Source: Stegostoma tigrinum (taxonomy: Eukaryota). Taken from it: DNA of 64,000 nt. The position numbers and the translations under genes are program-made. Position 1 is the first letter of the stretch; each line of letters starts with the position of its first letter. This document shows positions 1 to 64,000 of the stretch, in pieces. The stretch covers positions 25,671,811 through 25,735,810 of the forward strand of contig NC_081381.1 of assembly GCF_030684315.1 (NCBI RefSeq), in the 5' to 3' direction. The notes beneath the pieces were generated by a model, which saw nothing but the letters and a program-made list of their open reading frames with translations, was not told the DNA's origin and searched no databases.

Positions 1-73
1 TCTACACCTTGTTGCCTCTTATAGGAGATAATAGAATGGTTGATCAAAAATTTGATCAAAGATGTAGGTTTTA

Positions 74-861
74 CCTCCGCCCTCACCCCCATGCCAGGCC
101 TCAAGAAGATTTTCCACATCAAGCAGATGTTCACCTACACATCCCCCAGTGTGGTATACAGCATCCGCTGTACCCGTTGTGGCCTCCTCTACATCGGGGA
201 AACCAAGCAGAGGCTTGGGGACCGCTTTGCAGAACACCTCCGCTCGGTTCACAATAAACAACTGCAACTCCCAGTTGCGAACCATTTCAACTCCCCCTCC
301 CATTCCTTAGACAACATGTCCATCCTGGGCCTCCTGCAGTGCCACAATGATGCCACCCGAAGGTTGCAGGAACAGCAACTCATATTCCGCTTGGGAACCG
401 TGCAGCCCAATGGTATCAATGTGGACTTCACAAGCTTCAAAATCTCCCCTCCCCCCAGTGCATCCCAAAACCAGCCCAGCTCATCCCTGCCTCCCTAACC
501 TGTTCTTCCTCTCACCTATCCCCTCCTCCCACCTCAAGCCGCACCTCCGTTTCCTACCTATTAACCTCATCCCGAGCCCCCCAACCTGTCTGTCCTCCCC
601 AGACTGACTTATCCCCTCCCTACCTCCCCACCTACACTCACCTTTACTGGCTCCATCCCTGCCTCTTTAACTTGTCTGTCTTCTCTCCACGTATCTTCTC
701 CTCTATCCATCTTTGATCCGCCTCCCCCTCCCTATTTATTTCAGAACCCTCTTCCCCTCCCCCATTTCTAATGAAGTGTCTAGGCCCGAAACATCGGCTT
801 TTGTGCTCCTAAAACGCTGCTTGGCCTGCTGTGTTCATCCAGCTGTACAGTTTGTTATCTC
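74..861 (+). mobile_element. 5'-truncated Penelope-like element (family A): GIY-YIG endonuclease end plus pyrimidine-rich 3' region/pLTR
   Basis: ORF 40..498 has VVYSIRCTRCGLLYIGETKQRLGDRFAEH...G.N (GIY-YIG with CxxC). Flanked by direct repeat GGTTTTA (67-73 / 862-868), inside a degraded L2-like fragment. Confidence 0.88.
766..798 (+). ncRNA. Degenerate hammerhead ribozyme motif (family A PLE)
   Basis: CTAATGA-AGTGTCTAGGCCC-GAAACATC; core G5>A relative to the other copies. Confidence 0.5.
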
Positions 862-1513
862 GGTTTTAAGAAGTATCTTTTCAGAGGAGGAAGACAGAGC
901 TTGAGACCTGCACAGTTGAAGACACAGCTGCCAAACGTAAAGGGAAACAAGCTGTGGATGGATTTGAAGCCATAAATGTAGGAACACAGGGATCTTGAAG
1001 GTTACAGGACTTGAAGACTTTAAAATCAAGGTGTTGCTGGACTGAAACTAATGTATATTAGTAAGGAGGGGTCACTATTCTCCTGATCCAGTAAAGGATA
1101 TCTATCAATAGACATTCATTCCTGCCAAAGCTGAGAACAGCTAACTCAGCACAGACTGTAGACCAGGCCTAAAGCACCAAATTCAGTAGATTGAGTTCCC
1201 AATGTTTAGTTAATCCTAGTCTGCACTGAGTTAGCTGAAATGAACAGTGCAGCATTTGGGGGATGACCATTGATCTTGCCTCTGCTACATTGAATCTGGT
1301 CAATAGATTACGTGAATATGATGTAGCCCACAAGTGAATAAAGGCTTGAGTTCTAAGTTTGCAAGTGGCTACTTGAGCAATGTAGCTGGTGCCAATGTAG
1401 CACTGTACCATGAAATAAATGATTTGTGTAGGACAGTAGGAGAAAACTCCAGAACTCCATCCTACCCTAATGCTTTCAGCCTTCTGAGTGGTTTCACAGG
1501 CCCTCTCCATTAC

Positions 1514-1646
1514 CTGTTTCTTGCACTCAAAGTCACAGTTTGCGCACTGCACAATCTCTTCATTATCAGCCGTGCTGTCAACCAGGAACTTCAGCAATCG
1601 ATCTACCTTCGGGAGCCCACTGGTGCCCTTCACAATCGATAGGCGT
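1514..1646 (-). CDS. RNF207: RING finger protein 207, second coding exon (133 nt)
   Basis: Translates RLSIVKGTSGLPKVDRLLKFLVDSTADNEEIVQCANCDFECKKQ, matching RNF207 (KGPSGLPPVDRLLQFLVDS...CANCD). Acceptor ttccag, donor CAG|gtaatg; phase joins the 191-nt exon. Confidence 0.93.
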
Positions 1647-3974
1647 CTGGAATACAAACAGCCTTGAGACATATTTTCTCTCCACTTTAGTGTGCAGACA
1701 AAGCATTAGTTTAGCATCTCATTTAAAGGATAACACCACCAATAGTGCAGCATTTACCCAGTGTTGCACTGCTGCGCTCAGTATTGATTATGGGTTGCAT
1801 TTTCTGGAGTGGAAGCTATGACCTCATACAGAGAAACTGTTACCACTTTACAATGACTGAAACATTAAAGTGAATTGAAGTGGTCCCTTTACCGAACATC
1901 ATACTAGTCAGGACGACAAAATATTCCTGTTTTGTATGTGTTGGCATTACAAACTATTGTGTGTATTCCACCAACATTTATACAGGTAGCAATAATTAAA
2001 CTAGGCATGAGCTGCTGGGATGATCATTTTGATAATGAAAACTTATAAACAGAAAGAATCTAAAGATGGATTTTGGAGAGTTTGAGTGATGGGGCTGTGG
2101 TGATTTCCTTACGCAGATTAATACATTCTGGGTTGTTCTGGGGAAGAATAATTGTCAATGCACTGTCTTGGAAACCAATGTGATTACAGTTTGTGTGGAT
2201 GGCTCCCAGGTACTTTGTAATTGCTGGAAGAGGCTAGGTACTAGTTTCAATGAATTCCTACCAGTCCATTTCACATTACCTCCCTTCTTTCGCATTTCAA
2301 ATCAAGGGTGATCAAGGATGTGACACTGATGTTTGAAGGAAATATGCCAAAAATCAAGTCATATTCAATTCAGTTACAACACGATCAAATCCCATCCTGC
2401 TCATCATACAATCACTGTTAAACAGCACCTTCATCAACATAACAATTTACAAATCAGTACATAACACACGGAAAGAAATCAGAACTCTCACCTGTGGTCG
2501 TCTGTGATATCCAGCCTCATGTCTGATCCTCCTTTGATTAAGTCATCCAGGTTATGTGTTCTGCGGCCTTCACCTCTCTGCTTCCCCCCTCCCAGCCTCT
2601 CAGCAGCCTCAGCACCCCTCCCACCACTAAAATGTCCCAAATACTGGACAGTATTGACAGTATTGCCGGACTACTGAGTGCAATCAGTGGTGACTGGAGG
2701 ATCTTGCAGGGCCAAATTGTACATCAGGTTGGGGAGGGAGGCAGCAGAGCAACTAAAAAAGACGCAGTTAGTCTGTCACCTATGGGGGATAGAGTTTCAT
2801 GAGAAAGGGCTCCAGCTGCCCTGAGCTATGCTTACACTGCATGCTGGCCCAGCTCCTGGCCTGAGCTCGCTGACCTTCATTATAATACCCATTGTCAAAC
2901 TGTGTTCGGAAAGCAGTGAATTTGATACTATTTTGGAAATTATTTTTTAAAAAATTCAATCTCTGAAATAAATTTTCTGATCATCAACATGTTTTTTTTA
3001 TCCCATGAGTTTAGATTTTTGTAATGTCAGATCTAAAATTAAAAACTGACTAGAGTATCAGATCACCTTGTAAATATCTTACAGGGTCACAATCCAAAAG
3101 ATACAAACACTAGGGCTCCTGAACAACAATCATTTATTTCTGTTTATATTTTTCTGGGATGTTGGAGGTGGGGTTTGGAGAGTTGGTGGTTGATGGGACT
3201 GTTCAGCTATCTTTTAATTGGTCAGTGCAGGAATTCCCTGTACTCTTAGTTTAGCAAACCCTTTGCTTATTGTCATGGGAATTGGATGCCTTTGCTATCT
3301 CTCTCTGATGAAGCTGACTTGCTTCACATTCCAAACCCACTAAAAGTAGCCTGGCTTCTATTGTGCAGCTGCTGGACAGTATGATTGATATTTTCCCTTC
3401 AGTAGGGTTGAATGGCTGACAACCAGCTTATTTCGGTGAGTCTAGATTGAAAAGGAGGGAGACATGGGTCTTTATCTCTCCTCCTGTCCTGAAGGTGTTG
3501 TTTAGCAGCCACCCATCTCCTCCACCTCAGTCCAGTGTCAGTGTTTCCTGTGTGGACACTGACATTGATTCAACGTCACCCTGTAAGAAATCAGGGATTG
3601 GGTTTTTGCTTTCCACTTGGTTTTACTCTTGGCAGGTCACTGAATGGGCTGTCAAACAGACACTTCAACTGAACCTATGGGATTCCTGTCTCCAGTCAAC
3701 ATGTTACAATGACCCAAGAGGGCTGCTGGCAATTGGCTGCTAGCAGAAGACACAGGTAAATGCAAACCTCTGCCAGCGGGGTTCCCTGTGGAAATCCTTC
3801 TATTTCTTTTATTGCCCTAAGGTCCCTGGATCAATTGTAGCACCCTCCCACCACTGCCCTGTGGTACAACTGGGAGTCAGCCCTGCGACCTTCGTGCCCG
3901 ATGTGACTGATTGGATCCTCCTCTAGTACAGCACTCCCAGCCCTGAAAACTCCCTTCTCCGGCGTCCCCACTCT

Positions 3975-4325
3975 GAAAACCTGAGTACAGAATCCAATCT
4001 AACATTCCAGTGCGTTACTGAGGGAATGCCTTACTGTTCGATGTGCCTTCTTTCAGATGAGACATTGAATTGAAGCCCTGATTCCTTTTAGATAGAAGTA
4101 AAAGATCCCACAGCATTATTTTGAGAAGAGCAAGTGAGCTTTCCCTCGTGCCCTGGCCAATATTCATCTCTCACTATAAATAAATTATCTAGTCATTATC
4201 ACATGGCTGCTGGTAAGACCTTCAAACTGACAGCGACTGCACTTGAAAGAGTTTACCTACTGTAAAAGATCTGTGATACAGTTGTGAAAGATACTGTTTA
4301 AATGTAAGTCTTCCTTTCATTGCCA
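3975..4325 (+). mobile_element. Deu-domain SINE (SacSINE1/AmnSINE1-like), degraded
   Basis: Contains TGAGACATTGAA...AAAGATCCCACAGCATTATTTTGAGAAGAGCAAG...CCTGGCCAATATT, typical of the Deu domain. Related copies near 45710-46050 (+), 52180-52460 (-) and 55620-55830 (-). Confidence 0.6.
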
Positions 4326-4424
4326 CACAGGACTGAATATTCAGAGTGAGTTTCAAGAGGACTGTCAAGTTTTGTTTGAAACAGAAACAATTCTGAACTG
4401 TGATATCATTTTCATGTTTCTTAC

Positions 4425-4615
4425 CCACAAAGGGGGCAGGAGAGACGTCCTTCAGAAGCCCTGCCCCGCAGGCAGGTGGCACAGAAGGTGTGGTAGCAAT
4501 CCAGTAGACAAGGGTGCTCATACTGCTCATAGCAGAGGTGGCAGACCAAGGGGTGACAGTTTGCATTGTCCAAATCGTACAGGTTTTCCAAGGGAGAAAA
4601 GATACCCCCAGACAT
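4425..4615 (-). CDS. RNF207: RING finger protein 207, first coding exon (191 nt, RING domain)
   Basis: MSGGIFSPLE...HPLVCHLCYEQYEHPCLLDCYHTFCATCLRGRASEGRLSCPLCG is a C3HC4 RING matching the RNF207 N-terminus. ATG directly follows acceptor ttgcag; donor GG|gtaag. Confidence 0.95.
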
Positions 4616-4685
4616 CTGCAATAGAATTTCTGGGATCACTCACTGTTTCAAAGCATAGATGTAAATAATCAACCACCCTGTCCCA

Positions 4686-6182
4686 GATAACAAAGTGTGA
4701 AGCTGGATGAACACAGCAGGCCAAGCAGCATCTCAGGAGCACAAAAGCTGACGTTTCAGGCCTAGACCGTTCATCAGAAAAGGGGGATGGGGAGAGGGTT
4801 GAAATAAATAGGGAGAGAGGGGGAGGGGGACCGAAGATGGATAGAGGAGAAGATAGGTGGAGAGGAGAATATAGGTGGGGAGGTAGGGAGGGGATAGGTC
4901 AGTCCAGGGAAGACAGACAGGTCAAGGGAGTGGGATGAGGTTAGTAGGAAGGAAATGGAGGTGTGGCTTGAGGTGGGAGGAGGGGATGGGTGAGAGGAAG
5001 AACAGGTTAGGGAGGCGGGGACGAGCTGGGCTGGTTTTGGGATGCAGTGGGGGAGGGGGAGATTTTGAAGCTTGTGAAATCTGCATTGATACCATCGGGC
5101 TGCAGGGTTCCCAAGCGGAATATGAGTTGCTGTTCCTCCAACCTTCGGGTGGCATCATTATGGCACTGCAGGAGGCCCAGGATGGACATGTCATCTGAGG
5201 AATGGGAGGGGGAGTTAAAATGGTTCGCACTGGGAGGTGTTTATTGCGAACCGAGCGGAGGTGTTCTGCAAAGCGGTCCCCAAGACTCCGCTTGGTTTCC
5301 CCAATGTAGACGAAGCCACACCGGGTACAGTGGATACAGTATACCACATTGGCAGATGTGGAGGTGAACCTCTGCTTAATATGGAAAGTCATCTTAGGGT
5401 CTGGGATGGGGGTGAGGGAGGAGGTATGGGGGCAAGTGTAGCACTTCCTGCGGTGGCAGGGGAAGGTGCCAGATATGGTGGGATTGGAGGGGAGTGTGGA
5501 GCAGACAAGGGAGTCGCAGAGAGAGTGGTCTCTCCAGAAGGCAGACAAGGGTGGGGATGGAAAAATGTCTTGGGTGGTGGGGTCGGATTGTAGATGGCGG
5601 AAGTGTCGGAGGATGATGCGTTGTATCCGGAGGTTGGCGGGGTGATATGTGAGGACAAGGGGGATTCTCTTTGGGCGGTTATTGTGGGGGTGGGGTGTGA
5701 GGGATGTGTTGTGGGAAATGCGGGAGACACGGTCAAGGGCGTTCTCGACCACTGCGGGGGGGGGTTGTGGTCCTTGAAGAATGCGGACATCTGGGATGTG
5801 CGGGAGTGGAATGCCTCATCCTGGGAGCAGATGCGGCGGAGGCGAAGGAACTGAGAATAGGGGATGGAATTTTTGCAGGAGGGTGGGGGGAGGTATCTGT
5901 GGGAGTCGGTGGGCTTGAAATGGACATCAGTTTCTAGCTGGTTGCTTGAGATGGAGATGGAGAGGTCCAGGAAGGTGAGGGATGTGTTGGAGATGGCCCA
6001 GTTGAACTTGAGGTTGGGGTGGAAGGTGTTGGTGAAGTAATGAACTGTTCAAGCTCCTCTTGGGAGCAAGAGGCGGCGCCGATACAGTCATCAATGTAAT
6101 GGAGGAAGAGGTGGGGTTTGGGGCCAGTGTAGGTGCGGAAGAGGGACTGTTCCACATAATCTACAAAGAGGCAGGCATAGCC
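4686..6182 (-). mobile_element. Penelope-like element (family A), 5'-truncated, frameshifted RT C-terminus + GIY-YIG + pLTR
   Basis: Minus ORFs contain LFLHYIDDCIG (RT YxDD) and CYTCP...NVVYCIHCTRCGFVYIGETKR; near-identical to 74-861. Confidence 0.9.
4748..4779 (-). ncRNA. Minimal type I hammerhead ribozyme, intact core (family A)
   Basis: Reverse complement TT-CTGATGA-ACGGT-CTAG-GCCT-GAAA-CG-TC-AG: CUGAUGA and GAAA boxes, GUC triplet, ACGU palindrome. Stem II slightly weakened. Confidence 0.7.
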
Positions 6183-6224
6183 TCCCCCAACCTGTTTTAC
6201 ACCCTATACCACTGCTTTATTTAT

Positions 6225-6575
6225 TCTTTCATTGGAGTCACTGGCGACTTTTGTTGCTCATATGTAATTGCCCTTGAAGTGAGTAGTTTGCTAGGCCATT
6301 TCTGAGGGCAGCTAAGGATCAGCCATGGTGCTCTGGGTCTGGAGTCACGAGTAGGCCTGATGAGATGAGGACAGCAGTATTCTTTCCCTTATGAACATTA
6401 CTGAGCCAGATGGATTTTTACAACGATTGATGATAGTTTCATTACCATCATTACTCACACTAGCTTTCAACTCCAGTTTTATTCATTGAATTTAAATTTC
6501 TACAGCTGCCATGTTGGGATTTGAACTCAGGCCTCTGGATTACTAATCCTGTGACATTACCTCTACATTACCTTC
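6225..6575 (-). mobile_element. tRNA-derived SINE with L2-like 3' tail
   Basis: Minus strand has GTAATGTCAC...ATCCAGAGGCC..GAGTTCAAATCCC (B-box). Related copies near 11405-11700, 30060-30450, 30580-30950, 46725-47025 and 63330-63670. Confidence 0.55.
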
Positions 6576-6778
6576 TCATTGATCCCATTCCTGTACCCAA
6601 AGCATTCCTACATCCAGTCTCATCTACCCCTGACCTTCACATATAGCTGATTACATCCCTACACTTGATCCTCCCCTATACCCAATCCTCCCTTAGCACT
6701 AACCCGAACCCATGCCCAACCCTCCCGTAAACCTGAACCCAGCTTACACTCAACCCTGTCATAAATCCATCCATCCTA

Positions 6779-6864
6779 CATACCTGACCCTATCCTGTAC
6801 GAGATGCTCCTCCATACCTGACCCTATCCTATACGAGATGCTCCTCCATACCTGACCCTGTCCT
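6779..6864 (+). repeat. 34-bp tandem repeat (~2.5 copies) in a degenerate C-rich minisatellite (~6580-7050)
   Basis: CATACCTGACCCTATCCT(G/A)TACGAGATGCTCCTC twice plus a partial third copy. Confidence 0.85.
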
Positions 6865-7472
6865 AGGCCCAATCTTCCCCATACCCAACCCTCTATAAAC
6901 CTCATCTCACCACATACAACCCTGTTCTAGATTTGACTCTCCTCTTTACCCAACTTCATCCTACACTTGACATTTCCATACACCTGCTCCCATTTCCCCA
7001 CCACTTCCAACTGTTTCCTACACATGAGCCATTCACTACACACACAGCCCTGTCCGACACTACTCCTCTCCATATGGTTCAGTATACAAATGGGCTTTGA
7101 AAATGGGGATACCTGTTACTTGCTGAAGATCACAGTCACCTTTCTTGACATGGAAATTAGAAATGACTGTTGCCAAGTAATGCCACAATGTGGGAAAGAT
7201 GACATCGTAGACAGTCCTGATCTTCTTTTCACACAACTACCATACATATGCTTTCCACCATGGGATAATGACTAGTGGGAGAAGGGGAAAACTTGTCCAG
7301 CCCAGGATAAATGTCAATTGTAATACCCTTCCCACTATTCTAGCTTAGTACTACAGAACCTGAGTACTGCTGAAAATAAGTTAGTTTATTGAAGCTTTCT
7401 ATTTTGTACTCATCAGGACAATTCACAAGAATACCAATTCCAGGGGCAAACTAAAATTCACCCTGCCTGAGT

Positions 7473-8016
7473 GATAATGGGAACTGCAGATGCTGAAGAA
7501 TCCAAGATAACAAAGTGTGGAGTTGGATGAACACAGCAGGCCAAGCAGCATCTCAGGAGCACAAAAGCTGACGTTTCGGGCCTAGACCCTTCATCAAGCC
7601 CAATGGTATCAATGTGGACTTCACAAGCTTTAGAATCTCCCCTCCCCCCACTGCATCCCAAAACCAGCCCAGCCTGTCTCTGGTTCCCTAAGCTGTTCTT
7701 CCCCTCACCCATCCCTTCCTCCCACCTCAAGCTGCACCTCCATTTCCTACCTACCACCTCATCCCGCCTCCTTGACCTGTCCATCTTCCCTGGACTGACC
7801 TATCCCCTCCCTACCTCCTTCACCTATACTCTCTGCTCTACCTGTCTTGTTTTCCCTCCTTCTTCGGTCCGCCTCCCCCTCTCTCCCTATTTATTCCAGT
7901 TCCCTCTCCCCATCCCCCTCTCTGATGAAGGGTCTAGGTCCGAAACATCAGCTTTTGTGCTCCTGAGATGCTACTTGGCCTGCTGTGTTCATCCAGCTCC
8001 ACACTTTGTTGTCTCT
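7473..8016. mobile_element. Family A PLE insertion with inverted arms
   Basis: 16-bp TSD TTCACCCTGCCTGAGT (7457-7472 / 8017-8032). Minus arm 7473-7596, plus arm ~7597-8016. Confidence 0.88.
7920..7951 (+). ncRNA. Minimal hammerhead ribozyme (family A), AUC triplet
   Basis: CT-CTGATGA-A-GGGT-CTAG-GTCC-GAAA-CA-TC-AG. Confidence 0.65.
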
Positions 8017-8384
8017 TTCACCCTGCCTGAGTAGAAGTTGCTGATTTTTGGCTCATCTCATCCAGTAGAAATGTTGGCTTTCCCCATCAAATGGTGATGA
8101 ATACAAGTCAGAAAGCTTAGTTTAAAATCTCATGAGGCAATATATTTACTTGAGTCACTGAGTGTGCATTTATAGGAAAGCTAGTTGATCTCCATGGAGA
8201 TACACACAGACAGACAGGATCAACCATAGTCTTCATGTGAAAATGGATACAGAATGGGAGAAATTGGAGTAAGGTGAGCAGATTTAGAATATTCTCAACC
8301 ATGTATGGATTACTTTAAACTGTTCTTGTCTCCATATTACTACAAAGATACAGAGGCATTGAGGGGTGTAAAAAGGATTATTAA

Positions 8385-10700
8385 GATAAAGCAGCACTTG
8401 CACAGCAATAACGTGCTCAGTCATGTCCAATCTGGATTCTGACAAGGCCATTCAGCTCCTGTCCTCTTTACAGTCTCGGTTAAAACTTGGAGAAAAGAGC
8501 TGAATTCCAGAGATGAGGTGAGCATGACAGCCCTTGCATTCAAATAAGTGTGGCATCAAGGAGCTCTAGCAAAACTGGAGTCAATGGGAATGAGAGGTCA
8601 AACTCTCTACTGGCTGGAATCATCCCTGACACACAGGAAGATGGTCGTGGTTGTTGGTGGTCAGTCATCTCAGCTCCAGGACATCTCTGCAGGAGTTCCC
8701 CGATTAGTTTACAGGCTCCATTATCTTCAGCTGCTTTTTCAATAACCTTCCATCCATCATAAGGTCAGAAGTGGGAAAGGTTGCCAATGGTTGCACAATA
8801 TTCAGCACTGTTCATGACACCTCACATACTGAAGCAGTCCACGTTCAAATACGACAAGATCTGGACAATACCCAGGCTTGGGCTCACATGTAGCAAGTAA
8901 CATTTGTGCCACGTAAATACCAGACAATAACCATCACCAATAACAGACAACCTAATCACCACCTTGTCATTCAATGGTGTCACCATCACTGAATCCCCTC
9001 ACTATCAAATCCTGGGGGTTACCATTGAACATAAATTCCATAAGATCATAAGACATAGGAGTGGAAGTAAGGCCATTCGGCCCATCAAGTCCACTCCGCC
9101 ATTTAAATCTTGGCTGATGGGCATTTCAACTCCACTTCCCTGCACTCTCCCCGTAGCCCTTGATTCCTTGAGAGATCAAGAATTTGTCAATTTCTGCCTT
9201 GAAGGCATCTAACGTCCCGGCCTCCACTGCGCTCCATGGCAATGAATTCCACAAGCCCACCACTCTCTGGCTGAAGAAATGTCGTCTCATTTCAGTTTTA
9301 AATTTACCCCCTCTAATTTTAAAGCTGTGCCCACGGGTCCAAGTCTCCCCGCCTAACGGAAACAACGTCCTAGCGTCCACCCCTTCTAAGCCATACATTA
9401 TCTTGTAAGTTTCTATTAGATCTCCCCTCAACCTTCTAAACTCTAATGAGTACAATCCCAGGATCCTTAGCCATTCATCATACGTTAAATCTACCATTCC
9501 GGGGATCATCCATGTGAATCTCCGCTGGACATACTCCAGGGCTAGTATGTCCTTCCTGCGGTGTGGGGCCCAAAATTGGACACAGTATTCTAAATGGGAC
9601 CTAACTAGATCTTTATAAAGTCTCAGAAGCACATCACTGCTTTTATATTCAAACCCTCTTGAGATAAATGACAACATTACATTCGCTTTCTTAATCACCG
9701 ACTCTACCTGTAAGTTGACTTTTAGAGAATCCTGGACCAACACTCCCAGATCCCTTTGTACTTCTGCTTTGCGAATTTTCTCACCATTTAGAAAATAGTC
9801 CATGCCTGTATTCTTTTTTCCAAAGTGCAAAACCTCACATTTACTCACATTGAATTTCATCAGCCGTTTCCTGGACCACTCGCCTGAACTGTCCAAATCT
9901 TTCTGCAGCTTCCCCACCTCCTCAGTACTTCCTGCGTGTCCACCTATCTTCGTATCGTCGGCAAACTTCGCCAGAATGCCCCCAGTCCCTTCATCCAGAT
10001 CATTAATATATAAGGTGAACAGTTGCAGCCCCAACACTGAACCCTGCGGGACACCACTCATAAATTCAACTAGCCACATAAACACAGTGGCTACAAGAGC
10101 AGCCCTGAGGCTGGGAATACTGTGGCAAGTAACTCACCTCCTGACTCCCCATAATATGTTCACCATCTACCAGACACATGATAGGAGTGTGATGGAGTAC
10201 TCACTACTTGACTAGATGGATGCAGTTCCAACAGCACTCAAGAAGCCTGACACCATCATGACAAAGCTGCCCATTTGATTGGTACGGACATCCACAGGCA
10301 TCTACTCCATTCATCACCAATGCTCAGTAGTAGCAGTGTGTACTATCAACAAGATGCGGTACAGAAATTCACCAAAGATCCTTAGACAGCACCTTCCAAA
10401 TCCATGACCACTTCCATCCAGGAGGATAACGGCAGCAGGTACATGGGAACATCACCACCTGCAAGTTCCCCTCCAAGCCACTCACCATATTGACATGGAA
10501 GTATATCACTATTCTTTCACTACTGCTGAGTCAAAATCCTGGAGTTCCCTCCCTAGTGGCATTGTGGGTCAACCTACAGCAGGTGGACTGTAGCAGTTCA
10601 AGAAGGCAGCTCATCACCACCTTCTCAATGGCAACTAGGGAGTGATAATAAATGCTGGCCCAGCCAGTGATGTCAACATCCCTCGAGTGAATTAAAATAA
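8385..10700 (+). mobile_element. Old degraded LINE (CR1/L2 superfamily) 3' portion, interrupted by a younger CR1
   Basis: RT-like remnants VWHQGALAKLESMG...ISAGVP; 3' end AATAAATGCTGGCCCAGCCAGTGATG...GTGAATT. Confidence 0.7.
9039..10058 (-). mobile_element. Young 5'-truncated CR1 LINE with open RT C-terminus
   Basis: ORF 9126..10085: SGVPQGSVLG...YINDL...KFADDTKIGG...YCVQFWAP...RLRGDLIE. (TCTTATG)n-type tail at 9039-9060; TSD CATAAATTC (9030-9038 / 10059-10067). Confidence 0.92.
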
Positions 10701-10984
10701 AAGAGTAAATATGCTTCTTAAGAATGGCCAAGCAGGCCTATTTTTCTCTGGAAAAGAGAAGACTGAGGATTGATCTGGCATATGAAATTATGATAGGGTA
10801 GAAGTAAAGAGAATGTTTCCAGTAGTGGGGAGTCCAAATCGAGGAACTATCAATTCAGGATAGTCGCTAATAATTCCAGTAAAAATTGCAGCAGAACCCT
10901 CCCTACTCAAGAAAATGATTGGAATGTGTAAGGTGCCACCACAAGAAAAGATTGAGGCAAATAGCTGGATGTTAGATAAAAATA

Positions 10985-11200
10985 TACACAGAGAATACTG
11001 GGGAAACTCAGCAAGTCTGACAGAATCTGTGGAGAGAAAACAGAGTTAATGTTTCAAGTCCAGTATGACACCTCCTCAGAACTGAAAGTCAAAGAGGACT
11101 TAAAACATAACTCTATTTCTCTGTCCACAGATGCTGCTAGACTTGCTGAAATTCTCCATGTTTGTTTCATATTTTCAGCATCCACGGTATTTTGCTATTA
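10985..11200. mobile_element. Family B PLE terminal fragments in inverted arrangement
   Basis: Minus arm ATACTGGGGAAACTCAGCAAGTCTGACAG...CAGAGTTAATGTTTC and plus arm AACTCTATTTCTCTGTCCACAGATGCTGCTAGACTTGCTG; homologous to the ends of 41905-44900. Confidence 0.6.
11044..11083 (-). ncRNA. Minimal hammerhead ribozyme (family B), intact core
   Basis: Reverse complement AGTT-CTGAGGA-GGTGTC-ATACTG-GACTT-GAAA-CA-TT-AACT; stem I AGUU/AACU. Confidence 0.6.
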
Positions 11201-12214
11201 TTTGGATATTCCATGGATTAAAATAACAGACTAAAGGGAAACTAGATAAACACTTGATTGAGTAGGAAATGAAGAGTGTGCTGCTGGGGTGATAATGAAG
11301 AAGGGTGGAAGGAATCTTGTATGGAATGTAAATACCAGCAGGGACTTGTCGGGCTGAACAGCCTGTTTCTCTGCTGAAAATTCTATGTTTATTTTTGACA
11401 TTCACAGGATGTGAGTATCATGGGCATCATTGATAAGGCCAGCATTTACTACTCATTCCTAATTGCCCAGACAGCCTGAAGTTATATGTCGGCCAGAACA
11501 GGTAAGGAAGGCTGATTTCCTTCACTAAAGGGCATTTGTGAACCGGATGGACTTTTTCCAAAAACTGACAGTGGTTTCATCATCACTATTAGACTCTTAA
11601 TTCAAAATTTTTATTCAATTCAAGTTCCACCATGCCCCATGGCAAGATTCACATATTGAGATTAATAGTCTAACATTAATACTACTCAGTCATGGCCTCC
11701 CCATAGTAATTCAATTCTGATCTAAAATCATACTTTCAGTCTTGGTTCCATATTTTGTTATAAATTCATATGTCAACATCTATAATAAAAACTACTTATA
11801 TAAATGTTTAATTATTGATGGAAGGATGTCAGTACAGTGTGACCGTTTACATAGGTACTTTCTGTTATAAATATGGACATAAGAATTTTCTCGGAGAAGG
11901 TTGACAGGAAGTATGCACAGTTGCAATTTTTCATGTAACATGGAAATGTTATCACTTTTTGAAAGGTATGAATTATATTTTTAAAGTTATCTGCATGATT
12001 TTTTAAAAATTAAAATTATATTTGGATTTCTTCAGAGCGTTCCAACAGTGAGAATTTTGTGGGAATTATGCTATTTAGCAATTTTTCACCAAATGTTAGT
12101 CAGATTATAATGATGTGTTTTATTAATTATACTATTATAAAACACATCAGTGCATGCAGTAAAATTTTATTCAGCATAAAACAAGCCTAGTGTTTTCTTT
12201 CAAAAGTCATTTGG

Positions 12215-12340
12215 ATATACATAGACGTACATGGAATAGAACAGTGTAGGTTAGAGGGGCTTCAGATTGGTATGACAGGTTGGCACAACATCGAGGGCTG
12301 AAGGGCCTGTACTGTGCTGCAATGTTCTATGTTCTATGTT
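12215..12340 (+). mobile_element. CR1 3' end fragment
   Basis: GGGCTGAAGGGCCTGTACTGTGCTG followed by a (GTTCTAT)n tail. Confidence 0.7.
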
Positions 12341-14770
12341 CATTTGTAGGAAATGGAAATTAAACAATTTAGTGATATTCTAAAGATATAATTGTGAGCA
12401 TATTCTCACAGCAATGTTTTTACACTGCTATATTCTAAAGAACAGACTCACTGAAAGAAACACTCAACAAATCTCCAAACAAGTATAAACATCACAAACC
12501 GAAACTACATTCATCTATTTCACACCATTCATACATTGTATTACAACACCAGACATTAAAGTGATTTTAACAAGAGGAGCTGGAGATGTTATCTGGGACT
12601 CGGTTGTGTTCTCCTTACCTTGATTCTGTCTCTCTCTGGCCTTGGGCTGGTATGACAGAAATCTCCGAGCTCTTTTAGAAAGCAGCTGCCCATTGACGTC
12701 AGGGACTCACAAACTTGTGTCCTTCACTGGGAAGTTCCTGGATTATCAGCAGGCTGGGAATTGGGCTGAGATTTGGCCTTCTGTTTTCTTCCTTGTGTAT
12801 TTATTTCAGCACAGTGTTGCTGCAGAAATGATGGTAAATTCAGTTGCTATTTATGAAGAAATTTTTTTTCCAATTCACTTTACTCGTCTTAATCTGTTTT
12901 CCTTCAACTTTTCACCTCTGCCACAGCACTGAAAAGACACTAATCAAAGCCACATTCTTTGTTACAATTACCATAATAACTAGCTACCATCATCCTTCTG
13001 GATCCCTGCACAGCCTTTAACATATGGACCAGTTTGTCCTGATCCCAAGCTTCTCCAATGTAATTGAACTGGATGGGAAAGACCTTGCCTGTCTCCATTA
13101 TTTACCTATTCAGTCATAATCAGAGAATCTCCTGCTAAGATTTCGCTTTCTGCTTCTGTTACTCCTTGAAATCCTGAAGGTTCTCTCCGTGTCTTCCTTC
13201 CTATTTCTCATGCACATACTACCCCTTGACAACTTCACGTGAAGACATGAAGTCAGGTTCCTTTTCACATTTTCACAGGTACACGAACAATGCTCAGTTC
13301 TACCTCTTCAACGCCTGTCTCAAGCCCTTCACTGCCTCTGTATTGTCAGGGTGCATGTCCAACATTCAGGTTTGAATGATTTAATCTCAATTCCTAGGTG
13401 CTTTCTCAGGCTGAAACAGGTAGTTCACATCCTCGATGTCACACTTGATCCTGGGTTGAACTTTCAAATGCATATCTGTTCGATTAGAGAGATCATCTAT
13501 TTCCATAACATCATCTGTCTCTGCACCTGCCTCAACCCATCTTTTGTTGAAATATTCTTTCATGTATTTGTTATCTCTAGCTTTGACTATTCCAATGTTC
13601 CGATGGTCAGTCTCCACATTGTCAACCCTTTAAACAATGTCAGCTCATTCAAAAATCTGTTCCCATAGCCTAAGTTGCATCAAGTCCCCTTTATCCCTTG
13701 TAATTGCTGATCTGTATTGACCCTCAGTCTTCCAATGCCTTAAATAGTGTTCACATCCCCCTCTATGGCATCATCTCTCCTTATCAGTGTCATTCCTCCA
13801 GTCATTCTTACTTTCAATTTATCTTTATTGTGGGCTGTCTGTTTATTGTACTGGTGCTCCCTTCAACATTGTTGTGTAGCTGAACAAGTGAACACTCTCA
13901 CAGAATGTTGCACGGGCTCAGACTGATTGCTGTACTATGTTAGATCCAGGGTTGCTGTGTCACTGCACATCCACACAACCCAATAACCCACCTACACCTC
14001 TGAATTCTTCCGGTTCTGACCTTTTATTCAACTGTTGCTTTATTTTTCCTGCTAGTTGTGGCCAAGCCTTCTGCCATCTAAACCCAAGTTCTGAATTTCG
14101 CCTCATCATTACCATGCTCTCCTTTGAGTTGATCATTGAAATCTACTTTGATGAAGCTTAGTTACTTGTTGTAATTGATACTTCATTAGCTTGATGTGCA
14201 ATTTGTCTGATTACATTTCTGTTTCATCCTACAATGATTTCCTTCATTGAATGTCTGATATAAATATACATTGATAGTGGATCACTGTGGAAACACTGCA
14301 AACTACACATCAAATATTTTGTGCATTTGAGTGTATAAATCAAGGAAATAAGTTTACAGTGTCACAGATATTGGTTAATTGGCAAAGATCTAGAAGCAAT
14401 CTGATTAGAAAGATATGCTCTACGACGACCTTGCTTTCTGCATAACATCAACACATTACCCATGTCACCGCTACAGGGTCATCTGTCGCCGAAATCACAA
14501 GTTGACCAGGATCAAAATTGATCCACAAGAACTTCTTCTTGCTAATGAATCAGAGGAAAAGTCTCTGCTGGTTGGAGTCATAGCTGAGTTGAACAAGTCA
14601 TATATATATTGTTACAACAACAGGTCAATTAAGAACTCTGCAGCAAGTATCTCAACACCTCCCCCCATTGCTTGCCCAACATAAACAAAGCACAAATCAG
14701 AAGTCTCATGGAATACTCTCCACTCATCTGAATGGATGCAGCTGGAGCAACACTCAGATGTTTAACACCA

Positions 14771-14993
14771 GAGATAATGGGAACTGCAGATGCTGGAGAA
14801 TCCAAGATAACAACGTGTGAAGCTGGATGAACACAGCAGGCAAAGCAGCATCTCAGGAGGCACAAAAGCTGACGTTTCGGGCCTAGACTCTTCATCATCC
14901 TCTCTGATGAAGGGTCTGGGCCCGAAACATCAGCTTTTGTGCTCCTGAGATGCTGCTGGGCCTGCTGCATTCATCCAGCTTCACACTTTGTTA
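14771..14993. mobile_element. Non-coding palindromic family A mini-element with two opposed hammerhead motifs
   Basis: 19-bp TSD ACTCAGATGTTTAACACCA (14752-14770 / 14994-15012). Minus arm to 14897, plus arm from ~14899. Confidence 0.88.
14902..14933 (+). ncRNA. Minimal hammerhead ribozyme (family A), intact core
   Basis: CT-CTGATGA-A-GGGT-CTGG-GCCC-GAAA-CA-TC-AG. Confidence 0.65.
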
Positions 14994-15719
14994 ACTCAGA
15001 TGTTTAACACCATCCTGGATAAAGTAGTTCACTTGATTCATACCCCATCCACCATGATTAATATTCAGCCCCTTCACTATTGACACACAGTGGGACCCAC
15101 TACAGGTTGGACAGCATTAACTTAGCAAGACTCCTTGGACTGCTTCTGAAACTGCAACATGCTTGAAACAATGGCAGCTGTTGCATGGGATCATGACTAC
15201 CTGCAACTTCAAGCCATGCAATATATTTTGACTTAGAACTACATTGCTGTTTTTTCATTGTCTCTATGTAAAGGTCCTGGAACTCCCTACTTAACAGCTT
15301 GAATGTGTGTTTTCACCAAATGGACTGTGGTGGATCAAGAAGGCAGCTCATTGCCACCCTCTCAAAGATGCATTCCATGAACAAATTACAATGAATAATA
15401 ATTTTAAAAAGAGAATTGGATAAATACTTGAATTGGAGAAACATTGCATAACTGTGGGTAAAGAACATGGAGTGACATCAATGGAATACTGTTGCCAAAA
15501 ACTGGCAATACATGAAATACATGAAAGGTCATAAATTCTTTCTCTCTTCACAAATGCTGCCAAATTTGATCTGTTTTCAACTTTCAGTTCTTCATCCACT
15601 GTAAGTTTGTGCTTTTGTAGAGTCAGAGATGGGCCAAATGACCTCCTGTTGCCTTATTACTTTCTTTGATCCTGGTGCCTGTTTCTTTAAAGGCAGCCTT
15701 ATCAATAGATAACGCAAAG

Positions 15720-16048
15720 ATGGATTGCGCGGCTCCCCGCCCGGCCTTGAAGTGAGGAACACAGCACCACTGATTGAACTCCGGAACAGTAATGCGCAGG
15801 CGAATCGCCTTTGCCCTATCATTGGTTTGCTACCGAAGTGCCAAAACGCATGCGCCTCCCTCTGTGTCGCGGTTGATCTTGCCGATATGATAATATGCAT
15901 AAACCTTGTGGTTGGTTTTGGTCGTCTGGTAATATGCATGCGTCCTGCTCTGCGCTGTGATTGGTCATTCCACGATGATGGGCGGTGATGTGTTGCGCAG
16001 GCGCGGCACGATCTTTCTCTCTCTTTCGCTCCGCCATCTTGTGCAGAT
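15720..16048 (+). promoter_or_regulatory. RPL22 CpG-island promoter with TCT/5'TOP initiator
   Basis: GC box ~15733-15742; ETS CCGGAA 15781; NRF1-like TGCGCAGGCG(C) ~15793 and 15994-16004, CGCATGCGC 15847-15855; ATTGG 15821 and 15960; pyrimidine tract 16012-16027; YY1-like CCGCCATCTT 16031-16040. Confidence 0.8.
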
Positions 16049-16060
16049 ATGGCTCCTGCG
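16049..16060 (+). CDS. RPL22: 60S ribosomal protein L22 (eL22) exon 1 (MAPA)
   Basis: ATGGCTCCTGCG|gtgagt after the TOP tract; same 4-codon first exon as vertebrate RPL22. Confidence 0.9.
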
Positions 16061-17919
16061 GTGAGTCCAGTCGCGCTGCTCATACTTGCCCTTCCCTGGA
16101 GAGGGGCTGCGTGTTCTGTACCTGTTCTCGAAGTTGCGGGGTCCTGGTCCTTTCATGGAGATGTGTGAGGAATGGTCGGCTCTTGTGCTTTCATCGCTGA
16201 CGGGGTGTATGCGGGAGACCGGCCGGAGCAGGCCTGGGTTCAGGGCCGCGGTCTCTGGGTGGGAGTGGGGACCAGATTCGAGTTCTGCGTCTCCGGGCCT
16301 CCGCAATTTACTGCTTTTGAAAGTTACTCCTTAGGCATCGCCATTGCTCACCATAGCCCGCCCACCCCACTCCGAGTGGAAAGGCTGCCCGAACCTCCCC
16401 ACTTGCTTGTCCTGCACGTGTTTGGCAAAGTTTAAAACTTGTTCTTTTAAAAATCAACAAGCCATAGAATAGGTTTCCTTGTTAAAATAGCTTAATGACA
16501 ATTTCAACCCCGCCGCTGGCTTTCGGCTTCAGAACGTCGCATTTCTAATTGAACTGCAGTTTCTCAAACGTTCGCCTAAATGCTCTCAATCGTGACTGTA
16601 ACATTCAGCCATTTGGGGCTCATTTTGAACGTGATTGCAGTATTATTCTCTATTGGTTTTGGTATTCTACCCTAATTACTTTAATACTTCGCTTTCCTCC
16701 TCTTCCCCTCGAAAAACTGCATTCGGGCCGACTGTGAAGTCTTTCATGAAGTCATGACGTCCTGAAGTCTTGCCTGCTCCTGTCCAACTGTTGATGCGCC
16801 TCGACTAGACAATTTTAGAACCTGTCCTGCCATTTACTGAAATCATGGCTGCCGTAACTCCAATCCTTCTCATTGACTTTATCGTCATTATAGCCCTGAA
16901 GCAGGCTACGTGACTTATCCTTCTTCATATGCTTTACTACTGAAAGGCTGTCAATCTAATTTAACGTTACTGTGCTAATGTTTGTGGATGTCCTCCCTAA
17001 CCCCTCTGGATTGTTTGGTTAATTTTTTTGATGTTATTCCTCTTGTCCTGTGCCAATGGAAGTGGATCCTGTATGTGTAAAATATTGACAGTAAGTTCAC
17101 TGTGATTCCCTGAATGCAGATGTTTGCTCCCAATGTTCCACAAGTTGCAGCAGTTAATCTGTTTTGGTCGCATTGGTTAGAGGAGAAATCATGGCCTGGT
17201 CTTAAAACTAAATTTGTTTAATTATATGATGTGTATAGCTTCAGTTTATTGGCTTACTGTGGTACAGAACCGTTAAAAGTAGATCTTATATTTCTGGAGT
17301 GTGACCTAAGCCAATAGTTTTCTGACAGTGGTATAAGTACAGGGATATATAATTTGGTGCTTCTGCATGTGTTTCATAAATTACTGAGGTAATCTGCACA
17401 GTGTGATATATCTTCAATCTGTAGATTCAAGCATTCTAGTTAAATTTGCTGTCATCGGGTGCAATGCAATCTCGTTATAAGCCTCTCATTCTTTTAGTGT
17501 TATAGTTCAATTGCTCTTTTTAAAATCATGTCTCTTGTTCTGTGGGATGCATGTGTGCAGCATAGCCCCACTGGCAAGTATCTGTGTAGAAAATTGCAAT
17601 TGTCGTCATCATCATTGATAAGCACACAAGTTTCCCTCCTTGCCCTGTGGTCCAGAAATAATTTGACAACTTGATTGTAATTGCAGTTGTGATGTGTTGG
17701 AAACTGGTTGTATCATCAGTTATTTCTGTGATTAGGATTGCAGTGCTGTAGAAACCAGGATCCCCATGATAATCAAGAACCCATCTATCTCTGTCTTCAG
17801 TAAAATAGTTAGCCTTGTGCGTCTGACGAATGGTTTTCTTCTCTTTTTTTTTCCCCTTTTTCTTCCTGTCCTGTGCGCTACCCATCCATAACCAATTGCC
17901 CTCACTTTTTGCTTTTCAG

Positions 17920-18021
17920 AAGAAGCTTCTGACTAGGGGCAAGAAGAAGAAGCAAGTGCTGAAGTTCACCTTGGACTGCACACATCCAGTGGAAGATGGC
18001 ATCATGGATGCTTCCAATTTT
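17920..18021 (+). CDS. RPL22: RPL22 exon 2
   Basis: [34 protein letters not shown]; tttcag| ... |gtaagt. Confidence 0.97.
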
Positions 18022-19539
18022 GTAAGTTTATCTGGAATTTTCTCAGTCTTTTCAATAAATTAAAACTGACTGGAGCGTAACGCACCTTTGTACACAACAG
18101 ACTGAGTTGGCAATAGTCCTGGCCACAATAGGTACAGAAGGTGTACTAGACATGGGGCATCCTTTGGTGTGCTTTGGCTGTAGTTGTGGTTATATGCTAA
18201 TGCTGTGGTGTAGTGTGACTCCCACAACACACAATCTGTATGATACTGCTTTCTGCTTAGGCTCCTGTGAATGGTTGGAAAGTATCTGAGCGTTGAAATA
18301 ACTGTTTTAATTCATGTGCCTTTGTCACTATATAGGGACCATTCAACAATGTGCATTCCAATTGTCCACATGTTCCTGTGCCAGTTTGACTCTGGTCCCA
18401 CCTTCCAAATGAAAAGAGGCACCTGTTTTTCTTCACTCTTGCCTGTTTTTAGGATATGTAGATGAACAGATCCTGGGCGTTGTAGAATCAGAATTGTTCT
18501 CCATGCTGTGATAGTTGTATATCTATTCAAGGGATGTGGGCTTTGCTAGCAGCATCTATTGTCTGACTGTAATTGCTTTTAGAAGATAGATTGAAAAAGA
18601 TGGAAAACATCCTTCTGGAACCCCTGGTAGTAAGTATGAAGATGCACTCACTGCTGTTGGGTAGGAGTTTCAGGATTATGATACTGTGGCTGATGAAGGA
18701 GCATTAATGTTTTTAAGATCACAGTCGTGATGTCATGTGGCTTGTTTGGGACTATTGAATGTGTTGCAGTATTCCTGAAAATGTGTGGAGTTTTAGGAGT
18801 TGGTGTCTAAGAAGCCTTCACAAAGTTGTGCACTGCGGTCAAAACATTGATTCTAATCTTACAAATGGTGTTTTTATTGTGAAGTGAGTGGCTTACTAGA
18901 CCATGTCAGGGGGTATTTAAGGATAAAGCATATTGCTTTAGTACATGCAGAAGCAGACCAGGTAAGCATGGCAGAATTCTTTTCCCTGAAGTAGTGTAGT
19001 AGATGGATTTTTTTTTACAACAATCTGTTTGTATTGTGGTGACCATTCATGATACTAACCTTTACTGCAGGTTTTTTCCACAGCTGATTTTAAATTTCCC
19101 ATCTGCCATGATGGAGTTTGAATCCATGTTTGGATCATTGGTGCAGGCCTCTGGATTTCTAGTCTAGTAATGTATTCAGTACGTTGACATATCTGTTACC
19201 TGTTGTGTTATGCTCCTTAAGAACAATAACTTTGGTTACTCTTATGGAGACATCCAGGTGTGTTACACGGGAACCATTAAGCCCAAGGGGGTGTTTGGGG
19301 TTTGAGCATAAGCTTGGTCCAGCCATTTGTGAAATGGAGAGTCCGGGAGAGTGTGAAACCCATGCAGATCCACCACCAATGCTCAGTAGCAACAGTGTGA
19401 ACTATCTCTGTAAGATGTACACTCACCCACCCCTCTGGCCAAGCCATCTATTGCCGATCCTTCAGTGTCATTGGGTCAAAATCCTGGAATTCCCACACTA
19501 ATGGCATTGTGGGTCAACCCACAGAGGATAGATTGCGAG

Positions 19540-19633
19540 CTAACAAGGTGTGGAGCTGGATGAACACAGCAGACCAAGTAGCATCTGAGGAGCAGGAAAG
19601 CTGATGTTTCGGGCCTAGATCCTTCTTCAGAAA
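19540..19633 (-). mobile_element. Short family A mini-element with hammerhead (19601-19632)
   Basis: Reverse complement TTT-CTGAAGA-A-GGAT-CTAG-GCCC-GAAA-CA-TC-AG followed by the family A 3' sequence; inserted in a LINE 3' fragment. Confidence 0.75.
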
Positions 19634-21709
19634 CGGGCCAGTTCAGAAATGGCAGCAGTTCAAGAAGGCAGCTCACCAATGCCGCCTTTAGGACTACTGG
19701 GGGTGGGCAATAAATGCTGTCCAATCTGTGATGCCTAGATGCCACAAATTTAATAAAAATGAAAGGGAGAGGTTTGTAGGGTGATTGTGTGAAGTGATTA
19801 AACAGGAAAATGAGACAGTAAATTTTAAGGCACTGGATTAGTGAGGGTGTGGGTCAATGAATTGTCTATGATCAATTCTGACTAGTTTTGGAAGATCGGA
19901 AGTTTGCTACACAAGCATTTGATTCATCGGCTCTGGAGGGACATGAGGGTACAATGTTTAACGTAGATCTGTATGACTGACAAAGCTGTGGATATGGACA
20001 GTATTGCCTTGTGACTGAGAGAATTGGATTGAATGCATAACTTGAAGAATGAGATGTCAAAATTGTAAACAGCTTGTTTTGACAAGGAAAAGCCTGATCA
20101 GGGGTGGTGTCGGCGGTATGATTGCAGTATTTGCGTTAGGACTGTAGACAATGGCTTTAGTCTTCCCAGAGGTTATTTGGGGAAAGTTGTAGGTTATCCA
20201 AGATTAGATTTTGGATATGATTTGCAATACTGAGTCAGTAGAACTTTTGAAATGGATCTTTATATTAGCAGTGCACGTATGGAGACTGGCCCTGTCACTT
20301 TCAAAGTCACCAAGAGGCCATATATAGATGAGCAGGGCTACAGACAAATCTTGGAAGTTCCCATGATGATCGTGAGCTAGAAAGAGATGTTGGTGACTTT
20401 GTTGGCATGAGTGGAGTTGAGTGCAGGCTGGATAGATATTGGGAGGTTTGATGGTTAGAGTCCAAAGCTGCAGAGAATAATGCATTGCAGTTGTTGAATG
20501 GTTTTTTAATTTCCTTTTTCTAAAATCTAAATTGCTGCTTTCATGGAAACTAGTTTGGAGAGTTTCAAAGAGTGAGTTGTGACAAAGTTGGCTGTCAGTC
20601 CTGGAAGTCGGCAGGGTGGTTGAGATGGGCATTGTTTGTTGCCTGTTTTTGGTAATAAAGTAGTATTCATCTGCAGCCTAAATGTGGCTTTTAGGGTGGT
20701 TTTTGTCAGCATAGCACAAAGATGATCTGTTGCAGCTTGATGTGATCCTTTAGATTCCTTTTATAGTTGTGTATGCACATTAGCTTTTTGCATGCTGAGC
20801 TATACATATCTTAGATCTGCACTAGTAGCATTAGTAATGTCCAGAGTGAATGCGTTTTGGCCAACTTTGAGATCACCTTGATCGAGTCAAGCGTGATGTT
20901 CTTCCCCCCTCCCTTGTGTGAACTGAAACAGGGATATCCAATCGACCCCTGTTAGCTTGGGCTGTTCAGTGACTTTTTAATGGACTGTGCCCTGTCCCAC
21001 GTGGTACTTGATTTTAGGAAGATAAATCCTGATTCACCTTTTCTCTTCCATATTGGTTGAATCACTGCTCATTTGAAAGAGGACCACCAATGGAATTTTC
21101 AGACTTTGCTGCTCAGTACTACTTCGGAGTGTGTCTATTCACTGCTGGTGTTGCTTGAGAGAAATGTTTGGAAATAATAGTTGCTGAGTGATTTTTTTTT
21201 TTGGCTTCACAAACTCTGTTATAGAATATTGTGCTTGACGTTGATTTGGTGAAAATAAAACGGGTCATTTGGAGTTCCCTTCCTGTGACATTTCATGATA
21301 GTTGAATCCTGTTTCTGACATCAGGGTTTGAACTTCACGAATTTTTGTTTAAGATGAGGAAGAATAGTGTAAGGGAATGTACTTGAGGTGGATGTTTTCT
21401 GCTCACTATCTAAACCAGTTTGATTAATTGTGATCATCTCTTCTGTGGTTCAGAAGATCAGGATTTATCTTCCTAATGGTTTGTGGCTAATGAGATATCA
21501 CCTCTGGGCTTGTAGGTAAACCATTATTGTGACCAGCAGGTGCTGAGGGTTTGAGAAACAAGTGGCAGTATTCAGAATTTGTAAACCAGCTGAATTAAAG
21601 CGAAAGGATTGCTGAAAATCTAATTGGGTGCTATGATGAGAGAGTTGAATGTACAGCAGAAGCAACCTCCAAGTTCCAGTCTAATCAAACTTGAGTGGTA
21701 CAGTATACA

Positions 21710-22044
21710 AGATAACAAAGTGTAGAGCTGGATGAACACGGCAGGCCAAGCAACATCTCAGGAGCACAAAAGCTGACGTTTTGGGCCTAGACCCTTCATC
21801 AGAGAGGGGGATGGGGAGAGGGTTTTGAAATAAATAGGGAGAGACGGGGAGGCAGACCAAAGATGGAGAGAAAAGAAGGATAGGTAGATAGAAGATAGGC
21901 CTCCCCCCTCTCCCTATTTATTCCAGTTCTGTCTCCCCACCCCACGAAACATCAGCTTTTGTGCTCCTGAGATGCTGCTTGGCCTGCTGTGTTCATCCAG
22001 CTCCACGCTTTGGATTCTCCAGCATCTGCAGTTCCCATTATCAC
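21710..22044. mobile_element. Family A PLE insertion with inverted arms
   Basis: 14-bp TSD TGGTACAGTATACA (21696-21709 / 22045-22058). Minus-arm hammerhead 21773-21804 has G12>A; the plus arm lacks the CUGAUGA box. Confidence 0.85.
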
Positions 22045-23229
22045 TGGTACAGTATACATTTGGCTGCCTAACATTTCACTGGACAGTGCTGCTCAGGAAG
22101 CCAAATTGAATGTTTTGAAAATTTTACTTTCAAGATGAAATTGTTTTTCTGAATGAAAAGTAACCCGCTAATACAATACCCATGGCCCGTGTGGATGACT
22201 GCTGCTCAGGATTGCTGCTTCTGTTCCGGCACCTAGTCTGCCAAACGCATTGCAGCTTTTAAGAAGCTTAACTGAATAGTAGTTTAACTGCAGCAAACCA
22301 CATGCAGGTCAAGACAGTTCAAGGTGCTAGAATTTCTTGTGATACTCTAAGCAGTCACACTGGAAAGTGAAGTTTATGCTGGAGGTCAGCTGCAGTCTTC
22401 CAAAGCAAGGCAGGCTTGCTGCTGGTCTTTAATGTTCTTCATTCACCACTCTCACACGGGCTATTGACTTGGGTGTTGCCATCTGTATTTCACTTGCGTT
22501 GCAAGATTTGGAACCCAGTTTTGGAATCTAGCTGTTTCATGATCCAAGGGGACGCAGCTCTTTATGTTTATACAGTGCCTTTAAGATAAAGCCATTTCAC
22601 AGAAAGAAACAAGTATTCCTCCCATTCCATCAAATTTTGAGTGACAGCTCTGCTTAATGTGACCTAGACTGTCTGGATGTAACACAGACTTGAATCTTTG
22701 TCCATGGTGTGTGGCAGTAATAGTGTGCCAGTACTCGATATCACAACATGGTTAGGCACAGTGTCAGTATCTCTTCCAGATCTGTTGAGTTGGGTATTTA
22801 CACTGAATTTTCTAACATTGTCTCAGCATATTTCGCAGTTCTAAATTTGACACAATAAAATAGTAAATTTTTAATCACAACTCTGACCTTCATTTCATTT
22901 ATCTTGAAGACTCTGTGATCGTACAAGTTCTAGTATTTTCTCCAGTTCACACGCGTAGAATGTTAGCCAGCTATTAGCCACCCTTGCCTGATTAATCAGG
23001 GCCAATCCCATTCAGGTTTTGCTTGACTTCCAAGTTGCCTGTTTTCTATTAAGATTCTTTGGGTAGCAATTGAGAGCAAGAATCTAGCAGTTATTTTCCC
23101 TCGCTCCATTAGTGTCCACTTATAAACCAGGCTGTGCGCTTCCTGATTTGGTGGTAATGTTAATACAAAATGGTACGTTACTGGCCCAACTACGTGTATA
23201 TTATCAAAAACAAATGAAGCACTTATTAA

Positions 23230-23367
<138 letters not shown>

Positions 23368-24598
23368 TGAGTCAGGCAAGGAAAGTATGAGGTGAATGTA
23401 TTACAGGAATAAGTTTCTTTGTAGACATCTTAATATGTTCGGTCTTTATGTCTGTGGACACTGAGCAGGGTAAGGTTGGTTACTTGTGTGCCAAAAGGTG
23501 GCCGGTGCTGTTTCACAGGGAGAAGTGCTAGACCACTACTATTCAAAGTTTGCATGAACTTGAACTCTACAACTGAAGGCACAATTTCAAAATGTGTATA
23601 ATCCCAAATTAGGAAGTATAATTGATATTGGGTGTGTGTTGGGGGGGTGTGGTGGAGAGGCATTGGTGAATATAGGATGGTGTGTAATTGGTAAATGAAC
23701 TGTAACTGTGTTGGGGGGTCGCGTGCGTGTTGAAGAAAGAAGTGGCCACATACATGTTGGGAAAACTAGTACCTAAGATGGGTAGAGGAATGGGAGGATC
23801 TGGTCATGCAGATGCACAAATGGCTATGGTAGTGATAAAAGTTAATGCACCATAAAGAGCATAAAACATGGATGTTTATCTCTACAGGGATAGAAATGAA
23901 AAGTAAAGATGTTTCTTAAACTTGTATAGAGCCTAGTTTGAGTCCATGTAGAGTACGATGCTCAAGGCTGGACTGCATTTTTCTACAAGGTTCATTGTGC
24001 AATAGTTGAGAGACAGCCCTGTCTGTTGTTTTCACTCACTGGCTTCAGTGCGCTATTGTAAAAGGTACTACAATAGAGTATTTACTAGATTTATATCTGA
24101 ACTAAAACGTTGTGCTGATTGACAAATGTGGATCAGCTGGCGCTCTTTCTGTCTGGAAGAGAGAACACTGAAGGATTTTCTGATGGTCTTCAAGATAATG
24201 GGGAAAAAAATAAAAGATATTTGTGCCTATGGCTGCTGTTAGAACCAAGGACCATAAGTATGTTAAATTCAGTAGGGAATTCTAGATAAACTTCCCAAGA
24301 CACGTGAAACAAGGAGCAGTTGAAGCTGAATCTCTTGAATGTATGTATTTAAGAGGAATATAGATAAACACACGAATGACAAAAGAATGGAAAAACATGC
24401 TGAAAGTGTGAAGTGGCAATCTTTGTACAACTGAAATACCAACACACACCTTTTTTGGGTTGAATACTGTGCTGGAAGTACTTTGCAGTGCATGCCAGTT
24501 GCTGAATGATTTTTATGGGTGCCTGCTGATTTTGAGAAACAGACCTTTTGGACCAACTTGTCCATGCCACCTAGGTATCCTAAATTAATCTAGCCCTG

Positions 24599-25242
24599 AG
24601 GTTGTTGACTTCCTTGCCGAGCTGCCTTATTTTCGTTCAGACGTTTCATCTCCATGCTAGGTAACATCGTCACCTGAGGCTTCCAATGAAGCGATGTTGT
24701 TGCACTCTGCTTGGAATTTACACTGTCTGGTCCTTTATGGTGAGTAGTGTTACTTCTGGTTTTGTTCTGTGTAGGTAAACTACAAAATACCATGCAATGA
24801 CTGCCACGAATGATACATCGGCCAGACAGGAAGCAAACTAGCCATCAGGATATGCTAACATCGGCTAGCAGCAAAATGACACGATGACCTTTCGTTAATA
24901 ACAGTACACTTGGACAATTTTTAACTGTGGTAACCCAAGCCGAGCATTGAAGCACAGGACTTCCCAGAGGCATAGTTCTCAACCTATAAAGCCATCAACA
25001 AACATAGAATTGAACTCCATTTATAAACCCATACAGAGCAAAACTGGAAATGACATTACTCATCATGTCAGACTGGAGAGTATAAATTCCAAGCGGAGTA
25101 CAACATCACCACTTCATTGGAGGCCTCACTGATGTTACCTAGCATGGTGATGAAATTTCTGAAAGAAAACAAACTAGTTCGGCCAGTAAGTCAATAACCT
25201 CACCCACAACTGGAGCTGCAAATCCTTGCTAAAACCTTACCT
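24599..25242. mobile_element. Third PLE family (family C) with inverted arms, inserted in a CR1 3' end
   Basis: Plus arm encodes a degraded GIY-YIG (..YIGQTGSKLAIR..). Arms 24599-~24750 (-) and ~25060-25240 (+) are reverse complements; possible TSD TAG(C/T)CCTG. Confidence 0.7.
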
Positions 25243-26170
25243 TAGTCCTGTTTGGCTCATATTCCCCTAAACCCTTTCTTTTCGTATACCCATCCAGATG
25301 CATTTTAAATGTTGTAATTATACCAACCATCTCCACTTCCTCTAGCAGTTCATGCCATTCATACACCACCCCTAGTGTGAAAAAGTTGTCCCTTATGTCC
25401 CTTTTAAATCTTTCCCTTCTCACCTTAAACCTGTGCCCTCTGGTTTTGGGCTCCCCTGCCCTGGGGAAAGGGCTTTGTCAGTTCACCCTATCCATATCCC
25501 TGTTTTATGAATGTCTGAGGTCACCACTCAGTCCCTGACACTCCAGGGACCCCCAGCCAATTCAACTTCTCGGTTTTTTTTCCAACCCTATCAACACCAT
25601 TGTAAACCTTTTCTGAGCTCTTTCAAGTTTACCAACATTTTCTTGTAGCAGGGAGACCAGAATTGAATGCAGTATTCCTGTACAGCTGCAACTTGGACCT
25701 CTGACTCCTTTTATTCATCACACTGACCAATAAAGGCAAGCACACCAAACGCCACCTTCACTCCCTTGTCTATCTAACTCCACTTTCAAGGAACTATGAA
25801 CCTGCACTCTGAGGTCTCTTTGTCCAGGAATACTCCCCAGGACGTTAACATTAAGTGTACAAGTCCTGCCTTGATTTGCCCTACCAAAATTAAGCACCTC
25901 AGTTCTCTAGGTGAAACTCCATCTGCCGCTCCTTGGCCAATCTGATCATGGTTCCTTTGTACTCCGAGATAACCACCTTCGGTGTCCAATACGCGACAAA
26001 TTTTGGAATCACCTGCAAACTTACTAATCATACATCCTGTATTTGCATCCAAATCATTTGTGTAAATGACAAAAAGCAGTAGACACAAGCACTGGCTCTT
26101 GTGGCATGCTGCTGGACACAGTCCTCCAGTCGGAAAAGATGTTGATCTGTACCCCTCATCACGGATATCT
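25243..26170 (-). mobile_element. Degraded CR1 LINE fragment
   Basis: Minus ORFs LFVIYTNDLD...ISKFAGDSKI and ERFKRDIRDNFFT. Confidence 0.75.
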
Positions 26171-26662
26171 GGGCCCATATGGACAAAGGCTAGGCAAATC
26201 TTAATGGCTAATATAACAGCTGTTATGTGATGCCTATGGTGATACAGGAGTCCTGGAATTACAAATGTCTTGATTTAAGAACACTGTACTTGCGAGCACA
26301 ATCCCATAAAGGTGTAATTTTAAAGATCTGAGTAATGAAAGTTTCCTGTACTTATGGCAATTTTATATTGCTGTGCATTGTGTTCTGACTTGGATTCAAG
26401 AATGGAACCTGTTTGCAATCTGGAGACTGCTTGACCCCTTTAAGCTTGCTGTTTGCCTGGTGTTAGATTTCAAATAGTGTGAAGGGCTGAGAATCAATGT
26501 GGGACAAATGAACATTGGAAAGATTGAAAAGGAAGCATAGTTCGAATTTTGGAAGGCTTTAGGCCAAGGGAGACTTGTTCTGAGGTCAGGGAGCTAAGGA
26601 ATAGGAGTAGAACAATGTCAGGAAGTCTTAACTTTTTTATTGACTTTGGTGTAACCTGTTGA

Positions 26663-26833
<171 letters not shown>

Positions 26834-26871
26834 CCATAAGGCTGGTCTGAACTTTTGTACAAATTATCTTC

Positions 26872-26877
26872 AATAAA
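26872..26877 (+). terminator. RPL22 polyadenylation signal
   Basis: AATAAA 38 nt after the stop, followed by GT/T-rich CTGTGTCCTGTTTTT. Confidence 0.8.
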
Positions 26878-29800
26878 ATTGACAAAAAAGAAAAACACAG
26901 CTGTGTCCTGTTTTTATTCACTCAGGATTGTACAATACTAGGTTTAATTTGGGAGTATTAATATGAATACATTCTTGTAAATGTTTTATGCTTCTGTCAT
27001 TATGATTTTCCCCATTGCTTTTGTAAATTTTGACTCATGGAGCTCCACTGGTGTCAGTTGAGTTCTGGTCTCTTGATCTACTGGCACTTCATTCTGTTCA
27101 AATTATTAAAATTTTTAATATTCATTCTTGTGTCTACATCTCCCTTTTTTTTGGCCTTGAGCTATCTGTATCATCCTCCAGTTCTGAAACACTCCAGCAT
27201 CTTTGTGTTCCATCAATCCAGTATTTTGTGCATCTTAGTTTCCTTCCCTCCCATTGATGCCCATCGCTGCAGCCATCCTTAAGCATAGAAAACTCTTCTT
27301 AAACCCTGCCATTTTTCCTTCGATGCTCTATAAAATTTGCAGTTGACCAAGTGTTTGCTCCTGATGCTTCAGTGTCTTTGTTACAAATTACAGTCCTGTG
27401 AATCCTTGGAAGGTTTGACTATTAATTGTACTGAAGTGTGATTATTCTTGCACTGTAGGTTGAGTTTTATCAGGCTATTTAACAATTTGTGCCTGAACCT
27501 GATGTCCACTTGCAGGTGTTACTGGTCTCCAATGGGAAGAAGTCCCCTGACTTCTGTCATGTCACAGTCCAGGAGTTGAAATAAGTTGCTACTACTTTTG
27601 TCTCAGTTGACAATGTATCTTGGTACAGACTGAAAATTAAATTGGGCCTCTTAATAAATCATTGAAAGAAGTGAAATGCTGCAGTGAAAATGCTGGAAAA
27701 GCTCAGCAGGTCAGGCAGCATTTTAGAGAGCAATACATCAATCTTTCAAGACAAAGACCTTTCATCAAAACTTAAAACAATGGTGCATTAAAATCTCTTT
27801 AGGGCAAAAGAAAAGCTATGTTAGGCTATATTTTGTACAGTATACCCTAGGTAGTTTACTTATTGTTTTCATTAATTGATTGGTCTTGGAGTCATGTTGT
27901 GTTTCCTCAGCTGACACTAACTGAACACTTGGATATTTGTTTCCTCCAAGCAGTCCTCCTGTGCACTCCCTAACTGGCATCATGAAGCATCATGGAGCAA
28001 TTTGCATTTCAGATAGAGGGGTTGAATAGTTTTAAGGACTAAAGGAATTTAAAGGTTATGGGGTGGAAGTGGGAATAGGGTACTGAACTGGATGATCAGC
28101 CATGATCATGATGAATAGGTGAGCAGGTTCAAAGGGCCAAGTGGCCTACTCCCATTTTCTGTGTTTGAATATGCATCCTTGGTTTGATTCCCATATCTGT
28201 GCCTTTTTCCTGTGTCTAATGCTGAGTGACTTCATGAAAAATTGGATGGGGACTAAAAGTAACAGTATGGAGAAGAGGAGTGTAGATCCCTGTTGTATAT
28301 TAACACTCAACATATTGTACGTTGACTCAACCCAAATGTATTTTGAGTTGTCCTGCCAATTCTTTCACAAGTAGCTTGCTTCAGAGTACTGAACAGTTAT
28401 CGTTTAGGAAAATTTGGTAATCTGTTCTTTAAAGCAAAGTATACATTGAAAAAAAACACATTAAATGCAATGGGAAAGAGCAAGCAAGTTGTGAATAGGT
28501 AGTTCTTACAAAGAGCTGATAGAGCAATGATGGACTAAATAACCAATTTACTTCCATTTACAGCCTCTGATTGTACTCAGAACTTAGAATCTGGATTAAG
28601 TATTTTTTCCTCTTGTTTTAGGCTCTATTTATATGGACAACATTGACTGCCTCCATTGTTCATTACTGTTACCCAGCCTTCAATTCTTGTTATTATGAGC
28701 TACACCAACTCCAGTTGTATGTGGTTTTATAGATCACCTATTGACAGCAATGTGCATAGGTGATGAAGTGAATGTTTAAGGTGATGAGTGTCAATCAAAT
28801 GGTAGCTTTGCTCAGTGATGTTGGGCCACACACACCTAAGCAGGTGGGGAAATATTCCAACTGTGATAAAGAAGCTTGATGTCTTGTAGCTACAGTTTGT
28901 ATGACAGTCTAGTTAGTTCACGGTAAAAGGAACCCTTGAGATGTTCGTGTAGGATTCAGTAATACCTTTCCACCTGAAGGGAAGATAGTTAGATTCTCCC
29001 TCATTGAAGGTGGTCTTTGTGTTGCAGCAGTCTTGGTTGCAGTTTATCCTTCAAAGCCTGCAAGTTCATATCTGGCTATAAGTAGGCATAAATGGCTTCA
29101 GAATCCGAATAGCACTGAACAACCTGCAATCATTGGCAAGCTTCTCCACTTCTTACCTTACATTGGAAAGGTGGTCATTAGTGAAGCAAGTGAGGCTGGT
29201 TGAGTGGTACTGTCTTCAGGTGCTTTTGCAACTGTGACATGGTGAATAGATTAGTATTTTTGACCCCCAAGAGCCTCTTCCTTTATGATAGGTTTGTGAC
29301 CAGGACATAACTAGTCAGTTTTTCACTTTTTTTGAGGTGATTTGCCAATGCTTTTGCAAAGACAGATTAGCTAGTTTTGGAGCGTAAGGCTTCAGCTGGG
29401 ATGTTATAAGGGCTCCATAGTCTTTGCTGTATACAATGTCAAGAAATGACTAAAGGCAATGTGTTTGGAATTGGCTGAAGGATGGCAAATATGACACTAG
29501 GGAACTCAAAAAAAAAAAGGCAGTGATTGATCATCCACTCGGTAGTTCTGGCTTAACATGATTGGAAAAACCTTTTGCACTGATATGCTGAGCACCTCTA
29601 TCGTTGCGTTTGGACATGCTTTTGGAGTCACTTCCTCAGGGTAGTTACTTGTTCACTACCATGATTGTGTGTGTCAGGAATGCAGATATTTTGATTTTAT
29701 CCTTTGCTTATGAGAGAACTTAGTTATTTATATCTTTTATGCTTATTTCTTCTGCTTTTTAGCATGCACATAGTCCTGTGTCATGGCTTCCCTGGTCAAA

Positions 29801-30242
29801 GGCCCATTTTAAATGTGCTGACTGTTTGAAGGATGAGCTAATGACATAGTTATAATGTCACTGAAGTGGAAATCCAGGTGCCTAGACTAATTCTCTGGGG
29901 ATGTTGTTTCATACTTTACTGAAGCAGCTTGTGGAATTTAAAGTCAATTAACAAGTAAATGTGAAATTAAAAGGCTCTTCTGAGCAATGGCAAACATGAA
30001 GGTATCATCAATAATTGGGAATTACATGCCTGGTACATATTACCCTTGTTTTTGTTTATTCATTCACTGGATGAGGGTGTTTCTGGCTAGGGGATGGGCA
30101 ATACATGCTGCCAATTGTCCAGAAGTTAGTTATGAGTCAACCATACTACTGTGGGTCTGGAGTCACATGTAGGCCATACCAGGTAAGGTTGGTAGTTTCC
30201 TTCCCTAAAGGACATTAGTGAACCAGATGGGTTTCCCACAAT

Positions 30243-30312
30243 ATAACGAAGTGTGAAGCTGGATGAACACAGCAGGCCAAGCAGCATTTCAGGCCTAGAC
30301 CCTTCTTCAGAG
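30243..30312 (-). mobile_element. Internally deleted family A mini-element inside a SINE
   Basis: Family A sequence ending at CTGAAGA; imperfect duplicated flank AGATGG(G/A)TTTCCC..AATA. Confidence 0.65.
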
Positions 30313-31200
30313 ATGGATTTCCCCAATAATTGACAATGGATTCAGTTATCGTTGGACTCCTAATTCCAGATATTCACTGAATTCAAGCCTGGGTCCCCAG
30401 AACATTATCTGGATCAACAGTCCAGTGATAACACCACTAAGCCATCATCTCCATGGTCAGGCTTCAACTAATTAACAGCCCTTTCTCATCCAGTATAAAT
30501 TATGCCATTGAAATTTGGTAATATAATTCTGTCCTGATGAATACAAGGTGAAAAAATTTGGATAGGATGTTCGAAGAGTGTGGTGTAGTGGTAATGTTGC
30601 TGTGATAACAATCCAGAGGCTTAGATTAATGTGTTGGGGAATGGGTACAAACTTTCCCATGAGAGCTGGGTGAATTTAAGTTCTAATGAAAGCTTGTCCC
30701 TCTAATGAAAAACCATGAAACTATCAACTGTCATCAAAACTTATTCGGTTTACTATATGCTTTTAGGGAAGGAAATCTACCGTCCTTACCTAGTCCAACC
30801 CGTAGTTGACTTCAATTGAAGTCAATGTGGTTAATTCTTAACTGCATTCTGAAATGGCCTAGCAAGCAACTTGCTTCAGGGGTAATTCAGGATTGACAAC
30901 ACGTGCTGTCTGTACCAGTGGCGCTTGGTGCTCCCCTCCTATGAAAGAATATGAAGCTGCTGAAGGTCCACTGCAACCCTCGGATGCAGAGATTTAGCAT
31001 TAATTGCCACATGCTCAAATGAGTACAGTATAAAGTTGACAAGTTGCTACTTACAGTACCAAGTACAAAGATACCCAGATATACATTAAATGCAAATTCT
31101 TGGGGGGGGTGGGGGGAGAAATTGAACTAATAGCTTTGTTATGAATCTAACCCACTTAGCATGAAGGTAGTACCACAGCACAATAGAGGCTGTTGACAAT

Positions 31201-31244
31201 GTGAACAAGAAGAGCTGAGTGGTGAACAAGAAGACCTGAGTGGT
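31201..31244 (+). repeat. 21-bp tandem duplication
   Basis: GTGAACAAGAAGA(G/C)CTGAGTG twice. Confidence 0.75.
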
Positions 31245-34200
31245 GGTCAATCCTACAAATACTGTACTGTCAAAGACAACATGTGGATTGATAACAGCAA
31301 GGTCATTAAAGAATGCTGACAGCAGTGAGGATGGCCAGTTTTGTCTGTTTCTCCTTTCGGAGGATCAATTCAACCAGCACTACACCCCTCTCCTTTCACT
31401 ATGGCCCAGCAAATGTTTCCTTTTCATTTAATGATCAAATGCCCTTCAGTAAGCCCCACCTGAATCTGCCTCCACTGCACGGTCAGGCAGTCAATTCCAC
31501 ATCATTGTAGCTCAATGAGTAAACATGATTCTTTGCCAAAAACTGCTTTTGACGGTTATCTTGGGTCAGGTGTACTTTTCCCTCGGGTTTTTTTTCACTA
31601 CCTGCTGCAGGTCCAGTCTGGACATGGCCATTTTGGTGATTAGTCATGCTACTGAGACAGTTAGGAGCTTGAAACCCTTTGTCCACTCCCTGGATAGAGT
31701 ACATTCTGTGCCCTTGCTACCCTGAGAATATCTTCCAGGTGTTCAACATGGAGTACTAACTCATGAACATTGATGGGTGGTAATCAAGCAGTTTCCTTGC
31801 CTGGGTTTTATCTGATGCCATGAGACTTCATTGGGTCTGCAGTCAATGCAGAGGACACCCGAGATCACTAACTTCTGACTGACTGTATACCACTGTGTTG
31901 CTACCTTTAGTCAGGTGGGATAGGATAGTCCTGGGAAAGAGTTGAAACAGTCTTTGGGCCCTTGCTGTAAAGTGACTTGTGAATGAGTATGACTTTGTCA
32001 AGTTTTTGCTTCATTAGACTGTGGTTCTGACCTTTCAATTTTGCCACAGATCTCTGATGCTAGTGAGGAGGACTTTTCAGAATTGATTGAATAGGGAATA
32101 CCTTGTTTCCTGTCCCTAGGTCAATGCAGGAGAGTTTTGGTGCAACTGTTTTATCATATAGTGTCAGAACTGTTAAGAATCAAGTGTGTGCTAGACTTGG
32201 TAAGAAAAGCAAATTTCCAGTCAAAGGACATAACAATCTCTAGCTACTCAATGAAGAAAAGTACATGGTTCCTGGTCCTGTGGGCTGTGCAGTGATCCTG
32301 TTGGAAAATGAATGTCAGTCATGTACTAAAACTGAGTCTACTGCAATGATGTCAATGGTCATAATCAGTTGACATTCATTAGCAATGCATATCAAAAGAA
32401 TGTTTGCTCTGAAGGAGATTAGAGAATTTTACTGCAGCAACATTTGACAGCTTGAGGGGAGTAGATGGTAGTGGTAAAGATGAAGAAGGAAGTTTGGGAA
32501 GAGCCATCATTGCTCAACATTTGATCCATCTTGTCTCAAGCATTAAGCATTCTATGCTTGGGTTTGAGAACAATCAGTGTCTCAAAAGTGTACATAAATT
32601 TGTGTAGTAACTCACCACATAATTTGACATTGGCTTATTTTGCCAAGTTTGTAGAAATTCCAACTGCTTTAGGAATTCTAGGAAATGCTTTTCCCCTTGA
32701 GTGCACACACTGATACTTACGGTTACCTACTGGCCTTGCAGGATTTGAACCTCTCAGGGACTTTGCTGTCTGTACATCATGCATTGTGTGAAAAGGAACC
32801 ATATGCTATCTCTGCAGTAAGCTACAGCACGGACGTGTATACATAACTGTCAAAATAAATCCGTCAACTAACAAAACCAAGTTCAAATAACAAGCATTTC
32901 ACTATGATACTACATAAATAGATGATGCCTTTCCTAAAACACCTTTGTACTTTCTTTCTGGAACTTTAAATATTCTTTCACTAATTGTTTCTCTGACTTC
33001 AAGCAGTCAACACTGGATAATGATTTTTCAGAAGTGTCTTTTATCAAAGTGACCCCCATTTTGCATGCGATGTTCTGGACTGAGGTTAACTTGGCCTTTC
33101 TGACCAAAGCTGGCTGATGTGACATCTGCTAGAATTAATCTTTAATCGCATGCTGAACTGGAGTTGTTGGCGGAGCAACCATTCTGATATGCTGCCAAAA
33201 TTGCCTAAAGTTTGTGTCTAGACCCATTGGTCAGTGCCAGAGCTGTTTAAATAGCTGGTGGGAGTGAATTGGGGGGCTAAATGCTGCCCTCAGTTGATTC
33301 TAAATAGTTGCAGATGCTGGTCTCACTGAAACTGACCCAAAACAACACTGATTTTTTTTTAGTAGTTCACCATCTTATCCTCTACAGGTGCTGTGATACC
33401 CTTCTGCTCCTGGTAATTTCTGTAGACTCAAAGTAGCACAGTCTCCAGAGATCAAAATAATGGACTACGTTGACTGTGCAATTCAAATGAGCCCTTGGAA
33501 ACATACTTAAGTACAAGTAACAATTTTCATTTTATACATCCATTTTCCCTTCTGCTTAGGAGAAATAGAGAAGTTGGAATTAACTTTTGAGCTTTTCTAA
33601 AAAGCTCCTTTTCCCTCGGTCCTGCCTCCTCAGTTGTTTTTGTATTTCCTCTGATTTGCAATCTATGGGTGAATTCTGTTGAGATAACAGTAAGACGAAT
33701 GCTCAAAGGTTAATGTAGATTGAAACAGGAGCGATGTTAGCCCACTCGGAGACAAGCATGTCGTTCATCAGGCTTAGTAAGAAGAATTTTTTTCAGAGTA
33801 TGGTCCTTGATCTTGGCCTGCTGCCAGGAGCTAGCTGGCAGTTAATTTGTATACCATGTACCTAGAAGAGTTGCCACCTGTCAAACACAGAAACAGTCAG
33901 AAGAACTGGTGACAGGCAAAATCCATGAGCCCTGACAATGGAAGAAGGCAGCAGTATACATATGCAACTGACACTGTCCAGGACCAGGATCCAGTTGCTT
34001 GATATATTTTGTACCCTATCACAATAAGCCATAGACTGTATTGTGAAATCAATTTATTTTTTATAATCAAAGGATAATGCAATAAAACAAACAGAAAAAT
34101 GAAATCAGATTTTAAATTGGCATTCACATGACTTGTAAAATCTGAAGGCACAATATGCAGCTGCTCTAATGTTACAAATTACAAACCTTAAAGGTATATT

Positions 34201-35379
34201 TGTGTAAAAGGAGTGGAACCAAATTGTAAAAAATAACTTATTTTGGATTTGATCTGCATTACATCATATATTTTCTCATTGTACCATGTGCTTAATTTTA
34301 TGATGAGTTTCTAAAGTTAGAATTTACCGTGCTGCTGTATGTCTCACTGATTTTTGAAACCTGTCTAGTGTGTCCTCCCTGCTTTGAGATTTAAAATGTT
34401 TCTAAAGATTGCATCTTGGATTCACATAAACCTAATATTTAGAACCTGCAGAGATGCATAATTGGATAAATGTCTGCTTTTATAAACCTTGAATAAACCA
34501 AGAAACTTTCCATAGCTTTTCCTATTCAATTGCTTTATATATTCTAAAAATTTAAGTGTGGAGCAAGTGCCCACTGCTTTGGTGCACAACTTGCTGTACT
34601 TTTTAAAAAAAAATCAAGGATGTTAATTGTAGCACATTGTTCAGCTATCAGAAGGCCTGAACTTAGAACTGAGCAAGATCAGAATAAGTACAGGATCTTG
34701 CAATAGCTGAACAGGTTGTGGAATAGATTGTCAAAAAAAGCTGCAAATCAGGAAATTTGAGTTGAAAGAGTAATTGGATGTTTATCTCTAGAGAATAAAA
34801 AGTTAGGTTGTTGAGTTCAAAGGCCTTGCACCACAATGTGCTGTGTATACCATAATGCTATTTTCTAGTAATATGGTGCAAATTAATTCTTGTAATCTCA
34901 CTGACTGTATGTCACCTATGTCAAGTATTCTGGTCAACACACCAGTCAAGCAGAATCAAAAATGCCATTGAAACTGCAAAAGGCGGGTGCCAATGTTATG
35001 GATATTAATGATGCTGCTTGGATTTGATTTGGAAATGATAGGAATGTATGCAGGATATATTCAGTGAAAATAATCTCACAGAGGGCTCTCACTGACAATA
35101 TGACCCCCTGCAGAAATGCATACTGCCTAGTGACTCCTGCCGTCTCATTATTTTCGAAGAATCCCTCAAAGATCTGCTAAATGTCTTGGCAAAATAGTTG
35201 TTCAACCAGATGAGTTGAGTCAGTTATAAAGCCATGAAGAGTTGCACTGTGCTTTTAAAGATAAATATCTGCAGCATCAATGTGCACTGCATGTTTTTAA
35301 CCCTTCTATACATTTGAGTAAAAAGTTCAAAGTAATTAGGGAATATTTCAACAGTAATAGAGACAGGCACTAAAACTTC

Positions 35380-36320
35380 TTCCCTTCCCCGCCCCCTTGC
35401 ACCACCAACCCCTGTCCCACACAGCAGATTCCACTAGCACCAAAACCTGGTTAACCACAACCATAACTAGCAGGTTAGCGATCATTATGGGATGTATGGT
35501 TACCGGGGCGACCAGACGAGACGTCACAACTGGGCATGTGCGTTCCAATTTTTCTCTCCCCTCTTTCTGTCTTTTTTTGGATTTTTTTCAGGCGGGGGGC
35601 TGAGGAGATTTTTTTGTTGGTGTGTGGCGGCCATTTTTCCACCTCACCCTGACAAATCTGTCAATATAGTCACTCCACCCGGCTCCTACCTTTTTTTTAA
35701 AAACCCAACAAGGACTTTTCCTCCTGTATTTTATTAATTTAAAAATCTTCCTTATTTGCATTTTCCTTCCTCTGGTTAAAATCTCACCTTTTCAGGATTT
35801 TAATGTGAATCTTCTGTGACCCCCCCCCCATATCTCTCTTTAAAAAAATACATTAGTTTAACATTCAATGATGCCGGCATCTTTTGGCAATGAGGAGGAC
35901 GGGATGGAAAACGATGAGGGAGCCCCAGGTAGGTGTTGATGTAGATCTCATTAACAATAATTTTCATGCTTAAGTTGTCGGTGGAAAAAAAGACGAGGAA
36001 ACCAAGCAGCAATTCCCTTTATATGTAATATACACAAGAACATATATACATTTGAACAGGACCTACAGCCTAGCAGCAAACGCCGGTAACTTCAGTATTT
36101 GGCCAAGCCCGGGAGTGTCTGCAGAAAGTGTGTGACGAAGAGGAGGAGGAGTGGGAGCGGGGGCCGCGGGAAGCCGCCTTTCAGGGGCTTCTTGTCGGCT
36201 TATTTCGCAAGTTTTTCCGGTTTCCCCCTCCGCTCCCTTGCAGCCGCCGGAGACACTTTGTGTTCGAAGCTACCAATGGCGCGGGTCTGGACCAAGAAAA
36301 GGATCTGATGCATATTCATT
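35380..36320 (+). promoter_or_regulatory. CHD5 promoter / CpG-rich region
   Basis: GC box CCCCGCCCCC ~35387, CRE-like GACGTCA ~35520, YY1-like GCGGCCATTTT 35627-35637; CpG-rich through ~36300. Confidence 0.6.
35868..35928 (+). CDS. CHD5: CHD5 putative first coding exon
   Basis: MMPASFGNEEDGMENDEGAP then G|gtagg. Resembles human ..EEMENEDEMS; phase 1 fits exon 2; lies in a CpG-rich promoter. Confidence 0.7.
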
Positions 36321-37129
36321 ACGAATTGTTTGGTTTTTAATAATCTTGCGAGAGGAAAAAATGTTTTGACTCGTGTCTTTCAAAACGCTTCCTAATGGGA
36401 GGGTGGCTGTTGAAAACATCGTAATCAAACCATTTCATTGCAGCAACAAAAAATAATTCGTCAAACCCCTCTAAATCCATGTTTAGCATTATTTGACATT
36501 CGTGGCTTAAATCATGTACATTTTAAAATCTTATTGTAATTTTCCATGTGTGCTTTCATAGTCCATTTTGATTTGTTGCATTGGTCGTATTTACAGATCA
36601 TATCTGGATCTCTGCAGAAAACAGTGTTCATACCCAGCGACCTTTGAATTACTCCTGTAGCACATCAACCTGTGATCTTGCTTTCTATCCAGAAAGCAAA
36701 ATCCCAAGTTTGAATTAGCGTCGTCAAAATCGGATGCTGCGTTTTTTTTTACAGTGATCTGTTTAAACACAGCAGTGCTTTATTGGATGATATTTTTTAA
36801 TCTTGGGATGCCAGTTATTGATTCCAACACTAGTCTTTTTTCCATGGACGATACCTGTTAGGTTTACTGGATAGATTTTTTAAACCAGCAAATGAAACTT
36901 AATATATCCCGTTTATTTCTATACACAATTTTTTTTCAAGGATTGGGGATTCTACGGCCAGTCTCTTATTTGAAAAGCAATTCTTGCATTGCATTTCTGG
37001 AGAAGTTTTTTCAATGGGAAAAGTTCTGTGAGCAAACTTTTTCATGGGGAGTGGGAGAGTTTGGGGCCTGTACTGAATGATTTGTGGTTTGTTTTCCCCC
37101 CATCAGCTGCCCCTCTTCCTCCCCCATGA

Positions 37130-37290
37130 CGAGAAAATATTATTCAAAGCAGGCCCATTATGACGTCACAAAGCCGGCCGCAACCTACCCTGCTAGCGAT
37201 AGGAGCCCCGCCCCCTGCTTTGACCTCCCATTGGCTTGTCGGCGAATGTCTGGCTTGGTGATTGGTCAGTTGCGAATGGCTGTCAGGTTA
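37130..37290. promoter_or_regulatory. Intronic promoter/enhancer-like motif cluster
   Basis: Perfect CRE TGACGTCA 37161-37168, GC box 37206-37215, ATTGG at 37230 and 37261, locally CpG-rich. Confidence 0.5.
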
Positions 37291-39989
37291 GGTTGAGGCG
37301 TGCTGACATGTAGCAATTATTTGTATCTTTTGTCTCAGCTGTTCCAGGGTATAGTGCTGCTGCTGCAGCTGCTCCACCCCACTGCATGGCCGGAGGCTGT
37401 GCTGGGCTGCTTCCAAAGTTTATTTTTCTGCCCTCTTCCCTGAATTCTTCACTACGTATGGTGACATATCTCAAGCGAGGGCCATTGATTTCCCCACCAC
37501 CCCCATTTTTTGGCACTTCACCCAAATGATCATTCTTTAGATGTGAATCTTGACCATGAGTGATTTACTTTTGGTGTGACCTTGTATGATGTGTCCCATT
37601 ACATGGACACCGAATAATACATGGATGCCCCACACGTGCATACTTTGCAGCAGAACCTGAGACAAATCTCTTAGAAGGATATGCATTGATATCGCCCCAC
37701 GCAGACCCTTCACCTCGGCCAGCGAAGCATTTCTTTTAAAAGTCTCAGTGCTATATTTTTAAAAATATGGTAGCAAAATTGTACACGTCTATGTTCCGCA
37801 AACAGCAATATAATATAAGCTGTTTTTAATTATTTTGGTTGAAATGTGAATATTGGTCAGAACACTGAGACCATCCTGTTCTTCATTAACATGTTTTATT
37901 TTCAATTTATGTTGCTATTTCTGGGTAGGGCCAGAATTTATTGGTTTATCTCTGCAATCCTCTCCAACCCCACAATCCTCATATTATATTCTGCCCTGCT
38001 GGCATCCCCAATTTTAATTGTGCCTTAATTAGTAGTTTTGCCTGCGGCTTCCAAGTCCCTGAGTGCTCTCACTGCTTCGAGATATTCCTTGAATCCAAGC
38101 TTTTGGGATCTGCTTTGTGTTGCTTAATATCTAACTTTACTTCAGGCTCCAATGAGATGTTTTATTACTTTGTGATGTTCTATTACATTAAAAGTATTTT
38201 ATACATAAACATTGTGGTGATGGGCTGCTGCCTTCACCTGTTGCAGTGTTTCATTTAGTCGAGAGGCTTATAGGCTGTTTCCAAATTTCATGTCACTGTG
38301 AGATTGAAGTGACATAGGCCCAAATTGGATGCGGAAGATAGTTTTTCTTCCCTTCTATTAATCAATATTAATAGATCAGAACTATGCACAATATCATGTT
38401 ATTATCTAAGTAGATGTTATAGCCTGCACAGCATTCGGGGTGTGGTCTGACTGCAGCCTCTATAATTTGACCATTATGTTGAATGCGTCCTGTAGCTGAG
38501 CATCCTACAGGCTTTGATGATTTGTTTTGCTTAGGCTGATGTGTTCATAATCTTGGATCCTAAAGTTTTTTCTGACTTCATCCATGGCAGCGTTAATGTC
38601 TTTTGTGGAGTTGTTGCCTCTGATTTAAAGTTTCCTTGATCCCAGGCAGCTGAGAACACCTATGTGGACAAGTTTTTAATATTGTTCTCTTCCATTGCAA
38701 CCTCCTTCACTCCATGTGGTTAGAGCCGTTCTTCTGCTCACCCACTCCCACCTCAAAGACTCTTGACCTTGGCCTCGGCAAAAGGTAGCCCCTAACTCCA
38801 TCCATGGACTTTCTGATGGCACCCCCATTCTCCAGCCTAACCTCAACTAAAGTGTACACCCCATCAACCTGGCCTAGCTGCACCTTTTACTAAAGGTGGC
38901 CCTATGCCTTGGCTAAATCCAGGAACATTAGCTTTTGCTCCTCCATTCACATGTTGCTCCTGTCTTTGTTTTTGATGTGCCTGCCTCTGGTCAGCTCACA
39001 GCAGCAAGCATAAGAGAGAAGTGGCTTGTGAGTGGAGGTTTAACTTCTCAACAGTTCCTTCCCGTCTTTCTAAAAGGATGGCTTTTCTCTTGTTGCTGCT
39101 GTGAATGAATTTTTCTGGGTGATTTGGAGACTTTGAGGGGCAGGTTCATCTGCTGCCCTCATATAGTTTGATCTTTGCATCTCCGTGTGACTTGCCACTG
39201 AATGCAATTCGGTACAGAATGCTGATAGTTTTGTCAATAAGAGTAATCTAATCATATGATAAAATCTGTTTGAAATACTTAAGTTTTAAATACTTAAGTG
39301 AAATTTACTGTTTAAATTCTAAATTTCATTCAGACTTAAGCAGGATATGTATCTGTCCACTGGGAGTAACAGATTAGTTAATGAAGGAAATAAGCTTAGA
39401 TGTTTTTATTTTCCTGTACATGGACTTGAACTAACTCAGCACAACTTTCAGCTGGGAGTTGGGTTAGTGAAAGAGTTAGTAGAAAGATGGACTCCTTTGC
39501 TTTTTCTAACATTTTCAGCCTGTAGGAATTGATTCTTGCTCTACTTCAAGGGAAAAGCTAGCTGTTTGGTGAGTATCAGGTAAGTGGTTAAGGTTTCTTT
39601 CTATTCGCAGGGTTGAAAATAGTTCAGGAACGACTGGCAAAGAAAATAAGTTTAAAATAATTAAGTTAATTAATGTTGGCAATACAGATAATGTGCTATG
39701 GTTATGGCTTGTGGGAGCTCCTGTGAACTGATGTGATCCAGGGTAAACTCCTGTAATATATGATTGCAACTTGATGAGCTTCATCTGGAGCTGAGCTGCC
39801 GACACTGCTCCACACCAGGAAGGGGGATAGTTACCTGGATATTTTGTGTCAGGAATTGGCCACACTCCCTTAGGATAGGGTCTTTTGATTTGATCACTGG
39901 TGAGAACAGTGGAATCTAGCTGCTGTTCTGATCACACTGCAGGAGCTTAAGCCTTTGCAGTTCTCCAATAGGCTTGAAGTTCAGAAACT

Positions 39990-40520
39990 GTTTGGTCAAG
40001 AACAGGAATTGCAGGGTGGATGAGCTAGCCAGCATGGAACCATGTTACAGGCAGCCATTTGTATGGGGGGGGAGGCAAAGGGAATATAGTGGTGGTAATA
40101 GACAATATGATCAGTGGAATTGACTCTGTCTGGAAAGAACAACTGAGTTGCCTGTCCATTGCCAGGGTATGGGATGTTTGTTTAGGGCTGGAGAGGCACG
40201 TACAATGGAAGGGTAGGAGAGAAGGTGTTGTGGTTCATGTATGCAGTAATGCCTTTGGTAGGACAAGAAAACAGCTACTGCATCATCAGTACATTGAACC
40301 AGGCACCAAATTAGGAAGGAGAACTGGAAAGATAATCTCTGGATGTGTGGCTCAAAGCTACATTTAAAAGGCATTTGGATAGGTATATGAATAGGAAGGG
40401 TTTAGAGGGATACAAGCCAAATGCTGGCAAATGGAACCAGATTAATTTAGGATATCTGGTTGGCATGGAAAAGTTGGACCAAAGGGTTTGCTTCTGTGAT
40501 TTACATCTCTATGACAATGA
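39990..40520 (+). mobile_element. CR1 remnants: ORF1 SGNH-esterase-like segment followed by a CR1 3' end
   Basis: ORF 40059: IVVVIDNMISG...VVVHVCSNAFGR resembles the GDS/GxND motifs of CR1 ORF1 esterase. 40355-40515 matches the CR1 3' end. Confidence 0.6.
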
Positions 40521-41904
40521 ATGAACTTTGCCTGAACTCTATTTGCTCCATATTTCTTGATAGACTTTTTTTTGGTGATGACGGTCAGTCTTAGTGATGA
40601 ACACTTATAATGTCCTCCAGTAAATACAGCCTTTTGGAGAATTAAGGTTCAGTTTTCCATTTGAAGTGTATGGGAGGATACTTTCTGCTTATACTTCATA
40701 ACAGTCTAGCCTTAATTTTATGGCCCCTTGTTTTGGTCTCTCTCCCCCCAAGAGGAATTAGTTACTCCCTACTCATCCTATCAAATTCTGTCATTTAAAT
40801 CCCTTATCAGATTGTCATGTAATTTTTAAAACTTGAGAGAACAGGTGCCTAGTCTATAAAATCTATTCTCAAGGGAGTCCTCACCTAAGCACCGGTGTAA
40901 TTCCCGTGAATTTTCACCGCACCCACCTCAAGATTAAAACATCTTTCCTTAGGTGCTCGAGATTGAAAGCAGTACAGTGGCTGGGGTCTGACCAGAAATG
41001 AGTCTTAATGTCATGCTATTTGTGTTGTAGGCCCCTTGAGATAAAGGCAAGAGAGTTTCAATAGTACTTTTTGAGCTGGTGTACCTAAGCTCCAGCAGCC
41101 ATTGGGGAGGAGGTATGTGAGAGTTTTGGGTGAGAACAAGGTTGGATGTAGTTCTGAAGTTGATCTGAATGACTTTCCACTATGATCGTACGTGGACTGA
41201 GGTAGACATAACAAATATTTGGGCAAGGAATGAGAGGTCAATTAGTGTCTGTTGATTCCTGGGGAGCTAATGGAGTAAGTTGAGTAATGGTTTCCATTAA
41301 TACTTCTCCAGGGTGCAGTATGGCACTGTGGTTTTAGCTAGCTGCAAGATGCCTTATTTAAAGGCCCGCTACACAGTGCAAATCATCTTACGTTCACAAT
41401 TTTACTGATGTTCTCTCAACCTTTTGCTCAGTATTGTATAGATTCCAATGAATGTGTTGTTTTCTTCCTGAGGCATTGCTGTTTGGCTGAAATGTACTCA
41501 CCCAACAATAATTTGTATTTTTCTGGCACTTTTAACCTAAAATGTTCAGGCCCCCTTACAAGACCATAATCAGGAAATAAAAGTGACGTGTTTGGTGGTA
41601 GAGGTAGATTTTAAAGATTGTCTTAAAGCAGAACAGAGAGTGAAGATGTTTTCAGAGGGATTGCCAGAGTTTAAGGCCTAGGCAGCTGAAGGCCCTATTG
41701 ACGTAGGGAGTGGGCAAAAGGCGGAGTTGTGAGGGATTGCAGTCCAGGAGATGGTTACAGATAGTGGGACTGAAGCTCTGGAGGACTTTTAAAAGTGGGG
41801 ATGAATATTTTAAATTTTCAGGCTTTTGCTTCACTGGGCAAGGTGGTGGTATTTGAAACTTCCTACTGTGCGGCCCAAACTGCTACCATGTGTATGCACT
41901 ACAA

Positions 41905-43880
41905 CGAAAACAGAAATTGCTGGGAAAACTCAGTAGATTTGGCAGCGTTTGTGCAGAGTTAACGTTTTTGGGTCCAGTGACCTTTCTTCAGAACTGATTA
42001 TAGCTAGGAAAACGTTGCTCAAGATGTGTTGAATGCAAGGGGGAGGAGTAAATGATAGGTGGGTGTTGGACCCCAGAGAAAGAGAAGAATAGTTGGACAA
42101 AGGAATGCGTAAAAATCAGCCTGGGGGGACTCAACAACTGTTAATTAGAACCATTTGTAGCTGACATTGGGAATGGTTGTGGTAGCAGCCCATGTGATGA
42201 CAAGGCCTGGTATATGAGGAATTGTGGTAAGGACATAGGAGAAGGTGCTCAGGACCTAAAATTATTGAACTTGATACTGAGTCCTGAATACTGCAGGATC
42301 CCCAAGTGAAAAATGAGATGCTGTTCTTCCGGCTTGTGCTGAGCTTTGATGGAGCGCTGCAGTAAGCCGGAGACAGAAATTGCCAGGGAACGCAGTCATG
42401 TCTTGATGTGGCAGGCTACCAGAAGCCCAGGGTCATTTCTCTGTAGAGAGTGTAGGTGGTCTGCAAAGTGATTACCCAGTCTGTGTTTTGTCTCCTCAAT
42501 GTAGAGGAGACTGCATCGTGGGCAATGAACATCGTCGACTAGATTGAGTGAAGTGCAGGTAAATTGCTGCTTCATCTGGAGGATGTGTCTGGGACTTGCG
42601 ACAGGAGGGAGGAATTAAGTGGGCAGGTGTTGCACCTTCTGCAATTACATGGGAAGTGGCTGTGGACAGGTATTGGAAGTGTTGGAGCAATGGACCACAG
42701 TGTCCCAGCAGGATAAGTTCCTGCAGAATGCTGACGAGGGCAAGGAAGGGAATTTGTTCCTGGTGGTGGCATCTTGCTGTAGGTGGCAGAAATGGTGACG
42801 AATGATCCTTTGAATGTGGATGGCGGGAGGGGTGGTAAGTGAGGACCCGGGGATCCTATTGATGTTGTCGGAGAGAAGAGAGGGATGGGGGCCAAAGTAC
42901 AGGAGATGGGTCAGACCGGTTAAGGGTGCTATCAACCACAATGTTGGGAAAGAAGGTGGATATTTTGGAAGCTCCTTGTAGAAGTTGGCACCGTCAGAAC
43001 AGATGTGATGGAGATGTAGGAACTGGGAGAACGGAACAGAGTCTTTACAGGAAGCAGTTTGTGAGGATGTATAGTCAAGGTAACTTTGGGAGTCAGTGGG
43101 TTTGTTGTGGTTATTGGTAGCTAGCCTCTCCCCAGAAACAGAAATGGAGATGTGGAGGAAGGGAATGGAGAGTCAGAAATGGACCAGGTGGAAATTGGGA
43201 GCGAAACAGATACTTTTCTGATTTGGGATGAGAGGGAAGCAATGCTGATGATGTCATTGATGTAGTGGAGAAAGAGTTATAAGTGGGGACCGGAGTAAGA
43301 CTAGAATAAGGGATGCTCCACGTAACTCACAAACAGACTGGCGTAACTGGGGCCTATGTGGGTACCCATGGCCACCCGTCTGACCTGAAAAAAAATGAGA
43401 GGAATTAAAGAAGTTGTTCAAAGTGAGGACGAGCTTGGTCAGGTAGAGGAGGATGGGGCGGTTTAGGCCTTTTCTTGCGGGAAGAAGTGGAGAGCCCTGA
43501 GACCTGACGGGGGATAGATGTGTGAAGGAATTGCATGCCCATAGTAAAGAGGAAGTGGCTGGAGCCTGCAAACTGGAAATTCTGAAACTGATGGAAATCA
43601 TCAGAAGAATCATGGATGCAAGTGGGAAGTAACTGGACAAGGGGAGAAAGCATTGAGTTTAGGTAGGAAGAGATGAATCCTGCAGTGCAGAAGCAGGCAG
43701 AAACGATGGGTTTTCCCAAACAGGTTTGTGGATTTTGAGAAGGAAATAGAAGTGGGCGATGTGGGGTTGGAGGACTACCGCATGGTGGCAGTGGGATATC
43801 ACCAGATGATACGGGGCTATTGACATTGGACAATAGACTTGTGTTCCATCGTGGGGTTGCGGACCAGGAGGAGATGGGAG
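41905..43880 (-). mobile_element. Older Penelope-like element (family B), degraded RT + GIY-YIG
   Basis: Minus ORFs KPIVSAC...LFTMGMQFLHTSIP and FPCNCRRCNTCP; terminal hammerhead-like motif 41957-41995. Confidence 0.8.
41957..41995 (-). ncRNA. Hammerhead motif (family B), G12 mutated
   Basis: Reverse complement AGTT-CTGAAGA-AAGGTC-ACTG-GACCC-AAAAA-CG-TT-AACT. Confidence 0.55.
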
Positions 43881-43899
43881 GTATCCAAGACCTGCTGCT

Positions 43900-44900
43900 G
43901 AGCCTCTGCTACTGTTTCTGCCACCTCCAGTGGGAAGACACGCATTCCCCTTTCCTCCCATGTAGGTCTTCTGCATAGTCCGTTCCTCCTTCACTCCCAG
44001 CACCATCCTATACAATCCAAGAAGCTGTAGCACCTGCCTGTTTACTTCCTCCCTCATCACCATCCAAAGCTCAGGTACCTTCCAGATGAAACAGCAATTT
44101 ACCTTCATGTCACATGAAGGGTCTAGGCCCGAAACGTCCGCCTTCCTGCTCCTTTGATGCTGCTTGCCCTGCTGTGTTCATCCAGCTCTACACCTTGTTT
44201 ATCTCAGATTCTCCAGCATCTGCAGTTCCTATTATCTCTGTCACTCAGTCTAATCTACTGTGTTAGCTGCCCATAATGTGGTCTCCTGTACATGGGGTGG
44301 GGGGGACAAAACACAGACCAGTGACCACTTTGCAGAACACCTGTGTTCTGTCTGCAAAAATGACACTGAGCTTTGTGTTGCCTGCCACTTCAGCACACTA
44401 CCACGTTCCCTGGCCAACATCGCTGTTTTGAGCTTGCTGCAGTGCTCCAGTGAAGCTACATGCAAGCTAAAAGAACAGCGTCTCATTTTTCACTTGGGGA
44501 TCATGCAGTCTTCAGGACTCAATATCAGGTTCAATAATTTTAGGTCCTGAGCACTCTCTCCCATGTCCTCGGCCCAACCCCCCAGCCACACACTAGGCCT
44601 TGTCATCACATGGGTTGCTACCACAGCCGTCCCATTATCAGCTACAAATGATCCTAATCAACAGCTGGTGATTCCCCCAGGCTGATCTTTACACATTCGA
44701 GTGTCCAACTATTGCCCTATCTCTCTGAGCTCTCTCCATCTATTGTTTACTCTTCCTCGTCTGCCCCTCCCCCCCAATTCAGTAGAAAGGTCACGAGACC
44801 CAAAATGTTAACTCTGCTTACTCTCCACAGATGCTGCCGGACCTGCTAAGTTCTCCCAGCAACTTCTATTTTTTGTTTCCAATTTTCAGCATTCGCAGTC
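43900..44900 (+). mobile_element. Inverted partner copy of the family B PLE (GIY-YIG end + pLTR)
   Basis: ORF 44260: DHFAEHLCSV...VACHF...LKEQRLIFHLG...GLNIRFNNFRS; reverse complement of 41905-42650. Confidence 0.78.
44114..44238 (+). mobile_element. 125-bp family A mini-element nested in the family B PLE
   Basis: ATGAAGGGTCTAGGCCCGAAACGTC...TTCCTATTATCTC flanked by TGTCAC (44108-44113 / 44239-44244). Confidence 0.8.
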
Positions 44901-47900
44901 ATTTTTTTCCGCCTGCATGTGTCAGCTGAACTATTAGAGGACCTAAGTTAAACACTAGTTTAAGCATCAGCTACTCAGTTAATAGGTTCCTGCAATTGCC
45001 TTTGAGATCTTCTTTGGATATGACGTGGCAAGGTGCCCTGTCTGTTTAGTTGACACGCAAATTCTGGCTCCAGACAAACAAAAAGTCGCAACGCTTGCAA
45101 GAAGGTGTGAGGTTCTTGTTGCTTCTCCAGTTGTACTGAGAGCGAGGTGTGAAACTCACTGAGTCTGTTTAGTCTTTTTTTTCACTCCTAGATTGGAAGA
45201 TGTGCAATTAGCAACTCCCAAACCATACCCCTCAACCTCTAATAAGGATTTACTATTTCCTGAGCCAGCTACAAGCAGGAACACTTTAGTGCTGTCTGAA
45301 GTGCTGTGACAAATTCAGATTTGACTCCCAAATTTAACCTCCAGCACTATCTTTCTTAAAGCAGTGAGGCCTTCCTGGGTGGTCTTGGGACCCTTGTTTT
45401 ATACGGTTGTTATTCATGTGTGAAGCTGTGCAGTCTATTTGACCAGACGGGCATCGGACCTCCACACAACATCCTTTCACCTATATTTGTCAGGCAGGGT
45501 AGTCAGTGCGAGATGGAATCGGGCTGTTAATCTTTTCACCCTCATTTCTCTTCTCCTGCCATCACTCCATATCACACGGGCCTTAAAGCTGGTTGCAGTA
45601 ATCCTCCAATCTGTGGCCGAGATCAGCTAACCCAGAACACGTGAGAAAATTGAGACTGATGTTAATTTTGCCCTGTGTAACCCAGCTCTTTAAAACCTTA
45701 AATGATAGCATTTGTGGCTCAGTTGTTCACATTCTTGCCCCGTGTCAGATAGTTGTGCTTTTAAGTCCCCGTTCTAAAGGCTTGAGAAGAAAATCTAGCC
45801 TGATGCTGCAGTATCTGAGAGAGTGCTGCATCACCAGAAATCCTCCTCTTAAAGCTGCCTTTAAACTGAAGTTGTATCTGTCCTCTTGGTGAGATGGAGA
45901 AGACGCACTATTTGAAGATGAATGGGGGAGTTTTCTCTGGTGTCCTGGTTAATATCTACTCCCTGACCACCACCACTAGGACAGATATCCAGACATTATC
46001 ATGTTATTGCAGGCTTGTGGCATACAATTAGCTGCTGCATTTCCTGCAACACGACTGCTGATATTAGTGCCAGCTGTCCCTTGATTCTAGGATGTGTTGC
46101 TGCCACGGATCTTTGAGTGAGCAGTCCCAGTTTCCATCTGCAGGCTTTTTTTAATGTGTGAGCTAGGCTGATACATTGGGTGGTGGCTGGCATCTGGAGC
46201 ATAAGATGTACTACTTTTTTACCATAGTAAGTTGCTGAGGGACATAGTAGTTTATATGTAGCACTTGAGGGCTGGAGGAAGCCATTCAGCCCTTTGACCC
46301 TGCACAGCCATGCAGTAAGATCATGGTTGATCTGTTTATGGTCTCAACTACACTTTCCTGTCTGTCCCTAACCTTCTATCTAACTCAGCCTTTAATAACT
46401 TTAAGAACCAGCCGTCAGTGCCTTTTGGGGAAAGTTTCCATGGACTACCATCCCTTTGAAAGAGACAAAAAACTCTTATTCTTAAACACCTCAACCAGCC
46501 AGTGTTGACCAGCCTACTTTGAGTTTAGACTGAAAGCCTGGGAATAAATGCCTCCTGATGCATTATCCTCAGCAACGCCTCAATTGATCAAGAGTTCACT
46601 TGCTGATCAGTCAGCACGCATTTTCCCATGCAATATAAGTGTTGTTCCTGTGAAGTTTGTATTCTTGTGAGTCTGTCCTGATGAGCACAAGGCAAACATC
46701 TCAGCTTGTCCAAAGGGAAGACCATGATGTAGTGATAATGTCACATGATTAGGAATCCAGAATCCCAGGCTAATGCTCTGGGGACATTGGTTTAAATGCC
46801 GACTGTGGCAACTGGTCAAATTTAATTTCAGTGACCGCTAGTCTCAGTAATGGTGACTGTAAAACTGTCATTGATTGTTGCAGAAACCCAACTGACTCTC
46901 TGATGTTCTTTGGGACAGGAAGCCAACCGTCCTTACTTGGTCTGGCCTACATGTGATACCAGGCGCACAGCAATGAGAATCACTCTGAGGAATGGACAAT
47001 AGTCACTGCCTACATCTCATGAAACAATTTCAGTTTTTAGTGTTTCTTTTACCACAGTATTTTTATCCTGTGTCTCTTAGTTCTAGTTACCTTAACAAGA
47101 GGGTACATTCTCATTATCTTTACCCTGCCAAGTCCTCTCAGGATCTTGTATATTTCAACTAAATTACCTCTCATTCTTCTGAACTCCAATGAGTACAAGT
47201 CCAACCTACATTTTCTTCGTAAGATGCACTCTTCAACCCAGGAATGAGTCAACTGAACCTTGTTTAAACTACACAAAAACAAAGTTGCTGGAAAAGCTCA
47301 GCATGTTTAGATCCGTTGAGCTTTTCCAGCAACTTTGCTTTTGTTCCTGATTTACAGCATCCGCAGTTCTTTTGGTTTTCTTCTTTAAACTGCTTTGATG
47401 ATTCGGCAATTATCGGTATTTTTAATCAGGTTGTTCAGATGTATGATGACCCACCTCTGGAGCAGATGGGACTTGAATCCAGGATCCTGTCTCAAAGGTA
47501 GAGAAATATGATATTCTTGTGATTCTGCCCTGATGGCAGAAGAGCTGTTATTCTTTCATATAAGTAGACCAGACTTGTACACACTGCTCCAGATGTGGCC
47601 TCGCTGAGGCATTGTATTGCTGCAGTACAGCTTTCCCTATCCATCAGAAGTGAGACTCCTGACTGAGTGTTTGCTGACGCAAACTGGTTTGTTGTCTGTC
47701 AAGGTCTTGACCTTTTAAATTCTCAAAAAAGGACTGGATAAATGCTGGATGGTTTGGAAAAATAAATTACAGGGCTTTTGGGGGGAAAAAGTAGTAAAGT
47801 CAAATTATCTTAGTGGCTTTACCAAAGAACTGGTAAACCCATGATGGACCATCTAGCCTCCTTTGCAAAATCAGTGTATAATTCATCCTCCTTTCAAAGC

Positions 47901-48949
47901 CTTCCATGGCTCTTTCTATAATTGTCTGCCTCCTCAAACCTTCCACGATTTTTAATTGCTCCAATTTTAATTGCCTCACCATTGGTGGCCATATCTGGAG
48001 TTAGCTGTGACTAAACCCCTCTGCCTTTCCTCTAATCCAGGCTGTTCTAACGCTGAGGATTAATCACCTGTTCTAACATCCCCTGGTATGGTTTGGTGTC
48101 AAATTTTATTTGATAATGGTCCTATGAAATGCCTTGGGTGGGATGTTTTCCTATGAAGAAGTGCTATATAGTGAAAATTGTTGTTTCATGTGCCATGCTG
48201 TGCTTGTGAATTCTGTCGCTATCATTCTGCTGCATTTGTGCAAGAAATGTTTGCCACATTTTCATGACATTGACATAGGAAATGCTAATGACTCAAGTAG
48301 CCTGATCCCACATATGATCTACTTCTCACCTTTCCACAATTTGAGTGATGTGGCAAGTGTTTACAACATCTTTTTGTGAGCATTTTGTCAAGTTCCAAAT
48401 GTGGAGTTTTTAAATTACAAAATAGGCTCCATTCCTCTATGAAGACAATGCCTCATGATGTTGTGCATTATTTTCGGATATGGATTGGAGGGCAGTTCCC
48501 TTGTCTCTCCACACTTGGATTAGTATCTAGGTTGAGACCGTAATTCCATTATAACATTTTTATCTTTGCACAAGAAACTACAAATTGTAAAGTGACTGAA
48601 TTTCTGACTGAATATTATTTGCTATCCTCTGACTGCTAGCTATTCTGCTCTACAACTCATCTTTCTAACCTGGCAGAAGATAATTAGTACGGCAGACTAT
48701 TTTTTGTTTCAATGTACATTTGAAAGAGCCACAAGTTTTAAGTGCTTCTAAATTTTCTCGTCACCTGGAGATACCAGCACTGTTGCCAAATGCTGCCAAG
48801 CATGTTGTGGGGGCAGCCATTCATCCTGAGAGTCTGTACAGAGAATGGTGATTGGCTGTCCAATAACTGAAGGCACAGCCCTTACTTACCCCATACATGC
48901 ATCCCTCCCCCATACTCTCTGCTAGTGACTTCATTGGTTTTTATTCTGT

Positions 48950-49059
48950 ATAATAAAGTGTGAAGCTGGATGAACACAGCAGGCCAAGCAGCATCTCAGG
49001 AGCACAAAAGCTGACCTTTCGGGCCTAGACCCCCCAGCATCTGCAGTTCCCATTATCTC
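48950..49059. mobile_element. 110-bp family A mini-element: inverted arm plus short tail in opposite orientation
   Basis: TSD TGGTTTTT(A/G)TTCTGT (48935-48949 / 49060-49074). Confidence 0.8.
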
Positions 49060-49710
49060 TGGTTTTTGTTCTGTTATGTTTTTAATAATGACCCTCAACA
49101 GGAGAGACTGAAATGAACTCTGTACCCCATGGACAATGACCATGATCCAGAATCCATATTTAGTTCTCATTGACCCTACAAATGTATTTCCTTGGCCATT
49201 AAACTAGTTTGGGAGGTATTTTAAAAATGTTTTATAAATGCCAGTTGTTTTTGTCCTTGTTACTGACCACCTAATTTTCTCTTTTCTTCCTCGGTTTCAG
49301 CTTTCATCTTCTCTTTCTCCTCCTCTTGCTTTTTGCCTTTTTTCCATTTCATGTTTCTCTCTCCTGCCCTACACAATGTCCAGTGCTTATTCTCCTGTTT
49401 CTGTGGAAGATGGTTGGATGTCCCTTGCTCTTTGCCCTCCTCCTTTTTGGTTAGTTTGTTTTCTTGTGCTGGTTTGGAATGTTGACCGTTGGTCAAACCA
49501 GCCTTGATGATTGCCCTCCTATTGAGTTGCTAGTGTCTCTCTGTCAGTGATGTCTGTTTCTGACAACCATGTTACACACTATTCTAGCAGGTAAGCAAGC
49601 AAACTAAATGCAACAATCAAAACGCACTCTTGCTTTCTGTCTTATTTTTTACCAACAGGCTCAAAAGTATGTTGGCTTGCAGACAGACATTTCTAATTGG
49701 CCTGTTTGGG

Positions 49711-49896
49711 GATGTTATTACATATTTCTGGAGCAGTTGAGACTTGACCCCAGGCCTCCTGATTCAGACTTTGGTACATTATCACTGTGCCACAATAGCC
49801 CTGAGATGTTATTACATATGTCTAGAACAGGTGGGACATGAACCTGGGCCTCCTAGTCCAGGAGTAAGAACACCACCACTGCATGATAGGAGCCCT
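49711..49896 (-). repeat. Tandem pair of ~93-bp tRNA-like repeat units
   Basis: Two related units with minus-strand A-box/B-box-like motifs. Single copies near 47440-47500, 52520-52620, 57020-57110, 57335-57425 and 60685-60770. Confidence 0.55.
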
Positions 49897-51072
49897 TTGT
49901 TTACTTTGAGTACTGGGGCTATTGTAGCCAATTGCTAGCATCTAATCCTCACTTTAAGTATTTACCAATTAGTCAGTTAACTGCATGTGGTTGGATGCTA
50001 ATGCACTGGATAGCAGCAAAATGGAGAAGAAATGAATATTCACAGTTGGACTTAGCCCATGCTGATAGTTGCAGACAATTCCTAGGTATGTTGCTAAGTG
50101 AGTCATTGATGTTAAGCACAGTAACAAAATAGCTTGTCATCGCAGTAATCCATCAGCAAATGCTGCCTGCATCATTCTGACCTTGAGCCAGGTACTATCT
50201 TCTGCTATTGACAATCTAACGGCCTGAGCCATGTTGCTGTATTGACGTTCTTTCTCATCCCTCATCCTATCAGACTATGGCTGCCTTTTCGTTTGTGTAA
50301 ATTTCTTGAGAATTTGGAGCTCCCAATTAGAATTAAACAAAAGAACTGCTGAGCCCTCTAGACAATGCTACATCTGGAAAATCTAGTTAAGTATGGGCTC
50401 TGTGGTCCAATAGCGAAATCGATAATCATAGTGCAGCCTTGAGCAATAGAGATTGCTGGGGGATAGGTGATCAATTCTCGGGTCATAAACCATGCAAAGG
50501 GTCATCCAATTAGAAGTGAGAAAGAAATTTACTCTTCACATTAGAAATGTAGCTTAAAACAATAAAGGAATCATCCATAAAAATGAGGATTAACTTTTGT
50601 CTATGACATTCAAGGAATTGATTTATAAATATCAATTGTACATAGTCTGTAAGAATAAATATTTCCATGTAGGAACTGTATTAATGAGGGTTAACCAAAA
50701 TATGCTGCACCTGTACTGGGCATGTTTGATGGGACAATGTAGATGGACCTTGTATTTAACCCTTGCTGTTCCTTCCCCATGAATCAGTCAATATAGAGGC
50801 TGCTTTACTTTTTAACTTATCCTGTGTTGACCCGTGAGTATTGGAGCCTGTTACTGGATATCCTGGGATGGTGTGAAGTGTGGGAGTTAAATCATTTTGA
50901 ACACTGTTAACTTTTACTTTTGAAGAAAACAATCTGGCTGTAAAATATTAAGCATATTATACATTGATTTACAACTTTTTCAGTGAGAGCGCCATCTTCT
51001 ATCAGCTGCATTGAATCTGAGCCCCTTGATTGAATCCTAGCCTGTAACTTGCTGTCTGTAACACTTGGTTAT

Positions 51073-51960
51073 TGTTACGGAGGAGTGTTTGAGACCTCTG
51101 ATAATTAAAAACTGAAACACCCAGAAAAACTCCCCTTGCCTTGTAATCTGTTAAAGGAAATGTGAAAAGTGTAACCTGTCTCTCGCCCCTAATATGTTAC
51201 AAAGGAAAGGTTAAATGAAAGAAATCCCTGATACTCACTTTATAAGCAACAATTTATTTATCTAGCTCTAACAGTGAACAAATTAACAGGACTACTAACA
51301 AACCAAGCATCCCACCACCCCCCTTATCTACTAACTATTCCTGAATAAAACAAAATTCTAATGGTATGCTATTCCAATAAATACAAGTCCCTCTTGTAAT
51401 GAGGAAAAAAATTAAAATGTAGCCTCTGCAAATAACAGCCAGGATAAGGCTTCCAGAATGTTCTTTCCCTTCTCTGCTGTTTTTCATTCAGGAACCCCTT
51501 TCTCTGTCGAATTCTTGTGTCAGGAATACTAACTAAGAGTCTTGTAGTACCTTTATTCAGATAGTGCTTAATCTGAATACTTAGATTTCAGGGAGAACCA
51601 GTGAGTTTCTCTTCAGATGACAGTTTGCTCTCTCATTGATTTTCAAATGCCCTCTTCTCTTATACCTTTGACCTATTAATTTCTTACAATAGGATTGGCC
51701 CTTGGTTGTCAAAACCAACAGATTTAAATTCAGTTGTGTTTTGGTATCTAGGGTCTGGTTTAAATTAATTGGCTAAGTTCACAAACCTCTTATCTTGGTA
51801 AAAGTGCTGCTTTGCTTGCTAACAGTAGAGCCCTTTGATAAAATGTTTCAATTTCAAGAGCCGTGTGCACCCGCTGCTGCCTGCAGACGTTTTCTTAACC
51901 TAGCTTAAAAAACATAATCTTTTAAAGGGACCACACACTCTTTCCCCCTATCATTTTACA
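51073..51960 (-). mobile_element. Possible solo LTR
   Basis: On the minus strand: TGTAA start (~51960), CCAAT (~51695), TATAAG (~51662), AATAAA (~51256), ends ...GTAACA (51073). No convincing TSD. Confidence 0.35.
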
Positions 51961-53654
51961 AACATCAAATACTCCACCCAACTTCGGAACATTGTATACT
52001 GAACTCTCTTGATCATTTATCTAAACAAAAGATATTGATGATTGCTTTTGCAGTTTTGTTTTGGTACAATGTATAGAATGAATTCTTTCTTTGATTAGTT
52101 TAGGCTATAGTCTGTGTTTGTACAATAAGACCATAAGACATAGGAGTGGAAGTGGACCATATTTAAAAGAGGCAGACTTGGTTTTGCTTTACCTTTCATG
52201 TTCTTAATGTCCCAAAGAGCTTGCAGCCTACTAAAAGTGGGTAATGTTGCAATGTAGGAAATATGACAACTAATTTTGAACAAGAAGTTCCCATGAACAG
52301 TAATGTAATAACAACCAGATAATCTGTGTTATTAGTGATAATGGTTGAAGGATGTATATTGACCAGAACACTGCAGAGAGCTCCTTGCTCTTCGCAAAAT
52401 CTGTTACATCTCCCTGAAAAGGCAGATAGCGCCTTGATTTAACACCTCAACCATGAAGAACAGATGACCTCCGAGTTTGCTCATTGAGTTAAAAACATGT
52501 AGGTGTTTTTGATCAACCTGTTTAGATATGTTATGACAGGTCTGCAGGAGACGGGACTTGAACCTGGGCTATCTGGCCTAGAGAGGACATTGCATGGACA
52601 AATACCACTGTGCCACAAGGACATGTGGTATCTTGAACCATACCTGGCAGCAGGGTTTGTAGGCAGTTAGCCAATCTCTAACCAGGCTTCACTGGACTAT
52701 CATTAAAAGAATCAAATGAGACTACATTTTAACTGATGCGTGATAAAGTTGTCATTTATTGCCTGTTCAATCATTGTTTGACCACCATTGTGAACTGTTG
52801 TAGTACTTAACTTTTAGTTTGCAATGAAAAGTTTGTTTATAAAGAAAATCAAGTAACGCTTGCATTTGTATAGCACGTTTCATGACTTCAGGATGTCTTG
52901 AAGCTGGCTGCTCCAAATGAAATACTTCAACTTGCAGTGTTGGAAATGTATTGTGTCGTTTTTGCTTAGAACAGTTAATGTTCAGTCATCACACAGCTTG
53001 TGCCTCTGGTTGGATGGAATTTAGACAGAGCAGAGCTTTCAGCTTTGATTCCAGAAAGAACAAGTGTGAATACTGGAGTTTTACAACAATCATGTGGTTT
53101 TAATCATTTTTCTTTATACCCACTCATATGTGACAGATTATTGAAATTGGAAATTTCAAAGCGCTGAAACAAGTGATGGGGAAGGACATTAGACATTACA
53201 TGCTTGTTGCTCACCCTAGGAGAGCAGAAATTGCAAGCAGGGATGTGCTATTAACCATTTTAACTTTAAATTGAGAATAAGGACATGCTGAAGTTCTTTT
53301 GAGAAGGTAACTGAACCTGTGCCTGAGAATAAAGTGGATGATATCATTTTTTAAAATGACAAGAAAAAATTGATCAAGTTTTATGAGTGAAAATTTTAGT
53401 AAAGATAATTACCCAGGTCATAATGACAGCTAAACCAACAGGACAGCTTACCAGTTAATCAAGTGGGAAAAGCTCAGTCTGGATTCCAGTCATTGGAGGA
53501 GTTTATAAGAGTCTACCCTGGGTTCCTTTTGTTTCTAAATGTGTTGGAGTAGAATAAGCTGTTGACGTCAGTATATTTGATAGTTAAGTTTGGCTAATAT
53601 TCGATGTGGTATTTGAAGTTAATTCTTCAATTTAAAAAAAACATTCGGTTGCAA

Positions 53655-53752
53655 GGATAACAAGGTGTAGAGCTCAATGTACACAGCAGGCCAAGCAGCA
53701 TCAGGGGAGCTGGAAGGTTGATGTTTTGGGCCTAGACCCTCCTTCAGAAAAT
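53655..53752 (-). mobile_element. Degenerate family A mini-element
   Basis: Homologous to 19540-19633; starts at TTTCTGAAGG. Confidence 0.65.
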
Positions 53753-54503
53753 GAATATTTTCAGACAGCAGTGATTCCTTTTGTCACTCTCTATCTCTCT
53801 GTGCATCTGTGTCTGTCTCCGAAAGCCACTGTCCCTTTTCTTTGTCAAGGGTTATTTGTATTTCAATACGTTTCAGAATAACTTCCTTTCACTGTGGAAA
53901 CCCGATCTCGTGGACCAGTTTCTGGGTCAACGTTTAGGAGCATCATCGTTTCCCCCACACCATGAACGTTCAGTGTTGTCTTAAATTAAAAGAGACAAAT
54001 TACAACAACTAACTTGTAAAGTCTCTCATTTATAACAATATGCTGATAGAATTAAATGGAGAGACGTAGAAAGAAGTTGGTATGATCACTGAGACACTAC
54101 TTGAGCCAAGTGACTTGCTTCTGAAATACATTTTTATATTTCTTTCTTTCCAATCTTTTGGTCATGTTCTTATTTTTTTTTGTGCGTCCTTTTGTCAAAT
54201 TTTATACAGTCACGTTCCTGCAAAATTCTTGGTATAAGCTACCACAGATGTACTATATAAATGCAAATTGTTTGTGACCAGCAGTATCTTAGAAACAATT
54301 CGTCAAGGAACAAAAATATTTGTTTTTCTAGGTCAGGATATTGTTTTAATATTTAGTGAGTGACTGTGATCTATAATTGGTAACTGATACATACATCTTC
54401 ACTGTCTTAACTCGATTATTTTAATGTCTCTCCTGCATGGAATCCAGTCTTAACACATTTTAGTCCTTGATTAAACCCTGAAAGCCTGTCTTGATTTCCA
54501 CAG

Positions 54504-54661
54504 AGGAAGAGGAGGAAGAAGAGGAAGAGGAGGAGGACGAAGAAGGAGGAGGTCGGGAAGTATTGTTTTCTGAAGAAGAGCCAGCCAAAGTGAAGAAAAA
54601 AAGGAAACCACGGAAACAGAAAGAGAACAAGACTCCCAAACTGAAGAAGAGAAAGAAAGAG
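54504..54661 (+). CDS. CHD5: CHD5 exon 2 (acidic tract + basic NLS-like stretch)
   Basis: ccacag|AG; EEEEEEEEEEEDEEGGGREVLFSEEEPAKVKKKRKPRKQKENKTPKLKKRKKE|gtaac, like human ..KKKKPKKLKENK..RKKKE; phases 1 and 0. Confidence 0.85.
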
Positions 54662-54783
54662 GTAACAAATATGGGGAGGTGCACAGATGAGATACCGAGA
54701 GGGGAATTGGACTCTAAGCCAGTTGGGAAAAGAAGAGAATGACAGCCTTGTTGAGGAAATTGGGTGATGGAGAGAATGCACTG

Positions 54784-54856
54784 AGGCTGGAGGTAGTCGG
54801 GGAATGAAGGTGAGGGGTTGCACCGAGGCTGGGAGTAGTTGGGGAATGAAGGTGAG
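54784..54856 (+). repeat. 42-bp tandem duplication
   Basis: GAGGCTGG..GTAGT.GGGGAATGAAGGTGAG twice. Confidence 0.7.
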
Positions 54857-57589
54857 ATTTTTTTTGTGTTCATTCACAGGATGAGGATGTCTCTGGCTAG
54901 TCCAGCATTTATTATCCATTCCCAATTGCCCAGAAGGCAGTCAAGATTTAGTGACCAGACCTTTAATGTTTGGGTACTATTTTGCAAAAACAGCACAGAT
55001 TACAGGACGACATACTATTATTTACAATTATGGAAAGCTGAGGTAGTGCATGTAGAATCAGAAGAGTGGGAAGGTAAAATTCCCTCACTCTCAATTGTGA
55101 GGTTGCAGAGTTCATGATATTAATATTTGACATTAGATAGATTGGGAGGATGTTAAGGGGTTGGAAACAAGCCACATTACCTATTAGGAGAGCAAAAGCC
55201 AGCATGGGTTGTTGGGTTGGAACTGTGTGTTGCCATGTTGCAACTTCTCTTTATTGAGGGTTTTGCTGTGAAGTAATATGCTCCAGGGTAAAATCCTGGA
55301 AGTGATGGTATCAGCAGTGGAGGTGCAGTTGTGTTATTGTTATAGAGACTGCACAAATTCTGATTTTTCAGAAGCTGGTCTTGGCCAAAGGAAAGTGATC
55401 TTTCACTGAGAATATGTTCAGACTTATCTGTAATGTCCTTCCTGAGTTGCTTGCCAACTAGCCACTGTCTAGGCTTGAAATAAAAAAAGTTTTGCGTTTG
55501 TATAGTGCCTTTGCTTTGGGATGTCTCCAGGTCATCATTTTACAACTAAGAAAAATACTTTTCAACTACATTCTTTGTGTTTGTGTTCTCAGTGGTATAA
55601 AAGGCTGGATATTGGTTAATAATACTGCCAGATGAGGGATAAATACTGGCCAGGGATCTGGGGAGTCGACTAAAGATGCCTGACAGGGCCTGCGATTAAA
55701 GTCCCAGCTAAGAGTCACCACCTCTGACAGAGCAGTCTTCCCTCAGTACTGCGCTGTGGCCCTCTATTAGATGCTGAAGTCCCTGGAAAGGGGTTTGACC
55801 CCACAACCTTGTGATAGAGGCAAGAGTGCTCCCCACAGAATCTTGTGTGGCTTACCCTAGTGAAAGGACTGCCTTAAGAATTGGAAATTGTCATAGGGAC
55901 AATTTCAGTGATTGCCTGCAGCTGCCAGGTGCCCTGTTTTTCAGCAGAGCCAAATAGGCCCAGCTATGTGAAGTTTAATTTAACCAAGAGGCTGGTTTAA
56001 AAATATATATTCTTCAAACCCCCTCTAAACCTGCTGATCTTTAACCAGGCAGCACTGTTTTAAAAGGTATTGAGCCCTCTGCTAAATGAGAGTGTTTCTC
56101 TCTATCTGCCCTGTCTGTGCCCCTCATAACCTTGTACACCTCGATCAGGATCACCCTCCACCTTTGCTGCTCTTAACAAAAACAATCTCAGCCTATCTAC
56201 TGTCCTTCAGCTGAATTGCTCCAGCGAGGCAATGTCCTGGTGAATCTCTTCTGCACGCTTCATGGTGTAATCACACTCTTCCTTTAGTGTGGTGACCAGC
56301 ACTGCACACAGAACTCCAAACGTGGCCTAGCTAATGTTATATGCAGCTTCATTGTAACCTCATTACTGGGACAGCTGCTGATAAATTGAACAGTAGATAA
56401 GGACAGAGAGGGAGGTTCTTCATAACCTGGAATGATTTCCATTCTGATCTATGATTTAGCTCAGGCTATCTGCAGTGTCTGAAATCTGGCAGGAATATAT
56501 TTCCTCTTGGGAGATGTGTCTTATTGAATCCATTATGGTGAATTTTCCATTATGGTGAATTTCCCATTTGTTTAAAAATCAGTTGAAGGTTATTTCTACA
56601 ATACTCGATTTTCAGGAACAAGTCATTTGTTTGTGAAAGTTGATGTTTCTGCACGACCTTGCCACGAGAGAGTTTGTTTTGTTTGCCTTGTCCTCTTCTG
56701 AAGACACTGTTGCCACAGGGCAGGCTCCAAGAAATGTTTACCTTCCTTCCCTAACAAAGGCCGAGTGTTGGCATGTTGCAACCACAGGAGCATGACCCAA
56801 ATATTCCTATCCTTCAGACACTGGCCTAGGAATGCTGGAGATGTCTTTAATAGACTGGGCTGAGATAAGTGTCATTTGAGAGGTGTTCAAGGCCGTGTCC
56901 TCTCCTGAGCTCCGTAACTACTCCTATCCCTACGATACTCCTGAATCTCTGGATCCCTTTAAGTTGAACCTATTGCATGTCCTCAACATTTAATTTTTAT
57001 TTCTAATCACCCTGTTCACGGATGTTATGATAGACCTATGGAACAGATTGGACTTGAACCTGGACCTTCTGGTCCAGAGGTGGGGATATTAGCACTGCAC
57101 AGCAAGAGCCACCTTGACATTAATTGTTTGACCATTGACTGCGTTACATTTGGGTACCTAGGCTCTAAGCTCTGGAGTCACCATGTTCAACCCTCTATCT
57201 CTCTCTACACCCAGAAGCAGCTCCTTAAGACCAAGCTGTCAGCCACCTGCCCTGATATGTGGGTGTGAAATTATTTCTCTAACACAGGGCAATAAGAAAT
57301 TAAGATCCAATTGGACATTTGCTAATCAACCCGTTCAGAGCTGAGTTACATCTGGAGTAGGTGGGATTTGAACCCAGGCTTCCTGGCTCAGAGGCATGGA
57401 TATTACCATTGTGTGACAAGAGCCCAGTGAGATCCAGTTGGATAGTTCATGTTTAAATGTAAATCAGTGCTGAACAACATTTGGCATAAAAGTGAGGTCA
57501 TGTGATTTCCTGGCCCATGCATCCAGCCTCCTCTGTATCAAGGACACCTAGTTGTGGCAGTACACACTTGATAAAGCCTGCTTAATATG

Positions 57590-58040
57590 AGGGTATGAAA
57601 TAGGAGCAGACATAGACCATGTGGCCCATTGACCCTGCTGCATTGTTTAATGTGATCATGGGTGATCTGATCATGTTTTAAATTTCAAATCACCCTGATA
57701 TCTCTTGATTCCCCAAGAATCACTTCACCTCTCTTAAAAAGAAATTCAGTAACCTGACTGCACCAACCTGAGGCAGAGTATTCCAAGGTGTCTCTCTTCT
57801 CTCTGAGAAGATTCCCCTCATCTCTATCTTAAAGGATAGCTCCTAGCTCCTAATTTTAAAACTGTTCCCCCTAGTGTTGTACTGACACAGAGGAGAAAAT
57901 AACGCTCCACATCCACCTTGTCAAGACCATTCAGGATCTTGTATACTTCAATCAAGTCACCCCTCACTGTCCAACCCCCAGTAGAAACAAGCCCAGCTTG
58001 CCCTCGAAATCTTGTAAGACACCCACTCATTTCAAGTGCC
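57590..58040 (-). mobile_element. Degraded CR1 3' fragment
   Basis: ORF VRGDLIEVYKILNGLDKVDVERYF; similar fragments near 47050-47270, 56080-56360 and 59320-59880. Confidence 0.7.
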
Positions 58041-61000
58041 AAGTAGCCTCTTCAGTGCCTGGACAACTGAAGCAGTTAACTGACGCTCAAGAAAAGACCT
58101 ATCTGCTGCCTCTGATTGTGCTGCTCCACCTGTCCAGATGACCTTGGAGAATACATGCTTGTACTCTTGATGTCTTATGAGAGCATAAAGAAACTTTTAG
58201 GCTCTGCTAAAAATGCCATTTAGTTAGGAAGGTTCTATGGAATCATGTAATTGAACCCTTTCCTCATTATCAGCCTTGGCCTAAAATGGCACTTTTTTTT
58301 ATTGTTTATTGATTCTGAGGCAACTGTCAATTTTGTTGGCCATTAAAGTAGGCCCCATCTGTTTTCCTAATTTGTTGTCAGGACTGGGCACTTGAAGGAA
58401 GTGATATTGTCTGGTTGTGTTTGGCTTGACATCAAGAACAAGTGCAATGATTGTCACCTTGAGGCCAAGGTTCATCAAAGTGACTGTTCTTTGGAGTCCA
58501 ACCAAGCAGGTTTCAGTTCTGTAGGAAGGTCACTGGACTCAAAACGTTGACAGTTTTACCTCCTCAGATGATGCCAGACCTGCTGAATTACTCCAGCAGT
58601 TTGTTTTTGTGTGTTTCAGATTTTCAGCATCCTCAGTTCAAATATACTTGCAGCTTGCAAGCTCTGCGTAATGTTGTATATTTCTGTGTATAACTTGTTC
58701 CAGACCATGGAACTGTTTCTGCCTTGAAGTCCAAGTTTGAGGTTGAGAATCTAAACTTGGTCTTCCTACCTGTGGGATAGTAAGGATTTGGGATGGACAG
58801 AGAGGAACGAGGAAGTGTCAGCCAGAGCTCCTGCCTGTCTTCCTGGTGTCCTGAGTCCATGTCACAAGAAGCAGATCAGCAGGTCATTATCTATTCTGCT
58901 ATATGTGGGACTTTGTTGTGTGCAAATTGTTTCTTGTATTTCCTACAACAACCACTGGTCTTTTATTTAACACCTTTAACATTGGAAGGTGTTGTAGTGA
59001 CTGTAGCTATGTTATCAAACAAAACTTGATCATGAATTACATGAGATGTCAATGCAGGTGACCAAGAGGCTTTTCTCAATAATGTGCATTTTAGGGGCTG
59101 TCTTAAAAGTGGAGGAGTGCTTGGGGTTGGGTGGGGCGTGCTGAGGGAAGGTTAGAGTGGGAATTCCAAAGCTTTAGCAGCCAGTGTCGCCAACAATGGC
59201 CACATTTGGAGGAGTGCAGGTAGCCATGTGGGTCTGGAGGACATTGCAGAGATGGGCAAGGGCTTGGAGGGCTTTGAAAAGGAGGATAATCATTCTAACA
59301 TCTTTGTTAAATCTGTGTTGTAAAGGTCTATTAACATTGGTAACAAAAGGAATAGAGTTTCTAAGTAAAGCACACAACCTTATAGGGCACTGGTGAGGTC
59401 TCCTTACCCAAGGAAGAACCTATTTGCTCTACAGGAAGTGAGTGCAGTGAAGGTTAACCAGATTGGGTCCTGGCAAGTGTGATTATCCTAAAACAAAATA
59501 TTGAGTTAACTAGATCTATATTTCCTGAGCTTTGGAAAATAAGGTGCGCTCCAGTTGAAAAATGCAAAATTCCTAAGGGTCTTGACCAGGTTGATTCTGA
59601 CAAGATGTTTTCCTTGGGTAGAGAATCACAAAAGGGCGGAATCTGAAAATAAGCTGTCATACATTTTGGACTGAGGTGAGGAGAAAGTTTTCTCACTGAG
59701 GACTGTGAATTTTTGGAATCCTCTAACCCTGATGGCAGTGGATGGTACATTCATTCATGTATTCAAGGCAGGTTAATAGACTTGAGTAGAAAGGGAATTA
59801 AGGAATATAAGGATGGTGTGGGAAGGAGGAGTTGAGATGGAACACCAGCAGCAATCTTGTTGGGTGATCTACTCTAGCGCTGGGTCAATAACCCTATTAT
59901 GACAGCTGCCATGCAAATACTTAGTTGTAAGGTTTTTTTTAATGAACTCTTGACGCTGTGAAGGGTGCTATGTAAGTTCAAGTCTTTCTTTCAGTGTACC
60001 CGATTTCTACAGAACACCCGTTCTTTGGAAGTGTATGTGTGGGTGGTGGGTGACAGCAGCATTAGGCTGGCTCCTGGTGTGCTGTAGCCAGCTGTCACTC
60101 ATTGTCAAGGTTCGGGATGAGGACTGAGCATCTGGCAGAGAGCTAAAGAGCACCTGCCGATTTGCAGCTGATGAGAGGAAAAGACCAGCTTGGTCATGTA
60201 ATCTTGTGACAGTGTGATATTTGGAGGAACTTTGACCCTCAAGATTTTTAATGGACCTGTGCAGTCTTTGTTTTTTTTGTGAAGCAAGAATGGGAAAGAA
60301 AGAGAAATAAAAGCAGAAAATGCTGGAAATAACAGATTAGGTTGTACGTATGTAGGACGAAGCAGAGTTATTTAATGTTGGAAGTGGAAAAGGTTAGAGA
60401 CATAACAAAGTTTTAAGCAATTAAAGCAGGGGAAGAATAAAAGGGAGTATGTGAGATAGGGTGGAAGGCAGGAATAATTAAAGTGATGATGTAAGTGGAA
60501 GAGAGATGGTAATGAGATAAGCAGAAAACTAATCGCAACCAAAGAGTCATTGCTAGCCGCTGCTTTCTGAGAAAGTGGAAGCAATGGCAATGGCCTGAAA
60601 TTGTTTGGTGCAGTGTTGAGTTTGAAAAACTGTAAAATGCTTATTGAGGAATGATTTGTTGTTCCAAGCTAACCTCAGATGATCTTGTGGATGAGTGGGT
60701 AGAATCCATGGGTCTGAGTTGGAAGTTGCAGGTTCAAGTCTGTCTTGGATCACAGGGTGTATCCAAGTGGTTCTTTTGGAATCGGTTAAATGTAGTTAAG
60801 AGAAGACTTGACAATAGCATTTTGCTTAAATATAAGCGTTTATTTAATAAAATTAAAAAATGGAAAAGAAAGAACAAATAAAAAAACTGAGATATGAACA
60901 TTTATTAAGTAACAAAAAAAAATGAAAAAGGCAGGAAAAGAAAGCAATGAGCCTCATACCCTCTTGCCCGTCTGGGACCCCTTGATTGACGGCTGGCCTG

Positions 61001-61703
61001 GAGGCTTAGGGTGGTTCCTGGCACCATTGGTGATCCTGGTCTAAAGTGAAGTCTGACAACTTGGAATGAAACTCTCTCTTATACAGTGTAACAAACAGCT
61101 AGTACAGAAAAGCATCTTTGATTATGCTGTCTTTGGCATGTATAGGAATGTTCAAAGGAATCATTCAAGGTTCATTCAGCTGTTGAATATCATCAACAAT
61201 TTTAGCCCTTCAGACCATCCTATACAAATTCCCACTCCAGGACTTGATATCCATAGAAGGTGTGTTCTTAACATGGCCAAACAAGTTGGGTATCAGTTTG
61301 TAAATTCTTGCAACCTATACAATTTGTGGGCAGTAAGAACAGAAGAGATTCATGGTCAGCTGTATGTTGGAAAGAAATAAAAGCAGAAAATATTGGAAAT
61401 ACTCAGTAGATCCAGCTATATCTATGGATCAAGGAACAGAGTTATTTTGTGTTGTTTCCACCATTGCTATGCACAGGCTGCGATATCTGTAAGTAGCAAC
61501 ATAAACTCTGGTTCCTCCAAAAGTAGCAATCAGTTGGCTGGATGGTCATTCTGCATCAGACTGGTGTCAGTGGCACAGGGTTTGATCCTTTTATGGCTGG
61601 AGTCAATTCAGAGCTGCCTCATTACTTCTCCCTGGTGAAAGTTGTGGCACTTGACATAGAGGGCACTCAAAGGAGAAGCATGGCCAGTAAGGTTTTCAGA
61701 TAA

Positions 61704-61955
<252 letters not shown>

Positions 61956-62204
61956 TAATTGTTTGATAATAATTTTAAAAAAAACCTTTTTTTTCCCCTT
62001 TTTGCTTGTATTCAGTTGTGTGTTGGTTTGCTTACATTTTTTGTGTAGCCTGTGCCATTTGAACAGGACAAAGGGAAGCCTTACCTTATTAGAAATAACT
62101 CCAATACCTTTCAATCCCACTTTCTGAGCCTTGAGATCTGTTTGCATTCCCAAATCCAATTTTTTAGTACTGGACTCATGAAACAAAATAGTTGACTGGT
62201 AATG

Positions 62205-62331
62205 GAGATAATGGGAACTGCAGATGCTGGAGAATCCAAGATAATAAAGTGTGAAGCTGGATGAACACAGCAGGCCAAGCAGCATCTCAAGAGCACAAAA
62301 GCTGATGTTTCGGGCCTAGACCCTTCATTAG
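62205..62331 (-). mobile_element. 127-bp family A mini-element starting at the hammerhead core
   Basis: TSD AGTTG(A/C)CTGGTAATG (62190-62204 / 62332-62346); reverse complement begins CTAATGAAGGGTCTAGGCCCGAAACATCAG. Confidence 0.85.
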
Positions 62332-64000
62332 AGTTGCCTGGTAATGTTTTGTCCCATGTGATGCGAGCATCCCTTGTGGTTCTGGCACAGCGAAGTGTTC
62401 ACTAAATACTGCTAATGATGGCTGCTAGTAGGACTGACCTTTCACAATATTGATGAGGTGTGTTATGTGAAGACACTGCATTCTGTTTGGAATGTTTTAA
62501 TTGGAATGTCAGGTATCCTTTGGGTGTAAATGTTAGCTAATGTCTTGCTGGCAGCAGTGGGACCAGCACTAACTCTAAAGCTAAACACTGAGAATTACAA
62601 TGTATTGATTTGCCTTAATGTGTTTTGTGTTTACATGGTGGACGTGTGACCCACCTCCCTGCACACACGCTCTTGGAATGGCAGAATGACATACCATAGA
62701 ATAGGTGGTTACACCATTGTACTTGTGCTGACTTATCCCCCCCCAACCCCCTTGGGTTGGAATCTTTTCCCCTTCTGGTATTTATCCAATTCACTTACTG
62801 ATGTCGCCATTGAATCTCCTGTGGGCACCCTTTCAGGCAGAGCACTCGGATTACAATTTTGCTGAGCTAAACAAAAAAAAAGTCTCATGTTGCCACTGGT
62901 TCTTTTGTCAAGTACCTTAAATGTGTCTCCTCTAGACAGTCTCTGCTGCCACTGGGAGCAGTACTTATTTAAGTTGTTGCATATCTCCCTATCCTTCACT
63001 CCACACATGCAACCATACCTTCGCCTGTCCCGGCCCCATACTGTGACACTACCTCCCAAAGGAAATTGGCAAAATTTAAAGTATTTGGCAAAAACATCAT
63101 TGGTGGCATGAGAGAGTCATTTTTACATGGTGTCCCAGATAATGAGAACTTACTGCCTGAAGAAATAGTAAAAGTAGTAGATTCAGTAACTACTTCCATT
63201 AGAGTGGGCCTAATTGGAAAGCTGTTCCAAGGAGCTAGCACAGGTACAGTGGGCTGAAAGGCAACATTTTGTGTTGCACCATTGTTTCCTAAACCCTTTA
63301 AATGTCATTTTCTTTCTCTTTATTCTTTCTGGGAAGGGAGTGTTACTGGCAGGACCAGCCCTTGTTTTCTCTTGTGCTGGGTGGCTTCCTAGGCCATTTT
63401 GGAGGGTAGTTAAGGGTCACCCACATTCTGTAGGTCTGCAATCACATATAAAGGCAGACTAGGTGAGGACAGCAGATTTCCTTTCCTGGAAGGCATTTAT
63501 GAACCACATGGGTTTTACAACAGTTGTTGATATCGTCATTTAATTGTTATGTAAACATATCACTGTTTATCTTATGGATTTATTCACCAAATTTGAATTC
63601 CACCATTTCCTTTTGTGGGATTTGAATCCGAGTTCCTGGAATATTAGCCTAACCCTTTGGACTGCTGCTTTACATCTAAGATCCCTAATGGGGAACAGTG
63701 CCTGAATTGGATTCTAGAATATTGTCTCCTCAAAAGGCAGTGAATGCTGAGGGCCAGCTGGAGCTTTCAGGTTGAGATTATTAGGTTTGTTGGGTTAGAG
63801 TAATAAGGGCTAATGGATTTGAGACAATTTCAGCTTGATCTGGTGGAACAATCATTCAGGCTTGGCGCTGGAAAAGAAAGCTCCTGATCCTCTGCTGGGG
63901 TGATGGCAGGGAGGCTACAAGACTCAGCATCATTCAGGTTAAGGAAAGGTGCGGGTGTATTTGTCAGGATTCTTCTTCCTGACTGCTATCCCATAAACAA

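Follow-up and report, generated by a model that had tools for sequence, protein, structure and literature searches.

A probable Neptune-clade Penelope-like element of Stegostoma tigrinum with a minimal type I hammerhead sequence in each terminal repeat, and the relation of this sequence to insertion ends

A short motif at 4748..4779 of the window (the whole 64-kb stretch of Stegostoma tigrinum DNA analysed here) raises three questions: whether it is a ribozyme, what carries it, and what part it plays in the spread of its carrier. The first-pass annotation had read it, together with a dozen other sites in the window, as a minimal type I hammerhead of a Penelope-like element (PLE), belonging to a young, high-copy self-cleaving RNA family in a shark-like genome. 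We find the motif at 13 of the 13 listed sites (Table 1), with 1-7 of 32 positions deviating from the family sequence at each. Positions in the element are counted from C3 = 0, which places the predicted cut between +27 and +28. The core C3UGANGA9, G12AAA15.1 and U16.1H17 is present in the family and in the copy at 4748, which retains both core boxes and the ACGU/GUC and in which G10.1>C and C11.1>U break the conserved closing pair of helix II, G10.1-C11.1. None of the 13 sites is intact, and an exact 30-mer of the family has no match within the window.

The motif shares with the PLE minimal hammerheads described by Cervera & de la Pena (2014; PMC4209133) the core boxes, the extra nucleotide after A9, the G10.1-C11.1 pair, the palindromic 15.2-16.2 step and the lack of a loop III. 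It matches the definition given there, and by sequence is a PLE minimal hammerhead of the kind described in 2014.

Table 1. Coordinates of the hammerhead motif, its host copies and related insertions (window positions unless a locus is named)
Feature	Position	Strand	Details
Minimal type I hammerhead motif, damaged copy	4748..4779	-	C3 at 4777; predicted cut between 4750 and 4749
5'-truncated Penelope-like element, family A	4683..6183	-	RT C-terminal part, Zn-finger linker, frameshifted GIY-YIG, pyrimidine-rich 3' UTR, hammerhead, short (+92-type) 3' end
CX4CX2C linker motif, RT/endonuclease junction	5432..5458	-	From translation; Neptune/Nematis trait as given in the Craig et al. preprint
GIY-YIG core including two Cys of the CCHH motif	5237..5347	-	Pfam PF01541 E 8e-4, under curated cut-off
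Second 5'-truncated family-A copy	73..866	+	Endonuclease, 3' UTR, hammerhead 766-797 with G5>A
Head-to-head insertion unit	7470..8014	.	Inverted stump, long (+128) end, motif 7568-7599 (-), and forward 3' fragment, short (+92) end, motif 7920-7951 (+); 16-bp target-site duplication
Palindromic unit, two hammerhead-headed stumps	14769..14996	.	Motifs 14869-14900 (-) and 14902-14933 (+); one long, one short end; 19-bp target-site duplication
Older subfamily-B stump, start = motif 5' edge	19530..19637	-	Motif 19601-19632
Head-to-head unit	21702..22046	.	Motif 21773-21804 (-) with G12>A; 14-bp target-site duplication
Stump with internal deletion	30239..30312	-	3' half of motif missing
Subfamily-B-type stump, long end	44109..44240	+	5' box of motif truncated
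Head-to-head unit	48950..49061	.	Motif truncated at about +8
Subfamily-B stump, start = motif 5' edge	53656..53749	-	Core decayed
Family-A stump, long end, G5>A	62197..62333	-	Start = 2 nt before C3
Family C examples	L229:5904; L198, L072 and others; window about 27740	+ (L229); - (window)	
Family D examples	L239:8475; L078, L197, L069, L093	+ (L239)	

Several other features lie in the same window. An old PLE fragment (43253-43770, minus strand) has 66% identity to the family-A ORF upstream of the RT core. A non-LTR RT fragment (9126-10133, minus strand; Pfam RVT_1 E 2e-7) is, judging by eye, presumably CR1-like. The CpG-rich stretch at 36050-36290 resembles a promoter or first exon, with a possible small exon and splice donor at about 35870-35930. 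A 34-bp tandem repeat in three copies occupies 6774-6875, and a GAG/GAA-rich tract at 54490-54560 has no convincing ORF.

A descriptor consisting of the core boxes, a helix II of at least 4 bp and the NUH triplet, with helix I excluded, returned 121 matches in a 1.574-Mb genome sample against 0-2 in five Markov-1 shuffles. Covariance models did not recover the motif: Rfam hammerhead models gave no match at gathering threshold in the window, and an intact copy had no hammerhead among its four Rfam matches up to E 10. Both kinds of search had been proposed in the first-pass annotation, and the first bore the assignment out. A single unpaired nucleotide separates A9 from 10.1 in 118 of the 121 descriptor matches, a reading that the script favours on ties. 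The 10.1-11.1 pair is GC in 93 matches and GU in 23, and the palindromic 15.2-16.2 step, closed without a loop III, is CG in 74, CA in 30, TG in 13, TA in 2 and other in 2.

These matches fall into families, of which A includes the copy at 4748 and B consists of its older relatives. Helix I pairs in every family though it is absent from the descriptor: CU/AG in A, UU/AG or UU/AA in B, AGUU/AACU in C, and UCA/UGA or GCA/UGC in D. It is 2 bp long in 77 of 83 family-A matches, and reaches 4 bp in family C and 3 bp in family D. At pair 2.2-1.2, family A has CG in 79 and UG in 25 of 111 copies, and family B has UG in 54, UA in 21 and CG in 6 of 97. Two-sided changes occur at seven of eight pairs, with a covariation of 0.79 against 0.30 shuffled and at most 0.16 slid, in nine hand-picked copies; as those nine were selected by the descriptor, the helix II covariation is partly circular.

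Family C is an older, related PLE end in which helix II has 5 bp, the triplet is GUU, and the 4 bp of helix I begin right at a TCAGTT initiator-like motif; in this set it is the best natural candidate for a cleavage assay. Family D is an unrelated PLE with a different endonuclease type, possibly Poseidon, whose ORF ends inside a minimal hammerhead with a 6-bp helix II.

Conservation of the core over its flanks had been put forward as a check on the ribozyme reading, and it holds across source lineages. Families C and A agree at 11 of 11 core positions against 44 of 63 downstream positions (P = 0.03), the family C set having been gathered by downstream sequence only (49 of 55 kept). Inserted copies are weakly informative, because they decay neutrally. 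Non-CpG core changes number 14/1126 against 334/11164 in flanks that include minor subfamily variants (P = 3e-4), and CpG core sites decay by 9-20% across inserted copies; in family A, 19 of 129 copies have a mutated G12, a catalytic residue that is part of a CpG, and 27 of 134 a mutated G16.2. Given the subfamily variants in the flanks and the CpG decay in the core, we do not read the copy-level contrast as selection on copies. Since inserted copies decay while core and pairing are kept across lineages, selection probably acts on source lineages instead.

The family is very abundant. Across the 3.2-Gb genome the exact 30-mer has 90,316 matches (45,079 and 45,237 by strand), against none for a reversed control, and it has 45 in the genome sample. 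Ends in the sample comprise 178 of family A and 150 of the older B type, which scales to several hundred thousand per genome, and just 3 of these 328 copies reach the ORF start. Core, helix II and palindrome are retained in 74 of 199 motif-spanning copies. Across +30..+72, 73 of the 178 sampled family-A copies are identical to the reference; thus a young subfamily exists, and the window copies are older. The high copy number first claimed for the family is therefore borne out, its youth applies to a subfamily and not to the window copies, all of which are decayed, and its self-cleavage is putative; the motif is part of a retroelement terminal repeat and not a stand-alone RNA.

That retroelement is a 3.8-kb PLE encoding RT and GIY-YIG domains, with the hammerhead in both terminal repeats. 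A stepwise upstream walk across genome copies reconstructed the unit in the order motif, leader of ~165 nt, ORF (RT, Zn-finger linker, GIY-YIG), pyrimidine-rich 3' UTR and second motif. Two motifs flank the ORF at one locus (L242), 3,779 nt apart, for a unit of ~3.78 kb. The single ORF, encoding RT plus, at the C terminus, a GIY-YIG domain, is interrupted in 12 of 12 long copies examined, the longest stop-free stretch being 631 aa. A GIY-YIG copy at 25-498 clears the PF01541 curated cut-off. Among named proteins the nearest are those of sharks and a ray, at 67-81% identity, and marine invertebrate sequences rank next, in agreement with the shark-like origin first suggested for this DNA.

Both the CX2-5CxxC linker, here CX4CX2C, and the endonuclease CCHH residues (read by eye) of Neptune elements are present. 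The linker is described as common to Neptune and Nematis (Craig et al., 10.1101/2021.04.23.441226), and the consulted parts of the literature report such PLEs in vertebrates from Neptune and Poseidon only; this combination makes a Neptune assignment likely. We conclude that the element, as judged from its motifs, probably belongs to the Neptune clade. Between its N-terminal domain and the RT, the family-A ORF carries a variable Thr/Ala/Pro-rich tandem repeat whose length differs by copy (L242 about 1650-1900; L253). In three copies at a further locus (L061), the final 125-130 nt of the 3' UTR follow directly on the ORF start (about +325); these copies may represent an internally deleted, tandemly amplified derivative.

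Insertions of this element have sharply defined ends. Their 3' ends lie at about +92 or +128 from C3, which corresponds to the known 30-40 bp tail. Head-to-head pairs number 80 in our set, and once 12 with an end outside both classes are left out, 65 of the 68 classifiable pairs join one short and one long 3' end, where 49% would be expected. Target-site duplications of at least 6 bp (6-19 bp) flank 48 of the 68 head-to-head units against 1 of 68 controls. The joints within pairs vary among insertions, and hammerhead-headed stumps share subfamily variants and both 3' ends with long copies.

At the other end, insertions pile up at the 5' edge of the motif. Of 111 family-A copies at risk, 41 have their 5' end at -8..+1, against 2 of 70 in the 52 nt upstream (-60..-9); the edge interval takes 62 of 97 in family B and 33 of 87 in family C, and none of 24 in family D, which carries the same ribozyme type. 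The hazard of a 5' end falls about 50-fold just upstream of the edge, where C content is equally high, and two near-full-length copies (L138, L145) begin at the edge too. The cut site attracts no comparable excess: the bin at +26..+32 holds 9 of 140 for family A, no more than adjacent bins, and over all loci 112 of 377 5' ends lie at -8..+1 against 7 at +27..+29. The 103 edge copies divide into 61 with an inverted partner, 40 for which no partner was detected and 2 that follow internal element sequence; with so many paired, part of the pile-up could stem from fold-back or from processing of palindromes. Of 13 joins in the same orientation, 6 begin at -8..+1. In public contigs (X3), loose ends concentrate at -1 (732), +91..+93 and +130, and 4 of 11 joints among those listed lead to +28, the first base past the cut site, so that a minor class of cleaved templates is possible. 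A second contig set (X4) does not single out +28 among its top loose ends. Two more sets (X1, X2), tentatively taken to derive from RNA, consist of contigs and were therefore set aside as evidence on expression or start sites.

Several origins for these 5' ends can be set aside. Ends defined by cleavage should peak at +28, and no such peak appears in the genome sample or among the top X4 loose ends. A template spliced at the nearest upstream AG (-23) is rejected, as 5' ends do not pile up there. Homing of the element into its own repeat would leave same-orientation element sequence upstream, which was found in only 2 of 103 edge copies, both internal. Cleavage of a type III or HDV-like kind upstream of the core is rejected as well, given that no hairpin lies between the upstream AUC and C3 and that 5' ends, judged by eye, lack an initial G.

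The sequence at the edge is compatible with a transcription start. Source templates read TCAGTT in family C, CCATTTC in many of family B and CCTCTCT in family A, which match, respectively, TCAKTY, YYANWYY and the human TCT motif (definitions in PMC4581360), each with +1 at -4; these motifs are short, and chance matches come easily in pyrimidine-rich DNA. Some family-B templates have C instead of A at -4. An untemplated G is reported as the trace of a copied cap in L1 (PMC9341517), and the untemplated base before family-A ends is G in 14 against A in 3 of 26 (P = 3e-4). The signal was not replicated in family B (G 7 against A 5 of 26), in held-out family-A ends (0 against 1 of 3) or, under the same rule, in family C (2 against 1 of 9); at a fixed -5, a post hoc count, family C gave 8 against 2 of 28. 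We regard the cap-G signal as a lead. Taken together, the edge pile-up, the lack of a cut-site peak, the initiator-like motifs and the pairing of short with long ends suggest that insertions derive from uncut RNA starting at the ribozyme.

Folding predictions point in a similar direction. The minimum-free-energy monomer is an inactive rod (-11.4 kcal/mol) in which CUGAUG pairs with CGUCAG, that is, the core with the cut site. An active double-hammerhead dimer is predicted at -5.5 kcal/mol against -22.8 for two inactive monomers, and an inactive duplex formed through the self-complementary helix II at -38.0, all energies leaving out core tertiary contacts. Helix II with its loop is fully self-complementary in family A (L011:1509-1520), so that two molecules are predicted to form a duplex of 12 bp whose fold is inactive. 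Pairing of two RNAs by way of the palindromic loop II, stable but inactive by prediction, is not retained as a route to activity; the loop palindrome, moreover, is not kept in subfamily B. Fold z-scores for the motif were not significant. Low activity has been reported for other minimal hammerhead dimers (PMC4209133), and the hammerhead of an anole PLE required protein in vitro, with uncut RNA as the main substrate (Frangieh et al. 2024, PMC11167929). The weak predicted folds and dispersed motifs fit both reports, and we predict that the family-A hammerhead cuts weakly or rarely.

In our judgement the evidence makes it likely that each repeat of a probable Neptune-clade PLE carries this motif as a minimal type I hammerhead sequence, that the motif lies at the RNA 5' end, that its cutting, predicted to be weak, needs the element protein or a second copy, and that insertions come mostly from uncut RNA. 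Under the mechanism we propose, Pol II would start about 4 nt before C3, which would limit helix I to at most 4 bp. The element protein would nick both target strands, and RT would prime at +92 on one and at +128 on the other, internal starts that we propose by reference to those shown in vitro for the anole element. Where priming occurs in the 5' repeat, the cDNA would run out of template at the RNA end, some 95 or 130 nt on, and leave a hammerhead-headed stump or a head-to-head pair, and some run-off cDNAs may jump to another site on the RNA. Long copies would need read-through, a circular template or a jumped one. The hammerhead, kept under selection in source lineages, would cleave a minority of RNAs at some step, with help, perhaps to decap or circularise them, and inserted copies, the one at 4748 included, would decay neutrally.

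A more specific form of this proposal we hold tentatively, as a possibility somewhat short of even: the hammerhead begins at the capped start, and internal reverse transcription yields a retrovirus-like strong-stop cDNA with two possible fates, insertion as a stump, which would account for copies in the hundreds of thousands, or a jump to the redundant 3' repeat. On this view the ribozyme would not make the template ends but would serve as a switch, gated by protein, for taking off the first 32 nt with their cap.

Other readings have to be weighed against these data. In the classical model, two motifs pair through ACGU, cut efficiently, and either set the RNA ends or yield unit-length circles as the main templates, the stumps being an uncut minority. 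The two motifs of each full element would allow this, and the palindrome has been kept, with 74 of 121 matches CG and 45 its CpG-decay products. The missing peak at +28 counts against linear cut templates but is compatible with circular ones, which would have no 5' end there, and there are the X3 joints that reach +28. Low dimer activity, in turn, has a precedent in other minimal hammerheads (PMC4209133). Yet the intermolecular helices of the dimer total only 8 bp, its predicted energy is far above those of the inactive monomers and the inactive duplex, and none of the 159 motif copies has a same-strand neighbour within 300 nt. We consider the classical model unlikely. The stumps might instead form a non-autonomous family of their own, SINE- or retrozyme-like, with transcription from short masters that start at the motif, given their fixed ends and how greatly they outnumber ORF-bearing copies. 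The subfamily variants and two 3' ends that they share with long copies speak against such a family, as do the differing joints of pairs, the lack of tandem arrays and the common start of near-full-length copies; we think it highly improbable.

It could also be that the hammerhead-like sequence is kept for some other job, as a promoter or initiator, a protein-binding site or an RT stop, that cleavage has been lost in this lineage, and that the pile-up marks where RT stops or folds back, not where transcription starts. The 2-bp helix I of family A, the inactive rod predicted for the monomer, the many edge copies that sit in palindromes and the unreplicated cap-G signal are what such a loss might look like. 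What it explains poorly is the persistence, across lineages about 30% different downstream and in the unrelated family D, of every one of the 11 catalytic-core positions and of pairing in helices I-III; nor does it readily account for the 40 edge copies with no detected partner or for the steep fall in hazard upstream of the edge despite equal C-richness. We judge it quite unlikely, and prefer transcription of mostly uncut RNA from the ribozyme edge.

Comparison with known systems places the element within a recognized group and marks out where it departs from it. Minimal hammerheads have been reported in the Neptune, Poseidon and Xena elements of fish, and as here they occupy both pLTRs and occur mostly as dispersed single motifs (PMC4209133). 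Helix II has 4 bp here against 7-8 bp in S. mansoni, and helix I has 2 bp against 4-5 bp in the S. mansoni or typical form, a D. virilis variant also having 2 bp (PMC4209133). In Penelope of Drosophila virilis the start site lies in the pLTR, as proposed here, with an initiator and an internal promoter (Schostak et al. 2008, PMC2377424). That start is placed 46 nt upstream of a 75-nt intron that ends at helix I (PMC2377424), whereas the shark 5' ends lie directly at helix I.

Another close system is PAc, the Poseidon element of Anolis carolinensis (PMC11167929), which has two RT start sites, a tail-length apart and downstream of the hammerhead, as proposed here, and likewise shows no sign of cut RNA as insertion template. 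The PAc ORF starts within the ribozyme, whereas here the ATG lies ~165 nt downstream and the protein has a Zn-finger linker. Insertion 5' ends are mapped to the motif edge here, and the consulted parts of the PAc study contain no such mapping. With the units of EN+ PLEs (Arkhipova et al. 2013, PMC3846280; 10.1101/2021.04.23.441226) our insertions share partial tandems, an adjacent inverted 5'-truncated copy, a 30-40 bp tail on one end, target-site duplications and palindromic junctions. Arkhipova et al. explain head-to-head junctions by self-priming on an antisense template (PMC3846280); two cDNAs primed separately would better fit the rule of one short and one long end in 65 of 68 pairs. Non-LTR retrozymes (Li et al., 10.64898/2026.07.22.740005), reported from one chondrichthyan genome, resemble the family in having type I hammerheads related to those of PLE pLTRs. 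Retrozymes form tandem arrays, in contrast to the dispersed copies found here, and on that ground we reject a tandem-retrozyme identity.

Both the ribozyme type and the host class have been in print since 2014, and the shark family is a further case. The word 'shark' is absent from two supplementary files of PMC4209133, and a search confined mostly to the open literature turned up no report of PLE hammerheads from sharks, nor any of insertions whose 5' ends lie at the motif edge. What sets this family apart is its size, with one exact sequence at 90,316 copies against about 4,000 minimal hammerheads in all reported for the coelacanth and 9,000 for Xenopus (PMC4209133), making it at least 10 times more numerous than the vertebrate sets named in that paper.

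The sharp, countable insertion ends of this family suggest that the main template is uncut RNA beginning with the ribozyme, and that two RT start sites are used as a pair. Such data make the role of PLE hammerheads directly testable, and the start-site and strong-stop reading is the part worth testing. If that reading is true, this genome would record the start site, the priming sites and the strand transfer of a Penelope-like element at base resolution.

Follow-up and report, generated by a model that had tools for sequence, protein, structure and literature searches.

Scattered through a 64-kb stretch of Stegostoma tigrinum DNA, which is the window analysed here, are short inserts that carry a hammerhead ribozyme motif and begin within a few nucleotides of the ribozyme's 5' edge. 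The locus on which this study focuses, an insert of this kind with a duplicated target on either side, raises the question of what fixes this end. We conclude that the focal insert represents one end, hammerhead plus tail, of a Penelope-like element (PLE) of the Neptune type. The short copies as a class, here called stubs, are copies of the end module of such an autonomous element. They are likely to arise where its reverse transcriptase initiates within the element's RNA, about 95 or 130 nt from the 5' end, and then runs off; this end is a predicted Pol II start about 4 nt before the hammerhead core.

Short copies and hammerhead motif in the window

Positions within the element are counted from C3 of the hammerhead, which is 0; negative values lie upstream and positive values downstream. 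The focal insert (62205-62331, minus strand) is 127 bp long, runs from C3 to the long-tail end at +126 and carries the core changes G5A and G16.2A. The 15-bp copies of its target duplication, upstream at 62332-62346 and downstream at 62190-62204 (both minus strand), differ at one position, and because the final 2 nt of the upstream copy are also element positions -2 and -1, the 5' end of the insert is placed at 0 to -2.

The ribozyme was recognised by eye from the published description of the minimal type I hammerhead ribozymes (HHRs) of metazoan PLEs, which, in the accessible text of PMC4209133, comprise CUGANGA, an extra nucleotide before stem II, G10.1-C11.1, GAAA and a palindromic 15.2-16.2. 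Read in this way, the focal motif occupies 62303-62331 (minus strand), and its predicted cut falls between 62304 and 62303, that is, at +27/+28. The core boxes, stem II, the palindromic 15.2-16.2 and the UH are intact in the tandem copy L209 and in most young copies; the focal core is mutated. Helix I has 2 bp in the main family, short of the 4-5 bp expected, and 4 bp in a second family. An Rfam scan returned no hammerhead family match, and MFE folding gave no extra stability relative to shuffled sequences (z from -0.27 to 0.5). A type III-like arrangement, with the cut upstream of the core, was rejected, since the upstream sequence offers no stem III partner.

Among the other short copies, the solo insert at 44114-44238 (plus strand) extends from +3 to the long tail between the halves of a 6-bp duplication (44108-44113 and 44239-44244). 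Two further arms belong to head-to-head pairs. The long-tail arm at 14771-14897 (minus strand, starting at +1) faces a short-tail partner at 14899-14997 (plus strand, starting at -5), and a duplication of 15-18 bp (14753-14770 and 14995-15012) encloses the whole of 14771-14997. Likewise, a short arm with a long tail at 7473-7596 (minus strand, starting at +1) stands against a longer, 5'-truncated arm at 7597-8014 (plus strand) that comprises the endonuclease end, a CT-rich 3' untranslated region (UTR), the ribozyme and a short tail; here, a 16-bp duplication (7457-7472 and 8017-8032) encloses the whole of 7473-8014. As the duplications surround entire pairs, the arms at 7596 and 14897 are halves of one insertion each. 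Short-tail inserts of an older subfamily lie at 19530-19633 (minus strand, starting at -3) and 53656-53751 (minus strand, starting at about -4), and a short-tail insert with an internal deletion lies at 30239-30313 (minus strand, starting at about -3). All seven starts named in an earlier note on this DNA are therefore present, between -4 and +3. The copies at 62331 and 44114 have target duplications of their own, and those at 7596 and 14897 lie within duplications that enclose their pairs; at 19633 and 53751 no convincing duplication was found, and that at 30313 is imperfect.

Four arms in the window that the note did not list run through the edge (C3 at 768, 4777, 7922 and 21802). Two more head-to-head pairs were seen, one with arms that extend past the edge to about -92 and -51 (21702-22046, with a 14-bp duplication) and one that joins an arm from +8 to a tail-only arm (48950-49059). 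Several observations stand apart from these. At 19633-19660 (minus strand), a 10-nt same-strand repeat of the stub's own 5' end precedes the stub, although such repeats are not enriched genome-wide. Copies of older hammerhead-bearing PLE-like families occur at 41991 (minus strand), 44777 (plus), 58526 (plus), 27767 (minus) and 11080 (minus); that at 41991 is a member of the second family and has TCAGTT before its core. A perfect-looking hairpin at 47277-47340 is formed by inverted halves of an older related repeat and gave sub-threshold miRNA matches in Rfam.

Parent element and the genome-wide breakpoint step

Long copies in the window continue upstream of the ribozyme into the CT-rich UTR and then into a GIY-YIG domain that has a CxxxxCxxC linker in front of it. 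One truncated parent copy (72-866, plus strand) retains a GIY-YIG remnant (PF01541, E = 2.7e-5, above the cut-off) in a match that spans window positions 70-426; another (4681-5600, minus strand) has the linker before GIY-YIG and extends upstream of 5600. Reverse transcriptase (RT) sequence was found further upstream of GIY-YIG in long copies, in the order RT and then endonuclease (EN) in L048, L091 and L144. At the tandem junction of L209, the UTR, ribozyme and tail are followed by an ATG at +166 and an open stretch of 919 codons, which matches RVT_1 weakly (E = 1.9e-5, below the Pfam cut-off). The ribozyme-tail module thus stands at the 3' end of the element and, in tandems, also at its 5' end; two short arms of the random sample described below continue into the 5' UTR and ORF start of the L209 type. 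The parent unit is approximately 3.6 kb. Pieced together from several loci, it has the single ORF of an EN+ PLE, with RT and, at its C terminus, a GIY-YIG domain, and it has the architecture of these elements: partial tandems that form pLTRs, an inverted truncated copy and a one-sided tail of 30-40 bp. The CxxxxCxxC of the translations fits CX2-5CxxC, given in the available portion of PMC8557442 as the Neptune-clade motif before the endonuclease, and it is this linker that suggests a Neptune-type parent. The view that PLE machinery makes the short copies is supported.

To place the 5' ends genome-wide, 140 stretches of 10 kb at regular genome positions (1.4 Mb) were searched for arms by means of an anchor at +44 to +91, downstream of the ribozyme. 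This gave 319 arms, of which 4 were cut by the end of a stretch and excluded, leaving 315. Ninety-five start at -8 to 0, 28 at -249 to -9, 87 at or beyond -250, 64 at +1 to +27 and 41 at or after +28. Uniform starts over -249 to +43 were rejected (95/209, p~1e-84, a value to be read with the proviso that paired arms are not independent; unpaired arms alone gave 40 versus 24), and 60 of the 140 stretches contribute edge arms. By exact matching, the mode of the starts is -4 (28/76). Positions -8 to -1 hardly vary among the long copies of either subfamily, and in the edge class the sequence resembles flank upstream of about -6; subfamily divergence was therefore ruled out as the cause of the step. 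The clustering reported in the earlier note is therefore confirmed genome-wide, as is its statement that cleavage does not define the ends, since there is no pile-up at the predicted cut (5/315 starts at +26 to +31). A 3' splice site at the step was also rejected, because it lacks an AG (the nearest is at -24/-23) and the stubs have no common upstream exon. Extrapolated to the 3.2-Gb genome, the sample corresponds to some 700,000 arms, of which about 200,000 belong to the edge class.

The 3' ends form two peaks, at +91-93 (short tail) and +126-127 (long tail), and their distribution among pairs is far from random. Of 59 head-to-head pairs, 53 join one long to one short tail (p = 9e-11), with four pairs of two long and two of two short tails. 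A target duplication was found in 40/59 pairs, compared with 1% of shuffled flanks, and only 6/64 unpaired short arms passed the same threshold. Pair partners were never of different subfamilies (0/39 labelled pairs) and had more rare variants in common than expected (16 versus 4.1). This similarity fits one source RNA for both arms; shared age or gene conversion would fit too.

The large number of short copies, their two fixed lengths and the duplications flanking some of them are what might be expected of a separate nonautonomous family, with an RNA of ~130 nt or a circular RNA mobilised in trans, as the earlier note had proposed in describing them as retrozyme- or SINE-like. The ratio of short to long copies also differs between subfamilies (37:69 versus 39:12) and varies among variants, and PLE-derived retrozymes are described in what could be seen of 10.64898/2026.07.22.740005. 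The copies themselves argue strongly against this proposal. Within subfamilies, the short copies have no private variants (best p values of 0.025 and 0.005 among several hundred tests), and stubs are present in every variant class tested. Short and long copies interleave at random on the subfamily trees, with 30 label changes versus 31.2 after shuffling (106 copies) and 10 versus 10.9 (51 copies), where the subfamily label itself changes twice; because the trees are built on 92 nt, this result applies to all but a recent, small short-only lineage, which could escape detection. Of the two outcomes that the earlier note had named beforehand as refuting its proposal, interleaving was observed and a uniform distribution of breakpoints was not. 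In the younger subfamily, edge copies show slightly more divergence (0.060) than long copies do (0.040). A SINE-like family would have a lineage and diagnostic variants of its own, and retrozymes would be head-to-tail units each with an HHR; the stubs are dispersed monomers or inverted pairs with no peak at the cleavage site. A TATA-like box described below falls outside the stub, so that stubs would be dead ends that do not propagate. From the absence of private variants and the interleaving with long copies, we conclude that the stubs are not a separate SINE or retrozyme, an origin that we regard as highly improbable.

Other derivatives of the main family were encountered. Two head-to-tail arrays, one of at least seven 313-nt units (about -74 to +248; L228-L234, G000:C1:165409508-165411531) and one of 336-nt units (-70 to +266; L218/L220, G000:C27:49708974-49709473), retain the TATA-like box and the ribozyme as well as the tail and ORF start, and are, unlike the stubs, true non-LTR-retrozyme-like derivatives. 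Internally deleted elements of 450-600 bp (L216, L221, L222, L224, L225, L238 and L239) join ORF-start positions +257 to +339 to 3' UTR positions -234 to -64 at variable junctions and look nonautonomous. At four loci (L043:2015, minus strand; L240; L223; L106:938, plus strand), a stub whose start lies at -4 to -1 is fused in the same orientation directly behind internal ORF sequence, which may reflect a template jump or insertion into an older copy.

Origin of the fixed 5' end

The promoter motifs were read against the usual spacing of TATA boxes from the start site and the Inr and TCT consensus sequences. In 75/88 long arms, TATTTA(T) begins at -34/-35, which is 30-31 nt before -4. The window example, TATTTAT at 7888-7894 (plus strand), lies 34 nt before C3 and 30 nt before the breakpoint mode; it is missing from short copies and would act as a promoter element. 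Around -4, the younger subfamily has what we take to be a TCT-like initiator and the older an Inr-like one. The second PLE family, which is distant, contributed 52 cores, 9 long and 43 short. Its long cores have TATAAA at -33 in 5/9 and at -30 in 1/9, and AGTT at -4 to -1 in 9/9, mostly within TCAGTT; its 43 short cores fall to background similarity upstream of -6. In this family, -4 is also the end of the 4-bp helix I, so promoter and fold are not separable there. Of 58 copies selected by the ORF N terminus, from which the query's own locus had been dropped, 6 begin at -3 to -1, 13 at -250 to -9, 25 at 0 to +287 and 14 further upstream; the 6 edge starts speak for an RNA that begins near the edge.

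An extra G at a junction is the mark of a copied cap. Where the base before -4 to -6 junctions was not explained by an inverted arm, it was G in 15/34 cases against 23% expected (p = 0.005). By set, the count was 11/23 in the random sample and 4/11 at other loci (p = 0.19); unpaired arms alone gave 8/21 (p = 0.07), and other breakpoints 10/70. With power limited by the 1.4-Mb random sample, this modest excess is suggestive, not decisive. Re-copied 5' terminal bases, looked for as a sign of a free RNA end, were not enriched at edge junctions (3/95 versus 4/133).

From the parentage, the breakpoint step, the two 3' end classes, the composition of the pairs, the duplications, the lack of a separate lineage and the spaced motifs, we infer the following course of events. 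A TATA-like box in the upstream tandem copy's 3' UTR would drive a capped RNA from -6 to -4, in which the predicted order is ribozyme, tail, ATG (+166) and ORF. The endonuclease would make a staggered cut in the target, and the two DNA ends would then be primed at different sites, one at +93 and the other at +127, probably with a single RNA as template. An RNA that begins at about -4 carries the tail and downstream sequence at its 5' end; initiation on this 5' copy of the tail would bring the enzyme to the end of the RNA after ~97 or ~131 nt, where it would run off, whereas initiation on the 3' copy would give long, variably truncated copies. The two cDNA ends would then be joined to each other, giving a pair, or one to the target, giving a solo stub, with a few nucleotides trimmed. 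The ribozyme would be a passenger at the stub-forming step. We consider it probable that RT initiates internally, close to the 5' end of the RNA, at both cut strands of the DNA and then runs off.

Some observations count against run-off. The edge ends are dispersed over -8 to 0, some of them at -5/-6 above chance, so either the RNA starts at more than one base or its start is at -6. All 6 edge-starting copies among the 58 selected by the ORF N terminus came from the older query; the youngest subfamily gave 0/29, and nonetheless has edge stubs (10 versus 34 long). Two near-full-length copies (L217 and L219) begin at about -20 to -24, adjoining the AG that ends the pyrimidine tract; this position may be an additional start or a splice acceptor.

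The earlier note had also suggested a programmed RT stop or template switch at the ribozyme fold, and the step does fall at the motif's edge. An enzyme copying from the 3' tail could halt where the fold has its 5' edge or as it enters the first C-run; core and cleavage-site strand can form one hairpin that ends at C3 (in the MFE fold, with z about 0), in the second family helix I reaches exactly to -4, and copies that keep the ORF start would halt at the edge too. Structural blocks to RT are, however, expected on the side met first, the 3' side, and the step is on the far, 5' side of the fold. It is sharp even though helix I has just 2 bp in the main family, later C-runs almost never stop RT (28 starts in 241 nt), and re-copied 5' fragments are no commoner at edge junctions. 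A stop predicts neither the TATA spacing nor the G excess, and the promoter motifs of two families point to the same base. A stop at the fold is thus less likely than run-off, and we think it improbable. Somewhat less probable still is an end set by a nuclease, whether by the element's endonuclease or a host enzyme that cuts cDNA or DNA at the G-rich strand's border, or by RNase processing of a tandem precursor RNA at position -4. It is true that the C/G-rich tract starts exactly at -4/-5, and PAc, a Poseidon element from Anolis, cuts its own ORF-pLTR junction with a preference for ATT, according to the accessible text of PMC11167929, which could be compared with ATTT at -4 in the older subfamily; the bases at -4 to -1 nevertheless vary among groups (CTCT, TTTT, ATTT, AGTT), a C-run is absent from this border in the second family, and a cut would yield no cap-like G and require no TATA box.

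Recombination between the end modules of full-length copies, leaving solo pLTRs, and pair formation by self-priming on an antisense template have both been proposed, as seen in the part of PMC3846280 available to us. Near-full-length copies that start at the edge exist, from which recombination could leave a stub with a duplication, but the start at -4 would still need a cause, and precursors look rare, with long arms of the random sample sharing at most 2,760 nt of the ~3.6-kb unit. For self-priming, the antisense AATAAA at -27 to -33 would end an antisense RNA further upstream, and the second family lacks AATAAA. We regard both routes as very unlikely.

Relation to known elements and implications

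As described in the accessible parts of PMC3846280 and PMC8557442, EN+ PLE insertions carry an inverted 5'-truncated pLTR, a one-sided tail of 30-40 bp and a target duplication. The element studied here resembles them in its head-to-head arms, the 34-nt tail on one arm, the duplications, the putative TATA and Inr motifs of the pLTR and the solo pLTRs. It differs in that truncation is described there as variable, and solos are ascribed to recombination or deletion, whereas about 30% of the arms found here stop within a 9-nt window at the predicted start.

The closest biochemical parallel is PAc. In vitro, as reported in the main text of PMC11167929, two internal RT start sites bound the tail, both cut strands are extended, RNA downstream of the start sites is required, 5'-shortened RNA gives shorter products and uncleaved RNA is used. 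The element studied here would share the two internal starts bounding the tail, the extension of both strands and the dispensability of ribozyme cleavage. Unlike PAc, which belongs to the Poseidon clade and whose ORF starts inside the ribozyme, it is Neptune-type, has its ATG at +166 and would preserve in the genome a record of a single start site for each strand. The accessible text of PMC11167929 describes neither an RNA 5' end nor a class of run-off stubs; Fig. S2 of that paper shows genomic ends and may bear on the 5' endpoint.

In being mostly single dispersed motifs, some of them close together on opposite strands, the hammerheads match those described for metazoan PLEs in the portion of PMC4209133 available. 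Cleavage and circularisation are proposed there; here, no ends lie at the cleavage site, and helix I has 2 bp (4 bp in the second family). Like the non-LTR retrozymes of 10.64898/2026.07.22.740005, as far as its accessible text goes, the stubs are noncoding, derived from PLE pLTRs and equipped with a type I HHR, but retrozymes are defined by head-to-tail repeats, and the stubs are monomers or inverted pairs with no lineage of their own. For the proposed promoter, supplied by the 3' UTR of an upstream copy, tandem promotion of the HeT-A type offers an analogy only (PMC2377424, in part). In Drosophila virilis Penelope, by contrast, transcription begins within the upstream pLTR at an internal promoter that lacks a TATA box (PMC2377424), and the intron of that element terminates at helix I (PMC2377424 and PMC4209133); to the extent that these sources could be seen, both features count against the TATA-driven start proposed here.

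Retroviral minus-strand strong-stop DNA is a short cDNA that is primed near the RNA 5' end and runs off. The stub cDNAs may be strong-stop-like in this sense; there is no tRNA primer or LTR here, and the target DNA would both prime and retain the short cDNA. A fuller picture may be put forward tentatively, in which twin-primed PLE retrotransposition takes place on one capped RNA, the stubs are trapped intermediates and the ribozyme acts on the 5' end of the mRNA. A protein dimer would prime both ends of the staggered cut, using two fixed positions close to the 5' end of the RNA; the stubs, at about 200,000 arms by extrapolation, would map the transcription start and the cap, and the ribozyme, beginning at transcript +1, would act on the mRNA 5' end and not on the RT template.

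In the literature covered, chiefly the main text of freely accessible papers, neither a 5' endpoint at a PLE start site nor a class of run-off stubs was described. The pattern is real and strong, the element is of a known kind with a published architecture, and the fixed endpoint would be a new, testable mechanistic detail. Only one PLE has been reconstituted in vitro. If the mechanism proposed here is true, the start site of each PLE family would be readable from genome sequence alone, a single event would draw on both RT start sites, one for each DNA strand, with uncleaved RNA as the template, and most single minimal hammerheads in such genomes would be dead by-products rather than a mobile ribozyme family.
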